Shown: in pieces, positions 1 to 64,000 of the stretch
How the letters are laid out: each line of letters begins with the position of its first letter
Position numbering within the stretch: the first letter of the stretch is position 1
Assembly: GCA_977017575.1 (NCBI GenBank)
Contig: CDRNVI010000065.1
Coordinates: forward strand, 310,001 to 374,000
DNA from: Paramoeba atlantica
Lineage: Eukaryota; Protista; Discosea
DNA: 64,000 nt
Reading direction: 5' to 3'
Position numbers and translations under genes: made by a program
The notes under the pieces: generated by a model
Databases searched by the model: none
Told to the model about the DNA's origin: nothing
The model's input: only the letters and a program-made list of their open reading frames with translations

Positions 1-2761
1 TTTCATAGCCGTCACTATCAGACTCACAGGTATCATGGGGAGGACATTCCGAATTAGATTTGTCGGTCTCTTTGCCATAAGATTCAAAATTCAGAGCGAG
101 GAAAATTTCAATGATCGTACGACAACGGCCACGTATATCTGGATTTACGTGAGGTAACACTTTTGATAATCCCAATATGGACACTTTTCGATCATAGTTG
201 CGCAAACGTTTGTGGTATTTCTCCAAAAAACTGCCGTACGCGTCAAAGAACTCGTTGAACATGTTGCTTGAACTTAAAGTATTCAAACAAAGATGCGAGT
301 CAAACCAGAATGCGTTCAGAATAACATGCATGAGTTTCAAGTGGAGTCTCGTGCTTGAGTCTTTTTTATGTCTAAGATTCGCTAAAACAAGATTTAGAAG
401 AAGAGGAAGCACATGATCTATATGTTCTTTCTGGTTTGCTCCGTGCTGTAACAATGTTTCTAAAAGGCTAGGTGCTACTAGAACGATTTCGTCCTCATAA
501 TCTTGAGTACGATCCAAAGTGTGCTCACAGATCTCTACGATGAAGTTAACTAGACCCCGTTGGCAAAATTCCTGTGGTGAAGAGCAAAGATAATTATCCA
601 AAGGGGCGAGCATCGAAGGTAGATAGTCAGTTCCCCCGTCGCAAAGAATTTGGCGGAGTCTAGGCAGAAGCTCCCACATGAAGGGGAGTAGAGATTTAGA
701 GTGCATGGTGAGAACGGAAAGGAGATCCAAAGTTTCTTCGAGATAGTCAGGCATATTTTCCGCAAGTAATTTATCAAATAGAGGAAACATCTTGCCCTGC
801 AGCGCATTGTACACCTCTTCATGAGCGGTCACGGATGCGCATAGAGTGTATAGCGCATTGAGAATGCGATCCAATGCCCCGCATAGCTCCGATGCTGTTT
901 CCACATTTTCCTGGTGAGAAGATTGATTCTCTACATCTTGCACTGCCCTTCGTTCTTCCTCTAGCATTCGTAAACCGTGAGTAACGAGAACTTCTGTTAC
1001 GTACTCGGCAAATGCTGCGAGTTGGTCGCCAAATTGATCTACTACGGCTTCCAAAAGTATTAACGCATCTTCATTGTTCAATTCTCGAGACAGACGCAGT
1101 GAAGTTTCTACCAGAAGGGGAAGAAAAGGCGCTACCATGCCATGTAATTCCGTGCGGCGCAAAATTCTTCTCCATCCAACAGTTGCTAGGACTTGAACGG
1201 GAAGCGGCTCCGCTGAATCCAAAAGTTGCATACCCGTCTTAAGAAAATTTTTTGTACCCTCTTCATTTCCTCCCAAAGCCATAAGATGTCGACAAGCTAG
1301 AGGGAAACAAATACTTCGAATGTACGATACTTGGCTGAAACAACCAGGCAAAACGACCTCCTTCACTAGATTGGTAACTGCTTTACTACACGGGCCTTTA
1401 CTAAGCACTGGAGATAATTTATCCAGCGCGTGCACTGCCCCATAAGAAGTGTATGGAGGTTCATTTTGAGCATGGCTCCCAAGAAATCCTAGAAATTGTA
1501 TTACCGATGATTGATTCCCGTCCTTGATTTGTTTCATGATAATGTTTTTAATCAGTCGAGCCGAAGCTTCTCGAGAGTCATAAATCGTGTGTTCCAGATC
1601 ACCTATACGATTGATGTATTCCTCAGGCTCATAGACCCAGAGGTGTTCATCGTTTTCAGTGAAACACAAAGCCTTAAACAATGGCCCAAGGATAAGTTCT
1701 TTCCAGTAACTCGCAAGTGAAGACATCAATTTGGCGTCATTAACAACCAATGAAAGATACTCCGTTGAAAGAGCAAATGATTTTTTGAAGTCTGCCGCGT
1801 GATCAACATGACAAAGATTAAAGCAACACAAGGCAAATCTTTCTGCATATTTAGAGTACCACGCATTCAAAAAATCTTTCTCGGCACGTTGTCTTGCTGT
1901 CTTCGCAGGTTTCTTTCCAAGTTTTCTCCGACTACAAAAGCCAAACCACCTGTGTATAATACGTGTTTCCCACTTTAGTATTCCCCACGCGTCTTCTGGC
2001 GTCTCCATATGCGGAATGAGCTTCAAGATATCAGTCATACTAGTGGAAAGTATCTCTAGCCATCTCAAAATATGATCAGAGTCCGAACGCTCATACGGCA
2101 TTCCAGAGCATGTGCTTGACCACAATATTTTACAACAGACTCGAAGTGGAGTACAACGACTTTGAAGCTCCGAGCCGTTTAACTCACCTGCAGAATTCTT
2201 TGGTGAAATTAACTTCATAAAAAGTGATTGAAGCTCCGGAAGCACCATTTGTGGATATGTCTCCCAAATAGCATTGTTTCCGGGCGCGTACTCGTACGTT
2301 TTCCCTACTGTACGAAGAATTGTCAACGCACGAGTAAGTATCGATAAATTAGGAGAAGAAAGCCAGTTAAGAGTTTGGGGAACTGTTTTTGACCACCCCG
2401 AAGGAGTAAAAAATTCAAACAAAGTTCGAAGTACCTCCAGAAGGGGTCGACAACAGCTATTGGAACAGCTAATAACAACTTGAAGAAACGTTTCCTCGAG
2501 CCCACGTAATGAGGCTCGTAGCTCTTCGTCGGTTTCACTGCTTAGTTGTATTCGAAAAACTAAGTTCTTCAAGTAAACTGATGCTGCCTGTCTTGTACTC
2601 TCTGGAAAGCTCTCCATGGAGATAATATTCAGAAGAACACCGAATATCTCTAGTGATTTTTCAGTTAGGTGGGCCAATCGTTCCTCACACGCTGTACGCA
2701 TCTCTTTATCAACAGAAAAGGTACCGTTTAAGGCATCTACAAGCTGCTCGATGGGAATCAT
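1..2761 (-). CDS. Importin-beta/karyopherin family protein (importin-7/8-like), 3'-truncated by the window edge
   Basis: Manual translation from ATG at 2761: MIPIEQLVDALNGTFSVDKEMRTACEERLAHL...STRQAASVYLKN, the typical IBN_N pattern. The frame was open wherever I spot-checked it (2761-1860, about 1500, and 50-1, where it is acidic). It is absent from the ORF track because there is no stop in the window. Confidence 0.72.
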   Translation of the reverse strand, partial: MIPIEQLVDALNGTFSVDKEMRTACEERLAHLTEKSLEIFGVLLNIISMESFPESTRQAASVYLKNLVFRIQLSSETDEELRASLRGLEETFLQVVISCSNSCCRPLLEVLRTLFEFFTPSGWSKTVPQTLNWLSSPNLSILTRALTILRTVGKTYEYAPGNNAIWETYPQMVLPELQSLFMKLISPKNSAGELNGSELQSRCTPLRVCCKILWSSTCSGMPYERSDSDHILRWLEILSTSMTDILKLIPHMETPEDAWGILKWETRIIHRWFGFCSRRKLGKKPAKTARQRAEKDFLNAWYSKYAERFALCCFNLCHVDHAADFKKSFALSTEYLSLVVNDAKLMSSLASYWKELILGPLFKALCFTENDEHLWVYEPEEYINRIGDLEHTIYDSREASARLIKNIIMKQIKDGNQSSVIQFLGFLGSHAQNEPPYTSYGAVHALDKLSPVLSKGPCSKAVTNLVKEVVLPGCFSQVSYIRSICFPLACRHLMALGGNEEGTKNFLKTGMQLLDSAEPLPVQVLATVGWRRILRRTELHGMVAPFLPLLVETSLRLSRELNNEDALILLEAVVDQFGDQLAAFAEYVTEVLVTHGLRMLEEERRAVQDVENQSSHQENVETASELCGALDRILNALYTLCASVTAHEEVYNALQGKMFPLFDKLLAENMPDYLEETLDLLSVLTMHSKSLLPFMWELLPRLRQILCDGGTDYLPSMLAPLDNYLCSSPQEFCQRGLVNFIVEICEHTLDRTQDYEDEIVLVAPSLLETLLQHGANQKEHIDHVLPLLLNLVLANLRHKKDSSTRLHLKLMHVILNAFWFDSHLCLNTLSSSNMFNEFFDAYGSFLEKYHKRLRNYDRKVSILGLSKVLPHVNPDIRGRCRTIIEIFLALNFESYGKETDKSNSECPPHDTCESDSDGYE

Positions 2762-3106
2762 TGACAGCAAAGTTATATGAAAATCCAAAATTTACAATAA
2801 ATGCCGGAGTCAGTTATACAATTGAGTAATCATTATAGATTTATGATCAATGTCAAACGTCAACTCATAAATATTTCTTCATAGCAAATTCGGTTATACA
2901 CGTATGGACTAAGAGGCTTCACATTTGTCAAGATAATGCATCGTTTTTCAAAACACAGCTCGGACTCATATTACAGAAAAAATAGCAAAACGGCACTCTG
3001 CTTATAGATGATATAATAGACCGTGAAGTCCACAATCCATCCATTATCATATTCACTAACCATTATACATCGATTTCGCGGCAAGATGAGCCTACATCAG
3101 CCTGCA

Positions 3107-4534
3107 TTAGAGCAAATACTTCGTGATGTCCATCTTCTTCAGTAGATCTCCTACTGCATCTTGGACATGTCCCGCAGTTATCGTAAGCTTCTTACCTTTT
3201 AGCTCCGGTCCCTGGAAACTGTAGTCTTCCATCACTCGCTCCATGATTGTAAAGAGCCGTCGAGCACCAATGTTCTGCAGGTTCGTGTTCACTTGCGTCG
3301 CGATGGATGCCATGGCCCATATTGCCCTTTCCTCGAATTCCAAAGTTACACCCTCTGTTGCGAACATTGCAATATTTTGTCTGATGAGGTTATGCTTCGG
3401 CGTTGTCAGAATGCGATAGAAGTCTTCTTTGGTCAGCGCCTTCAATTCCACCCGAATAGGTAGCCTGCCCTGAAGCTCGGCAAGCATATCGCTTGGCTTG
3501 ACGGCATGAAACGCGCCGCTGCAGATAAACAGAATCTTATCCGTCTTCACTGTGACGTTACTTTTCGTCGTCACCGAAGTACCCTCAATCAGCGGAAGTA
3601 AGTCCTGTTGGACCCCTTCGGCGCTGGCCTGATGTCCGTGATAGGAGTCTCGTCCCACCACAATCTTGTCAATCTCGTCAATCACCACAATCCCGTCCTC
3701 TTCACACGCCCGGGTAGCCTCCTTTTGCACATCCACCGTGTCCACGAGCTTTTCCAGCTCCTCCGCCGTCACCACAGGCAGCGCCTCCTTAATCCGCATT
3801 GTCTTCTTTATTGTGCGCTGCCGTTTTCCCCCTGCGGCCATCCCAGGCAGGTCAAGCGAAATGTGTATGTTCCCCTCCGCAGCCTGTTTCGGTGCATCCT
3901 TCTTCTCCGTAATGTCCAGCGTGACATCCAAATCGTCCAGTGCCCCCGTACGGAGGTGTTCACGAAAACTCCCGGTGGACCCTGCCAGAGCTTGCAGGAT
4001 CCGATCCTCAGCCCGGGCCTTCGCGACCTCCTCGTTCTTCTTCACCACCTGGTTACGCACGTTCGCAATCGAGGCCTTTAGCAGGTCATCAATAATGGTG
4101 TCCACATCACGCCCGTGGAACCCCACTTCCGTAAATCGCGTAGCCTCGACTTTCACAAACGGGGCCTCGGTGAGCTTCGCCAAGCGACGCGCGATCTCCG
4201 TCTTGCCACACCCCGTGGGACCGATCATTAAAATATTCTTCGGGGAGATTTCCTCTTGCATGTCGAGTTCCACATGGTGGCGACGCCAGCGGTTGCGTAG
4301 CGCAATCGCGACGGCGCGTTTCGCCTCGGGCTGGCCGACAATAAACTTGTCGAGCTCCTTTACAAGGGACAGGGGGGTCATGCATTTCATGTCCCGTGCG
4401 GGGTTGGGTGGGCTCTCGGCCCCGTCTGGGGATTTGGGAGCGTTTGTATCGGGTGTGGTGTCCGAGCCCTCGGACCCGGAGGTCTTCAGAAGCGTTGCGG
4501 TGGCAAAAAACAGACGACCGTAGGATCGATGCAT
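3107..4534 (-). CDS. HslU: ATP-dependent HslVU protease ATPase subunit (mitochondrial HslU)
   Basis: ELDKFIVGQPEAKRAVAIALRNRWRR, Walker A GPTGCGKT, VEATRF, Walker B DEIDKI, GVQQDLLPLIEG, ELQGRLPIRVEL, NIGARRL; N-terminal presequence-like extension. Confidence 0.97.
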   Translation of the reverse strand: MHRSYGRLFFATATLLKTSGSEGSDTTPDTNAPKSPDGAESPPNPARDMKCMTPLSLVKELDKFIVGQPEAKRAVAIALRNRWRRHHVELDMQEEISPKNILMIGPTGCGKTEIARRLAKLTEAPFVKVEATRFTEVGFHGRDVDTIIDDLLKASIANVRNQVVKKNEEVAKARAEDRILQALAGSTGSFREHLRTGALDDLDVTLDITEKKDAPKQAAEGNIHISLDLPGMAAGGKRQRTIKKTMRIKEALPVVTAEELEKLVDTVDVQKEATRACEEDGIVVIDEIDKIVVGRDSYHGHQASAEGVQQDLLPLIEGTSVTTKSNVTVKTDKILFICSGAFHAVKPSDMLAELQGRLPIRVELKALTKEDFYRILTTPKHNLIRQNIAMFATEGVTLEFEERAIWAMASIATQVNTNLQNIGARRLFTIMERVMEDYSFQGPELKGKKLTITAGHVQDAVGDLLKKMDITKYLL

Positions 4535-5175
4535 GAAGAGGGTAAAAAAAACCGGGTAAATATCGTGGTATTCGATAGATATCTAAGAATTTCTTACAGA
4601 AAATTCTATTTTTGCTCTTACAATTGCATTTTAATTCAAAATATTCATACCGCCGCGTATAATGGCTAGTTCTGTACCTTGTTGACAACGTTTTTTATTA
4701 ATGTCTTTTATTAAAAAAGAGCCCCGAAAGGTGTCCGGATCTTTCGGAGGTTTGTTGGCGGCCAAAGAAAAACTCCGATTGGCCACGTGTTGTCGGGGAA
4801 ACCTGTTCCTGCCCCCAAAGCAGGAATGGGGAGTAGCTAAACTCCGGCCGCGGGCTCTGTTCCGTATGTAGTCTCTTTTGCTCCCTGGGGGGCGTTTCGC
4901 TATAACCTGGCATAGGTCTTATGATTTACGTACGAAGTTGTGGGAGGGGACTGTTGTACCATTGCTTGCGGATGGCCGGCGCCTCGTTAAGTATGATGCA
5001 ATGGCTGATCGACTCCTCCCGTTTCCTCCGAATGATTCACGGATACTTGTTTCAAGGGGAAGAGTTGGTACCTCAGGAAAGAAAAGGAAGGACAAACGGG
5101 ACAGGAAACGCAAATACTGCTCTCGAGCTGGCTACCGAGAGCAGCCATCCAAGATGAGCGCTATGAGAGGGGGGA

Positions 5176-5440
5176 TTTACAGTTAGTACCCTAAATGTGG
5201 ACACTTTGAAGCTAAAAACAACGGAAGCGTTTTCGCTAAGAAAATCTATTAGACTGCACCAGGCGGCAGGTTTCATGAGGAGTCAACGCACTGAAATTAT
5301 AGCTCTGCAGGAAACAAGGCTGACGTTTGAAGGAAACGAACCGATTTTACATCGGAAGCTTTATATAAGCTAGCTCTTAGTTCACCTCTATCTGATGAGT
5401 GCAACAAAAGGGTACAATGGAATGGCACTAATTAGCAAAA
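5176..5440 (+). mobile_element. Degenerate apurinic endonuclease (APE) domain of a non-LTR retrotransposon (RTE-like)
   Basis: Frame +1 reads FTVSTLNVDTL...IIALQETRL...[TAG 5371]...LYLMSATKGYNGMALI, matching the APE motifs TxNVxTL, LQET and GxxGVA; in-frame stop, no RT domain. Confidence 0.6.
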
Positions 5441-5867
5441 TCAGGGCATTCGGCTTACGTTGCATGATGGGAATTAGCGATCCCAGCTTCCCGAGCTAAC
5501 TCACCCGGCGTCGTAAAGCAAACGACGCTAAACTAGGGTGAGATTGTTTCCGTGCAACCTGGAAATGGCAATTCCAGCACCCGGCACCAACAAAACAAGG
5601 CGCCAAATAACTAGGGTGCGAGGAATGCCGCGGAAAGGGTCTGCCCGGCACCAACAAATTGGGAAACTAGGGTAAATACCAATACGCACTAACAAATAAT
5701 CATTGGATGCTTGGCGGCTGTGCAGTCTGTAATGCCCAGTCTAAAAACTGTGACGCATGGCAAAAGCTATGATTTTCATAGCCTGGCTCGCACGGCTAAA
5801 AGCAATTAACTTTGGATAGTTCCCGGCTATCTCCGAGAGGGTACGTCCCTAGGGGATAAACACCCTT

Positions 5868-5889
5868 ATCAATCAATCAATCAATCAAT
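5868..5889 (+). repeat. (ATCA)5 microsatellite, possible retroposon 3' tail
   Basis: atcaatcaatcaatcaatcaat, about 430 bp downstream of the APE remnant. Confidence 0.7.
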
Positions 5890-5993
5890 AACGGCTAGTA
5901 GGCAACCACATCCCCCTATATGCGACAAAGGGAACTGTTTCTTGGGGATGACGTTAGCACCCGAAGCGCAACAAAGCATCGCTCTATTTTTGA

Positions 5994-6120
5994 CTCAAAA
6001 CTGGGGATGTGGATGGGTAAGAACTCCTTCGCTGGGGCATTTCAAACATAGACACAAAAGTGTCCCATATGTCGGTGGAGAAGTACAGACGGTCCGTCAC
6101 ATTTTAACTGAGTGCCCTGT
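5994..6120 (+). mobile_element. Frameshifted C-terminal CCHC-knuckle remnant of a non-LTR retrotransposon
   Basis: Across three frames: LKTGDVDG*ELLRWG.. / CPIC / GEVQTVRHILTECP, resembling the LRTG..L.RWG..C..C..QT..H....CP end of ingi/I-type elements. Two frameshifts are needed. Confidence 0.45.
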
Positions 6121-6308
6121 TGCGCTCAGTCAGGAGCGTTTTTCCTACAGGCATTATCGTATTCTTTTATGCCGTCATCGCATCACCCTCCAGACTCCTG
6201 CGCCGGAGTCCGCACCTCAACTCTATTTGCTATGTGCGCTGAGACGAGGGCTCTGACCGGGTGAGGTTAAAAGAGGACAGTACATTTTTATATTTTAATT
6301 GCGCTCTT

Positions 6309-8741
6309 TCACCAAGCATCAACAAAGTATCGACCATTGAGGTGCATGCGGTGCACATATTGACGCGCATCTTCTATTGTACGAAGAGCATGCAAAGGTC
6401 CGACATTTTTGTCGGTCGCATACTCGTATAAAACCCTTGTCAAGGCATTCGTTACATCGCGCGGCATATTCTTGGCATTCCCCGAGATAAATACTACTGC
6501 TTGGCGCTTAATGATAAGGTCCACTATATGATGACCCAGCGGCAAATACGAAGGCGTGTCGGAAGGTACTGGGGCAACTGTACCTGTATCTTTTTTTCCT
6601 GTGAAAAATTTAGCAACATGTATACGATTTTCGGGATCAGAAATTAGATGCTGTACGTAGCGTTTGTAACCTGGTGTGTCCCTTGAAAAAGCCACCAGAC
6701 TAGAAACCCGTTTAGAATGATCCCAAGAAGCGTCTTTGGGGAAGCGTGCGTTGATAATGCATTCGATCTCATCCTTATACAACCAGTCTTTTGAAGAAAA
6801 CCGACATCCATATAAAAACATGTCGTGAGCGTTATCAATACCGGGTCTTCCCCTTTCAATGTACAGCGAACGACATGGAGCAATACCTAGGCCCGGCCCT
6901 ATGAGAATTAGTGGACGCGTAAGATCCTGGCTAAGCGTTTCAGGTAACACGCCTCGACGAAGACTACACCGTGGTAGAAATGCGCTACAACACTTATAAT
7001 CGTCTTTTCTGCTCTCCGGGTTCGCGACATGTGAAAGCTTGCACGCACATGTACTCTCATTGCATGGTGTGAGAGCTGCCAAGTAAGAAGTTGCATGACC
7101 CATTCTATGCCTTTTATACGGAGTGGTGTACTTAATCACAGCAAAAGTTATGTTTAACCTTAAATTATTAGGTGAATCTTCTTGGAAAGCACCAAGAGCG
7201 GTGTGCAGTGTGTCGAATGTTTGGTTAATCCCTGGAAAGCATGAAGAAATAGAGAAAAGTCGAGGCCGTATCGGAAGTGCGTAAGATACAAAAACGTCTA
7301 GTGGTAGACGAACATTCGGAAAGTCTTCCAAGACCTCGACTACGGACCTGTGCTCGCGTAGGACGTAGTCAACGTAATCTTCCACGCCGTTAAGGCCTCC
7401 AAGCTCTTCCAGTTTCTCAATGGATTCATCGCAAAGGTGTGTTGGTCCATTAGCGCAGCGCATAGCAAGCAGAAAGAGTTGAGGAGCGCTACCGTAGAGA
7501 TCCATACACCAGCTTAGCAACTCACCCAGGGCCATCCATTTGTTTAGAAAATTCTCTTCCAGCTCTGATGGAGCTACGTACAGACGCTCCGAAAGAGTTT
7601 CTATGAAGACTTTCACGTCGTTTAAGGGGTTAAACCCTTTCTCAATCAAATCCAAAACTGTGGTCCCAGAGGTCAAAGTGAGGTATTCACATATCTGTGA
7701 TACCATTCTCTGTGGATTAGGAGGTGAAACTGCCAGAGCATCTGTAGGGTACCACCGAATATCGCCTCCTGCCTCTTGGACGCCACTTTCACATGAAAAT
7801 GGGAGCAGTCTTAGTGATAGCTCTCGTACGTCTTGAAAGTGTTCTGGCGTCGTGATTCTCTTATTTTGTTCTACGCAGAGACTTATACTTGATAGTGCGC
7901 TAGAAATCTGCTCCTCACCGTGTCCTGATTTATCATTTTCATGTCTCAAATCATTTCCTTTGTCAAGGTTAATACAGCTGTTTAATAAGGCATTCTCTGC
8001 GAGCTCCTTCCCACAGATACGATATCGTACACTGCGGAGTAACGGCAATGCCATACTTTTTCCGGACGAATGTGTATCATGGTAGTCTTTTCTTGCTCCA
8101 GGTGCATAACTCAATTGGGACCGATCCGACAATAGATTTAGCAAGCTTACTGCCCATGGGAGAAACGATGTTCCCCATCCCCCAGACTCCATGTCGTCAC
8201 CTAATCCACGATTTAACAGAGGTTTGCCTCCTAATTGAGTGAGGCGATTGTGAAGCATTTTCCCCATAACGTTGTATTTTTCGTACGAAGAGTCTCCAAG
8301 ACCAAAAACTGCAAATGAAAACTCCGAACCCAACTCGTTATCCTGACAAAAGTGAGGACAGTTGCGTCTGAGTAATGTTTGCCAAAAACGATGCATCATA
8401 AGAGGGGGCTCACCTTGTCCAGCCGTAGAGACAATAAAAATAGTAGCAATGACCGGTGTAAATTCTTGAGGAGCATTAAAAAAATGACGCGCACCACTAG
8501 AAACTGATTCTAAAGAATTGTAATATTTTTCGATGGAATAAACGTGAGCTCTCAAAGGTGGATTTTTTCTCTCCCTTTCTCCTGTGTTCAGTACTTGGTA
8601 ACCAGCAATCGCCAACGCTAGCCGGATGGCCACTTCTCGCGCCGTTCCGGTTTCTGTAGCATACAGTATCAGCACATCTGGGCATTGCTTCTTTCTGTTG
8701 CCTTCAGCAAGATAGCGCTCTACCCCTGCCCTGGAATTCAT
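6309..8741 (-). CDS. NDOR1: NADPH-dependent diflavin oxidoreductase (Tah18/NDOR1-like)
   Basis: Flavodoxin motif LYATETGTAREVA; STAGQGEPP; FAVFGLGDSSYEKYN; RGLGDD; FAD motif PRLFSISS; NADPH motif LIGPGLGIAPCRS; LYGCR; ends in DAW. Confidence 0.87.
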   Translation of the reverse strand: MNSRAGVERYLAEGNRKKQCPDVLILYATETGTAREVAIRLALAIAGYQVLNTGERERKNPPLRAHVYSIEKYYNSLESVSSGARHFFNAPQEFTPVIATIFIVSTAGQGEPPLMMHRFWQTLLRRNCPHFCQDNELGSEFSFAVFGLGDSSYEKYNVMGKMLHNRLTQLGGKPLLNRGLGDDMESGGWGTSFLPWAVSLLNLLSDRSQLSYAPGARKDYHDTHSSGKSMALPLLRSVRYRICGKELAENALLNSCINLDKGNDLRHENDKSGHGEEQISSALSSISLCVEQNKRITTPEHFQDVRELSLRLLPFSCESGVQEAGGDIRWYPTDALAVSPPNPQRMVSQICEYLTLTSGTTVLDLIEKGFNPLNDVKVFIETLSERLYVAPSELEENFLNKWMALGELLSWCMDLYGSAPQLFLLAMRCANGPTHLCDESIEKLEELGGLNGVEDYVDYVLREHRSVVEVLEDFPNVRLPLDVFVSYALPIRPRLFSISSCFPGINQTFDTLHTALGAFQEDSPNNLRLNITFAVIKYTTPYKRHRMGHATSYLAALTPCNESTCACKLSHVANPESRKDDYKCCSAFLPRCSLRRGVLPETLSQDLTRPLILIGPGLGIAPCRSLYIERGRPGIDNAHDMFLYGCRFSSKDWLYKDEIECIINARFPKDASWDHSKRVSSLVAFSRDTPGYKRYVQHLISDPENRIHVAKFFTGKKDTGTVAPVPSDTPSYLPLGHHIVDLIIKRQAVVFISGNAKNMPRDVTNALTRVLYEYATDKNVGPLHALRTIEDARQYVHRMHLNGRYFVDAW

Positions 8742-8927
8742 TCAAGAAAAATTGTTCTACCCATCAATAGTTTCAAAGCGCAAACCATACCATAGTGAAA
8801 ACTTTTCACTGAAAAGTACATGTATGCGTTAAAGTGAAATACACTGTATAAGAAGCATACTGTTATGTGAAGCATGAAAAAGTCTGAGCCTCATATGAGA
8901 AACGTTATTCGCCTGTTTTTAATTACA

Positions 8928-11054
8928 TTAAATCTTATCGACACCTTGAGGATTTTCTCTCCATCCCCAGGGGTTCTTTTCCACATCTTCTGAACCTGTT
9001 TCTGCTTCTTCAGGAGCCGGTCCGCGACGTCGCTGCTTCGCCTTTTCTACCTCGTATGCGAGTGCTTGTTGTACTGCGGCGACTCCCGTGCCCCAAAAAA
9101 GTATCGGAGCCGTTGGCAAATCAAGCGCTTTCCCAAGGAAGTTTACGTTCCAATTGAGCTTCACAAAAGGATTAGCCTTGTTTTTGTCGTCAAGTTCTTT
9201 TATGCATCCAAAGTTTCTCGCATCATTGGCAGAAATATACAAATATGGTTCGGGTTCGGGAATGAGAGGAGGGCGCTCTGCTTCTTCATATGCTTCATAC
9301 CACTGGACGTCAGAACGAACATCTTCCTCCAAAATTCGAAGTAAGCGAAGGACTTGTTCTGCTTTGTTTCTCCGTTCAAGTCGCTGAACTTCAGCATCCA
9401 CTCGTTTAGGATCGCGACTCAAAATCGCTTCGCGAACTTGTTCACTTGAGGACTCTGGTGTCTCTTCGAGAGAGCTTCCTTCCATTCCTACACTTGACAT
9501 TTGATCTCGACACCTCTCGATCACTTCGGTGACATATTTTTGAATTTCTCCGTGTCTGCGAAGGACTTCCGGGTTGGAAAAATCACTGTTTAGCTCTCGC
9601 ATGCCACGCAATAACTCTTGGACTCTTTGAGATTCTGCCTCCATATCCATTTTTTGATATTTCAAGCATTTGGCCCTCATGCGTGCAATTTGGATGTGCA
9701 TATAGGTAAAGGCGAGATGGCGAATGCGTTGCTGATGAACCGATTCCGTATCTAAACCATCAAAAATTAACCCCGCAAAAGATTGAACGCCATTGACTCT
9801 TTCTTGTGCCTCGTGCTGCAGGATTTCAGATGACCCGGATTTCGAAAGTTCCTCCAGTTTTTGATACTCTGGCAGCAAATGAATCGGATAGAGAAGATGT
9901 TTTTCATACCAACGACGAGCCCAATCTATGGGTTCACGCTCTTCTAAACGAGCGTAATATTGTACAGCATCTAGGCGGCCCATATGATTGGGGTCTAAGC
10001 TAAGCAAGCTTTGAAGTCGGTCACCATACTCATTAAGCGATTCGTCACTTGAGGTGTGAGCAAAACCATGTCCACTGCAAAGTCGATTAAGAACCTCAAG
10101 ACGTTCAAGAAACTCATCCTGGGCCTTCATGGACTCCCACATAGCGTTGGCAACCTCCACGTTAATGCCATACTTGTTGGCAAAAATCTCGGTTCGGTTA
10201 GCTGGCGCAGTGGCGGTACCGTGTTGCGTATTTTCGCGTATTTGTCCACTTTCGGTCCCTTCACCTGACAATCCATCGCGTATATCCGATGCACGTTTTC
10301 GAAATTTAGCAATCGCAGCCAGTTTGTTAAGAGCTTTTTGCTTCACAGCGTCGTGCAGACGCGCGTCAGCGTACTTGTATGTGTTGGCAAGATGACGTTG
10401 CACTACGTGGTGCAGAGATTGCGCCATATCGGATAGTTTCCGTCGTTCAGCTTCTGTGCTTACTCCAGCCCGTCGGTTTGCAACATAATCTTTAAAAGCT
10501 TGCTTAAAGTGAAGTTGAGCGTATTCAATTTGTTTTGCTTTTTCTGTATCGAATTCAGACTCATCTGCGTCTTGCATTATGGCCTCCGACACGGTAATGT
10601 TGCGACCACGCGTGTCCATGTCAAACGGAAGGCTTGATTTCATACGTTGGTAGGGATTGGTAATCATCTCTTCACGTATATTTACACGTCTTCCCGTAGT
10701 TTCGTAGTAACGTCGTTTTTGATGCTCGGATACTTCTGAAGGTGAGTGTTGTAGCATTTGCGCCATATATCGAGTGAAGTAACCTTTGTCTTTAAGAGGG
10801 ACATTCTCCCACTGCGCATCTGTCATGTACTTTGCTTTGTCCGCGAGTTCACGACCAGCTCGCATTACAACATCATAGCTCGGTGAGTTCGGCAAGGGCG
10901 CTGGGATTTCATTCTTGAAATATGCACCACGAGAGGGCGGAACGCCGGCACTCGTGTATCCCCCACTGAAGGGTGACTTCTCATGGGTATAACTTTGTTG
11001 TGCATTCGATATTCCATTTCGTCTTCGGTGCAGATACCGCAGCGATGTCCGCAT
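8928..11054 (-). CDS. Hypothetical helical/coiled-coil protein, probably mitochondrial
   Basis: 708-aa ORF on the cluster strand; Arg-rich N-terminus (MRTSLRYLHRRRNG) like a kinetoplastid presequence; no motif recognised. Confidence 0.75.
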   Translation of the reverse strand: MRTSLRYLHRRRNGISNAQQSYTHEKSPFSGGYTSAGVPPSRGAYFKNEIPAPLPNSPSYDVVMRAGRELADKAKYMTDAQWENVPLKDKGYFTRYMAQMLQHSPSEVSEHQKRRYYETTGRRVNIREEMITNPYQRMKSSLPFDMDTRGRNITVSEAIMQDADESEFDTEKAKQIEYAQLHFKQAFKDYVANRRAGVSTEAERRKLSDMAQSLHHVVQRHLANTYKYADARLHDAVKQKALNKLAAIAKFRKRASDIRDGLSGEGTESGQIRENTQHGTATAPANRTEIFANKYGINVEVANAMWESMKAQDEFLERLEVLNRLCSGHGFAHTSSDESLNEYGDRLQSLLSLDPNHMGRLDAVQYYARLEEREPIDWARRWYEKHLLYPIHLLPEYQKLEELSKSGSSEILQHEAQERVNGVQSFAGLIFDGLDTESVHQQRIRHLAFTYMHIQIARMRAKCLKYQKMDMEAESQRVQELLRGMRELNSDFSNPEVLRRHGEIQKYVTEVIERCRDQMSSVGMEGSSLEETPESSSEQVREAILSRDPKRVDAEVQRLERRNKAEQVLRLLRILEEDVRSDVQWYEAYEEAERPPLIPEPEPYLYISANDARNFGCIKELDDKNKANPFVKLNWNVNFLGKALDLPTAPILFWGTGVAAVQQALAYEVEKAKQRRRGPAPEEAETGSEDVEKNPWGWRENPQGVDKI

Positions 11055-11505
11055 TGAGAAAGGTCAAAGCTTAAAACTCTGTCAAATCAAAGTAGACTGA
11101 ATTTGGCTATTTTTTGGGGGTAATATTCGGTCTCGTCAAGATAATTCGTTTCAGGTGAGATTGGGAATATTCTTGACGTGAAATTTCCCAATTTCAGATT
11201 ATCGTGTACAATTTCAATATAAAAAAAGTTATGTTAGATGATTACAAATGTTTTTACATGTGCTTTACAACTGTAGAAAGTTCCATTGCTATAAGAAAAG
11301 TCTGCCAATAAAAGTCTTTGTATGATCTTTGATAATCAATACGAGCATTCTTGGAGGTTCAGTGCTATTCCTGTATTTATAAATTATTTAGCTACTTATG
11401 TTCAACTTAAATGCGATCATTGTTCAGTGTACTTCTTCAAAAAAAATTAATACACACTTGCATGGTTGAAATAAGCTCACGTCCGCATAAAAATCAAGGT
11501 TTACT

Positions 11506-11946
11506 CTATTCTCGCCACAATAGAAAACAATATAAGGCAAATGCTACTGTAAGAATGTGGACATACCCTAGATGTAAATACAGAAACATGGCAGGGAAAA
11601 CACCCAGGAGGGCCATGGTCAATACACTGTAGGAGGTAACGTGTGGCCCATATAACGCAAGAAGCAACGCTCCACCGAATACTAGCCCAATGCTAACAAC
11701 ACGGTTAGTGATACTGGCTGCGCTTTGTTCCCCAGCCGTCCAGGTCAACATAAACATTTTTCCGGGCACCACCTTAGAAACGGTACGACCTTGCTGTGAT
11801 GCCGATGCCGTATTTAGTGTAGCGCGCGTAGTGCAGTATGCCCGCTGGGCTTTGCACCCGACGATGGAGTTTATGTGCGATCTGGCATTGCATTTCCCTA
11901 ACGCGCAGTGGTAAACAGGAATTGACCCCTTTCTTGTAAATTGCAT
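11506..11946 (-). CDS. Small membrane protein, tentatively succinate dehydrogenase anchor subunit (SDH3/SdhC-like)
   Basis: Presequence-like N-terminus, 2-3 hydrophobic segments, ASITNR (cf. SxxHR) before TM1 and HLGYVH (cf. HxxxGxRH). The CDS is likely; the function is weakly supported. Confidence 0.45.
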   Translation of the reverse strand: MQFTRKGSIPVYHCALGKCNARSHINSIVGCKAQRAYCTTRATLNTASASQQGRTVSKVVPGKMFMLTWTAGEQSAASITNRVVSIGLVFGGALLLALYGPHVTSYSVLTMALLGVFPAMFLYLHLGYVHILTVAFALYCFLLWRE

Positions 11947-12244
11947 TTCCTATATGTGAGAAGATACCAAGAATAACAGGAAAATAATTTTATCAGTTTT
12001 ATCAATTTGATACGCAAGAACATTTGCATTAATGACTATCAAGATTAAGAGTCACTGTTTAGTAGTGAATTAGAAGATTCGTCAATAAATGATTCTGAAA
12101 GGTTCTTTCATGTGCACAAAATGTCATGAGCTATAAACAGATGCACAAACTGCGATGAATATAGCAGAACAGTTCCCTTGATACCGTAATGATATCGCAA
12201 CGATTCGTTGCGACCACAAGCAATCCGATTTTCTGCTTCTCTAT

Positions 12245-12859
12245 TTAAGCATGAAGGATCTTAGTCTTTCGTCCTTTTCTCATAGACAGCCATCGAATGC
12301 AGAGAAGAGTGGGATATCGGATAAATTCGGCAAATTCGTTGGCGATGAAGGCCAAGAAAAGTGTCGTGACTACCTTTAAATGGCACTGTTCTACTATTTT
12401 AGTTTCGAAAAAGTAGGTTAACACGGTATCTATAGGTATCCATGATGCCTCAAAGAAAAGGTAAAAGAATACAACAATACCAGAGACATAGGCTATAATG
12501 TATGTCATTAGAAATTTCGTTCCAAATCTTTCTTGAAGGCTCGGCAAAGTTTTCGTCATTTTCATATCGATATGAACATTGCTTATTTTATTCATGAATG
12601 AAAGTGCTCTCTGGTCTGACTGTTTCTGTACGTCCTCATATTTCTTCCATCTGGAAGCCTTTGCCTTCGCATGAGAGGTATTGACCTGAACATGTTTTGT
12701 CTTGCTCGCATGAGCCTTCCAGGAACTACCCCTGCAGGCTGGTGATTGAGTAGAGACATTCGTGCCGCTAATTTCCTCAGGAGAGCTACCCGGAGTAAGT
12801 CTTGCTATCCCCGAAGCATGGAGATATCTAAACTGTGTTCGTAGCAAGGTAAGTTGCAT
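12245..12859 (-). CDS. Mitochondrial membrane protein, DUF1279/FAM210-like
   Basis: Presequence-like start; C-terminal FGTKFLMTYIIAY..FFY..IDTV..LAFIANEFAEFIRYPT follows the DUF1279 pattern. Confidence 0.5.
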   Translation of the reverse strand: MQLTLLRTQFRYLHASGIARLTPGSSPEEISGTNVSTQSPACRGSSWKAHASKTKHVQVNTSHAKAKASRWKKYEDVQKQSDQRALSFMNKISNVHIDMKMTKTLPSLQERFGTKFLMTYIIAYVSGIVVFFYLFFEASWIPIDTVLTYFFETKIVEQCHLKVVTTLFLAFIANEFAEFIRYPTLLCIRWLSMRKGRKTKILHA

Positions 12860-13314
12860 GCGAAGAACTGTCGTGCTATAACGTAAATCGAAATTCTAGA
12901 AAAAGGAAGCAGCAATACCATAAATCATATGTCAACTATACGCTCTTACTGTAGATGAGAAAGACGACAAAGAAACATACAATACAATAAAAAAACACAG
13001 ATACATGGTCCAGGATTTGGACTGCAGGTCAGAATTTTTCTTCAGACCATGGAGAAAGTGTACAAATTTCGATGAAACTTCATCGAAGGTCCCCTCTACT
13101 CGAGTATTTTTCCTTTGCGAAAGCGAGATCTGTCTGATGGAGAAGACGATGGGTCGAAACTCTTGCCGAAATATGACACACTTTTGTAGCCTATGGGGAA
13201 GCTTAAAAGTCCGAAATTCGGTATGGAAACGAGTAGACTAAAAAGTCCTCGTATTTAATGCGAAGATTTTCCGTAATACAATTACAGAAATTATATCGTA
13301 CTCCTGATGCAATC

Positions 13315-16125
13315 TTACAAGTTTTGACTCTGTCGCAGGGACTCATTGTTTAAAGCACTTACATTTATCCTCGCATAGCATTCCACCCCAAATTGCCTTG
13401 CATTCCCCACCAGTTCAAGATCTTGAGTAAAAATCGCAACCTCGGGAGGTTCTCTTTCATCGCTCTGTTCGTGTAGACCCGAAGACGTGTCTACGCCACT
13501 AGAGATCTTACAGACCTCTTGCGCGTATGTTTTCATACCCACAGCCAGGGATATCAAAACACTATCTGGTCGGGTAGCCTGGACAAGCCCATAGTCGGGA
13601 TCAAATTCCTCTACTTCTCCTGGGGCCGCATCCCCAGAAACCGTATGCACCACATGCTGTGGGGACAGCGGGACGCGAATCTCTATCTCGTCATGGGGAG
13701 CGAGCAGCACCACAGGACAGCGACAGCTACTCTCCAGAACTTCAAAGAAGCGTCGAAGATGTTCCGCAAGCACCATCTTTTGCGAGGCCCCGGCTTTTTG
13801 GTCTACTGCCCGGGTCCAGGCAAACTCTAGCAGGGTTGAGGTACTGACGACCAGTGCTACTTTCTCCCCTGCGGTAAACTCGGACAGCGCGTGATGCAGT
13901 AACTCCGCGGCGACAAAGAAATTCGTGTCGAGCACGGCTAAACAGCGCACGGAGCGTATGGTGTGATGTAACTTCTGCTGTGTAGTAAACTCGATCGGGT
14001 GGAGTTGGCGCCGAATCATACGGAGCAGCCAAAACCGAATCTCCCTACACGTCGTACGGCGCAACGCCGTGAAGGCGGCGAGCGAGAGTCGCTCGTTGCC
14101 ATGACAGGCTCCGTGGAGACCACTGAAAATAGGATGGGAGTTCGTGGCTACGGCATACAGAACATGAAAGGTGGTGGCGTGTACGGGTCCTGGTATGAGC
14201 CACAAGTTTTCGGAGGTCATCGCTCGTGACTCACCGGATGTTCCGAGTATGACCTTGTTTAAATGAAAACATTTTCCCAATATTTCACCTGCCTGTCCAA
14301 TTCGATTCGCAGCAAGCAGCAAAGGAAAAATGCAGGAAAATAATAGATCTCGTTGATCACCTGCGGACGCCTCAACGAACCAGGGGTGAAAAAAATCCAT
14401 TGCTTCCCTCCAGGACACGGCGTGCAATTCCCACTTCTTTCCAATCAGCCGGGCAAGACTCAAACGGGAAACGTTGCAATTCTGCACTATGGAAGCATAC
14501 AATACAAGTCTTAGAAGGGTGTGTAGAGAAATAGCTGTGCGCGAGGCTAACGTGAGTATTAAACTCTCCGACAAACGTAGGTTGCAGTGCTCGATTCCCA
14601 AGGATAGAAAGCGAAGAGCATGTGCCCAACTCGGATTTGAACGAATTTTTGACAACAATAGAGTTTTTTCAATCAAATATTCCGGAGATTTCCCAAGTGA
14701 CTTGTATTCCATGTACAATGACGGACTGAATAACTTCTCGTAAACCCCAAAATTAGATTGCTTTCGAAAACTGGTTATGGACATTGTTCTTTCTTTGCTG
14801 GCTCTATGAATAAGTGTGTCCAGGATTTCGGGGGAAAACACGTTCAATTGATGGGCATTGCGTTGCTCGGAGCTAGACTGTCGTATATCCTTTTCGGCAC
14901 CGACCATGACTCGAAAAGCAGTAGTCCACTCTGCCTGTTCAATGATGGTCTTTAATGACTGAGATGTCATTTGCAGCAAACTGGCATATTGTGGGTTAGA
15001 ATAGTGTGACCAAAGTTTGTACCTCTCCAGAAGCATGAACAGTGTTTTAGCACTGTGTTTCCACATCACTCCCTGAATCACCTGCAACCTCCATTGTCGA
15101 ATGAGTGGATCGTACCGTTGCAAAATCTCTAGTGTGATTTCAAAATGAATCATTCCCCTTTTAAGCGTTTGATGAAGGCGATCTGAGTTATCCGGTGATG
15201 CTCCACTCAGGTACTTGATAAGAAGATCTGGAGAGCATTCACTAAAATGGCCGTCCTTTCTTATAATTTCATCCAATCTAAACAGAAGTAAACACATGGT
15301 CCGCACGTCATCGCAAATGATGCAGTTCTCTACAAGCATGGAAAGTGCCTCATATATGTGAGGGAGAAATCTGCGCAATCTTTCAATGGCGTTCTGCAAG
15401 TTGCGACATGTTTTCGCACTGTCAAGATTGAGCACTGGTGAAGACTCCGATACTGAACGAGGAAAAAGAAACCGGTTGAATAATTCAAATGAGATAGAAG
15501 GTGGACACGAATTGACCTCTTCCGGACAGCGGGACAAGATTGAGTGTTTCAACTGGGATGGATTGTTCTTTTGATCATTGCTTTGACAGCATATCTGAAG
15601 TGCAAGAAAATACGGCTCGACACAAAGGGTGGGATATGAAAAAGTAACTAATTTTATTGCAATTTCCCACCGGCAAGGCAAACACTGACACAGGGGACGC
15701 ATAGCTAGCAAATAGTCATTCGCCTGCCCACCACTGACACGTTTGAGCCCATGAAAATTATTTAGTGCTGTGACCCAATCGCTTTCGCCTCGTTCTTCAC
15801 GTGAAAAGTTGGAAATGCGTGTTCCGGTACTGGAACGATTTTTCATTCCTTGAATGCTTTCTTTCGGGGTTGGCGGCCCATGATATTTCTTCCGAAGGAA
15901 TGAAAATAATTCTTTTGTCGTTCCTACTTCTGAAGTTTTGAACAGTGACAATGAAGTTGGTTCTGCTGTATGAGTAAGATGGCCACGAATGCCATCACGA
16001 AAGGGCGGTGGTCGTCTTGAAGAGTTGCGTAAGGATACAATTTGTTTCTGATAATCGTCCGATGTTCTATAAATAAAGTACAAATCTTGGCTTCTTCTCA
16101 GCAGGTGCAGTAAAGAATTCCGCAT
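13315..16125 (-). CDS. Helical (WxxA-repeat, PPR-like) protein with C-terminal PIN-domain nuclease
   Basis: C-terminal LAVLDTNFF..STLLEF..PDSVLISLA..VAIFTQDLEL..A matches the PIN fold with acidic residues; five spaced WxxA[LIFM] motifs upstream. Confidence 0.65.
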   Translation of the reverse strand: MRNSLLHLLRRSQDLYFIYRTSDDYQKQIVSLRNSSRRPPPFRDGIRGHLTHTAEPTSLSLFKTSEVGTTKELFSFLRKKYHGPPTPKESIQGMKNRSSTGTRISNFSREERGESDWVTALNNFHGLKRVSGGQANDYLLAMRPLCQCLPCRWEIAIKLVTFSYPTLCVEPYFLALQICCQSNDQKNNPSQLKHSILSRCPEEVNSCPPSISFELFNRFLFPRSVSESSPVLNLDSAKTCRNLQNAIERLRRFLPHIYEALSMLVENCIICDDVRTMCLLLFRLDEIIRKDGHFSECSPDLLIKYLSGASPDNSDRLHQTLKRGMIHFEITLEILQRYDPLIRQWRLQVIQGVMWKHSAKTLFMLLERYKLWSHYSNPQYASLLQMTSQSLKTIIEQAEWTTAFRVMVGAEKDIRQSSSEQRNAHQLNVFSPEILDTLIHRASKERTMSITSFRKQSNFGVYEKLFSPSLYMEYKSLGKSPEYLIEKTLLLSKIRSNPSWAHALRFLSLGIEHCNLRLSESLILTLASRTAISLHTLLRLVLYASIVQNCNVSRLSLARLIGKKWELHAVSWREAMDFFHPWFVEASAGDQRDLLFSCIFPLLLAANRIGQAGEILGKCFHLNKVILGTSGESRAMTSENLWLIPGPVHATTFHVLYAVATNSHPIFSGLHGACHGNERLSLAAFTALRRTTCREIRFWLLRMIRRQLHPIEFTTQQKLHHTIRSVRCLAVLDTNFFVAAELLHHALSEFTAGEKVALVVSTSTLLEFAWTRAVDQKAGASQKMVLAEHLRRFFEVLESSCRCPVVLLAPHDEIEIRVPLSPQHVVHTVSGDAAPGEVEEFDPDYGLVQATRPDSVLISLAVGMKTYAQEVCKISSGVDTSSGLHEQSDEREPPEVAIFTQDLELVGNARQFGVECYARINVSALNNESLRQSQNL

Positions 16126-16546
16126 TCTTGAAGGAACGTTTCCTAGTCATTCAGAAATTCATTAAGGCTCAGTTAGAATACGTTCAAAGCAAAAGCAAGA
16201 TCTATGATTTGTAAGAACGTCTTATGATGAGGAAACAAACTTTTTTTATGATTACCACTCACGCACACGATAATATGGAAGGAAAAAAGGAGAGCACAGC
16301 AAAAGATACGCGATTCTTAGCTATTATTCATTTACCAACGCAAAACAGTCAATAAGACCTTCCAAATTAGTAGGCATCAATATTATTTTCCTGTCCGACT
16401 AGTCACTACTGCCTTGCTCAGCAGCATTCCTAGAATAATGTAAGGAAGCAATCCTTTTATAGTCTCATAAAAAGCTAACGAAAAATAAGTACAGTTTCAA
16501 TCATACCGTACGATATTCAGAAATTTTCGAGAACGCGGTGAATGTG

Positions 16547-16951
16547 CTACGGTAGTGAATATGTCACCTTGCTTCCCTTTTTTGAAGGAGGGAATGCCAG
16601 TCTTTCTTTATCTGAATAGGACGCCATGTTCTTAATCCATCGATACAAGGCTACATTGTCTTCGCCAAGCAGCTCGTGGAAAAGTTCGACATCCTTGGCA
16701 CTCGGAGTCACACCTCCCATGAATAGGTCTCCACAGGACTTTAAACAATCAGCGATCTGAGCCGCACGCACTGGAGTAACGCACTTTGCTTCCATCCGTA
16801 GAATCCACGATTTGAGACCTTCATTTTCTGGCCCAACAATAGATTCAAAAGCATCGATATCTTTTTTTGAGGGAATCACTCCATCGCCCAGAAAGCATTT
16901 ATCCTGCAACTCTTTCTCTAGTGCCAGGACGTCGTTGGAACAAGTAGTCAT
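16547..16951 (-). CDS. Protein of two tandem EF1B-type N-terminal (GST-C-like) domains, no GEF domain
   Basis: FLGDGVIPSKKDIDAFESIVGPENEGLKSWILRM and LFMGGVTPSAKDVELFHELLGEDNVALYRWIKNMASYSDKER resemble the trypanosomatid EF-1beta N-terminus. Confidence 0.7.
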   Translation of the reverse strand: MTTCSNDVLALEKELQDKCFLGDGVIPSKKDIDAFESIVGPENEGLKSWILRMEAKCVTPVRAAQIADCLKSCGDLFMGGVTPSAKDVELFHELLGEDNVALYRWIKNMASYSDKERLAFPPSKKGSKVTYSLP

Positions 16952-17175
16952 AATATCAGTGTGAAAACGACAAATATTTCTCTTGGAATCTGTTAATTAT
17001 TTCATGAAGCAATTCAATATTCAGAAAATTGGTTTGCAGCCCCGAATACAATCCATGTATTACCAACACTATTTTTTTCATAAAGGAGACAATGGAGATG
17101 TATAACAATCCAGGCTATTTTTCGCAAAGCCTGCACGAACGAAACGTATAGATTTTGTCAAAACCTTAACACCAT

Positions 17176-19455
17176 TTAAACCTCTACCCATGCCATTACT
17201 TCACCCTCACTAGTGGAAGTAAATAACCACGGTAAGCTAGGATGAAACTTACAGTCAAGCACAGCGTTCTTATGTTTCAGTATCCTCAGAGGGACAATCA
17301 CAGGAGGGTTGTTATAGTCATCAGAGACAGAGCCGTGGTGGACGTGTACTTCGCCGCTTTGAGAGGAGGATGCAAATAAAGGATACGTCCAACCTTGTGG
17401 GTGATACGATACTCGATGCACCGAAGAGCTGTGGCTGTGCATTTTTTTGTGTGGCTTATCACTTAGTTCCATATCAAACCACACAACGTGCGAATCCAAA
17501 GAGGAGACCAAAAAATGTTCCCCAGAGTAATGCACATCTAAAGACGTCACGCAATCTACAGAGGACCGAAATTTCTTAATTAATTTTTGTTGTGAAAGAT
17601 CGAATACACGAATAAAACGAGTCGTTGCAACCACGAAATGCGGTTGAGACATGACAAATCGACAGTCCACAATTCGATCTTTGGACAAATGCGAAAACGG
17701 CGACATCACGCGACGCTGGGAAAGGAGTAGAAACACCACTTGGCGACTCTTCTTCGCATCACCTGGGCAAATCACAGCCACGTAGTCACCCTTCTTATGC
17801 ACACTCGCGGCACGTACCTTAAAATGAAAGTCCACACGCAGCATAATCCCCGCACGCTGCTCCTCCACACTGGGCGTTACAAACTTCGCCAACTCCGTTT
17901 GCTCCAATTCCCCCATCCCCGGCGTAAACGCGACCTCCTCCACATCTCTCCCCTTTGTACGCCAACCACCCTCCCCCTCCACCCCCCCACCCAGGCACCT
18001 CCTCGTTCTCTCCCCCACCCCCTCCCCACCCCCGCCCCCCCACGGCGGCGCCACAAACACCAGGGCACTGTCCGTCGCGGCGACGACATACCGCAGCCCG
18101 GGGCCCGGGCTCTCCCCGACCCACGCCACGGGGCTGCGCAGGTCGACCCGGCGCACCACCCGCCCCGTGGAGGTCTCGAACACGCGCAGCAGGTGGTCGT
18201 CGCACCCCGTCGCGAGCCACTGGCCCTGCGGCCCGCACGGCGCCAGCGACCGCACCGCGGCGGTGTGCCCACTGTAGCTCATGGCCAGGCGCTCGGGGAA
18301 GGGGGCTAGGGCCCGGGGGGAGGGGAGCTGTGGGAGAAGGCTCTCGGGGTCGAGGTTCAGCTTGTGGGATGTCCTGCGGGGGAAGGCGGAGAGGTCGAGA
18401 CAGCGCTGGTAGGACTCGTGGAGGGTGCGGGGGTACCAGGGGACGTGACGCAGGCAGGGGTAGCGCTGGGGGAGGAAGTGGGTGGGTTTGTCGAGATCGG
18501 AGGTGGTGTGGAAGTGGCGGTAGGCCTCACGGGAGGGGAGGTACTCGTCGGGGGGGTTGTAGCTTTCCTCGGTGCCGGGCGGGGGGAGGGGAGGGGGTGG
18601 GAGACGGTGACGTTGGAGACGGAGGAGAGCGGTGGTGGATTCCATGGGTTGGTCCCAGAGGGCGTAGGTGGAGGGGGTGGGTTTAGTGCGGTCAATGTCG
18701 GATTCGTTCCAGGCGCCGTGGCGACGGACGCGAGCGATGAGTTTCTCGACCTGGCGTCGCCAGTGGTGATCCGGGGTGTGCCGCCGCTTGGAGCCGGGAC
18801 CCGAAGCAAAAGGGTTTTGCAACCCGTCGAAAATGGCCGTTTCTGGGGGTAAGTCCTGATACGGGTTGTAGTTTGTGGAAGGATAAAGATTTTTTTGGAG
18901 GTTTAGAATCAGCTGAAGATCCTCCCCAGGAACAGCTACTTGACGACCGTGCAAGGCATCAATAATGGTACGCACTCTTTTTGGGTCGTCCAACTGTTGC
19001 AAAAGCTCGTTCAGAGGCTTTTGTTCTTCCCTTTGGACCCGTTGACCCTCAATATCGTACCCTACGTAGTTTTCCCCACTGTACCACTGAGAAGGTATGT
19101 CCCCAGAACGATTCAACAACGGTTCCTCATCGCTGCTATCACTCTCGTCGGCTTGGGCCTGCCCCCCAACACTGATAGAGTGATCGTCGCTATTCAAGTC
19201 TATGGATTTCTTCGCTAACTGCTTTTTACGCAAAGGCCAGGTTGGCGGGGAGGCTATGTATTGCAATCTCTCCTGGCCGTCTTGAAGAGCCCCTGGATCT
19301 TCCTCGTTTCTTTTATCCGACATACAGTACAGTGCAGGATGTAAACGTATAGAGCAGTATTCAATAAGCAAAAATATCAAATGTGCTAGAATATGTCCCG
19401 CAAATGATACATACTGAAGTGAGTGACGAATCTCTAATCGTAAGCAGGATGGCAA
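17176..19455 (-). CDS. BOP1: Ribosome biogenesis protein BOP1/Erb1 (likely start at 19323)
   Basis: WYSGENYVGYDIEG, PPPPGTEESYNPPDEYLP, LRHVPWY..ESYQRCLDLSAFPR, LLPQLPSPRALAPFP, C-terminal WD40 repeats ending FHPSLPWLFTS. Confidence 0.94.
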   Translation of the reverse strand: MPSCLRLEIRHSLQYVSFAGHILAHLIFLLIEYCSIRLHPALYCMSDKRNEEDPGALQDGQERLQYIASPPTWPLRKKQLAKKSIDLNSDDHSISVGGQAQADESDSSDEEPLLNRSGDIPSQWYSGENYVGYDIEGQRVQREEQKPLNELLQQLDDPKRVRTIIDALHGRQVAVPGEDLQLILNLQKNLYPSTNYNPYQDLPPETAIFDGLQNPFASGPGSKRRHTPDHHWRRQVEKLIARVRRHGAWNESDIDRTKPTPSTYALWDQPMESTTALLRLQRHRLPPPPLPPPGTEESYNPPDEYLPSREAYRHFHTTSDLDKPTHFLPQRYPCLRHVPWYPRTLHESYQRCLDLSAFPRRTSHKLNLDPESLLPQLPSPRALAPFPERLAMSYSGHTAAVRSLAPCGPQGQWLATGCDDHLLRVFETSTGRVVRRVDLRSPVAWVGESPGPGLRYVVAATDSALVFVAPPWGGGGGEGVGERTRRCLGGGVEGEGGWRTKGRDVEEVAFTPGMGELEQTELAKFVTPSVEEQRAGIMLRVDFHFKVRAASVHKKGDYVAVICPGDAKKSRQVVFLLLSQRRVMSPFSHLSKDRIVDCRFVMSQPHFVVATTRFIRVFDLSQQKLIKKFRSSVDCVTSLDVHYSGEHFLVSSLDSHVVWFDMELSDKPHKKMHSHSSSVHRVSYHPQGWTYPLFASSSQSGEVHVHHGSVSDDYNNPPVIVPLRILKHKNAVLDCKFHPSLPWLFTSTSEGEVMAWVEV

Positions 19456-19849
19456 AAATCAAGATTGAAGTGTAGTTGTGATTTGTAATTTTGTGCAGCA
19501 AAATTCTAATTATAAATACTGTCTTAGGCAAAATTTTGATCTCATTACTGATAGTATCGATGTCAAAAACAACGCCTTTCTAGTCGGAGTATACTCTATG
19601 TCGGAATATATTTCTGTTGGGGGTCGCCCATCTAAAAGGTGGATTGCAAGAGGATTTATCTCCTTGGTTCCAATCCTTATTTCAATTGTCCGAAAATGAG
19701 TTGAGTTCTCGAGGCAAAGTGCAGCGGAAATCTTTTTCTTTTGGAACAAGAAAAAGAAGCGTTGCAAATATTTACACTACTAGTAAGATACACTTCATTA
19801 TGAGGAGGCCATCGAATGGTCGTCTCTTGTCGCGCATACTTGCACACCC

Positions 19850-21462
19850 GTTTGAGCTGATTTTTGTTGCAAACGAGAGATCTCGTTCTGAATATCGTGT
19901 CTACGCTATTTGGAGCCCGTTTCTGCTAATCAAAAAAAAAAATTCAAAATATTGAAATTTTGGGCAAAATATTTTGCAAAAAGTATCGAAAAACGTAAAA
20001 AAGGCTATTTTTTCTTCTTTTTACCTTACTATGGGCAAACGGAATAGACTAAACCGTCGCCAGCTATCACCAGAACAGTGTTCATATCCTGTGCGCATTG
20101 TCTGCGCACACGAAAGACACCGTGGGACATCTATTCCGGATACGGCACGTATGATGAACTGTTCAGAGAGCTCTGTCTCTCGGTACAAAGCGCGTTTCGA
20201 TGAGTCAGGTGACGTGGCACGTGCACCCTACTCGCGCGATAACGGCGTTGATACGGAGGAGTTCCGAGCCATGCTCTGTGCTATTGTTGATGCTGAGCGA
20301 GACACACAATTCGGGTGTCCGGGGTTTAAATGGGTACATAAGAGAGTGGATAAAGTACTTTATCCATGTAGTCTAAACACCGTGAAACGGAGTTTGAAAA
20401 AGATGGGATATGTCATTAAGACGATGTCGCACAAGCCTTTTTTAACAGCTGAGCACAAGGCTGCTAGACTACAACTTGCTGATTACTTTGAGGGATTCAG
20501 CCCAGATCAGCTGTCTCGTATTGTGTGGTGCGACGAAAAAATCTTTCGATGCGGATCACACGGTAAAAAAATTACGTACCTTGCAAAAATGACTGACCCC
20601 CCCAAGGAAACACCAGTACAATTAGATAGGTGGTATGGGGGGAAAGGAGTTCATGTATTCATGGCCACCAGTCTCCGTTGGGAAGTGCCTGATGCGTGTT
20701 TCCATGAGTTCGCACAAAATGAAACTGTTACAAATGAGGTCTTTTTGAATGCAATGAAAAAACGAAATGGGTTTTTCAACTGGATGCATCGCCGCCCCGG
20801 GGCTACAATTGTCCTTGACAACGCGCCAGGGCATGGGGAAGCCAGGAGAATAGGTAAGTTGGAAGACATCAAAATTATTGATTGGCCTTCGAAATCTCCT
20901 GATCTCAATTTGATTAAGAATTTGTGGAGCATGATGGATAAGTACATCCACAGCCATCTCCGTCCACAGAATCGAAAAGAATTACAAGCGGCTATTCCAA
21001 AGGCCAAGGAATATTTGTTGAACGGATGTCACGAGGCGTATGTGAATACGCTAAAGAGTCTTCCCACGCGCCTCGCTATACTACGTGAGCGTGGAGGTGG
21101 GAATACTGGCTATTAAGACCTACTTTCTGGGTACATTTTGGGCCGTGGTACGTAAAAATTACGAATTTTAGACCCGTTTTTCAATTTGCAAAATCTTTAA
21201 AATTTGAAAAAAAAAATTATAGTACTATAGTATATAGTATATAAGATACTGATTTTGTATTTGTAAAGTCATTTCGCATTTTCAATTAGCGGACACCCGC
21301 CTTCCTCCACTCTTTTACCGCGGAGGATAGTATCGCGGCGTTTAAAATTTCACTTTTGTAACTCATTGGAAATGTTTTCCGGCGAACGTTTTTGTATTTT
21401 AAATAGCGTAGACACGATATTCAGAACGAGCTCTCCCGTTTGCAACAAAAATCAGCTCAAAC
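19850..21462. repeat. 62-bp inverted repeat pair flanking the Tc1 transposase (19850-19911 / 21401-21462)
   Basis: gtttgagctgatttttgttgcaaacgagagatctcgttctgaatatcgtgtctacgctattt versus its reverse complement at 21401, with about 2 mismatches. A Tc1-like end (ggcccccctg|ta) lies at 21512. Confidence 0.85.
19974..21116 (+). mobile_element. Tc1/mariner (IS630-Tc1) transposase, intact ORF (likely start 20031), third catalytic position is Lys
   Basis: HTH region, KPFLTAEHKAARLQLA, IVWCDEKIF, IVLDNAPGH, WPSKSPDLNLIKNLWS (canonical DLNPIENLW). Confidence 0.9.
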
Positions 21463-21835
21463 TGCCTCAGGACGCTAAAATGCGGACCTTGTCAGTTTTC
21501 GTGGCCCCCCTGTATAGATCATCAACCCTGACCAGGTTGAGGGTATAGCGACCCCGCTAAGCGATTCTGCAAAGTCCGATTTTTCACAGAAAGTCCGCTT
21601 CTTACTTGCCCGCGGCCACCGCGTATGGATTCAGGCTATTTGGGGACACAAGGACGACAACGCGCGCCACACTGTCACGGGACGAGTTTATTTTCTCAAT
21701 CCGGAAGACCCAGTGGGGAGTGAGTTAAAGGTGGGACGACGAGCCTGATGTTGAGTATGGGTTTCCGTTTCCTGACCTTCACTATTTCTCCATCGAACTT
21801 GCGAAGCAGGGGTCCGAATAACTTTATATAGTTTA

Positions 21836-22771
21836 TAAACCCCGCCCAACGAATAAGTCACCCCCCACTTTTTCTTACACGTGAGGGCCTACGGGGGTTT
21901 ATGCACCACTTTGCCGTTCAGAATTTCGAGATCTATCCTGCTATTTCTAGCTCATTTTAAAATGTTAAAATATTAAAAAAAATGTTAATTGTTTTTTCGA
22001 AAAAATGCCTAAATCCGCATACCGACTGCCAAAAGGGGGGCTTACGAATAGCGCGAAGGTTCTTTTGAGGATGAGAGACGGGCAGGGAGTCTCAAAAAAG
22101 CAATTGTCCCGCGATTTCAATGTTTCAGTTAAAATGGTAAAAAATATTTGAAAGAAAAAAAACCCACCCCACAGTACGCAATGAGTAACGCAAAAAAAGT
22201 ATTCAGTATCGAAGAGAAAAAATTAAGAAAGTTCTTGATCCTCTCGACCCCGCCGATGTTGTAATGTAAAGACGTTGAAGAAAATACAATTTCCACAGAA
22301 TTGTATGTTTCAACAAGATGGGGCTACGGCACACACTGCCCGTTCCTCTATGGAGCACATTACAGGTAGAATGAGTGATGTACTTAAAAATTGACCCCCC
22401 AATTCACCTGACCTTTCCCCCATAGAAAACGTTTCGTCGATGGTCCAGAATGCGGTGGACGAAAAGACTCCATCGGATAAACCTTCACTTATCCGATGTA
22501 TACGCAAAGCGTGGTCTCGTTTGCCACAAAAGGTGATCGATAAAACTGTTTTGAGTTTTGATGCTCGCCTTAAGAAGTGTATAGAACTCAAAGGCGAAAA
22601 AGTGACAAAATGGAAATTGTAATCTAGAAACGCTAGTTGTTCTTTGTTTCAGCCCACTCTTAGGTGCGCAAAGTTCCTATGGTGAGATCTGCAAAATGCA
22701 ACAAAAATGAGCTCAAACGGCCACTTGGCCGAAAAAAAAGTGGGGGGTGACTTTTCGTTGGGCGGGGTTTA
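21836..22771 (+). mobile_element. Non-autonomous Tc1/mariner-type element with ~39-bp TIRs and TA flanks
   Basis: TA|taaaccccgcccaacgaataagtcaccccccactttt ... aaaagtggggggtgacttttcgttgggcggggttta|TA; encloses a transposase pseudogene. Confidence 0.75.
22307..22622 (+). pseudogene. Tc1-like transposase C-terminal pseudogene
   Basis: FQQDGATAHTA...KN*PPNSPDLSPIENVSSMVQ..IRKAWSRLP..FDARLKKCIELKG; the conserved Trp is replaced by TGA at about 22392. Confidence 0.85.
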
Positions 22772-23833
22772 TATAGGTAGAAAAAATAAAAGTACTATAA
22801 AGTACCTATACTACTTTAAAGCTTTGTGTACCTATAATTTTAGAGGTCGACTTTTTGTGCAATTTGGGTGGGGAATCAGTGCAGTCTGGGTGCTCGGGTC
22901 GCGGAGAGTAGGCCTTGTTGGAGGGAATGATTTTTCTGATTACCTAAAATACATAGGAAACAATATTGCACAGGTATAGTTTTCAGGCAGTTATAGTACC
23001 GAACAGGCTTCATCAGCGTCAGACGTGGAAAACACTTCTACCAGGCCTTCTCTAATCGTCGTTGATAAGCCATGCGATATCGACGATTACATTGTTGAAC
23101 AATGATATCAATGTTTCTGCCTCTAAATTTTCCACTACCAGTTGACTCCAGATTGTAGCATTTCCAGAACACAAGACACATATTGAACATGTTGTTCTAC
23201 CATGGGAATTGCCAGTGTCTGCAACAATGGATCCTGAATGGTCGCGTTTCATACTCCATGATCACACTTCCATTATATCATGGTTTCGAACACCTTTGAA
23301 AGGTTTAGGGATTGACATCAAGTTGCATTTTCAACAGCATTTTCTGTCTCCCGCTTTCTGACTCTCTTCTCCTTCACTATGACTCAGGGATGAAGAGTAT
23401 GAGGTTCGAGTGCTTTTTTCGCAAGCAAAGTTCCACTTTTCCGGCCTGCACCTCCTTGTAAGTAGTACAAGGTCTTATTGCGGGGGTTGTTTACAACCTC
23501 TGCCTCTTCGTCTTTATGGTGGCCGGGTGGGGGTGAATCGAGACGGGTGATAAAATCCCAAAAAAAAGGGGGGGGGCTCGATGAAAGGGGTACTGTTGAT
23601 TTTCATTTTCGCCAAGTCGTCGGGTCCAGTGACTCTACATCTGAGAGGGCTGGGTTCGATTCCCACTGAAGTACTTTTAGTCCGACTACACAGGGATTAG
23701 CTAAGAAGCTTGGGTCCACGATATCGGACGGATTGGTCCATTTGCCTAGCCCACGCATTAGCATGCGCGTTGGAAGGGGGTTCGAACCCGCTACTCGTAG
23801 TTTTTGCACAAACTACATGAAGCACAAACGTCA

Positions 23834-24017
23834 GTGGGAAGCAATTTGCGAAGCCGAAGTGGGGGTATGGCGAGGGCCCGCGTGAGCGGTCCTGAGCCAT
23901 ACGCGACGTCGTTAGTGGGAAGCAATTTGCGAGGCCGAAGGGGTGGTATGGCGAGGGCCCGCGTGAGCGGGCATGAGCCATACGCGGCGTCGTTAGTGGG
24001 AAGCAATTTGCGAAGCC
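23834..24017. repeat. 81-bp tandem repeat, about 2.3 copies
   Basis: gtgggaagcaatttgcga recurs at 23834, 23915 and 23996. Confidence 0.9.
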
Positions 24018-24566
24018 CCGTTTGACAACATTGCTAATAAGGCTGGACAAATTTAGCTCGACTTTCTGTATTACCCGAGCGCCCAGGCATTGAAAAATTT
24101 CAACCAAATAGTACGATTCCAGTGCAAATCACTGACAAAAAAGTAAAGGTAGATAAAGGTAGGGAAAAATAAATATAGTTACTTTAAAGTACCTATAATA
24201 AAGTTTTATAGTTATTCGGACCCCTGCTTGGGAAATAAAGCACATCATGTGCAACAGCGTTGATATTTTGGTGAAAAAGGGTGGATTCTCACATTGGCGG
24301 AAGAGTGACAAGTGTTCTGGACAAGTTATTGTGAATTTTTCACGTATAACGGAACGCTTAAAAGAAGAATTTCCTTCTAAAGATTGTATTTTCAAAAGTG
24401 GTCAGATTGTGGTGGCACAACCGTGAGAATCATAGTGATCTTGTTTCTAAAAAGGTGTCATGCGGTGATTGTCGCCCAGGCACGCTTCCTGCGCATGAGC
24501 CATTGGTAACACATGGTTACCGAGTTTACCATGCATGGTATACCGGTAGGTCACCGGTCACCCGCT

Positions 24567-24754
24567 ATTCCGTCCCATTGTGCACCTTCACCCACCCGTC
24601 TCGTCTCATTTCAGTTTGGTGCGAGAACCAGGCTGGTGGGTTCCTGTATTATAATAATACAGGAACTTATAATACAGGAACCCACCAGCCTGGTTCTCGC
24701 ACCAAACTGAAATGAGACGAGACGGGTGGGTGAAGCTGTACAATGGGACGGAAT
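24567..24754. repeat. Near-perfect 88-bp-arm inverted repeat (hairpin) with 12-nt spacer
   Basis: 24567-24654 is the reverse complement of 24667-24754, with 2 mismatches near the outer end. Confidence 0.92.
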
Positions 24755-25041
24755 TTATGATCGAGCTAACCTCCTCCTGGGAGGAAAACTTTACAGAGGC
24801 TCATGAGCGGAAAGCTCAGAAATACAGCTATATTTATAATCAACGGAAACTACATAATCCGTCGACGTTTCTTCTTGTCTTTGAAGTAGGGGCAAGGGGG
24901 AAGTTAAACTCTACTACGCGCGCTCTAAATTCCCTATTCGCAGGCAGCAAAAGTGCTGCTTCTGCGTGCCGGGAGAAGATGGTCCGGCGCGCTATTCGAA
25001 GTAGTTTTGTAATCTACCAGCACCGTGACAACCCTACGTAG
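24712..25041 (+). mobile_element. C-terminal restriction-like endonuclease (REL) fragment of an R2-group/HERO-like non-LTR retrotransposon
   Basis: MRRDG..MIELTSSWEENFTEAHERKAQKY..FEVGARG..AIRSSFVIYQHR parallels RPD..IELTxPWE..A.ERK..KY..EVGxRG. Confidence 0.75.
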
Positions 25042-25279
25042 GAGGTGCTCAACTTTCAGCAGTGACGACTTCTAAGCAAACAGCACGTTTTGTGCGTGTC
25101 TTCTTTCTCAGTGATTATCTCTGCAGCTCAGCTGCACGATTAATATAGAGCCTTGTTGTGGGCAGTCGTGTGTGAATCTGTAATGTATCCTTCCGAGGAT
25201 TACGGAGACGATTTTCTAAAAATCGTTTCGTCAGTTTATTCTAAGCCAAGAGCAAAAGGAGCTATTAAATATTTAATGG

Positions 25280-25635
25280 CCAGGTACTGGTTTCCCCCCA
25301 GGCTACAGAGCATTCAACCTAATTCCTGTGTAATTCAACTAATCTCGAAAAGCTGGAGCGTTTCCCGCCGTTTGTTTGCCTATCACCCCCCCCTCCTTGG
25401 GTCAAAAATAATTAGAAAACAACGCGAAGAAAGAGCATATTTTTACTAAAACATCCCACTTTTTCAAAAATTTCCCAACTTTGACCATGCCCATCCAGGA
25501 CCCAGGGGGGGGGGGGTGATAGGCAAACAACCGGCGGGAAACTCTCCTGCTTTTCGAGATCTGTTGAATGCCAAAGGAATTAGTTTAAAAGCTATTACGG
25601 TGTGCTCTGTGGGCTGGGGGGAAATCAATATCTGG
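25280..25635. mobile_element. Foldback/MITE-like element with ~125-bp imperfect inverted arms
   Basis: tctcgaaaagctggagcgtttcccgccgtttgtttgcctatcacccccc..gggtc (25343-25403) is inverted at 25499-25560; weaker matching extends to 25280 and 25635. Confidence 0.7.
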
Positions 25636-26081
25636 ACTGTACTACTGTGCCAGTCGTGAGACACATGTTATATTGGTGAAAGATCTCGCCTATTATTTTC
25701 GCAGTGTATAGTGTGATATTAAAAATTCGGCAATATTGGTTCAATCTGACGACGAATTTTTTTTATTAATTCGCCAATATCACAAAGTGACCGACTTGTC
25801 AGTAAAGATTTTTTTTTAATTGGTACAATGCAATACTACTCCCGTACATTCGATCGATCATGATAAGGCAGATAAAAATATTCACGCATAGTAGGCAAGA
25901 AAATAATCATATTTCGAAGAAAAAGTGACAAATCAGTATGCCGTACAGACAGACAGAGTTGTTTCTCAAAAAATAGAAACTAGAGGTACAATAGAAACTA
26001 ATGAAAACAAAGAATTAGATGAACAAAAATTTTGTTTGAAAACGGCAAGGTGCGCATGAAAATTTTATAAGTTCTGAATAT

Positions 26082-29000
26082 TTAAAGAATATTTGTTAAT
26101 TCAAAACGGGACAGAGAATGTAAATTCTGTCCGCGATACAGTGTAACAGGAAACATGAGATCGTAAAACGCTATTTCAGGCCAAGTTGTCTGAAACGTTT
26201 TTGAAACAGAAGCTAGAATACCCTTCACATCGTTCGCTACTGTGTCGATTACACTCTTGTGACAGTCTACCCAGACGCTGTCATGTACAGTATTTGTTAA
26301 AAAAGCCATGTTACCGTAATTATTGTTCCCTACAAAATGCCTCCACAATTTTCCCAACATTACCTGCACTATTTCTGCAGCAAACCCTTGAACAGGATAG
26401 TTCCTCAGTTGTGTATTCGAAACACTAATAGATTCGGAAGTTTTCATCATCACGCCCGTCGAATTACCATCACATACTGCAGAAAGGTGAAAACGAGTTC
26501 CGCTTAGCAAAAACACATTAGACATATCGGTGGGAACTCTGCTTGCACCCTTGTTAGTGAGTTCCAATATCTGTGCGCTGTGAGTTGCTATAGTGCGCAG
26601 CATTCCAAAATATCGCTCAACATCGGCATATGTGGCGTTTTCCGCTTCAATGACTTTCTCAACAGCATCCAAAGAAAGAGAGGTATGCTGGGCGATGGTT
26701 TGAGGGCTTGCCCCATATTGTCGTTGAAACGAAAAAACTTTCGCCTTTTGGCGTAAATTAACCATTCCAGGGTCTTTTTCTCGCACTGATGCGCGCAAAA
26801 TGTTTTCGTACCCAAGTTCTGGAGAAATCATCGCGGCGCGCTTACAATGAAAATCTACACCATCATGGAGGTCGTTCAGCAAATTGCGATCTCCCGATAG
26901 GGCAGCTAAAGCACGAACTTCTAGCTGAGAATAATCTCCCTCAAGCATCATTCCTTCAGAATGAAAACGTGATACAAGCAATTCTCGTATCTCCGCGCGT
27001 TTTGGAATGGATTGTGTGTTTGGATTTCTTGCCGACATGCGTGTTGTTACACTACTCGTCAGCATGAATTCAGTGTGCAGACGGGATACTGAAGAGTGAA
27101 CTAGAGAAAACATTCCACTATCCGACGGATCCGACGAAGGGGTCTCTTTTCCGTTCCGCATAAAAGATGACGACAGCCTACAAAGAAGTCGAAACTCCCG
27201 TAAATCTTTGCTTAAAATACATCCTTTAGATATACAGATCTCAAGAAGGTCGCTGAGTGTAATTTTAAAATTATTTGTCGCATTTCCATCCTCTTCAAGC
27301 AAATCAAGAAAAGCTTCGTCGCGTTCGACAGGATCAGGGCAAACTGCGTAACATAGGGGCATCCGATCCGTAATATGCAGCTTTTGCTTCACAGTATTCA
27401 ACCTTGTAGAGCTCGCAGCAACCTCTTCTTTCGACCATACTCTGCAAGAAAAACTAATATCACACGAGAGGGAACAGTTGGAAAGATACAGCTCAAGGAC
27501 ATTTTCGGCGGAATTCCAGTCAAAATCGATACACCAGCCATCAGGAATACTCTTGCCAAAAAATTGGGTCAAGCCTAAGTTCATTCTCTGGCGCAACGCT
27601 TGTATTTTATGGGCAACATCTGATTTCTTTGACTTGATGGTCTCACATCCCACATATAGCCCATTAAATTCCATTTCAACTGTACATGGCACAATATCCA
27701 TCCGGGCTTCAATAACCAACGCTTGTTTGTTCGCCACAGCGATCTCTAGCTGCCTTCGGAATATGCGCTCCGTATTACGAAGATCCCCCTCAAGGTATTC
27801 ACGAAGCAAATTGGTGTCAATGTCGGCAGTGTCCACTCCGCGGTCCCACATGGCTTTGATTGCATCTAGCTTTCGTGTCCCCCCGTAGCGTACGGCGACT
27901 TCGTTAAGGCCTGCACCCGTTCCTACACGAACCCTCTGGCCGCTAAGCAGATACTCCGCATACATTGTATCCCACACACGTCCTCCGCGACGCAGAAATC
28001 GACGCAGCTCTGGGTCTTTCCATAACCACAGAAGATCAAATTTCAGGTTGTGTCCCACAATCACGTCGTACTCGTCTAATGGTGGGAGTTTCATATCCTC
28101 ACGATGCTGCAATTTCTCTTCTGGAATTGTGAGATTTCCGTTGTAGTCGAGGTACCCTGGGAGAACCACACGATTCTGGTCACAAAAAGGACTCGCCATT
28201 CTCTTATGAAAACATTTTCTGGTCGTGTACATGAAAATGAAAAATGGAGCGCGATAGAAACGTAGCACGCAATTCTCTCTTTTCGCTCTGTCAGCGCTAC
28301 GAAAAAAGTTGAGATATAACTTGGGATCAGCGAACTTTTGGTCGCTAATTACGGGTACATTTTTTCCGGCATTTCGGCTTCCTTGTGTGTGTGATGCTGC
28401 AGGGTGTACGTCCCAATTTCTGTTTTTATATATTGCGTGAGCTAGACGAGAAACTGTGACGCTTTGTGTTATAGTGCATAGTTCGTGCAAGGCTGTTTCT
28501 GGAGCTTGCGCTTCGGAGATAAAACAAGGATGAAGATCCATGGATTTTACTGCTTGTAGTCGGAGGTGTATGTAAGAATTTAAAACAAAGGGTGATGTTT
28601 CTGAAGTCATGCAAGAGTTCCACATATCAGCGCACTTAAATGTAAACTCAAATGAAGCACCCGAGCATGGTATTAACAAGACAGCCCCTGTAAGTCTCTG
28701 GTATTTCTTTTCGGCACCATTCGTGTACTTTCGAGGCCGGAAAAACTTGGTATGAAGCGCATGCAAAGCTTCGCTCTCGGATGCGCAAGCCTCTGAAAAA
28801 TATACTTTAGATGCATTAATTTCATTTTTTGATTCTATTGGACCCTGAACTAATGATAATGGCATTAGCAGTGCTGAAATTTTGACAGACTTGCCTGAAT
28901 GGTCCCGTGTATTTGCTAAGGAAATAAAACATATTGAAGCGGGGTTACGCATGAATTGAGAAACAACGATCTCCTTTGATTTTTCAAACGCGGCCAATCG

Positions 29001-29453
29001 TTTCAGCTCATTAAGTTGACGGCGCACTTCGTTGGCTTCTGATAAAGAGTCGTGAGTGGGATTATCACTTCGTTTGACGTCGCTATTCTTGTAGTTTTGC
29101 TTAAATCTCTCTTGCATTGTTTTGATAGAATCTGTTGTAGGGAGATTAGTCAAAAATGAGAAGTGATCAATATCGAATCCCGTATCAGCTGGAATGACGA
29201 TCGGTATTAGTGGAGAAGATAAAGTTTCTTGTTTGCGCACCTGTTGACTTACCCACTTTTTGCAGTCTTCGATGCATGAAGAACTTCTTAAATCGACGTC
29301 GCGATGAGATCCTGTACTGACTTCAATCAAGGTAAAGCAAGATACTGGAATTGAAATTTTACTGAAGCCTTGATGCCGCAAGGTTCCTAGGCAAAAAAGT
29401 GCAGACATTTGTCTTGTTACATCGCATGACACCTCAATAGAAGTTTTATTCAA
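26082..29453 (-). CDS. Family A DNA polymerase (kinetoplast Pol I-like), ExoI motif degenerate
   Basis: ExoII HNLKFDL, ExoIII YLEGDL, TTRMSARNPNTQSIP, motif A EGDYSQLE, motif B RQKAKVFSFQRQYG, NYPVQG, motif C TVHDS. Confidence 0.93.
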   Translation of the reverse strand: MNKTSIEVSCDVTRQMSALFCLGTLRHQGFSKISIPVSCFTLIEVSTGSHRDVDLRSSSCIEDCKKWVSQQVRKQETLSSPLIPIVIPADTGFDIDHFSFLTNLPTTDSIKTMQERFKQNYKNSDVKRSDNPTHDSLSEANEVRRQLNELKRLAAFEKSKEIVVSQFMRNPASICFISLANTRDHSGKSVKISALLMPLSLVQGPIESKNEINASKVYFSEACASESEALHALHTKFFRPRKYTNGAEKKYQRLTGAVLLIPCSGASFEFTFKCADMWNSCMTSETSPFVLNSYIHLRLQAVKSMDLHPCFISEAQAPETALHELCTITQSVTVSRLAHAIYKNRNWDVHPAASHTQGSRNAGKNVPVISDQKFADPKLYLNFFRSADRAKRENCVLRFYRAPFFIFMYTTRKCFHKRMASPFCDQNRVVLPGYLDYNGNLTIPEEKLQHREDMKLPPLDEYDVIVGHNLKFDLLWLWKDPELRRFLRRGGRVWDTMYAEYLLSGQRVRVGTGAGLNEVAVRYGGTRKLDAIKAMWDRGVDTADIDTNLLREYLEGDLRNTERIFRRQLEIAVANKQALVIEARMDIVPCTVEMEFNGLYVGCETIKSKKSDVAHKIQALRQRMNLGLTQFFGKSIPDGWCIDFDWNSAENVLELYLSNCSLSCDISFSCRVWSKEEVAASSTRLNTVKQKLHITDRMPLCYAVCPDPVERDEAFLDLLEEDGNATNNFKITLSDLLEICISKGCILSKDLREFRLLCRLSSSFMRNGKETPSSDPSDSGMFSLVHSSVSRLHTEFMLTSSVTTRMSARNPNTQSIPKRAEIRELLVSRFHSEGMMLEGDYSQLEVRALAALSGDRNLLNDLHDGVDFHCKRAAMISPELGYENILRASVREKDPGMVNLRQKAKVFSFQRQYGASPQTIAQHTSLSLDAVEKVIEAENATYADVERYFGMLRTIATHSAQILELTNKGASRVPTDMSNVFLLSGTRFHLSAVCDGNSTGVMMKTSESISVSNTQLRNYPVQGFAAEIVQVMLGKLWRHFVGNNNYGNMAFLTNTVHDSVWVDCHKSVIDTVANDVKGILASVSKTFQTTWPEIAFYDLMFPVTLYRGQNLHSLSRFELTNIL
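27685..28196. repeat. ~510-bp block nearly identical to 31925-32436 (exonuclease region of both PolA genes)
   Basis: Offset of 4240 bp; I found about 4 mismatches by eye. Confidence 0.9.
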
Positions 29454-29781
29454 TATTTTTCGAAGAAATAATTTTTTTATTCCAGTAAGTTTCTCATTTG
29501 TTTCCTTTTACGTACAGGACCCTACTTATCGTACATTGTATACATTTACTATCCCAGGCTTATCTTATGACGCCCCTTACGAAACGTCCGAAAATTTGTT
29601 CGATGAAGCATTCTACATTCAGTCTCTCAAAGCTTACTCTATGCATATGGATACAATTCGAAATTAAATGAGGGGGCAAAATATGGGTTATTAAAAGGCA
29701 CTTATTTTGATATAGTTTACAAAAAAAATAGTTTACATTCAACCTATTTTTGTGCTCGTCGATATACAGATATACGGTGGA

Positions 29782-32700
29782 CTATTCCAATGCCTTCATG
29801 TTGGCCATTGTTTTTCCAACGACCGTCTCTGTGCCAAAAGAAACTTCAAGCTCTAATTCAGGCCACTTCTCGTTAAAAACCTCACGAACATTATTCAGTA
29901 TGCGACTCACGTTACCTGCTACTTCATGAACGACGCTCTTGTGACAGTCTACCCATACGCAATCATGTACAGTGTTTGTTAAGAAGGCCATGTTATTGTA
30001 ATTTTCTGTTTCGAGAAAATGTCTCCAGAGCCTTCCCATCATAACTTGAACAATTTCTCCTGCAAATCCTTGCACTGGATAATTTTTCAGTTGTGTAGAG
30101 AGAAAGCTCATCAAATTTGTGTCTGAAAAGCGGGAATTCGCAAACGCTGCTCGCTCAATTTCACCAAAAGTAAAACGCGTTCCTGTAAGTACACGAAATT
30201 CTCCTTTGTATGCACAGTTTCCGGTTTCAGTGCGACTTCCATCCTGAAGAGAAGGATTCCATGAGTTGACTGCGTGTGCCACAAGGTCGTAGAATCGTTT
30301 GACTTTATAATACATGGATTCCTCGTTTTGAATCAAACTTTTAACTTCATCGAACGAAAGACCAGTAGATTCGGAAAGCTTGGTAACTCCTGCCCCGTAC
30401 TGTCGCTGAAAAGAAAATATTTTGGCTCTTTGTCGTAGCTCCACAAATTCGGGAATTTTTTCTTTTTTTGCTTTCTGCAGAACTTCTTCGTATGAAAGGC
30501 CTGGTTTCATCATAGTGACACGTTTGCAATGAAAGTCGACTTTGTTAAGAAGATCTTGAGTCATTTGGGGATCCTTCGAGAGAGCACACATCACGACAAC
30601 TTCTAATTGAGAATAGTCTGCTTCCAACATGGAACCTTCTTCGCCAAACCGTGAAACAAAAAGGTTCCGCAGCTCGGTCGTCTTTGGAACATTTTGCATA
30701 TTTGGGTTTGCTGACGCCATTCTGCTTGTCGTCGTATGGCAGAGTGAAAGTTCATGATGAATGCAGTCATCACGATCATTCAACAGGCTCATCATCCCTG
30801 TTCCATCCATTTCATAGTAAGTACTTAGAAGTTTAGTGTTTCCTCGAAGTTCAAGAAGCAATTTTGCAATTGCCTCACCTTTGGCAGCAAATACCTCCAT
30901 GACTTCAATGTTTACGCTTTGATTTCCCTTTTCTGTCTTCGCTTTCTCAAGAAACTTTGCTCTCTCGTTCCTATCGGAAAAATATTGTTCCAGTTTTCCT
31001 GGAAAGGAGACTACAGTGTCAACGTCTTTATCAACTTCATGAGCAAAGCAGTCGTAGCTTGTTCCCACAGAAGAACCTATACAGTAAAGTAGATTCTGAA
31101 GAACTTCTCGTTGAGCAACGTCGTTGCCCTCAGAATTTATGCTTGTGAAAACTACTTTTTTAAGAAGTGTCCAAAAATCAGTGCAATCAATAGGTTTTTG
31201 ATAAGGGCCTCCTTTATACAACTCTACTGCCCGACAAAAGAAACTTTTCCGATCATCGTGAAAAATATTGTGACGTTCGAAGTAGGATAAAATCTCAAGT
31301 TCGGCTTCATCAAAAGAAATGAAGAGCACCCTTTCTCCATCCCCACCCTGGCAGAGTGATTCTAAGTTAATCTCTCCAGTATCCTTTCCTTCCGTGTTTG
31401 GTACAGAGTAATGCTCTTCAGTGTAGTGCGTTTCCGAGTTGCGTGACGTGGGTTTTAAAGGCTCATATAGCCATGGCTTATTTTCAGCAAAGCCACCACA
31501 TAATATTACTCTAAAATTGTAAGTCGCCTTCTTGGACACAAATGCTTTCAAGCGCTCTTGAACATTATCCTTTGTACCGCTCGTACGCAAACCTTGAGAT
31601 TTCAAATAAGGGATACTATATTTCTTTGCCGCAGCCCCACTAAATTTGTTCGCCAGAACGCAGAGTTCTACAGCTGCAGTTACATTCAAAGGCGTTCCAA
31701 GCATGCTAGGTTCCGCAACTTTGGCTTTTCCACCGTAGTACAAGGCGGAAAGTACTTGATTTGACGCCCAGTTAAAATGCTGGTGAAAGAGCAGAGGCAC
31801 TTCTGGGGGTATCAATTTCTTTAACCCGGCTTTTTGTTGAGCAATTACGAGCCGCAGAGCGTCGTATTGTCGTTTACCCTCTAATCTATCCATCTTCAAA
31901 CCGTTGAACTCCATCTCGGTTGTGCATGGCACAATATCCATCCGGGCTTCAATAACCAACGCTTGTTTGTTCGCCACAGCGATCTCTAGCTGCCTTCGGA
32001 ATATGCGCTCCGTATTACGAAGATCCCCCTCAAGGTATTCACGAAGCAAATTGGTGTCAATGTCGGCAGTGTCCACTCCGCGGTCCCACATGGCTTTGAT
32101 TGCATCTAGCTTTCGTGTCCCCCCGTAGCGTACGGCGACTTCGTTAAGGCCTGCACCCGTTCCTACACGAACCCTTTGGCCGCTAAGCAGATACTCCGCA
32201 TACATTGTATCCCACACACGTCCTCCGCGACGCAGAAATCGACGCAGCTCTGGGTCTTTCCATAACCACAGAAGATCAAATTTCAGGTTGTGTCCCACAA
32301 TCACGTCGTACTCGTCTAATGGCGGGAGTTTCATATCCTCACGATGCTGCAATTTCTCTTCTGGAATTGTGAGATTTCCGTTGAAGTCGAGGTAGCCTGG
32401 GAGAACCACACGATTCTGGTCACAAAAAGGACTCGCAATGCGCTTGTGGAATTTTTTCGTGGTTGTTTCCAAATCGAGTACAAGATAATTCGCATGGCGG
32501 AGACTCACACACGCTTCACGTACCTGGCGGTCAGAGGTGTCAAATGTTTTGTAGTACTTGGTGAGCTCTAGTTTCGTAGAAATGTCAACAAAGCCTTTAC
32601 TGAGGACTGTAAAAGTTTTTGGATTCGGTGGTTCCGGAACCTCAACGAATTTGCCGGGTGTCGACGTTGGAGAAGGCGAATATTGGTCTTGTGATTCATG

Positions 32701-34272
32701 GGTGGAATCCATACGCATTGTTACGGATTGTAAGTGCCTGAGAGCAAGGTTTAAAAAAGTAGAAAGCGCCGGAGGTTCACCGCCGAACATCGTAGCAACT
32801 CCTTTCCACGCTAATTTCGGTTCTTCTTCCAATGAAACTTGAGACTGCATCAAGCTTGAGTGTGAAAGCGCGTGAAGTCGGATTATTTTGTTTCGATTAG
32901 AATGAGCCAATTGCTCTAAATCGGAGAGTTTGGTCCCCTGGCACGGTATTAGTAGCACGTGAAGTCGAAAAGCTGTGTCAAAGTGGGTGCTGAGCTGTTG
33001 TACAATTTCGCTAAGTGAAGAAGCCTCGATTTTCAGCGAAGCATGCGTGCAAATGCTGAACATGTGGTATTTAAATACTGTCTTTCCTGACTTATCAGCT
33101 CCTACCTTGTAGGAAACGAAATTAATATCGAAAATTCCTCGCAGAGAAGAGAGCATTTGCTCTTCTGGAGAAGATTTACCACCCAAATGACGCAAGGTCA
33201 CTTTACAAGTCTCCCAAGCAAGAATGGCGTTACTTATTTCAGGTTGTGACTCCTTGCATTGAAATGATGAGCTGCATATCATGAAATATGCATCTTTAAG
33301 CGTTCTTGGCATGCGTAATCCCTTAATTCGACCAACGTGCTCGAAGAAAGCAGAAGAACACAATGCCATTGAATCTTGTAGAAGATGGCATTTGAATAAC
33401 TTGCAGATGTCTTCGACATGTGGATCAGAATACATGGGTAGAAGGGCTGCGCACGCCATAGGACCGATGCTAACACATTTTTTCTGGATCCAACTTCGAA
33501 CGTCTTCTACATCCTTCTTGTTACTGGGCTTGAAAACGCGATGCTCCTGACTTTGCACGTGAAACAGAGCAAATTTTTGAGGTGAAGAAGCCTTTATCAG
33601 CCCATTTAGAGGAGCCGTCGAAGCTGGAGTCTGCGTGGAGGATTGAATATCCCAGCCCAAAGCAAAAACAACATAACGAGGTGATACATTTTTAACGTGA
33701 TGTTGGACCCCTTCCGTGAGCTCTTCTACGGAGTTAGAATATTCCAAATTATGTGCCGCGCAATATGTTTTCAATAGCGCGGGAGTTAGCTTTGCAGTTC
33801 GGTACCCCAAAATAATCTGTCTGACTCGTGTTGAGGATAGAGTTTCTCTCCATTTGTAGTGACTGCGAGCAATGTGCCGTCCCCCCTGCAGGGTCGCAAT
33901 AGAGACCTCGCTCGACTCTTCAGAAGATAGTTTTTCCACTGGTTTTAGAAGAGGCACTGCAGGAGCTCTGCCTTTCCGACGAGAACCGACCTTTTCCGAC
34001 GAGAAAGGAAAGGCGGAGTTATCCCTTGCAGGCATATCACCATTACCAACCGAGGCCGGGGACGAAATCGATGATTCAAAATTCGACATATGATTCCTAG
34101 CATTCAGCTCAGTAGTATTTGAAGACTGGGGTGGAACGCCAGATGAATTTCTAATGAATTCTGAAGGTGTGGATGAAGATATGGCCTTCGCACCAAAATC
34201 ACTTTTGGGAACTGTAGTAGTGGCTGGTTTTTTCACCAGTCCCTTAATTTTAGAACGCAGAACGGCTAACAT
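29782..34272 (-). CDS. Family A DNA polymerase (kinetoplast Pol I-like) with intact 3'-5' exonuclease motifs
   Basis: ExoI LVLDLETT, ExoII HNLKFDL, ExoIII YLEGDL, TSRMASANPNMQNVP, motif A EADYSQLE, motif B RQRAKIFSFQRQYG, motif C TVHDC; long N-terminal extension. Confidence 0.95.
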   Translation of the reverse strand: MLAVLRSKIKGLVKKPATTTVPKSDFGAKAISSSTPSEFIRNSSGVPPQSSNTTELNARNHMSNFESSISSPASVGNGDMPARDNSAFPFSSEKVGSRRKGRAPAVPLLKPVEKLSSEESSEVSIATLQGGRHIARSHYKWRETLSSTRVRQIILGYRTAKLTPALLKTYCAAHNLEYSNSVEELTEGVQHHVKNVSPRYVVFALGWDIQSSTQTPASTAPLNGLIKASSPQKFALFHVQSQEHRVFKPSNKKDVEDVRSWIQKKCVSIGPMACAALLPMYSDPHVEDICKLFKCHLLQDSMALCSSAFFEHVGRIKGLRMPRTLKDAYFMICSSSFQCKESQPEISNAILAWETCKVTLRHLGGKSSPEEQMLSSLRGIFDINFVSYKVGADKSGKTVFKYHMFSICTHASLKIEASSLSEIVQQLSTHFDTAFRLHVLLIPCQGTKLSDLEQLAHSNRNKIIRLHALSHSSLMQSQVSLEEEPKLAWKGVATMFGGEPPALSTFLNLALRHLQSVTMRMDSTHESQDQYSPSPTSTPGKFVEVPEPPNPKTFTVLSKGFVDISTKLELTKYYKTFDTSDRQVREACVSLRHANYLVLDLETTTKKFHKRIASPFCDQNRVVLPGYLDFNGNLTIPEEKLQHREDMKLPPLDEYDVIVGHNLKFDLLWLWKDPELRRFLRRGGRVWDTMYAEYLLSGQRVRVGTGAGLNEVAVRYGGTRKLDAIKAMWDRGVDTADIDTNLLREYLEGDLRNTERIFRRQLEIAVANKQALVIEARMDIVPCTTEMEFNGLKMDRLEGKRQYDALRLVIAQQKAGLKKLIPPEVPLLFHQHFNWASNQVLSALYYGGKAKVAEPSMLGTPLNVTAAVELCVLANKFSGAAAKKYSIPYLKSQGLRTSGTKDNVQERLKAFVSKKATYNFRVILCGGFAENKPWLYEPLKPTSRNSETHYTEEHYSVPNTEGKDTGEINLESLCQGGDGERVLFISFDEAELEILSYFERHNIFHDDRKSFFCRAVELYKGGPYQKPIDCTDFWTLLKKVVFTSINSEGNDVAQREVLQNLLYCIGSSVGTSYDCFAHEVDKDVDTVVSFPGKLEQYFSDRNERAKFLEKAKTEKGNQSVNIEVMEVFAAKGEAIAKLLLELRGNTKLLSTYYEMDGTGMMSLLNDRDDCIHHELSLCHTTTSRMASANPNMQNVPKTTELRNLFVSRFGEEGSMLEADYSQLEVVVMCALSKDPQMTQDLLNKVDFHCKRVTMMKPGLSYEEVLQKAKKEKIPEFVELRQRAKIFSFQRQYGAGVTKLSESTGLSFDEVKSLIQNEESMYYKVKRFYDLVAHAVNSWNPSLQDGSRTETGNCAYKGEFRVLTGTRFTFGEIERAAFANSRFSDTNLMSFLSTQLKNYPVQGFAGEIVQVMMGRLWRHFLETENYNNMAFLTNTVHDCVWVDCHKSVVHEVAGNVSRILNNVREVFNEKWPELELEVSFGTETVVGKTMANMKALE

Positions 34273-34465
34273 GAGGTGGTTTCGATTAAAAGGTTTAATT
34301 TAAGAATTCACGTATTTTTTCAAAGTTTCAGTTGCATCAAATACTGCTTAATTACTCTTCACATGCATAACGCATAACTTTATACATTCTTTTCGCTACT
34401 CATAAAGTAAAAATCTAGCAACTCTGTGAACTACTCTACTAATAATATACACGCTACAGGGCGGT

Positions 34466-35881
34466 CTAAACTACAGCAGTTGGGACAGCCACGCCTGAGG
34501 TCTTCTCACGTAATGTGTCATACAAGGAGGCGTTCGATCGGCACAGCTTCTCTGGATCTTCCGCGAAACACACAAAGATCGTCATTACCCCACTCTGGAC
34601 TACGCCAAGAATCATGCTAAGTGTGACGACACCGATAAGAAGTCCGAGTAGAAAATGTACCGGAGAGAGCCCCCAGAGTAACCCGGACAGCCCCGAGAGG
34701 ACAGAGCCCCCGAGTACCATCAGGATATAGGCCGCCCCCAACAGACTGTCGTTAATGACAGCGAGAATACCGTTTGTTTTAATTAACTGCCACACCGCCT
34801 TGGCGGAGGGAACATAACTCGTGCCGTAGACTGCAACGTAGACATACGCGTACTCATTGAAATATTCCACTAAGGATTCAATGCAATTCAGCAGACACAT
34901 TACAATGCCGCGTACAAAGTGGTTCTCATTTCGCATTCCCTCCCGCGCGAGTGCTCGGATGGTTTTTAAAATAGCAACAATCAGCGACCCAAAGCACAGG
35001 GAGCCCAGACTATAAGTCGTGGCACGTCGCAGGGCCCCAAGCGTAGGGTTTCGTGGCATTTCATTTTCTCCCGCGTAGTACCACATCGCGACGACTCCAC
35101 ACGTGGTTACATGCGTGATAGCACTTAGAACTTGAGAGGTCCAGAACAATTGTAACAACCACGGCCATAATACCCTCTCCTCCACTCCCGAACTTGAGTA
35201 CCTCCATACCCCCGTGCCCCAGATGACGACATAGGCAAAGAAAAGAAGTGAGAACACCGCAGCGTTAGCCACAGTTGCCTTGTATTGATTCACCACATTG
35301 GCACTCGCTGTGAGACAACACGCGGCGAAGGGAATACGATGCCGCACGTAGTACAGCCACACCCCAGCTATCAAACAGAGTATTCCTGTGACAATACCAC
35401 TGACCATTTGGCCAGTAAAGAAGGACAGCAGTGCGGCAACCCCGAGTAGTGAGATGTAAAACACATTTCCGTAGAGGATTAATCCCTCAGCATGGGAGCG
35501 AATAAGCCATAGCAAAGGAATAGAGATCGAAACCGAGACAAGGGTAGCGGTGGAACCTACTCCCAGAGCTCGTGTCGTCGAGGGCCATTGCCATGCGTGC
35601 GTGTCATCGGCCTCAGGGTGCAGTGTGTGATCCGGGGGAGTCATCTCAAAGGTTTCGGGGTGGTGTAGATACTCGTGAAGACGGTAAGATCCGTACCCAA
35701 TCACCAACAGGGTGGTTAATATCCAAAGTACAGCAGCCCAAATGTCGCGGTATCCACCCGCTGAGCTAAACCGCTCCTCCCCCATGTGGTTTGTGCGTGG
35801 TGAGATCGGGGACCTCTTTAGGGGCTTGTCCTCGAAGCGGTGATAGTCGGAGGAAGCAAAGTCCCCGCTCCGTGACTTCAT
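34466..35881 (-). CDS. Choline transporter-like (CTL/SLC44/Pns1) membrane protein
   Basis: YRDIWAAVLW, multiple TM segments, HVTTCGVVAMWYY, RATTYSLGSLCFGSLIVAIL, FNEYAYVYVAVYGTSY..SAK, TIFVCFAEDP. Confidence 0.9.
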   Translation of the reverse strand: MKSRSGDFASSDYHRFEDKPLKRSPISPRTNHMGEERFSSAGGYRDIWAAVLWILTTLLVIGYGSYRLHEYLHHPETFEMTPPDHTLHPEADDTHAWQWPSTTRALGVGSTATLVSVSISIPLLWLIRSHAEGLILYGNVFYISLLGVAALLSFFTGQMVSGIVTGILCLIAGVWLYYVRHRIPFAACCLTASANVVNQYKATVANAAVFSLLFFAYVVIWGTGVWRYSSSGVEERVLWPWLLQLFWTSQVLSAITHVTTCGVVAMWYYAGENEMPRNPTLGALRRATTYSLGSLCFGSLIVAILKTIRALAREGMRNENHFVRGIVMCLLNCIESLVEYFNEYAYVYVAVYGTSYVPSAKAVWQLIKTNGILAVINDSLLGAAYILMVLGGSVLSGLSGLLWGLSPVHFLLGLLIGVVTLSMILGVVQSGVMTIFVCFAEDPEKLCRSNASLYDTLREKTSGVAVPTAVV

Positions 35882-36108
35882 GGATGTTCTAGGGTGCTAG
35901 GAAATTAAAAACAAAATTGGCTTGCTTCCAAAAATTCTCTACTGAAAAGAAATTAGTTAATGTTTAAAGGATGTACGAATCAACAACTCAACCGCAATGC
36001 ACTCTAAAATACTTTAAAGGCTTATAAATCGAAATCTCTTAACCGTTTTTTATAAGTTTCACGTCTTTCTTCCTTTCTCTCTTTCCTTCCTTCTTTCTCA
36101 CCCCCCCC

Positions 36109-36687
36109 TTACTTCTGTGCGTACTTAAACGACTTCACCTTCCACCCCCGGCTCGCCCTCTTCCCCCGCGCCCGCTCATTCCCCCGCGTCGCACACTTCG
36201 GCTTCGTATGCGACCCCGGGGTCCCGGGCGCCCCGTACCGTTTCACCACCTCCCGCCGGGACTTACGCCCCCGCAGCAGCACGGTGTCACGCCCCGTCGG
36301 GGACTCCCCCGCGAGTTGGTCAAACGTCAGGCACTCCCCCCCGGCCGCCGCAACCCGCCGCGCGGCCATCTTCGAGAACCGCAGCGCGCAGATCCGCAGC
36401 CGCGGGAGCGCCACGAGCCGCACGTCGTCGAGCACCGCGGTGGGGACGACCACGATGCGGTCCCCGGTGGTCCTCCCCGCGAGCTTGACGACCCGGGAGA
36501 GGGAGAGGGAGGCGCGGTGGGTGCGGGAGAGCATGAGACGGTGCAGGACCTTCTCGTTGAACCTCGAGGCGGTGCGGCGGGCGAGGAAGCGGTAGAGCCG
36601 GACCAGGAGAAGGAGCTGGGGGTTCGCGCTTTTGGGGGACTGGCGGACGGTGCGGGGTTTGGGGAGACCTTTGGTGTCACGACCCAT
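36109..36687 (-). CDS. RPL18: 60S ribosomal protein eL18
   Basis: PKSANPQLLLLVRLYRFLARRT..FNEKVLHRL, CALRFS..AAGGECLTFDQLA, PGTPGSHTKP, ERARGKRASRGWK. Confidence 0.95.
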   Translation of the reverse strand: MGRDTKGLPKPRTVRQSPKSANPQLLLLVRLYRFLARRTASRFNEKVLHRLMLSRTHRASLSLSRVVKLAGRTTGDRIVVVPTAVLDDVRLVALPRLRICALRFSKMAARRVAAAGGECLTFDQLAGESPTGRDTVLLRGRKSRREVVKRYGAPGTPGSHTKPKCATRGNERARGKRASRGWKVKSFKYAQK

Positions 36688-36725
36688 GGGGCGTGGTGCG
36701 TTGATAAAGTTTTAAAGAAAAAGGG

Positions 36726-36760
36726 CTAGGAAAAGAGGATGAAAAGGGTGGGATGGGGTT
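36726..36760 (-). promoter_or_regulatory. Putative trans-splice acceptor (polypyrimidine tract + AG) upstream of RPL18
   Basis: Minus strand reads ccccatcccacccttttcatcctcttttcctAG, about 40 nt before the ATG. Confidence 0.45.
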
Positions 36761-36981
36761 GTGTGATGTATGGTAAAGATCTACATCAAGGTGTGTTTCC
36801 TCGATTTTTCGAGTACATGGACTTAACTACAAAATTGACGTTTTATGTTATTCTAACAGAGCAAGTTTTTTTGAATAACGGCAGAAACGGATGACAGCTA
36901 GCGGATCGCGCCTGCAATGTACAAACTGTTGGATAAAGTCAACAAGGTGAAAAAAGCTAGGTGAACCTATAGATTATCTTC

Positions 36982-39900
36982 TTACCTGCACTTAAGTAGT
37001 TCCGTAAGCTCATTGGCACGGACAGTATAAACGACCGCGTGCGACGCCGGGGCGACTCTTCGGGAAACGTACACCACATTCTTGAGGTGGTAGTGCTTCC
37101 CTGCTACCAAGCCTTGCACGAATCGCAATGAGCGTGAGAAAAATCGGGACGACACAACCGTATCGTCGTCCCATGATAATTCAACCACTAGAGTACGAGC
37201 TGGGGAACCTGACTCCTGATTCGGCGTATAACGAGATTCAGAAATATCCACTTTAAAATGTGCATAGCGCGACTCAGCACTCCCACTTGTGTATGCAAGA
37301 TTCCTGAAATCAATCTCATTTCCTGAATCAAGGTCACAATCTAAGTTTATTGGGGAGCCTCCGTCCATTGCACTACTCTGTATGATATCTTCGAGCACTG
37401 CAACCAATGGGGATTCCTTATCGACTTTTGAAAAAGAGTTTTGCATGGCATATGATGCAGAGAAATCTCTCGTGACATCACGAAGGGCACAGCGACGTGG
37501 GTTTCCTGTTAATGCGGAACACTGAGCGTACGAAAGCTCCGGTCGGAAGTGAACGCGCTGGTTGCGGCTCGGTAAAAGATTATGCGCTCGCAGAATAGTT
37601 CCCTCGGTAAATTCAAAATTCTCCCATGTGCGATGTAGACTGTCGATATCCCCGAGTGGAGATGTTGGTGCGGGTGATAAAACTTCTTGAGAAAGGAACT
37701 TCTCTGAAGACTGTGAGGCTTTGTCATTTGAAGGCTTACGTGGATTAATATGCAGAGGAACTTCAATAGATAAAAGTGCACATGCCTGACTGCAGAAGAA
37801 CTTCATAACACTATCACGACTTTGAGCCGTCGTGTGTTTAGTACATTGCTTTTGCTCAAAATCAGTGCTAAGGAAACACGCACAATCTTGAACCAAGTAT
37901 GTAAGTATGGCGTGTATCCTCATATTCGTCATATCCCCTCCCGCACTTTGGAGCATGCGCTGGATGGCGGAGCTGTTCAACGAGTTTGTAATCTTTATAC
38001 TAGGGCGATTATCAGACGTTCTTGGCTCGTACAGCACGGAAGAGATACGAAAGTAGACAGGATACCTGCGAAGCACAGCAATGCGCAATGAAGAAATTCG
38101 ACCTCCATCTCGATTTACACTTGCAAGTGTTCGTAGGGGTAAGGAAAACGAAGTTATAGAACAGTGTGAGTACCAACCGAGTGGTTCACCCGAGATTGCG
38201 GGTAAAACATTATTGTGCTTTACACTGAGTTCAATTAAATTTTGATTTTCCTTGACAAGCGGATGTGAAAAGTGGCATGTCGTTTTGCGTTCAAGGCCTT
38301 TGACAATAAACTTCGTCACGATAGCCCCCTTTTTGAAAGCTTTTACCGAGGATTCGTCCGCTGCGATGTACAAGGACTTCCAGTACCTATTTAATACATC
38401 GTCCACATGAACTATTGCGCAGTACCATCCATCTGTTAGCAACCAGTTATCTCCACCATCATAACCTATTAATTGCAGCACTAATGTGGCTTCCGAGCAT
38501 TCCAATCCTTCGTAGAACAGGAAAAAAGGACTACGGTGCTCGCAATCGCGCTCAAGTCGGTGCCGTTCGAAAAGGTTCGAGCACAACATGTCCAACTTTA
38601 AGCAAGGTAGTCGTTGAATCATGATACTGCACAGCAAGTGATGATAAACCCATTTTTTGCAATCTACACCGGCATACATTATCAGAGACTCACAACGTAC
38701 ACACGCAGATTTAAAAAGTGGTAGACTCCCACCTAACATGGCTGAAATGTCGTCTGACAGTACATCCAACATGAGGGTTGTACAAAACTTTAACGCACCG
38801 TCACCTTTCAGCGCGTCATTGACAAACAATACATACATGCTACTCGTAGCAACATTACACGTGTTGCATGATGCTGCGTCAGGTGTCCAGCTCGTGGGGA
38901 CCGGTAAGTCAAAATGTGACTGCGCCTTCTTCATGCTTTCCTCCGAAACGGGAAGCGGACGCCCACTTGCAGTCTGAAACATGAGTGCATCATTGCCGGA
39001 TACCTCAGCCTTACTCGTAGCAACATTACACGTGTTGCCTGATGCTGCGTCAGGTGTCCAGCTCGTGGGGACCGGTAAGTCAAAATGTGACTGCGCCTTC
39101 TTCATGCTTTCCTCCGAAACGGGAAGCGGACGCCCACTTGCAGTCTGAAACATGAGTGCATCATTGCCGGATACCTCTGCCTTACTCGTAGCAACATTAC
39201 ACGTGTTGCCTGATGCTGCGTCAGGTGTCCAGCTCGTGGGGACCGGTAAGTCAAAATGTGACTGCGCCTTCTTCATGCTTTCCTCCGAAACGGGAAGCGG
39301 ACGCCCACTTGCAGTCTGAAACATGAGTGCATCATTGCCGGATACCTCAGCCTTACTCGTAGCAACATTACACGTGTTGCCTGATGCTGCGTCAGGCGTC
39401 CAGCTCGTGGGGACCGGTAAGTCAAAATGTGACTGCGCCTTCTTCATGCTTTCCTCCGAAACGGGAAGCGGACGCCCACTTGCAGTCTGAAACATGAGTG
39501 CATCATTGCCGGATACCTCTGCCTTACTCGTAGCAACATTACACGTGTTGCCTGATGCTGCGTCAGGTGTCCAGCTCGTGGGGACCGGTAAGTCAAAATG
39601 TGACTGCGCCTTCTTCATGCTTTCCTCCGAAACGGGAAGCGGACGCCCACTTGCAGTCTGAAACATGAGTGCATCATTGCCGGATACCTCAGCCTTACTC
39701 GTAGCAACATTACACGTGTTGCCTGATGCTGCGTCAGGCGTCCAGCTCGTGGGGACCGGTAAGTCAAAATGTGACTGCGCCTTCTTCATGCTTTCCTCCG
39801 AAACGGGAAGCGGACGCCCACTTGCAGTCTGAAACATGAGTGCATCATTGCCGGATACCTCAGCCTTACTCGTAGCAACATTACACGTGTTGCCTGATGC

Positions 39901-42849
39901 TGCGTCAGGTGTCCAGCGCGTGGGGAAGGGTAAGTCAAAATGCGATTGCGCTTTCTTCATGCTTTCCTCCGAAACGGGAAGCGGACGCCCACTTGCAGTC
40001 TGAAACATGAGTGCATCATTGCCGGATACCTCAGCCTTACTCGTAGCAACATTACACGTGTTGCCTGATGCTGCGTCAGGCGTCCAGCGCGTGGGGAAGG
40101 GTAAGTCAAAATGCGATTGCGCTTTCTTCATGCTTTCCTCCGAAACGGGAAGCGGACGCCCACTTGCAGTCTGAAACATGAGTGCATCATTGCCGGATAC
40201 TTCAGCCTTACTCGTAGCAACATTACACGTGTTGCCTGATGCTGCGTCAGGCGTCCAGCTCGTGGGGACGGGTAAGTCAAAATGCGATTGCGCTTTCTTC
40301 ATGCTTTCCTCCGAAACGGGAAGCGGACGCCCACTTGCAGTCTGAAACATGAGTGCATCATTGCCGGATACCTCAGCCTTACTCGTAGCAACATTACACG
40401 TGTTGCCTGATGCTGCGTCAGGCGTCCAGCTCGTGGGGACGGGTAAGTCAAAATGCGATTGCGCTTTCTTCATGCTTTCCTCCGAAACGGGAAGCGGACG
40501 CCCACTTGCAGTCTGAAACATGAGTGCATCATTGCCGGATACCTCAGCCTTACTCGTAGCAACATTACACGTGTTGCCTGATGCTGCGTCAGGCGTCCAG
40601 CGCGTGGGGAAGGGTAAGTCAAAATGCGATTGCGCTTTCTTCATGCTTTCCTCCGAAACGGGAAGCGGACGCCCACTTGCAGTCTGAAACATGAGTGCAT
40701 CATTGCCGGATACCTCAGCCTTACTCGTAGCAACATTACACGTGTTGCCTGATGCTGCGTCAGGCGTCCAGCTCGTGGGGACGGGTAAGTCAAAATGCGA
40801 TTGCGCTTTCTTCATGCTTTCCTCCGAAACGGGAAGCGGACGCCCACTTGCAGTCTGAAACATGAGTGCATCATTGCCGGATACCTCAGCCTTACTCGTA
40901 GCAACATTACACGTGTTGCCTGATGCTGCGTCAGGCGTCCAGCTCGTGGGGACGGGTAAGTCAAAATGCGATTGCGCTTTCTTCATGCTTTCCTCCGAAA
41001 CGGGAAGCGGACGCCCACTTGCAGTCTGAAACATGAGTGCATCATTGCCGGATACCTCAGCCTTACTCGTAGCAACATTACACGTGTTGCCTGATGCTGC
41101 GTCAGGCGTCCAGCGCGTGGGGAAGGGTAAGTCAAAATGCGATTGCGCTTTCTTCATGCTTTCCTCCGAAACGGGAAGCGGACGCCCACTTGCAGTCTGA
41201 AACATGAGTGCATCATTGCCGGATACTTCAGCCTTACTCGTAGCAACATTACACGTGTTGCCTGATGCTGCGTCAGGCGTCCAGCTCGTGGGGACGGGTA
41301 AGTCAAAATGCGATTGCGCTTTCTTCATGCTTTCCTCCGAAACGGGAAGCGGACGCCCACTTGCAGTCTGAAACATGAGTGCATCATTGCCGGATACCTC
41401 AGCCTTACTCGTAGCAACATTACACGTGTTGCCTGATGCTGCGTCAGGCGTCCAGCTCGTGGGGACGGGTAAGTCAAAATGCGATTGCGCTTTCTTCATG
41501 CTTTCCTCCGAAACGGGAAGCGGACGCCCACTTGCAGTCTGAAACATGAGTGCATCATTGCCGGATACCTCAGCCTTACTCGTAGCAACATTACACGTGT
41601 TGCCTGATGCTGCGTCAGGCGTCCAGCGCGTGGGGAAGGGTAAGTCAAAATGCGATTGCGCTTTCTTCATGCTTTCCTCCGAAACGGGAAGCGGACGCCC
41701 ACTTGCAGTCTGAAACATGAGTGCATCATTGCCGGATACCTCAGCCTTACTCGTAGCAACATTACACGTGTTGCCTGATGCTGCGTCAGGCGTCCAGCTC
41801 GTGGGGACGGGTAAGTCAAAATGCGATTGCGCTTTCTTCATGCTTTCCTCCGAAACGGGAAGCGGACGCCCACTTGCAGTCTGAAACATGAGTGCATCAT
41901 TGCCGGATACCTCAGCCTTACTCGTAGCAACATTACACGTGTTGCCTGATGCTGCGTCAGGCGTCCAGCTCGTGGGGACGGGTAAGTCAAAATGCGATTG
42001 CGCTTTCTTCATGCTTTCCTCCGAAACGGGAAGCGGACGCCCACTTGCAGTCTGAAACATGAGTGCATCATTGCCGGATACCTCAGCCTTACTCGTAGCA
42101 ACATTACACGTGTTGCCTGATGCTGCGTCAGGCGTCCAGCGCGTGGGGAAGGGTAAGTCAAAATGCGATTGCGCTTTCTTCATGCTTTCCTCCGAAACGG
42201 GAAGCGGACGCCCACTTGCAGTCTGAAACATGAGTGCATCATTGCCGGATACTTCAGCCTTACTCGTAGCAACATTACACGTGTTGCCTGATGCTGCGTC
42301 AGGCGTCCAGCTCGTGGGGACGGGTAAGTCAAAATGCGATTGCGCTTTCTTCATGCTTTCCTCCGAAACGGGAAGCGGACGCCCACTTGCAGTCTGAAAC
42401 ATGAGTGCATCATTGCCGGATACCTCAGCCTTACTCGTAGCAACATTACACGTGATGCCTGATGCTGCTGTAGAAGATGCCACGGCTTGGGGACTGTGCG
42501 TCGCATGAGTTCGATGCAAGTTTGTCGCAAGTTCGATGGATTTGCGTTGTTTGATTTTGTATTTTGGGTCCGTTCGTTTAGAATGTCGCTTTGACTTGCG
42601 TTTCTTTAATGTTAGTTGTTTTGTGTCTGTGGGTTCTGACGTATCTGCGGACGTTTCGTTTCTCCTGGACGCTGGTGCGGCATTGCGGTTCGGTTTTGTG
42701 AGTGAAGATTGTCTTTGTTTTGGAGAATCGGCTTTGGTGTGCCTGCGAAATCTGCAAATGGAACAGAAGTGCTTTGTTGTGTTGAGGTACGTGCACCGGG
42801 GGCAGGACCATTTTGTCAACCTACGCTTGTTGGTCGTGGTGGATTTCAT
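36982..42849 (-). CDS. BRCA2: BRCA2 homolog with 21 BRC repeats
   Basis: Repeated FQTASGRPLPVSEESMKKAQSHF (BRC FxxA module); C-terminal helical/OB region with LLTDGWY; N-terminal Cys4 finger. Confidence 0.9.
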   Translation of the reverse strand: MKSTTTNKRRLTKWSCPRCTYLNTTKHFCSICRFRRHTKADSPKQRQSSLTKPNRNAAPASRRNETSADTSEPTDTKQLTLKKRKSKRHSKRTDPKYKIKQRKSIELATNLHRTHATHSPQAVASSTAASGITCNVATSKAEVSGNDALMFQTASGRPLPVSEESMKKAQSHFDLPVPTSWTPDAASGNTCNVATSKAEVSGNDALMFQTASGRPLPVSEESMKKAQSHFDLPFPTRWTPDAASGNTCNVATSKAEVSGNDALMFQTASGRPLPVSEESMKKAQSHFDLPVPTSWTPDAASGNTCNVATSKAEVSGNDALMFQTASGRPLPVSEESMKKAQSHFDLPVPTSWTPDAASGNTCNVATSKAEVSGNDALMFQTASGRPLPVSEESMKKAQSHFDLPFPTRWTPDAASGNTCNVATSKAEVSGNDALMFQTASGRPLPVSEESMKKAQSHFDLPVPTSWTPDAASGNTCNVATSKAEVSGNDALMFQTASGRPLPVSEESMKKAQSHFDLPVPTSWTPDAASGNTCNVATSKAEVSGNDALMFQTASGRPLPVSEESMKKAQSHFDLPFPTRWTPDAASGNTCNVATSKAEVSGNDALMFQTASGRPLPVSEESMKKAQSHFDLPVPTSWTPDAASGNTCNVATSKAEVSGNDALMFQTASGRPLPVSEESMKKAQSHFDLPVPTSWTPDAASGNTCNVATSKAEVSGNDALMFQTASGRPLPVSEESMKKAQSHFDLPFPTRWTPDAASGNTCNVATSKAEVSGNDALMFQTASGRPLPVSEESMKKAQSHFDLPVPTSWTPDAASGNTCNVATSKAEVSGNDALMFQTASGRPLPVSEESMKKAQSHFDLPVPTSWTPDAASGNTCNVATSKAEVSGNDALMFQTASGRPLPVSEESMKKAQSHFDLPFPTRWTPDAASGNTCNVATSKAEVSGNDALMFQTASGRPLPVSEESMKKAQSHFDLPFPTRWTPDAASGNTCNVATSKAEVSGNDALMFQTASGRPLPVSEESMKKAQSHFDLPVPTSWTPDAASGNTCNVATSKAEVSGNDALMFQTASGRPLPVSEESMKKAQSHFDLPVPTSWTPDAASGNTCNVATSKAEVSGNDALMFQTASGRPLPVSEESMKKAQSHFDLPVPTSWTPDAASGNTCNVATSKAEVSGNDALMFQTASGRPLPVSEESMKKAQSHFDLPVPTSWTPDAASGNTCNVATSKAEVSGNDALMFQTASGRPLPVSEESMKKAQSHFDLPVPTSWTPDAASGNTCNVATSKAEVSGNDALMFQTASGRPLPVSEESMKKAQSHFDLPVPTSWTPDAASCNTCNVATSSMYVLFVNDALKGDGALKFCTTLMLDVLSDDISAMLGGSLPLFKSACVRCESLIMYAGVDCKKWVYHHLLCSIMIQRLPCLKLDMLCSNLFERHRLERDCEHRSPFFLFYEGLECSEATLVLQLIGYDGGDNWLLTDGWYCAIVHVDDVLNRYWKSLYIAADESSVKAFKKGAIVTKFIVKGLERKTTCHFSHPLVKENQNLIELSVKHNNVLPAISGEPLGWYSHCSITSFSLPLRTLASVNRDGGRISSLRIAVLRRYPVYFRISSVLYEPRTSDNRPSIKITNSLNSSAIQRMLQSAGGDMTNMRIHAILTYLVQDCACFLSTDFEQKQCTKHTTAQSRDSVMKFFCSQACALLSIEVPLHINPRKPSNDKASQSSEKFLSQEVLSPAPTSPLGDIDSLHRTWENFEFTEGTILRAHNLLPSRNQRVHFRPELSYAQCSALTGNPRRCALRDVTRDFSASYAMQNSFSKVDKESPLVAVLEDIIQSSAMDGGSPINLDCDLDSGNEIDFRNLAYTSGSAESRYAHFKVDISESRYTPNQESGSPARTLVVELSWDDDTVVSSRFFSRSLRFVQGLVAGKHYHLKNVVYVSRRVAPASHAVVYTVRANELTELLKCR
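38841..42468 (-). repeat. Coding tandem array: 21 x 171 bp (57 aa) BRC repeats
   Basis: Period of 171 bp (e.g. 39018 to 39189); first and last BRC cores are 3420 bp = 20 periods apart. Confidence 0.95.
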
Positions 42850-43346
42850 TCATTCTGTAGAAAATAGGTTAGCGAACTTACACTGTATATTACGGTACAT
42901 TTTCTTGGTATGGTAATACATTGTACAATCCTTATAGGATAACAATCCCCCTTTCACTTCTAGTAAAAATTCAGTCATTGTACTGTACAACGTCTTTCGA
43001 AGTGGCTGAAGAGACATTCAGGCAGAGGGTTCAGTTCCCATTCATGGAGTTTAGTGCTACATTGGAACTGTATACAGTGGAGCTGTATATTATTCAATGG
43101 AAGCCGCACAAGACTAAATTACGTTGCCCCAGGTGATGCAATCGACGAAGCACAAACAGCTTTCGACGATCTTGCGGTATGCTTCCATGACGAAAACGAA
43201 GGCTCTAGCACTGGGCAGTCAGAGAATTTTGCGCATTATAACACACGTAGAGCTGCTGGGCGTCCGGATGGTTGAGCTGCTGGGCGTCCGATGACATAAA
43301 CATGTGTCTATCTAATCCATTCTGCTTCACGTGAAAAAGGCGCAGA

Positions 43347-44156
43347 CTACACTCCACAACAGCGCGGACAGAGCCACTCTGTCGATGGCCGACGCAAATC
43401 GAATTGAAGGGAAAGGCTATTGACGCCCGCACAAATCCCGTGTGCGTGTTTTCCACAACCGTGACAAACAATGTAATATGGATGTTGCTGAAAATCCACC
43501 TCAGTGGAAGGTTGAGTATTTTTCTTACTAGCTTTGGATTTCTTTGTGTGCTGGCGTAACTCATCTTGGTGTTCGGATTCTACTTCTCTTTTTATTACAG
43601 GATTCTCAGACTTTCCGCAGATTTCACAAATATGTTTTGGTAGAGCGCTCTGTACCTTTATGTCAGTGTAGCACTCGAAACATATCCACTTCCCTTCGTT
43701 GTGAGGTGGAAACATGTTTTTCGCATGATTATCAGAGTTTATGCCGACACAAGCTGCGTGAAAGAGGTCACCACATTGGGCGCATCGAATGTAAGAACCA
43801 TCCTTACTGCGCTTCACAGCTGCCGAGTTCACATCAAGCTTTCCACAGTAGCATTTTCTCGACGGGGGGACAATGTTTTCCGAGGTATCCAATTCTTTGT
43901 TCTCTACTTCAGACGTATTTTTCAGATTGCTTTCACTCAACGTGTCCATGTTAACTTTCTCAATAGATTCTTCGTTTATACAGTTTGTAGAAGCGCTTTT
44001 CTTATTCGTATTCACAGAAATAGTAGATTCTGGTTGCTCAGATTTAGAGTACGCCATACCCATGTAATAGTAATCAAACTTCAAGTCAAGTTCAAATAAA
44101 AACTGAAATGAGTCGCAACAAAATATGTGTGACGTATTGCGTAGATTCATAAACAT
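43347..44156 (-). CDS. Double PHD-finger protein
   Basis: CYC..YIRCAQCGDLFHAACV..WICFEC and CEIC..YIVCHGCGKHAHGICAG..WLCPRC (C4HC3). Confidence 0.85.
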   Translation of the reverse strand: MFMNLRNTSHIFCCDSFQFLFELDLKFDYYYMGMAYSKSEQPESTISVNTNKKSASTNCINEESIEKVNMDTLSESNLKNTSEVENKELDTSENIVPPSRKCYCGKLDVNSAAVKRSKDGSYIRCAQCGDLFHAACVGINSDNHAKNMFPPHNEGKWICFECYTDIKVQSALPKHICEICGKSENPVIKREVESEHQDELRQHTKKSKASKKNTQPSTEVDFQQHPYYIVCHGCGKHAHGICAGVNSLSLQFDLRRPSTEWLCPRCCGV

Positions 44157-44342
44157 TTTTTAACAACTTATACACACCGATTATTTCGTCACACAATACA
44201 CATTCCTTTTCTTTCCCCTCAAGCTGGCCTGCAGAGTGCATCTACGCATAGAGAACCTCCCGGCCGTAAAAGCCTTACAAAAATACTTCGATGTTTCCCA
44301 CAAATGAAATACATGTAGATTGAAAAAAATGTCTCATTCACA

Positions 44343-45359
44343 CTACAATTTTTGACGCATAAGCTTTATGAACGGCTCACACACGGAACGCCAATGTGTT
44401 GCGGAATGTCGATCCAAACCTTTACTTTTTCCAGATTCGTACCACCCCATCACTGCACTCTCGTTCACAATACCTCTTTCCATTAATTCAAACAAAAAAA
44501 TTGGGAATTTGTCTTGCATACATACCTTGTTTTCTTGTGCAAAACGCTCTGCCTCTTCCACCACCACAGAATATAAATCCTTGTTCACAAATCGCTTCAG
44601 GATAGGCGTGAGCTGACGGATTTGCATACACGCATGTTCAGCATCGATACCCCCACGAAAACACGCACGAAACACCAACCGGGCCAAATCCTTTTCCTGC
44701 ATCCCGTATTCCTGTTTCAAATCAAATACCTTGTCCACCACCGCGCTCTCCCCCACCCCTGCGCGAATCAGCTCGGTTAACTCCACCACCGGGTCCCCAC
44801 CCACATTTTCTATCGTCTCCTCCTGTAACTCCCCCTGGTCATGCCCGGCGGCTCGCCGTGTACTCCGCTCCCACTTCGCCTCCTGTTTCTGGTCCTTACT
44901 GGGCTGCGCGGCTCGGGTATCCTTCTCGTGCCGCATAATCGCGGCCATCACTTTTTCACTCACCGTGAGGTCCGAGCCGCGGGAGCAGGCCTTGCAGGTC
45001 ATCTGGAGTCTTCCCTTCTCCGCTGTGGTGTAGACCGTCTCGGGGTTACGGCAGTGTTTGCACAACACCCCGCGACGGATAAACTCGTAGAGCCGGTTTT
45101 GGAGTTTGTACGCATCCGCCTTGATGTGATCCCCGGCCAGGGACCAGCGATCGTTCTCGAGTTTCATCGCGACCCCGAGATCGGTGCTCATGGATTTGAT
45201 GAGGTACTCCGCGGGACGGTGGATGGAATCGGCGACGTCGCGGATGTTCAGCACGACGGTTTTGATGCCGTTGCCCCGGCCCTCGACTTTGCACAGCAGT
45301 GCGGGCATTTTGTACCGGTAGAAGGAGTCCTCGCGACGTTCTGGGTCAATGTTGATCAT
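44343..45359 (-). CDS. EIF5: Translation initiation factor eIF5, copy 1
   Basis: DSFYRYKMP..KVEGRGNGIKTVVLN, LCKHCRNPET..CKAC zinc ribbon, C-terminal W2 domain. Confidence 0.95.
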   Translation of the reverse strand: MINIDPERREDSFYRYKMPALLCKVEGRGNGIKTVVLNIRDVADSIHRPAEYLIKSMSTDLGVAMKLENDRWSLAGDHIKADAYKLQNRLYEFIRRGVLCKHCRNPETVYTTAEKGRLQMTCKACSRGSDLTVSEKVMAAIMRHEKDTRAAQPSKDQKQEAKWERSTRRAAGHDQGELQEETIENVGGDPVVELTELIRAGVGESAVVDKVFDLKQEYGMQEKDLARLVFRACFRGGIDAEHACMQIRQLTPILKRFVNKDLYSVVVEEAERFAQENKVCMQDKFPIFLFELMERGIVNESAVMGWYESGKSKGLDRHSATHWRSVCEPFIKLMRQKL

Positions 45360-45846
45360 GGAATGGGTTGGTTTTAAGAAAGAAAAAGTTCACTATTCGT
45401 TAAAAAGATGTGAATTGTCATGTGATATCGTGTGAGAATAAACCAGGCCAGTCGAAGGGCATTGTATCCAATTCCTAAACTATTTGTTCACTAGATTTAC
45501 TACTCTACTTTCAGTATACACTGAAACTCAGTATACACTGAAACTGGAGTATAATACTCCATTCTTAGAATTTGTATCTAAAGGATTAGCCTGGTAAACG
45601 GAACCCGACACATTTTGAGCGCGGCAAGCCTCATACTTCTTCTTCCGCTGTTACGCTCGCCAATAAACTGGCTACCCGGACTGCTGACCAAACAAAATGG
45701 ACCTCAATTGCGGACGAATCATGGGTAGATTCAGAAATCAATCCTCGATACATCGGTCACGAAGTGCAGTGTTCCGTTTTCGAAAGACAGAAAATTGATT
45801 TGGTCATAACTGATGCTTGCCACGGTATGTCAGACACTCCACTTTG

Positions 45847-46737
45847 CTACACGTCATTCATCCGCGCAATAGCGGCCAACCCTGCCTTGCTCACCATAGT
45901 CCTCCTTTCCTGCACCGAAGGAGCCGCTGTGGATTTCCTCACCGCTCTCGACACTGCCGTTGCGGGCGATTTCCTAAACCGTGACACCACCGGTTTCACC
46001 TCTGCCGTGCCAACCATTCGTCCCCTTTTTCGAACGTTGCCTTCATGAGCTGCTTTTGACGTACGCCTTTCCTTTACTGTACTCTCCCCGCACCCACAGG
46101 AGGCCTCCATCTGGTGTGTCTCAAAAAGCGAGCCTAGTCTACGCCCGGTTCCCGCAAACGGGTGGGATGTGATCGTCTTGTTTGCTAATCCTCCAGGGCC
46201 GCTCTGTTCGTTCGCGGGCCCTAGCCCGAGACTTGGATACGCGGAGGAATGAAACGGGTTGCGCTCCCAGTGCCCCTCTACGAACGAGCACCAGGAATGG
46301 TAGAGACGGCGGAACTCCGCATTATGCGGACCGACGCGGTTGTGCACGAGTTCATGAACCATGGTGCTCACTAAGGCGGGGAGAGGAAGAAAGGTGGAGC
46401 CAGAGAGCCCATCTGGGACTTTATTTTTTTCAGCACTTTTTTCAAATGTGGTTTGGGTACGACGGGAATGGGGTGAGCCCTTGGGTGGTCTCCGTCGGCT
46501 AGGTGTGGGGGTGCGTAGACGAACACGAATCGTTTCGCCATGGTTGTAATTGATACCGAGTAAGCATTGGTTTGCGGGTGAAAATTCATGTAACGCCCCG
46601 ACGTGTAGGGATTCGGTACGCATGAGAGGGCGGACAAGATCCAGAATGGTTTGGAGTAAGGCGGTGGCGTGCTCTCGGTGAGGGAGTGCAAGGGTTTGGA
46701 GAGAAACAATGTCGACCGCGTTGATTGCTGGAGACAT
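45847..46737 (-). CDS. WLM-domain (Wss1-like) metalloprotease, copy 1
   Basis: LGINYNHGETIRVRLR, TMVHELVHNRVGPHNAEF (HExxH), SHP box FAGTGRRLG, VIM-like AGLAAIARM. Confidence 0.88.
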   Translation of the reverse strand: MSPAINAVDIVSLQTLALPHREHATALLQTILDLVRPLMRTESLHVGALHEFSPANQCLLGINYNHGETIRVRLRTPTPSRRRPPKGSPHSRRTQTTFEKSAEKNKVPDGLSGSTFLPLPALVSTMVHELVHNRVGPHNAEFRRLYHSWCSFVEGHWERNPFHSSAYPSLGLGPANEQSGPGGLANKTITSHPFAGTGRRLGSLFETHQMEASCGCGESTVKERRTSKAAHEGNVRKRGRMVGTAEVKPVVSRFRKSPATAVSRAVRKSTAAPSVQERRTMVSKAGLAAIARMNDV

Positions 46738-46897
46738 TGGTCCAAGAGTAGAAAGTAGGAGATGCTTGAAAATTGGAGGTCACTAAGATACAGCAGGTGA
46801 TGGTTACAGTAAATCCCCCTGCGCGCAATAGCTCCATCACTTAGTGGTTACGAATCACTTATTAGTTTCATAAGGTAATTAATTCGAAAAAAAACTT

Positions 46898-48455
46898 GTT
46901 GTTTTTCAACGTAGAAGTCACGACCGCTTCGCGTTGAAAACTACCTCCGCGTTTAACGGAGCGACTAGAAAAGACGGCTTGGCCAGGAAAACAGAACTCT
47001 GCTTTATGACGACTCCTCCGGCTCCTCTCTTGAATCATGTGATTCAGAAGATTCCGAGGGATAAGCAAGTAAGTCAGGTATCGCCAAAATTCTACTTTGT
47101 GGAAGAGGCTGGTCAAGATCTTAGGTCGGTTCTTGAACAAAACCCATTGTTTGCTCCGCGGCGTTCCACAATGCATGTAAGATTGCATGCGAAAATTTAC
47201 CAAAGTATGTATCGTACCCCTGTATTTGATCACCACAAGGATGACCTTTTTTTGGCTGATTTAGGGTACATTGGTTGTGCACACTGCCTTGTACCCTACC
47301 GTGATCTGACCAAGTCGCAAAAGCATCTCAACCAAAGCATTTCATTTATTCGGTCTCCAATCAAAGCGATGTTTTGCTCATTTTGACAGGTTTCGTTTTT
47401 TTATGGTACTGACCATGATATCCCTTGGGTCCGAGATGTCCTTCAAATTGGATCTGTAGTAACGTATAGCCTGCTGACTAACAAGCCGCAGTGTTTAAAA
47501 CCTAAAAGTGATGAGGATGAGTGCTTATGTACTAAAGAATGCGGTGTAGTTGGGTGTACAAAAGCTCGCAGAGACTGGCTTAAGGAGCGTATCCATAACG
47601 TGGCGTACGACTCAAAAAAAACGGGTACTGTGACCCCCCCTTTACTTCGCCCGTTTTGATCAGTAGCGAAGTATAAAGGCGGGGGGTGTACAATATCGCC
47701 AAAAATGTGTTCGGAAGCTAATAAACCCCGCCCAACGAATAAGGGGCTTAATTGCGGTGGTTGTATAACTACCGCTCTACCCTCGATTATTGAAAAAAAA
47801 GTGAACAAAAACAGTGAAAATAAAGGGGAACACAGTAATATAATAGAAGAAAAAAATATAAAAGGGGACCCGGTGGTCCAAAACTGAAAAAAAAAATTCA
47901 AAAAAATGGGGGGTCCATGGGGGGGTCCATGGGGGGGGTCCATGGGGGGGGCATACGTCGCGATTTTTTTTCGAATTTTTTGCTTTTCGAAATCGAGCGT
48001 AGGGAAGTGGTAGAGTATACCGCAGCGATAATTTTCCACCCCCCCTGGGGGTACCCCCACTGGTACGCGCGGGAGGGATCCGACAAGATCAAAATTTCCG
48101 AAATTTTTGGGGTGACCAAAAAAGATTTTTTTTAGACCCAAAAAAAAATAAAAATCTTATTTTTCCAAAATCGACTCCTAAAACGTGTTTTAGGAGTTTG
48201 GGACTTCAGCTACCATTCTGCGACGTTTTTTGCGTCACATTCGCCTCCTACCCCTACTGGTAAGGCATCCAAAACGGCCCAAATTTGGGTTAAATTTTCA
48301 CATTTTTTTTTGCCGAAAAATCGAGGTTTTTACCCCCAAAAAATAGATTATGCATGATCTTTTCGCGATTTTTCTTTTTTAGGCTCTTCGTTAAACGCGG
48401 CGGTAGTTTTCAACGCGAAGCGCGCAGCATGAGTGACTTCTAAGTTGAAAACAAC
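46898..48455. mobile_element. Inverted-repeat-bounded non-autonomous element (46898-46958 / 48389-48455); copy at 57427-58984
   Basis: gttgtttttcaacgtagaagtcac..cgcttcgcgttgaaaactacctccgcgtttaacg is mirrored at 48389-48455. Confidence 0.65.
47183..47386 (+). pseudogene. PIF/Harbinger-like (DDE_Tnp_4) transposase C-terminal fragment; copy at 57712-57915
   Basis: LHAKIYQS..LFLADLGYIGCAHCLVPYRDLTKSQKHLNQSISFIRSPIKAMF matches HD..IF..S / LADxGY / PY / N..IS..R..IE..F. Confidence 0.65.
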
Positions 48456-48917
48456 TACCGCGTTTAACGAAGAGCCTAATTAATAAGGGGCTTTATAAGG
48501 GGCTGCGGGTGGCGAGGTTTCACCCGCAGCCCCTCATATGAATATTTAGAACGTCCTTGTTTCGTTTTTGGAAAAATTAAAACCGCCCCCCCCCTCGGGG
48601 GGGGGGGAGCACACGGAAAAACTTAGCAGGTTTCAACCCTCTAAGTAATGTCCCCCCGTTTAAGCGCACCTCGTTTTCCGGTGAAAAATGCGCTTAAAAG
48701 GGGGGGGTCTGAATCACTATATAATCAAAAAATTCGCCCCACTTCGCGGCGCCGGAATCTGCACCTTGACTCTATGTGCGCTTAAGCGGGGGGGTCTGAC
48801 CGGGAGCGCGTAAGGGGAGGGGGGGAGTAAGTATAAAGGGGGGTCTGACCAGAGAAGTATAAAGAGGGGGTCACAGTAAGTAAGCGCTCGCATTATCTGG
48901 TGGCGTTTCGGGGTGGT

Positions 48918-50603
48918 TTAATCGTCAGTACTAAAGGCACTTGCTGGATTCAGGTTTGAACAGATATGGATACGAGTACTACTAATTTCACATAATGGGT
49001 CAGACGAAAGGTGAATTCTGTGGTACTCATCCGCATCACACAGCTTTTGAAATATCGTTCCCCACTCTTCATCTACTACCCAAGGCATATGAATGATGTT
49101 TAATCCAATTTCTATCATCACCCTTTCTTTGAGGTAATCAAAAGAGCATTTCAAGCCAGTATCTTTCTCTATCAAATCAGGGCCTCCACTCGATTCTGCG
49201 TTCAACTTCATAGAGGTAGAGAATTGGTTACTTTCTATATTCGTGTCACCCAACTCTTCTTTTAATTTTTGTGCCGTACAAAGTTGGGCATCAGTCAGTA
49301 GCGCCCACATTTGTGGTGAGTTACTCACCTTGTTTTCAGTATCGGTTTGTGCGTTCAAGGCCTGTATTACTTCTTGTGGACTCAAAGCCACACTATGAGC
49401 TTTTAACAAGTGAAAGGGGTGAATGAGAAAATCCTTCTCTCGAGATTTTCTCATGGCCTTATTAAAGGACGTGCAGCGCTCTTCGGCCACAGCATACTTC
49501 GTTTGACATAACACAAGACGATGTAATAGCCATGTACAATGCTTAGAAAGAAAAAGTCTTCTGGACGTTTTCAGAAAATTTTCATTTTCTACACCCGATA
49601 CGCTCCGCGGTGTAGAACAATTTTCTAAACCTGTACTTTCGGCTGAGTCAAGAAAGTGTAGTCTGAGCCAAGATTCAGCACATTTTGTGCACTCCTGGAA
49701 AACCTTTTCCATTTGCATCCGTTTTTCGTTTACTGCTTCCTCAGAACACTTTGCACCGTTGCGTGGCGTGTAGAACCAATCTAGAACCGTAGCAAATACC
49801 CCTACGCTAGGCAAAACACCCAGCCAATGCACGAACTGTTCCAGATGCAGAGGTAGCTGAACGTGTTGCACATGTGTGTCTTTATCGCAAAAACTAATTT
49901 CGCTCTGTACTACGTATTCTCTATGTTGTACCCAACTTTTGAGAAAGCTCTCCGTATAGAGCCGCCGTCCTACTGTAACTGTGATGCTCTCCGCTAACGA
50001 CAATTGGGTTGATTGCAAGTCGCAAGGAAGAATTCCCGCATTGCTGGATTTCGACACGCATGCGAAGCGTACAGCTTGTTGTCGAAGATATAATCGGTGC
50101 AGGTGATCTTCAAGCATGAGGCGAATTAAATCCTCTGAAGTAATTTCATGTTTTTCAAAAAAACTGTTTCTCCGTCCTTGAGGACGCAACCGATATCGGA
50201 CGTTTAAAAGTTGTGATGTCTGGAGTGGATCCTGTTCATGAAATGGACTGCCTGAAGTGCTTTCCGTTGGAGGTTGTGAATGCCTATGAAGGTTCTTTAG
50301 CCAGTTAAAAACTCGAAAATCTTTCTCCCAATAAGGGTGGATCTCTCTAATTCTTTTCAAACGATTAACTGATTCTTCGTTCATAAAATTCTCTTGGTAT
50401 TTCTCCGCCTGTCGATTCTCAAGCATAGCTTTCTCCAGAACACGAATACTCGAATAACAGGGGTCATTCTCTATCGATATGTAGGACGGATGTCCAAAAA
50501 TTTCGGGATCTCTAGCATCGTACGGAATCGAAGGTCCAATAAGGGGATCAGTGCCGTCCTTGCTGTTTCGTTCAAGGCCAAGGATAACCGTTATTTCTTC
50601 CAT
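48918..50603 (-). CDS. Hypothetical protein (561 aa), copy 1
   Basis: Long ORF on the cluster strand; no motif recognised. Confidence 0.7.
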   Translation of the reverse strand: MEEITVILGLERNSKDGTDPLIGPSIPYDARDPEIFGHPSYISIENDPCYSSIRVLEKAMLENRQAEKYQENFMNEESVNRLKRIREIHPYWEKDFRVFNWLKNLHRHSQPPTESTSGSPFHEQDPLQTSQLLNVRYRLRPQGRRNSFFEKHEITSEDLIRLMLEDHLHRLYLRQQAVRFACVSKSSNAGILPCDLQSTQLSLAESITVTVGRRLYTESFLKSWVQHREYVVQSEISFCDKDTHVQHVQLPLHLEQFVHWLGVLPSVGVFATVLDWFYTPRNGAKCSEEAVNEKRMQMEKVFQECTKCAESWLRLHFLDSAESTGLENCSTPRSVSGVENENFLKTSRRLFLSKHCTWLLHRLVLCQTKYAVAEERCTSFNKAMRKSREKDFLIHPFHLLKAHSVALSPQEVIQALNAQTDTENKVSNSPQMWALLTDAQLCTAQKLKEELGDTNIESNQFSTSMKLNAESSGGPDLIEKDTGLKCSFDYLKERVMIEIGLNIIHMPWVVDEEWGTIFQKLCDADEYHRIHLSSDPLCEISSTRIHICSNLNPASAFSTDD

Positions 50604-50790
50604 TTCATTATTTTGAAACTTGTAGCCAAAATAAATAAGCTATCCTGGTATACAACTTGCAAAACAACACTTTGCAGTAGAATAACAGCAAAAGGAGAGT
50701 GATATACTGAAATCCGGGTAAACCTGGGATCAATTGGACTGAAGAATTGTAAGTCATGTATGAATAAATAACTCATTCCATTCGCACATG

Positions 50791-52002
50791 CTACTTCGTT
50801 GCGTTTGCATGAACTGCACCCTCCTTCACGAAAAGCGTTTTTTCCTTGACCCCATGCTCCTCCAGCGGGGCCAACGTTTCCACGATACTATCAAGCTCCG
50901 GTAGAGGATAGCGCAGCAGCGCGGCAATCCCAGACATTTGCGCGAGCTGCCTTCCGGTGACATGCAACGAGGAGAAGAACAACACCTTCCCCCCGAGCTC
51001 ATGGACGTTATCTACCAATGCAACGTATCGCCTACGCGTGGGATACCCCGCACTCAACAGCGTATCACACAGTAGTAGCGTGTCCACAGCATTCCGAGTG
51101 ATCGCCTCCGCAACATGCCGGGGGCCATAGCACACCGTGTCCGGGTCTTCGTTCATGTTTTTAAAAAACAGTTCCAACGCTCGTGCCTCCTCACACGCCT
51201 TCACGTCGGCTAACTGGGACCGCAGCCCGGGATCGGCCAGAGCCTCAGCCAACGCTCGTCGGTGCGCACTGTGCAGAAGACAGGACACAAATCGACTCTT
51301 GTGTTGCACAGCTTCTGGACTATTATGAAATAAATACTCCAGGAATTGTTCTCGTAAGAATCCCGGGGATCCGATCACACAAACTTTTACATGCTCCCAG
51401 TGAACATGTCGCTCCATGGCGGAAATAATTTTATCGAAAAACTTTTCCATCGCCTTGTCCCGGCTGGATGGATCGTAACAAGCACGAGATTTTCTCGGTA
51501 CCCCAGACTCGATAGTTTCTCGTGTAAGTGTCATGCTGGGGGTAATTAACGATATATGTGCGACCCCGGGTTCCATGGTCACCGCCGCGAGCTCCGCAGA
51601 GGCTACACGGTCACAGGAGGCTTTAATGTGTTCCATATGGGCGGGATCCCAGGACCCTTTCCCGACACTCAGCTCGTACCCGAGCTGCAACGTAAATGTG
51701 TGATGCTGTCCGAGTCGCACGAATTCATTCTCCCCAATGTTAATCCCCGCGACCCGTAGAGTGAGGCTCACGGCGTCATACTCAATACGCACGAGCCGAA
51801 GGATTAGCGTCAACACTTTACGATGGGCTGTGGCAGATTTACCCCCCGAGGCGTCGGTTTGAATCTTTCGTGTGGTCTTGGTTTTAATCGTGTCCCCGGC
51901 GGCTAGAAGGTTGTACAGGTCCCACATGTCCTCGGCGTGCTCGGGAAGTAACGTGAGTCGCCCACCCCCCTCGCGGTCCATGGACTTGCGTAATATTTTC
52001 AT
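50791..52002 (-). CDS. PELO: Pelota/Dom34 ribosome rescue factor, copy 1
   Basis: PEHAEDMWDLYNLLAAGD, ENEFVRLGQHHT, SPGFLREQF, YGPRHV, SSLHVTGRQLAQMSGIAALLRYPLPEL. Confidence 0.95.
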   Translation of the reverse strand: MKILRKSMDREGGGRLTLLPEHAEDMWDLYNLLAAGDTIKTKTTRKIQTDASGGKSATAHRKVLTLILRLVRIEYDAVSLTLRVAGINIGENEFVRLGQHHTFTLQLGYELSVGKGSWDPAHMEHIKASCDRVASAELAAVTMEPGVAHISLITPSMTLTRETIESGVPRKSRACYDPSSRDKAMEKFFDKIISAMERHVHWEHVKVCVIGSPGFLREQFLEYLFHNSPEAVQHKSRFVSCLLHSAHRRALAEALADPGLRSQLADVKACEEARALELFFKNMNEDPDTVCYGPRHVAEAITRNAVDTLLLCDTLLSAGYPTRRRYVALVDNVHELGGKVLFFSSLHVTGRQLAQMSGIAALLRYPLPELDSIVETLAPLEEHGVKEKTLFVKEGAVHANATK

Positions 52003-52289
52003 GGAGACATTTCGTTCTACGCAACGAAAACAAAGTCAGAAATGCGGAGGCATGTAAAGTAGCCTTGGGGCTTCAACATTGCAAAGAAAAGGTCCGAATT
52101 AGAGGTTCAAGTTCTTCTCCTCCGGATTTGAAGTATATTTTTGTACGATACCATTTCTATGAAAGTTAATCTATCATAATGAACTTTAAAGTGTCAGTTT
52201 CATAATGATACTGGCTTCACTAGGTTCACTGCTCGGGCTTAATTTTTTAGTAGTATATACCTTTTTTAACTGACTGCAAACGGGGTACT

Positions 52290-52701
52290 CTCCCCCCCCC
52301 TATCCTAGCGTTGCCTGGTTTTGGTGAAAAGCAACGCTAGGAGGGGGCGGGGGAGTAAAAACCCCCACCAATGGGGAATTTCGAATAATGTACTTGCTCA
52401 TCGGGCCACGATTTTCAAGTGAATCTTTAGACATGTCGATGACGGTTCTAAGATGGTAATATAGCCATGGTAATATAGCCATTAGTGAGACTAATGGCTA
52501 ATGACAGTAATAACATGGGATTGATAAATTGTTGAAATCGATAAAAAAATGTCTTCATGAATATAGAACTCGGAAAAAAAGAACAAAAAAAAAATCTGCC
52601 GCTTCGCGGCTGGATTAGTCATCCTCAAAAGCAACGCTAGGAGGGGGGGGACCGGGGCAACGCTAGGATAGGGGGGGGAGTAATATTACTTCCCCCCCTA
52701 C
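52290..52701. mobile_element. MITE-like segment with 26-bp inverted repeats and a terminal palindrome; copy at 62820-63231
   Basis: ctccccccccctatcctagcgttgcc (52290-52315) is inverted at 52656-52680; internal direct copies of aaaagcaacgctaggagggg; near-palindrome at 52669-52701. Confidence 0.6.
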
Positions 52702-54412
52702 TTATGCGCAACCGTTTGACCCGGCCACTTAAGCGCAATTTTGACGCATCGTTCAGAAGAACAGCGCCGCAAAGCGGCGCGATCTTTTTTTGTGGTACGA
52801 AATTTTGTACCAATTTTCGCCACTATTGAAATGGAGAGTCTGCAGGTAGTCCCTTTGGACGTTCAAAAATGATCTTCATCGATCTCCATCGATCTCCTCT
52901 GATCCACACTGACCTCCACCGATCTGTACGGCGAGTCTTTGCAAACTATACTGTACTGTTCATCAGAGGAACATCAGAGTACTGTACTATACTGTACTGT
53001 TCATCAGAGAATGTATGGTGAAAATGTACTGTGAACAGCGATTTTTTTGAAAATGTTCCTCAGAGGGTTGAAACCTGTCAGGTTTTGCCGGGTTTTGCCA
53101 GGTTTTGCCTGGACACCTATTTTGGGAGGGTTACTTTGGGAGGCGTGCCACGGCTTCAAGAAGGGGCATTTTGTGAAAACTGAACCAATATTCGCACTTT
53201 TCTCATTTCTGGTAAAAAAAAAGTTTATTTGAACTTTTTTCTGCCCCTTTTTTATGATGAATTGTGTTTGTGTACATTAATTTTATATAAACGGTGTGTT
53301 TTTTGAATTCGTTTGTGCTTCTTTATCTTCTCACCTTTTAATGACGCGCACTGGATGCGTTAAGGTTGTCGTTCAATAATTATCATTAGAAAAATGTCCT
53401 CCAGGGGTGAGAATCAATGTCTTAAAAGGATGCGAAAGCACTCTCCAGTGGCGCAGAAAGTGATATGTTACAAGAACCATTGAGATAATAGAAGAACCAC
53501 GAATTATCTGCATGGACTCTGGTCCGAATAGAACGTTCAAGAATCCTCTTCTCCAAACATCGAGAATCTTGCTTCAGGAAGTCGCATAAAAATTCTATCT
53601 GACACCCGTCACGATTTATCTCTACGCGAAAGTGTTAGCCACCAAAGACAGTGGATTACAACTGAAGGCGTGCACTATGGAGTGCGCTAACTCCATGGCT
53701 AAAAAGCGTCTGAAGCGGGACAGTATTGTTCCAGGTCGGAAGCTGAAAAAGAAGGGTACCGAATACAAGCATAAGCAGAGGTATGCACCGGAAGTTTTAA
53801 GTGTAGTGGGGGTGATGCATTGTTTCAAGTTTTAGTAAATTTGAAGCAAGGCCGTGCATGAGTTCATTTGTAAGAAGTAAGCATGTACAAGTTGAGAAAA
53901 GTTTAAAGTACGGGAAAAAAGGGATTTTTTTTGAAAATTTGTAAAATTGCGAATATTGGTTCAGTTTAACCGGCAGAGTGCACCGCGATCGCAGTAAAAA
54001 TCTTAAGGAGAAGGTGCAAGAAACTTGTAGCCGCACGGATGAGATTCTTGTAGAGTTCAAGAAGGTGCAAAGAGAGGTCGGAGAATTGCGGGATGAAGTA
54101 CTTGCTCTACGGAAAAAAGTGATCTATCTTGAAATTCTGAGTATCAACCAGACGACTGAAAGCATGGGTGAAGTCCATGGGGAAGGAATGACGGTGAAGA
54201 AGCGAAAGTCTTACGATCCTATGGAATTACAATAAATTTGAACGCATAGTACAGTAAAGAAAGCGGGAAATGAAGAACGTAACGTAAGCTCATACTTTTG
54301 TCTCAATGTATTTCTACGTTTCCTACTATATTTCTATCATCCTATGTTTGTGTACTCTATTTTTCTATTTCTTCCTATAATTTATGGCATTTATTAGCTT
54401 TATATCTTCACG

Positions 54413-54847
54413 ATGTCACAGATTTGCCTTCTTCCTTGGTCTAACGTTGCACATGGATTTACTGGATATTCCCCGGAAGTTATTTCGCAACTTGTGTCTC
54501 GGCTTAATTGCACTAATGTTCAAGTTTTTAATGCACTTACGATGCTGCATTTGAATCTAACGCACGAGCAAACAGCTGACGTTCTCATACCATATTTGGG
54601 TAAACATTATTCCTCTACGCACGTGTGGAAAAAGTTTATTCGGCCTGCGTTGAATGCATCTGACATTGCAGGCAACCTTGCTGAAACAGAGCGACGCTTT
54701 TTGGTCCGTGAACCACACTTTGTTCTCTGCACATCAATACTTGACGGAGTTCCCATGTACAGTAGTGCATCTACGCATAGAGAACCTCCCGGCCGTAAAA
54801 GCCTTACAAAAATACTTCGATGTTTCCCACAAATGAAATACATGTAG
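54413..54847 (+). pseudogene. PIF/Harbinger-like transposase N-terminal fragment (HTH plus first catalytic Asp) crossing the duplication junction
   Basis: FTGYSPE..ALTMLHLNLTHEQTA..STHVWKK (HTH_Tnp_4-like) followed by CTSILDG. Confidence 0.6.
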
Positions 54848-54871
54848 ATTGAAAAAAATGTCTCATTCACA

Positions 54872-55888
54872 CTACAATTTTTGACGCATAAGCTTTATGA
54901 ACGGCTCACACACGGAACGCCAATGTGTTGCGGAATGTCGATCCAAACCTTTACTTTTTCCAGATTCGTACCACCCCATCACTGCACTCTCGTTCACAAT
55001 ACCTCTTTCCATTAATTCAAACAAAAAAATTGGGAATTTGTCTTGCATACATACCTTGTTTTCTTGTGCAAAACGCTCTGCCTCTTCCACCACCACAGAA
55101 TATAAATCCTTGTTCACAAATCGCTTCAGGATAGGCGTGAGCTGACGGATTTGCATACACGCATGTTCAGCATCGATACCCCCACGAAAACACGCACGAA
55201 ACACCAACCGGGCCAAATCCTTTTCCTGCATCCCGTATTCCTGTTTCAAATCAAATACCTTGTCCACCACCGCGCTCTCCCCCACCCCTGCGCGAATCAG
55301 CTCGGTTAACTCCACCACCGGGTCCCCACCCACATTTTCTATCGTCTCCTCCTGTAACTCCCCCTGGTCATGCCCGGCGGCTCGCCGTGTACTCCGCTCC
55401 CACTTCGCCTCCTGTTTCTGGTCCTTACTGGGCTGCGCGGCTCGGGTATCCTTCTCGTGCCGCATAATCGCGGCCATCACTTTTTCACTCACCGTGAGGT
55501 CCGAGCCGCGGGAGCAGGCCTTGCAGGTCATCTGGAGTCTTCCCTTCTCCGCTGTGGTGTAGACCGTCTCGGGGTTACGGCAGTGTTTGCACAACACCCC
55601 GCGACGGATAAACTCGTAGAGCCGGTTTTGGAGTTTGTACGCATCCGCCTTGATGTGATCCCCGGCCAGGGACCAGCGATCGTTCTCGAGTTTCATCGCG
55701 ACCCCGAGATCGGTGCTCATGGATTTGATGAGGTACTCCGCGGGACGGTGGATGGAATCGGCGACGTCGCGGATGTTCAGCACGACGGTTTTGATGCCGT
55801 TGCCCCGGCCCTCGACTTTGCACAGCAGTGCGGGCATTTTGTACCGGTAGAAGGAGTCCTCGCGACGTTCTGGGTCAATGTTGATCAT
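54872..55888 (-). CDS. EIF5: eIF5, copy 2
   Basis: Protein identical to 44343-45359. Confidence 0.93.
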   Translation of the reverse strand: MINIDPERREDSFYRYKMPALLCKVEGRGNGIKTVVLNIRDVADSIHRPAEYLIKSMSTDLGVAMKLENDRWSLAGDHIKADAYKLQNRLYEFIRRGVLCKHCRNPETVYTTAEKGRLQMTCKACSRGSDLTVSEKVMAAIMRHEKDTRAAQPSKDQKQEAKWERSTRRAAGHDQGELQEETIENVGGDPVVELTELIRAGVGESAVVDKVFDLKQEYGMQEKDLARLVFRACFRGGIDAEHACMQIRQLTPILKRFVNKDLYSVVVEEAERFAQENKVCMQDKFPIFLFELMERGIVNESAVMGWYESGKSKGLDRHSATHWRSVCEPFIKLMRQKL

Positions 55889-56375
55889 GGAATGGGTTGG
55901 TTTTAAGAAAGAAAAAGTTCACTATTCGTTAAAAAGATGTGAATTGTCATGTGATATCGTGTGAGAATAAACCAGGCCAGTCGAAGGGCATTGTATCCAA
56001 TTCCTAAACTATTTGTTCACTAGATTTACTACTCTACTTTCAGTATACACTGAAACTCAGTATACACTGAAACTGGAGTATAATACTCCATTCTTAGAAT
56101 TTGTATCTAAAGGATTAGCCTGGTAAACGGAACCCGACACATTTTGAGCGCGGCAAGCCTCATACTTCTTCTTCCGCTGTTACGCTCGCCAATAAACTGG
56201 CTACCCGGACTGCTGACCAAACAAAATGGACCTCAATTGCGGACGAATCATGGGTAGATTCAGAAATCAATCCTCGATACATCGGTCACGAAGTGCAGTG
56301 TTCCGTTTTCGAAAGACAGAAAATTGATTTGGTCATAACTGATGCTTGCCACGGTATGTCAGACACTCCACTTTG

Positions 56376-57266
56376 CTACACGTCATTCATCCGCGCAATA
56401 GCGGCCAACCCTGCCTTGCTCACCATAGTCCTCCTTTCCTGCACCGAAGGAGCCGCTGTGGATTTCCTCACCGCTCTCGACACTGCCGTTGCGGGCGATT
56501 TCCTAAACCGTGACACCACCGGTTTCACCTCTGCCGTGCCAACCATTCGTCCCCTTTTTCGAACGTTGCCTTCATGAGCTGCTTTTGACGTACGCCTTTC
56601 CTTTACTGTACTCTCCCCGCACCCACAGGAGGCCTCCATCTGGTGTGTCTCAAAAAGCGAGCCTAGTCTACGCCCGGTTCCCGCAAACGGGTGGGATGTG
56701 ATCGTCTTGTTTGCTAATCCTCCAGGGCCGCTCTGTTCGTTCGCGGGCCCTAGCCCGAGACTTGGATACGCGGAGGAATGAAACGGGTTGCGCTCCCAGT
56801 GCCCCTCTACGAACGAGCACCAGGAATGGTAGAGACGGCGGAACTCCGCATTATGCGGACCGACGCGGTTGTGCACGAGTTCATGAACCATGGTGCTCAC
56901 TAAGGCGGGGAGAGGAAGAAAGGTGGAGCCAGAGAGCCCATCTGGGACTTTATTTTTTTCAGCACTTTTTTCAAATGTGGTTTGGGTACGACGGGAATGG
57001 GGTGAGCCCTTGGGTGGTCTCCGTCGGCTAGGTGTGGGGGTGCGTAGACGAACACGAATCGTTTCGCCATGGTTGTAATTGATACCGAGTAAGCATTGGT
57101 TTGCGGGTGAAAATTCATGTAACGCCCCGACGTGTAGGGATTCGGTACGCATGAGAGGGCGGACAAGATCCAGAATGGTTTGGAGTAAGGCGGTGGCGTG
57201 CTCTCGGTGAGGGAGTGCAAGGGTTTGGAGAGAAACAATGTCGACCGCGTTGATTGCTGGAGACAT
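56376..57266 (-). CDS. WLM/Wss1-like metalloprotease, copy 2
   Basis: Identical to 45847-46737. Confidence 0.87.
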   Translation of the reverse strand: MSPAINAVDIVSLQTLALPHREHATALLQTILDLVRPLMRTESLHVGALHEFSPANQCLLGINYNHGETIRVRLRTPTPSRRRPPKGSPHSRRTQTTFEKSAEKNKVPDGLSGSTFLPLPALVSTMVHELVHNRVGPHNAEFRRLYHSWCSFVEGHWERNPFHSSAYPSLGLGPANEQSGPGGLANKTITSHPFAGTGRRLGSLFETHQMEASCGCGESTVKERRTSKAAHEGNVRKRGRMVGTAEVKPVVSRFRKSPATAVSRAVRKSTAAPSVQERRTMVSKAGLAAIARMNDV

Positions 57267-59447
57267 TGGTCCAAGAGTAGAAAGTAGGAGATGCTTGAAA
57301 ATTGGAGGTCACTAAGATACAGCAGGTGATGGTTACAGTAAATCCCCCTGCGCGCAATAGCTCCATCACTTAGTGGTTACGAATCACTTATTAGTTTCAT
57401 AAGGTAATTAATTCGAAAAAAAACTTGTTGTTTTTCAACGTAGAAGTCACGACCGCTTCGCGTTGAAAACTACCTCCGCGTTTAACGGAGCGACTAGAAA
57501 AGACGGCTTGGCCAGGAAAACAGAACTCTGCTTTATGACGACTCCTCCGGCTCCTCTCTTGAATCATGTGATTCAGAAGATTCCGAGGGATAAGCAAGTA
57601 AGTCAGGTATCGCCAAAATTCTACTTTGTGGAAGAGGCTGGTCAAGATCTTAGGTCGGTTCTTGAACAAAACCCATTGTTTGCTCCGCGGCGTTCCACAA
57701 TGCATGTAAGATTGCATGCGAAAATTTACCAAAGTATGTATCGTACCCCTGTATTTGATCACCACAAGGATGACCTTTTTTTGGCTGATTTAGGGTACAT
57801 TGGTTGTGCACACTGCCTTGTACCCTACCGTGATCTGACCAAGTCGCAAAAGCATCTCAACCAAAGCATTTCATTTATTCGGTCTCCAATCAAAGCGATG
57901 TTTTGCTCATTTTGACAGGTTTCGTTTTTTTATGGTACTGACCATGATATCCCTTGGGTCCGAGATGTCCTTCAAATTGGATCTGTAGTAACGTATAGCC
58001 TGCTGACTAACAAGCCGCAGTGTTTAAAACCTAAAAGTGATGAGGATGAGTGCTTATGTACTAAAGAATGCGGTGTAGTTGGGTGTACAAAAGCTCGCAG
58101 AGACTGGCTTAAGGAGCGTATCCATAACGTGGCGTACGACTCAAAAAAAACGGGTACTGTGACCCCCCCTTTACTTCGCCCGTTTTGATCAGTAGCGAAG
58201 TATAAAGGCGGGGGGTGTACAATATCGCCAAAAATGTGTTCGGAAGCTAATAAACCCCGCCCAACGAATAAGGGGCTTAATTGCGGTGGTTGTATAACTA
58301 CCGCTCTACCCTCGATTATTGAAAAAAAAGTGAACAAAAACAGTGAAAATAAAGGGGAACACAGTAATATAATAGAAGAAAAAAATATAAAAGGGGACCC
58401 GGTGGTCCAAAACTGAAAAAAAAAATTCAAAAAAATGGGGGGTCCATGGGGGGGTCCATGGGGGGGGTCCATGGGGGGGGCATACGTCGCGATTTTTTTT
58501 CGAATTTTTTGCTTTTCGAAATCGAGCGTAGGGAAGTGGTAGAGTATACCGCAGCGATAATTTTCCACCCCCCCTGGGGGTACCCCCACTGGTACGCGCG
58601 GGAGGGATCCGACAAGGTCAAAATTTCCGAAATTTTTGGGGTGACCAAAAAAGATTTTTTTTAGACCCAAAAAAAAATAAAAATCTTATTTTTCCAAAAT
58701 CGACTCCTAAAACGTGTTTTAGGAGTTTGGGACTTCAGCTACCATTCTGCGACGTTTTTTGCGTCACATTCGCCTCCTACCCCTACTGGTAAGGCATCCA
58801 AAACGGCCCAAATTTGGGTTAAATTTTCACATTTTTTTTTGCCGAAAAATCGAGGTTTTTACCCCCAAAAAATAGATTATGCATGATCTTTTCGCGATTT
58901 TTCTTTTTTAGGCTCTTCGTTAAACGCGGCGGTAGTTTTCAACGCGAAGCGCGCAGCATGAGTGACTTCTAAGTTGAAAACAACTACCGCGTTTAACGAA
59001 GAGCCTAATTAATAAGGGGCTTTATAAGGGGCTGCGGGTGGCGAGGTTTCACCCGCAGCCCCTCATATGAATATTTAGAACGTCCTTGTTTCGTTTTTGG
59101 AAAAATTAAAACCGCCCCCCCCCTCGGGGGGGGGGGGAGCACACGGAAAAACTTAGCAGGTTTCAACCCTCTAAGTAATGTCCCCCCGTTTAAGCGCACC
59201 TCGTTTTCCGGTGAAAAATGCGCTTAAAAGGGGGGGGTCTGAATCACTATATAATCAAAAAATTCGCCCCACTTCGCGGCGCCGGAATCTGCACCTTGAC
59301 TCTATGTGCGCTTAAGCGGGGGGGTCTGACCGGGAGCGCGTAAGGGGAGGGGGGGAGTAAGTATAAAGGGGGGTCTGACCAGAGAAGTATAAAGAGGGGG
59401 TCACAGTAAGTAAGCGCTCGCATTATCTGGTGGCGTTTCGGGGTGGT

Positions 59448-61133
59448 TTAATCGTCAGTACTAAAGGCACTTGCTGGATTCAGGTTTGAACAGATATGGA
59501 TACGAGTACTACTAATTTCACATAATGGGTCAGACGAAAGGTGAATTCTGTGGTACTCATCCGCATCACACAGCTTTTGAAATATCGTTCCCCACTCTTC
59601 ATCTACTACCCAAGGCATATGAATGATGTTTAATCCAATTTCTATCATCACCCTTTCTTTGAGGTAATCAAAAGAGCATTTCAAGCCAGTATCTTTCTCT
59701 ATCAAATCAGGGCCTCCACTCGATTCTGCGTTCAACTTCATAGAGGTAGAGAATTGGTTACTTTCTATATTCGTGTCACCCAACTCTTCTTTTAATTTTT
59801 GTGCCGTACAAAGTTGGGCATCAGTCAGTAGCGCCCACATTTGTGGTGAGTTACTCACCTTGTTTTCAGTATCGGTTTGTGCGTTCAAGGCCTGTATTAC
59901 TTCTTGTGGACTCAAAGCCACACTATGAGCTTTTAACAAGTGAAAGGGGTGAATGAGAAAATCCTTCTCTCGAGATTTTCTCATGGCCTTATTAAAGGAC
60001 GTGCAGCGCTCTTCGGCCACAGCATACTTCGTTTGACATAACACAAGACGATGTAATAGCCATGTACAATGCTTAGAAAGAAAAAGTCTTCTGGACGTTT
60101 TCAGAAAATTTTCATTTTCTACACCCGATACGCTCCGCGGTGTAGAACAATTTTCTAAACCTGTACTTTCGGCTGAGTCAAGAAAGTGTAGTCTGAGCCA
60201 AGATTCAGCACATTTTGTGCACTCCTGGAAAACCTTTTCCATTTGCATCCGTTTTTCGTTTACTGCTTCCTCAGAACACTTTGCACCGTTGCGTGGCGTG
60301 TAGAACCAATCTAGAACCGTAGCAAATACCCCTACGCTAGGCAAAACACCCAGCCAATGCACGAACTGTTCCAGATGCAGAGGTAGCTGAACGTGTTGCA
60401 CATGTGTGTCTTTATCGCAAAAACTAATTTCGCTCTGTACTACGTATTCTCTATGTTGTACCCAACTTTTGAGAAAGCTCTCCGTATAGAGCCGCCGTCC
60501 TACTGTAACTGTGATGCTCTCCGCTAACGACAATTGGGTTGATTGCAAGTCGCAAGGAAGAATTCCCGCATTGCTGGATTTCGACACGCATGCGAAGCGT
60601 ACAGCTTGTTGTCGAAGATATAATCGGTGCAGGTGATCTTCAAGCATGAGGCGAATTAAATCCTCTGAAGTAATTTCATGTTTTTCAAAAAAACTGTTTC
60701 TCCGTCCTTGAGGACGCAACCGATATCGGACGTTTAAAAGTTGTGATGTCTGGAGTGGATCCTGTTCATGAAATGGACTGCCTGAAGTGCTTTCCGTTGG
60801 AGGTTGTGAATGCCTATGAAGGTTCTTTAGCCAGTTAAAAACTCGAAAATCTTTCTCCCAATAAGGGTGGATCTCTCTAATTCTTTTCAAACGATTAACT
60901 GATTCTTCGTTCATAAAATTCTCTTGGTATTTCTCCGCCTGTCGATTCTCAAGCATAGCTTTCTCCAGAACACGAATACTCGAATAACAGGGGTCATTCT
61001 CTATCGATATGTAGGACGGATGTCCAAAAATTTCGGGATCTCTAGCATCGTACGGAATCGAAGGTCCAATAAGGGGATCAGTGCCGTCCTTGCTGTTTCG
61101 TTCAAGGCCAAGGATAACCGTTATTTCTTCCAT
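59448..61133 (-). CDS. Hypothetical protein (561 aa), copy 2
   Basis: Identical to 48918-50603. Confidence 0.7.
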   Translation of the reverse strand: MEEITVILGLERNSKDGTDPLIGPSIPYDARDPEIFGHPSYISIENDPCYSSIRVLEKAMLENRQAEKYQENFMNEESVNRLKRIREIHPYWEKDFRVFNWLKNLHRHSQPPTESTSGSPFHEQDPLQTSQLLNVRYRLRPQGRRNSFFEKHEITSEDLIRLMLEDHLHRLYLRQQAVRFACVSKSSNAGILPCDLQSTQLSLAESITVTVGRRLYTESFLKSWVQHREYVVQSEISFCDKDTHVQHVQLPLHLEQFVHWLGVLPSVGVFATVLDWFYTPRNGAKCSEEAVNEKRMQMEKVFQECTKCAESWLRLHFLDSAESTGLENCSTPRSVSGVENENFLKTSRRLFLSKHCTWLLHRLVLCQTKYAVAEERCTSFNKAMRKSREKDFLIHPFHLLKAHSVALSPQEVIQALNAQTDTENKVSNSPQMWALLTDAQLCTAQKLKEELGDTNIESNQFSTSMKLNAESSGGPDLIEKDTGLKCSFDYLKERVMIEIGLNIIHMPWVVDEEWGTIFQKLCDADEYHRIHLSSDPLCEISSTRIHICSNLNPASAFSTDD

Positions 61134-61320
61134 TTCATTATTTTGAAACTTGTAGCCAAAATAAATAAGCTATCCTGGTATACAACTTGCAAAACAACAC
61201 TTTGCAGTAGAATAACAGCAAAAGGAGAGTGATATACTGAAATCCGGGTAAACCTGGGATCAATTGGACTGAAGAATTGTAAGTCATGTATGAATAAATA
61301 ACTCATTCCATTCGCACATG

Positions 61321-62532
61321 CTACTTCGTTGCGTTTGCATGAACTGCACCCTCCTTCACGAAAAGCGTTTTTTCCTTGACCCCATGCTCCTCCAGCGGGG
61401 CCAACGTTTCCACGATACTATCAAGCTCCGGTAGAGGATAGCGCAGCAGCGCGGCAATCCCAGACATTTGCGCGAGCTGCCTTCCGGTGACATGCAACGA
61501 GGAGAAGAACAACACCTTCCCCCCGAGCTCATGGACGTTATCTACCAATGCAACGTATCGCCTACGCGTGGGATACCCCGCACTCAACAGCGTATCACAC
61601 AGTAGTAGCGTGTCCACAGCATTCCGAGTGATCGCCTCCGCAACATGCCGGGGGCCATAGCACACCGTGTCCGGGTCTTCGTTCATGTTTTTAAAAAACA
61701 GTTCCAACGCTCGTGCCTCCTCACACGCCTTCACGTCGGCTAACTGGGACCGCAGCCCGGGATCGGCCAGAGCCTCAGCCAACGCTCGTCGGTGCGCACT
61801 GTGCAGAAGACAGGACACAAATCGACTCTTGTGTTGCACAGCTTCTGGACTATTATGAAATAAATACTCCAGGAATTGTTCTCGTAAGAATCCCGGGGAT
61901 CCGATCACACAAACTTTTACATGCTCCCAGTGAACATGTCGCTCCATGGCGGAAATAATTTTATCGAAAAACTTTTCCATCGCCTTGTCCCGGCTGGATG
62001 GATCGTAACAAGCACGAGATTTTCTCGGTACCCCAGACTCGATAGTTTCTCGTGTAAGTGTCATGCTGGGGGTAATTAACGATATATGTGCGACCCCGGG
62101 TTCCATGGTCACCGCCGCGAGCTCCGCAGAGGCTACACGGTCACAGGAGGCTTTAATGTGTTCCATATGGGCGGGATCCCAGGACCCTTTCCCGACACTC
62201 AGCTCGTACCCGAGCTGCAACGTAAATGTGTGATGCTGTCCGAGTCGCACGAATTCATTCTCCCCAATGTTAATCCCCGCGACCCGTAGAGTGAGGCTCA
62301 CGGCGTCATACTCAATACGCACGAGCCGAAGGATTAGCGTCAACACTTTACGATGGGCTGTGGCAGATTTACCCCCCGAGGCGTCGGTTTGAATCTTTCG
62401 TGTGGTCTTGGTTTTAATCGTGTCCCCGGCGGCTAGAAGGTTGTACAGGTCCCACATGTCCTCGGCGTGCTCGGGAAGTAACGTGAGTCGCCCACCCCCC
62501 TCGCGGTCCATGGACTTGCGTAATATTTTCAT
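61321..62532 (-). CDS. PELO: Pelota/Dom34, copy 2
   Basis: Identical to 50791-52002. Confidence 0.93.
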   Translation of the reverse strand: MKILRKSMDREGGGRLTLLPEHAEDMWDLYNLLAAGDTIKTKTTRKIQTDASGGKSATAHRKVLTLILRLVRIEYDAVSLTLRVAGINIGENEFVRLGQHHTFTLQLGYELSVGKGSWDPAHMEHIKASCDRVASAELAAVTMEPGVAHISLITPSMTLTRETIESGVPRKSRACYDPSSRDKAMEKFFDKIISAMERHVHWEHVKVCVIGSPGFLREQFLEYLFHNSPEAVQHKSRFVSCLLHSAHRRALAEALADPGLRSQLADVKACEEARALELFFKNMNEDPDTVCYGPRHVAEAITRNAVDTLLLCDTLLSAGYPTRRRYVALVDNVHELGGKVLFFSSLHVTGRQLAQMSGIAALLRYPLPELDSIVETLAPLEEHGVKEKTLFVKEGAVHANATK

Positions 62533-64000
62533 GGAGACATTTCGTTCTACGCAACGAAAACAAAGTCAGAAATGCGGAGGCATGTAAAGTAGCCTTGGGG
62601 CTTCAACATTGCAAAGAAAAGGTCCGAATTAGAGGTTCAAGTTCTTCTCCTCCGGATTTGAAGTATATTTTTGTACGATACCATTTCTATGAAAGTTAAT
62701 CTATCATAATGAACTTTAAAGTGTCAGTTTCATAATGATACTGGCTTCACTAGGTTCACTGCTCGGGCTTAATTTTTTAGTAGTATATACCTTTTTTAAC
62801 TGACTGCAAACGGGGTACTCTCCCCCCCCCTATCCTAGCGTTGCCTGGTTTTGGTGAAAAGCAACGCTAGGAGGGGGCGGGGGAGTAAAAACCCCCACCA
62901 ATGGGGAATTTCGAATAATGTACTTGCTCATCGGGCCACGATTTTCAAGTGAATCTTTAGACATGTCGATGACGGTTCTAAGATGGTAATATAGCCATGG
63001 TAATATAGCCATTAGTGAGACTAATGGCTAATGACAGTAATAACATGGGATTGATAAATTGTTGAAATCGATAAAAAAATGTCTTCATGAATATAGAACT
63101 CGGAAAAAAAGAACAAAAAAAAAATCTGCCGCTTCGCGGCTGGATTAGTCATCCTCAAAAGCAACGCTAGGAGGGGGGGGACCGGGGCAACGCTAGGATA
63201 GGGGGGGGAGTAATATTACTTCCCCCCCTACTTATGCGCAACCGTTTGACCCGGCCACTTAAGCGCAATTTTGACGCATCGTTCAGAAGAACAGCGCCGC
63301 AAAGCGGCGCGATCTTTTTTTGTGGTACGAAATTTTGTACCAATTTTCGCCACTATTGAAATGGAGAGTCTGCAGGTAGTCCCTTTGGACGTTCAAAAAT
63401 GATCTTCATCGATCTCCATCGATCTCCTCTGATCCACACTGACCTCCACCGATCTGTACGGCGAGTCTTTGCAAACTATACTGTACTGTTCATCAGAGGA
63501 ACATCAGAGTACTGTACTATACTGTACTGTTCATCAGAGAATGTATGGTGAAAATGTACTGTGAACAGCGATTTTTTTGAAAATGTTCCTCAGAGGGTTG
63601 AAACCTGTCAGGTTTTGCCGGGTTTTGCCAGGTTTTGCCTGGACACCTATTTTGGGAGGGTTACTTTGGGAGGCGTGCCACGGCTTCAAGAAGGGGCATT
63701 TTGTGAAAACTGAACCAATATTCGCACTTTTCTCATTTCTGGTAAAAAAAAAGTTTATTTGAACTTTTTTCTGCCCCTTTTTTATGATGAATTGTGTTTG
63801 TGTACATTAATTTTATATAAACGGTGTGTTTTTTGAATTCGTTTGTGCTTCTTTATCTTCTCACCTTTTAATGACGCGCACTGGATGCGTTAAGGTTGTC
63901 GTTCAATAATTATCATTAGAAAAATGTCCTCCAGGGGTGAGAATCAATGTCTTAAAAGGATGCGAAAGCACTCTCCAGTGGCGCAGAAAGTGATATGTTA

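What the first reader, a model, noticed from the sequence alone, without database searches (positions are those of the whole stretch)
26082..34272. Tandem kinetoplast-type PolA pair: one proofreading, one with a dead ExoI motif
Seen: both genes keep polymerase motifs A, B and C. The 1496-aa copy has ExoI YLVLDLETTTKKFHKRIASPF; the 1123-aa copy has PFFIFMYTTRKCFHKRMASPF (28201-28255), without the Asp and Glu. Their N-terminal and inter-domain regions are unrelated by eye. Known: ExoI D/E are essential metal ligands, and kinetoplastids use several Pol I-like mitochondrial polymerases with distinct roles. Inference: subfunctionalised paralogs, a high-fidelity replicase next to an error-tolerant, strand-displacing or repair enzyme for mitochondrial DNA.
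Basis: partly seen in the sequence, partly recalled or inferred. Interest (0 to 1): 0.7.

Follow-up and report, generated by a model that had tools for sequence, protein, structure and literature searches.

The report
POLID gene beside exonuclease-dead paralogue
Two neighbouring mitochondrial-type DNA polymerase genes of an uncultured early-branching relative of trypanosomes are a normal proofreading POLID and a very diverged, so far unique copy that keeps its polymerase residues but lacks two essential proofreading residues. A recent 510-base copy-paste from POLID rebuilt the rest of its proofreading domain, which is a tidy but fairly ordinary case of paralogue evolution.

Summary
Two family-A polymerase genes lie head to tail on the minus strand: 29782-34272 (1496 aa) and 26082-29408 (1108 aa from the first ATG; 1123 from a TTG).

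- **Long gene.** It is a clear POLID orthologue. It groups with prokinetoplastid-type POLIDs at 100/100 support and has all DEDDy exonuclease motifs.
- **Short gene.** It is a long-branch member of the kinetoplastid PolIB/C/D radiation with no orthologue in the databases searched.
  - It keeps 32 of 33 invariant polymerase-domain columns and has coding-like codon usage throughout.
  - At ExoI it has Phe392 and Tyr394 where at least 90% of 61 relatives have Asp and Glu.
  - It lacks POLID's inter-domain insert.
Codons 405-574 of the short gene (27687-28196) differ at only 4 of 510 nt from codons 613-782 of POLID (31927-32436). Everywhere else synonymous sites are saturated. This is a recent gene-conversion tract, POLID to short gene, and it ends about 10 codons after ExoI. 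ExoII and ExoIII in the short gene are therefore borrowed, and only the dead ExoI reflects the short gene's own history. Another note of this scan on the same stretch (s1-396410) had flagged the tract.
- **Verdict.** [quoted passage not shown] is supported at sequence level. The proposed roles remain inference. Dead exonuclease domains are already known in POLIB, POLIC, Taq and Bst, so this is a new member of a known kind.

The parts
29782..34272 (-). Long gene, 1496 aa: POLID orthologue (P0001)
   Evidence: ORF. The polymerase domain is 67-70% identical to prokinetoplastid-type POLIDs and about 50% to trypanosomatid and Bodo POLID. It sits in the POLID clade at 98/95 and in its subclade at 100/100.
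26082..29408 (-). Short gene, 1108 aa from the first ATG (P0002); the ORF extends to a TTG at 29453
   Evidence: Pfam DNA_pol_A E 3e-33. Long branch (1.4) inside the kinetoplastid PolIB/C/D radiation at 99/96. Codon usage is coding-like in every part.
32461..32484 (-). ExoI of the long gene, LVLDLETT (Asp600, Glu602)
   Evidence: Asp and Glu are conserved in all POLID, PolI-dipl-type and phage-type relatives aligned.
28221..28244 (-). Dead ExoI of the short gene, FFIFMYTT (Phe392 and Tyr394 in place of Asp and Glu)
   Evidence: The AF2 model places residues 388-395 on a confident beta strand, with pLDDT above 93. Asp and Glu are at least 90% conserved at these columns in 61 relatives.
27687..28196 (-). 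Gene-conversion tract, acceptor copy (short-gene codons 405-574; carries ExoII HNLKFD and ExoIII YLEGD)
   Evidence: It differs at 4 of 510 nt from the long gene. pS is 0-0.06 inside the tract and 0.6-0.9 outside, with sharp edges.
31927..32436 (-). Gene-conversion tract, donor copy (long-gene codons 613-782)
   Evidence: The tract is 66-69% identical at protein level to POLID orthologues P0007-P0010, the same level as the rest of the long gene. It is therefore native to POLID.
26085..27128 (-). Polymerase core of the short gene (residues about 761-1108): motif A GDYSQLEV 26916-26939, motif B 26712-26753, motif C NTVHDS 26277-26294
   Evidence: It keeps 32 of 33 invariant columns and 54 of 61 columns that are at least 90% conserved among 44 relatives.
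29785..30972 (-). Polymerase core of the long gene (residues 1101-1496)
30973..31926 (-). POLID-specific inter-domain region of the long gene, with a SAP-like motif at 31540-31605; absent from the short gene
   Evidence: The spacing from the end of the exonuclease domain to motif 2 is 404 aa in the long gene and about 217 aa in the short gene. The SAP match has E 8.5e-4 and is below Pfam's cut-off.
29409..29781 (-). 373-nt spacer between the two genes
   Evidence: Read. It contains pyrimidine-rich stretches followed by AG, compatible with trans-splicing. This was not tested.

Best explanation
The long gene is this organism's POLID, a mitochondrial family-A polymerase with a working DEDDy proofreading site. 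The short gene is a lineage-restricted, fast-evolving member of the same PolIB/C/D family. It probably descends from an old POLID-like duplicate.

The short gene still encodes a catalytically complete polymerase. Its exonuclease domain has become a non-catalytic module, because the two ExoI metal ligands are replaced by Phe and Tyr. This is the natural equivalent of the Klenow D355A/E357A exo-minus enzyme, and of the vestigial exonuclease domains of Taq, Bst and Pol theta.

Recently a 510-nt stretch coding for the rest of the exonuclease domain (ExoII and ExoIII) was copied from POLID, 4.2 kb upstream, into the short gene. The copying stopped about 10 codons short of ExoI. The domain is therefore a mosaic: a new POLID body on the old dead first strand.

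Shown here: gene identities, residue states, the tract, the direction of transfer and conservation of the polymerase core. Inferred: loss of exonuclease activity, retained polymerase activity, mitochondrial location, and a supporting role such as gap filling or repair, like exonuclease-less POLIC.
For: - **POLID identity of the long gene:**
- **Short gene placement:** it lies inside the kinetoplastid clade at 99/96 but outside the POLID clade, on a 1.4 branch. A sister relationship to its neighbour is rejected (AU p 0.0175). Union with the prokinetoplastid-type POLIDs is not rejected (p 0.14).
- **ExoI:** Asp and Glu are replaced by Phe392 and Tyr394 through multi-nucleotide changes. The strand is modelled confidently.
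- **Tract:** 4 of 510 nt differ, while synonymous sites are saturated elsewhere. The tract sequence is POLID-like.
- **Polymerase core:** 32 of 33 invariant columns are kept, comparable to the essential POLIB. Codon usage is coding-like in all parts, including the N-terminus.
- **Fold:** the model resembles Bst, Klenow, Klentaq and Pol theta across both domains, TM 0.73-0.78.
- **Literature:** T. brucei POLID has exonuclease activity. POLIC polymerises without a predicted exonuclease domain (PMC9731263).
Against:
- No orthologue exists for measuring selection on the short gene's own branch.
- The N-terminus of the short gene is only weakly presequence-like, with 2 K/R in the first 30 residues against 7 in POLID.
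- A single conversion between sequences that are only about 40% identical in the flanks is mechanistically awkward.
- The long branch could also reflect relaxed constraint.
Confidence: 0.68

Rival explanations
1. The short gene is a decaying duplicate on its way to becoming a pseudogene. The dead ExoI, long branch and missing orthologues reflect relaxed constraint, not a distinct job.
For: Its branch is 1.4 against 0.24 for POLID. No orthologue was found, and the N-terminal 300 residues have no relative among 1.84 billion representatives. It borders a 5-kb gene-free stretch rich in transposons and hairpins.
Against: The 1108-codon frame is uninterrupted even though synonymous sites are saturated against every relative. 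It keeps 32 of 33 invariant polymerase columns and all of motifs A, B and C. Codon usage is coding-like in every segment, unlike the non-coding control.
Confidence: 0.12
2. The near-identical 510 nt are an assembly or consensus artefact, with reads of one gene polished into the other. On this reading the short gene really has its own diverged exonuclease core.
For: The contig comes from a metagenome-type assembly and is the only record of both proteins. No reads could be laid on it.
Against: The two copies are not identical: 4 differences lie within the tract, 3 of them synonymous. The tract is in frame and in exact homologous register. Both edges fall in conserved motif-coding patches, as expected for recombination between homologues.
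Confidence: 0.07
3. The short enzyme still proofreads. Other residues take over metal binding, or the converted ExoII and ExoIII residues suffice.
For: ExoII Asp and ExoIII Tyr/Asp are present, and the domain is modelled with pLDDT above 93.
Against: Both ExoI ligands are replaced by bulky aromatic residues. No Asp or Glu occurs between residues 380 and 409. The Klenow D355A/E357A double mutant is the textbook exonuclease-null enzyme (established knowledge, from memory). ExoII and ExoIII are present only because of the recent conversion.
Confidence: 0.05
4. The short gene is this lineage's version of a named paralogue (POLIC, POLIB or PolI-Perk1/2), disguised by fast evolution.
For: Its place in the PolIB/C/D polytomy is unresolved. 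Harada et al. 2020 likewise could not resolve PolI-Perk1/2 (PMC7238167). POLIB and P0118 also lack the ExoI Asp and Glu.
Against: - Its identity is highest to POLIDs (40-45%). It is 42% to POLIC, 34-35% to POLIB and 35-38% to the candidate Perk-type proteins P0118 and P0076.
- It has no DEDDh insertion in the thumb: the spacing is about 217 aa against about 460 aa in POLIB.
- It does not sit next to glutathione synthetase as POLIC and its positional orthologues do.
Confidence: 0.08

Closest known systems
POLID of Trypanosoma brucei and other kinetoplastids (PolIBCD+ family)
   Same: The long gene groups with it at 98/95 and has the DEDDy motifs, a C-terminal PolA domain, a long N-terminal region and an inter-domain insert. 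T. brucei POLID shows polymerase and 3'-5' exonuclease activity (PMC9731263).
   Different: It is shorter (1496 against about 1630 aa). It did not match the DUF8342/DUF8343 families recorded for trypanosomatid POLIDs and has SAP-like motifs instead. Its locus is different, and no other POLID locus examined has a second PolA beside it.
POLIC, and the N-terminal exonuclease-like domain of POLIB, in trypanosomatids
   Same: These are paralogues of the same family whose Klenow-type exonuclease domain is degenerate. POLIB has Ala/Met or Tyr/Ala at the ExoI positions, and POLIC lacks ExoI altogether. POLIC still polymerises and is essential (PMC9731263).
   Different: The short gene is in neither clade. 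It has no DEDDh insert and no POLIC-type synteny. Its exonuclease domain is intact apart from ExoI, because of the conversion.
PolI-Perk1 / PolI-Perk2 of Perkinsela sp. (Harada et al. 2020, PMC7238167)
   Same: They are lineage-restricted, unresolved members of the PolIB/C/D radiation in an early-branching kinetoplastid, and only a polymerase domain is recognisable by Pfam.
   Different: No specific similarity was found: 35-38% identity to the candidate proteins P0118 and P0076, lower than to POLIDs. That those two hits are Perk1/2 is my guess from their sources, not a verified identity.
Klenow D355A/E357A exo-minus mutant; vestigial exonuclease domains of Taq, Bst large fragment and Pol theta
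   Same: They have the same two-domain fold, with TM 0.65-0.78 to Bst, Klenow, Klentaq and Pol theta. The polymerase is active while the exonuclease carboxylates are missing.
   Different: They are distant in sequence (17-19% identity). In those enzymes several or all four carboxylates are gone, whereas here only the ExoI pair is.
Interlocus gene conversion between tandem paralogues (described for tandem arrays in T. brucei, PMC1855330, title and abstract only)
   Same: It is a short, sharply bounded, non-reciprocal identity tract between neighbouring paralogues on one polycistronic strand.
   Different: Here the partners are otherwise saturated at synonymous sites (about 40% nt identity in the flanks). 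Ordinary homology-dependent conversion is therefore not an easy fit.

Membership tests
PolIBCD+ (kinetoplastid/diplonemid mitochondrial family-A polymerases) | The polymerase domain falls in the kinetoplastid + diplonemid clade next to autographivirus-type phage PolA, away from bacterial Pol I | tested here: met
   Both genes meet this. The K+D clade has 95/87 support and the kinetoplastid subclade 99/96, in a careful IQ-TREE of 68 rows.
PolIBCD+ | [quoted passage not shown] | tested here: inconclusive
   Both genes share with phage-type and K+D proteins the extra residues after the DFHCKR motif that bacterial Pol I lacks. The paper's text does not give the position of its 8-aa insertion, so I cannot say these are the same insertion.
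PolIBCD+ | Mitochondrial targeting | not testable with these tools
   The first 30 residues hold 7 K/R and 1 D/E in the long gene, and 2 K/R and 1 D/E in the short gene. No targeting predictor or localisation data were available.
POLID | Groups with T. brucei, Leishmania and Bodo POLID | tested here: met
   This applies to the long gene: 98/95 for the 21-row POLID clade.
POLID | Short gene inside the POLID clade | tested here: inconclusive
   The best tree leaves it outside. Sister to its neighbour is rejected (p 0.0175). Union with the five prokinetoplastid-type POLIDs is not rejected (p 0.14).
POLID | Large insert between the exonuclease and polymerase domains (379-736 aa from the end of the exonuclease domain to motif 2) | tested here: not met
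   This applies to the short gene: about 217 aa, like the diplonemid-type sequences and the one phage-type protein measured (193-239). The long gene has 404 aa.
DEDDy proofreading exonuclease (Pfam DNA_pol_A_exo1 type) | Four carboxylates (ExoI Asp and Glu, ExoII Asp, ExoIII Asp) plus the ExoIII Tyr | tested here: met
   This applies to the long gene: LVLDLETT, HNLKFD and YLEGD. The Pfam match is weak (E 3e-4, below the cut-off), as it is in other POLIDs.
DEDDy proofreading exonuclease | ExoI Asp and Glu in the short gene | tested here: not met
   Phe392 and Tyr394.
POLIB | DEDDh (RNase_T type) exonuclease inserted in the polymerase thumb | tested here: not met
   The short gene has no RNase_T match. 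Its spacing is about 217 aa against about 460 aa in POLIB. It is not in the POLIB clade.
POLIC | Groups with POLIC, and lies directly upstream of glutathione synthetase | tested here: not met
   The short gene is not in the POLIC clade. Downstream of it are 5 kb without long ORFs and then a transposase. The POLIC-GS adjacency is seen in T. brucei and in loci L004 and L005.

The most novel reading that the evidence does not exclude
The 510-nt identity is not a one-off accident but the visible end of recurrent conversion. On this reading, conversion has kept the exonuclease body of the short enzyme identical to POLID's while selection keeps ExoI dead. The tract edge 10 codons from ExoI would then be a selected boundary. 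The short polymerase would need a POLID-compatible, non-catalytic exonuclease-domain surface, for example to bind the same partner or a 3' end at the kinetoplast replication site, and conversions that restored proofreading would be purged.
Probability: 0.12. Interest if true: 0.55.

Novelty: new member of a known kind. Interest (0 to 1): 0.35.

Why it matters
Kinetoplastids are the only eukaryotes known to run their mitochondrial DNA with several Pol I-like enzymes, and how the work is shared among them is still open. Harada et al. (2020) noted that the polymerase inventory of the earliest-branching kinetoplastids rested on Perkinsela alone.

This locus adds three things. It gives a firm POLID from another early-branching lineage. 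It adds a further lineage-specific paralogue with an inactivated proofreading site. It also shows that motif presence can mislead, because two of the three exonuclease motifs in the short gene were pasted in recently from its neighbour.

As a by-product, POLIC-like genes that sit next to glutathione synthetase occur on two uncultured kinetoplastid-like contigs. This suggests POLIC may be older than its reported distribution.

Tried and rejected
- **Reads.** There is no test of expression, trans-splicing or assembly.
- **First word search.** The search with the whole long protein used only the unconserved first 500 residues and found just bacterial Pol I. It was repeated on the polymerase domain.
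- **A second, older conversion tract.** The polymerase C-terminus has 163-180 nt at 77-80% identity. I rejected it as a tract because synonymous sites there are saturated (pS 0.67-0.89), so the identity reflects amino-acid conservation only.
- **Orthologues of the short gene.**
  - The word search on its polymerase domain found none above 45% identity.
  - The full HMMER search of 1.84 billion representatives with residues 1-300 found nothing. Its only hit, P0178, is a 76-aa-repeat protein whose weak repeats sum up.
- **N-terminal region of the short gene.**
  - It has no Pfam family.
  - The Atlas feature search scored 0.82 or less, which is noise level.
  - AF2 without an alignment gave pLDDT 35, which is unusable.
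  - Profile and shuffle tests against POLID N-termini gave only faint colinear traces: p about 0.002 for residues 104-177, a shared VLLIPC.G motif, and global z 2.4.
- **Tandem PolA pairs elsewhere.** No second PolA lies within 8-10 kb (or to the contig end) in six POLID loci and three POLIC-type loci. The unannotated 1268-aa neighbour in L009 is not PolA-like.
- **Flanks of the tract.** They are not specifically closer to the neighbouring gene than to any other relative.
- **Exonuclease pocket geometry.** The structure tool returns no coordinates, so the pocket could not be inspected.


Full report
**What is there**

The window is a eukaryotic contig whose long ORFs almost all lie on the minus strand. 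It carries a BRCA2 gene with about 21 BRC repeats, BOP1, an eRF1/pelota-like gene and eIF5. Earlier notes of this scan describe the genome as an uncultured, early-branching (Perkinsela-related) kinetoplastid with spliced leaders. I did not test that myself beyond the affinities of the polymerases.

At the stated place there are two ORFs:
- 29782-34272, 1496 aa, starting with ATG.
- 26082-29453, 1123 aa from a TTG. The first ATG is at 29408 and gives 1108 aa.

They are separated by 373 nt. Both exact proteins are in the public collection as singletons from one 70.7-kb ENA contig, without names. Both match Pfam DNA_pol_A strongly and DNA_pol_A_exo1 weakly, below the curated cut-off. T. equiperdum POLID scores just above that cut-off, and two other POLID orthologues fall below it.

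The two ExoI strings are exact. The short one lies at 28185-28247 rather than 28201-28255.

In a 34-sequence alignment of the exonuclease region, the ExoI Asp and Glu are present in every POLID, every diplonemid-type sequence and every phage-type relative. The short gene has Phe392 and Tyr394 (ATG numbering) in their place. In a 61-sequence alignment these two columns are at least 90% Asp and Glu. The codon changes are GAT to TTC and GAA to TAC, so this is old divergence and not an error. No Asp or Glu occurs between short-gene residues 380 and 409 that could stand in.

Motifs A (DYSQLE), B (R..K..FSFQRQYG) and C (VHD) are present in both genes. The Glu that follows HD in bacterial Pol I is Cys or Ser throughout this family, so that is not a defect.

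**What the two genes are**

With words drawn from the polymerase domain, the long protein finds several groups of relatives:
- Three unnamed ENA proteins at 68-69% identity.
- A transcript of strain PhF-6 at 66%. PhF-6 is a free-living prokinetoplastid according to PMC7859406 (title and search hit only).
- Annotated POLIDs of Trypanosoma, Leishmania and Bodo at about 50%.

In a careful maximum-likelihood tree of 68 polymerase domains (LG+C20, bacterial Pol I as outgroup), the long gene sits in a 100/100 clade with those four sequences. That clade lies inside a 98/95 POLID clade. It is a POLID orthologue.

The short gene lies inside the kinetoplastid PolIB/C/D radiation (99/96) on a 1.4-substitution branch. 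It joins none of the POLIB, POLIC or POLID clades. Two AU tests bear on its origin:
- Short and long genes as sister sequences is rejected (delta lnL 35.6, p 0.0175).
- Holding the short gene with the five prokinetoplastid-type POLIDs is not rejected (p 0.14).

Its polymerase domain is about equally distant (38-45%) from its neighbour and from all other POLIDs. It is 42% identical to POLIC and 34-38% to POLIB and two possible Perkinsela-type proteins.

The distance from the end of the exonuclease domain to motif 2 is about 217 aa. This is like the diplonemid-type sequences and the one phage-type protein measured (193-239) and unlike POLID (379-736) or POLIB (about 460).

The first 294 residues of the short gene are essentially orphan:
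- They have no Pfam family.
- They have no relative among 1.84 billion representative proteins. The single hit is a repeat-protein artefact.
- They show only faint, colinear traces of the POLID N-terminal region.

I read the short gene as an old, fast-evolving, lineage-restricted offshoot, most likely of a POLID-like ancestor. This origin is not proven.

**The tract**

blastn of one gene against the other shows roughly 550 nt at 96-97% identity inside genes that otherwise barely align at DNA level. A codon alignment gives exact limits. Short-gene codons 405-574 (27687-28196) match long-gene codons 613-782 (31927-32436). They differ at four nucleotides, three synonymous and one Tyr/Phe.

In 30-codon windows the proportion of synonymous differences is 0-0.06 inside the tract and 0.6-0.9 everywhere else. 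The change happens within a few codons at both edges. Just outside the edges, even conserved amino acids use different codons, for example F-H-K-R on the 5' side and E-M-E-F-N-G on the 3' side.

At protein level the tract is 66-69% identical to POLID orthologues, exactly as the long gene's polymerase domain is. It is therefore POLID sequence, and the short gene was the acceptor.

The tract covers the whole exonuclease domain except its first strand. It includes ExoII (HNLKFD) and ExoIII (YLEGD). The short gene's intact ExoII and ExoIII are thus recent imports. Only ExoI, 10-13 codons upstream of the tract, reports its own history. A second candidate tract near the polymerase C-terminus is only amino-acid conservation. 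Another note of this scan had flagged the same tract (s1-396410). I found it independently.

**Is the short gene alive?**

Evidence for a working gene:
- The 1108-codon frame is open although synonymous sites are saturated against every relative.
- It keeps 32 of 33 columns that are invariant in 44 other kinetoplastid and diplonemid polymerase domains, and 54 of 61 columns that are at least 90% conserved. This is similar to essential POLIB (57 of 62).
- Every segment, including the orphan N-terminus, has in-frame codon usage like the other genes of the window. A non-coding control does not.
- An AlphaFold2 model of residues 295-1108, built with a 61-sequence alignment, has mean pLDDT 84 and pTM 0.84. 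The exonuclease domain is above 93, and residues 388-395 form the first strand.
- The model superposes over both domains on Bst large fragment, Klenow, Klentaq and Pol theta (TM 0.65-0.78). By my own knowledge, Bst large fragment, Klentaq and Pol theta have naturally inactive exonuclease domains.

Evidence against, or missing:
- There is no orthologue for a branch-specific dN/dS.
- The N-terminus is only weakly presequence-like.

**How it probably works**

POLID is the proofreading enzyme. T. brucei POLID has both polymerase and exonuclease activity, while POLIC polymerises without a predicted exonuclease domain and is nevertheless essential (PMC9731263).

By analogy, the short protein should be an exonuclease-less polymerase whose exonuclease-like domain is structural. 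Whether it fills gaps, repairs, displaces strands or has a non-catalytic role is inference.

Degenerate Klenow-type exonuclease domains are already the rule in POLIB (its N-terminal domain lacks the ExoI pair), in POLIC and in P0050. The kind of thing is therefore known.

**What remains odd**

Conversion normally needs near-identity to start, yet the flanks here are about 40% identical. Three explanations are open:
- The event used the short conserved patches at the two edges. Short-homology recombination is well known in trypanosomes (my own knowledge).
- The tract has been homogenised repeatedly since the duplication.
- The assembly is at fault, which is unlikely given the four differences and the exact register.

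**Context**

None of six other POLID loci has a second PolA within 8-10 kb or to the contig end. These are three prokinetoplastid-type loci, T. equiperdum and two metagenomic loci. The tandem arrangement is so far unique to this contig.

Downstream of the short gene lie 5 kb without long ORFs. That stretch holds a hairpin, a tandem repeat and a Tc1/mariner-type transposase between 62-nt inverted repeats. This part of the contig has therefore taken up mobile-element and repeat DNA.

**Verdict**

The pair is a new member of a known kind and of modest interest.

Noticed in passing
L004:10001-14693, L005:8035-13026, L006:6001-13758: Two roughly 1040-aa PolA genes from uncultured kinetoplastid-like contigs (P0050, P0077) lie directly upstream of glutathione synthetase, exactly as POLIC does in T. 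brucei chromosome 7. They do not join the POLIC clade in the polymerase tree. They may be positional POLIC orthologues, which would make POLIC older than the Trypanosomatida + Eubodonida range given in PMC7238167.
   Followed up: partly
window 36982-42849 (-): A 1955-aa BRCA2 homologue with 21 matched BRC repeat stretches (Pfam E 3e-173). It also gives an odd HTH_psq match with no single significant stretch. This is also noted by the scan as s1-396301.
   Followed up: no
window 19850-21462: A Tc1/mariner-type element: a 380-aa ORF on the plus strand (19974-21116; DDE_3 and HTH_Tnp_Tc3_2 matches) between 62-nt inverted repeats that are 97% complementary (19850-19911 and 21401-21462).
   Followed up: partly
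window 21500-26080: About 4.5 kb downstream of the short polymerase gene has no ORF over 140 aa. It contains an 88-nt, 98% complementary hairpin (24567-24754), a 95-nt inverted pair (25309-25593) and two 81-nt tandem units (23829-23990).
   Followed up: no
window 44343-52002 and 54872-62532: A block of five ORFs (eIF5-like, WLM, 232 aa, 561 aa, eRF1/pelota-like) is repeated with identical ORF lengths about 10.5 kb further on. This is a recent segmental duplication.
   Followed up: no
window 31540-31605 and 33694-33789 (-): The POLID here carries one weak SAP-domain match in its inter-domain insert (E 8.5e-4) and, by eye, a second SAP-like helix-turn-helix near residue 162-193. The PhF-6 orthologue also has a recorded SAP-type hit. 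Trypanosomatid POLIDs instead carry DUF8342/DUF8343.
   Followed up: no
window 34466-35881 and 36109-36687 (-): A choline-transporter-like protein and ribosomal protein L18e lie between POLID and BRCA2. The gene order around POLID here differs from the TMA7-POLID-PEX11-like order shared by three related genomes (L001-L003).
   Followed up: partly
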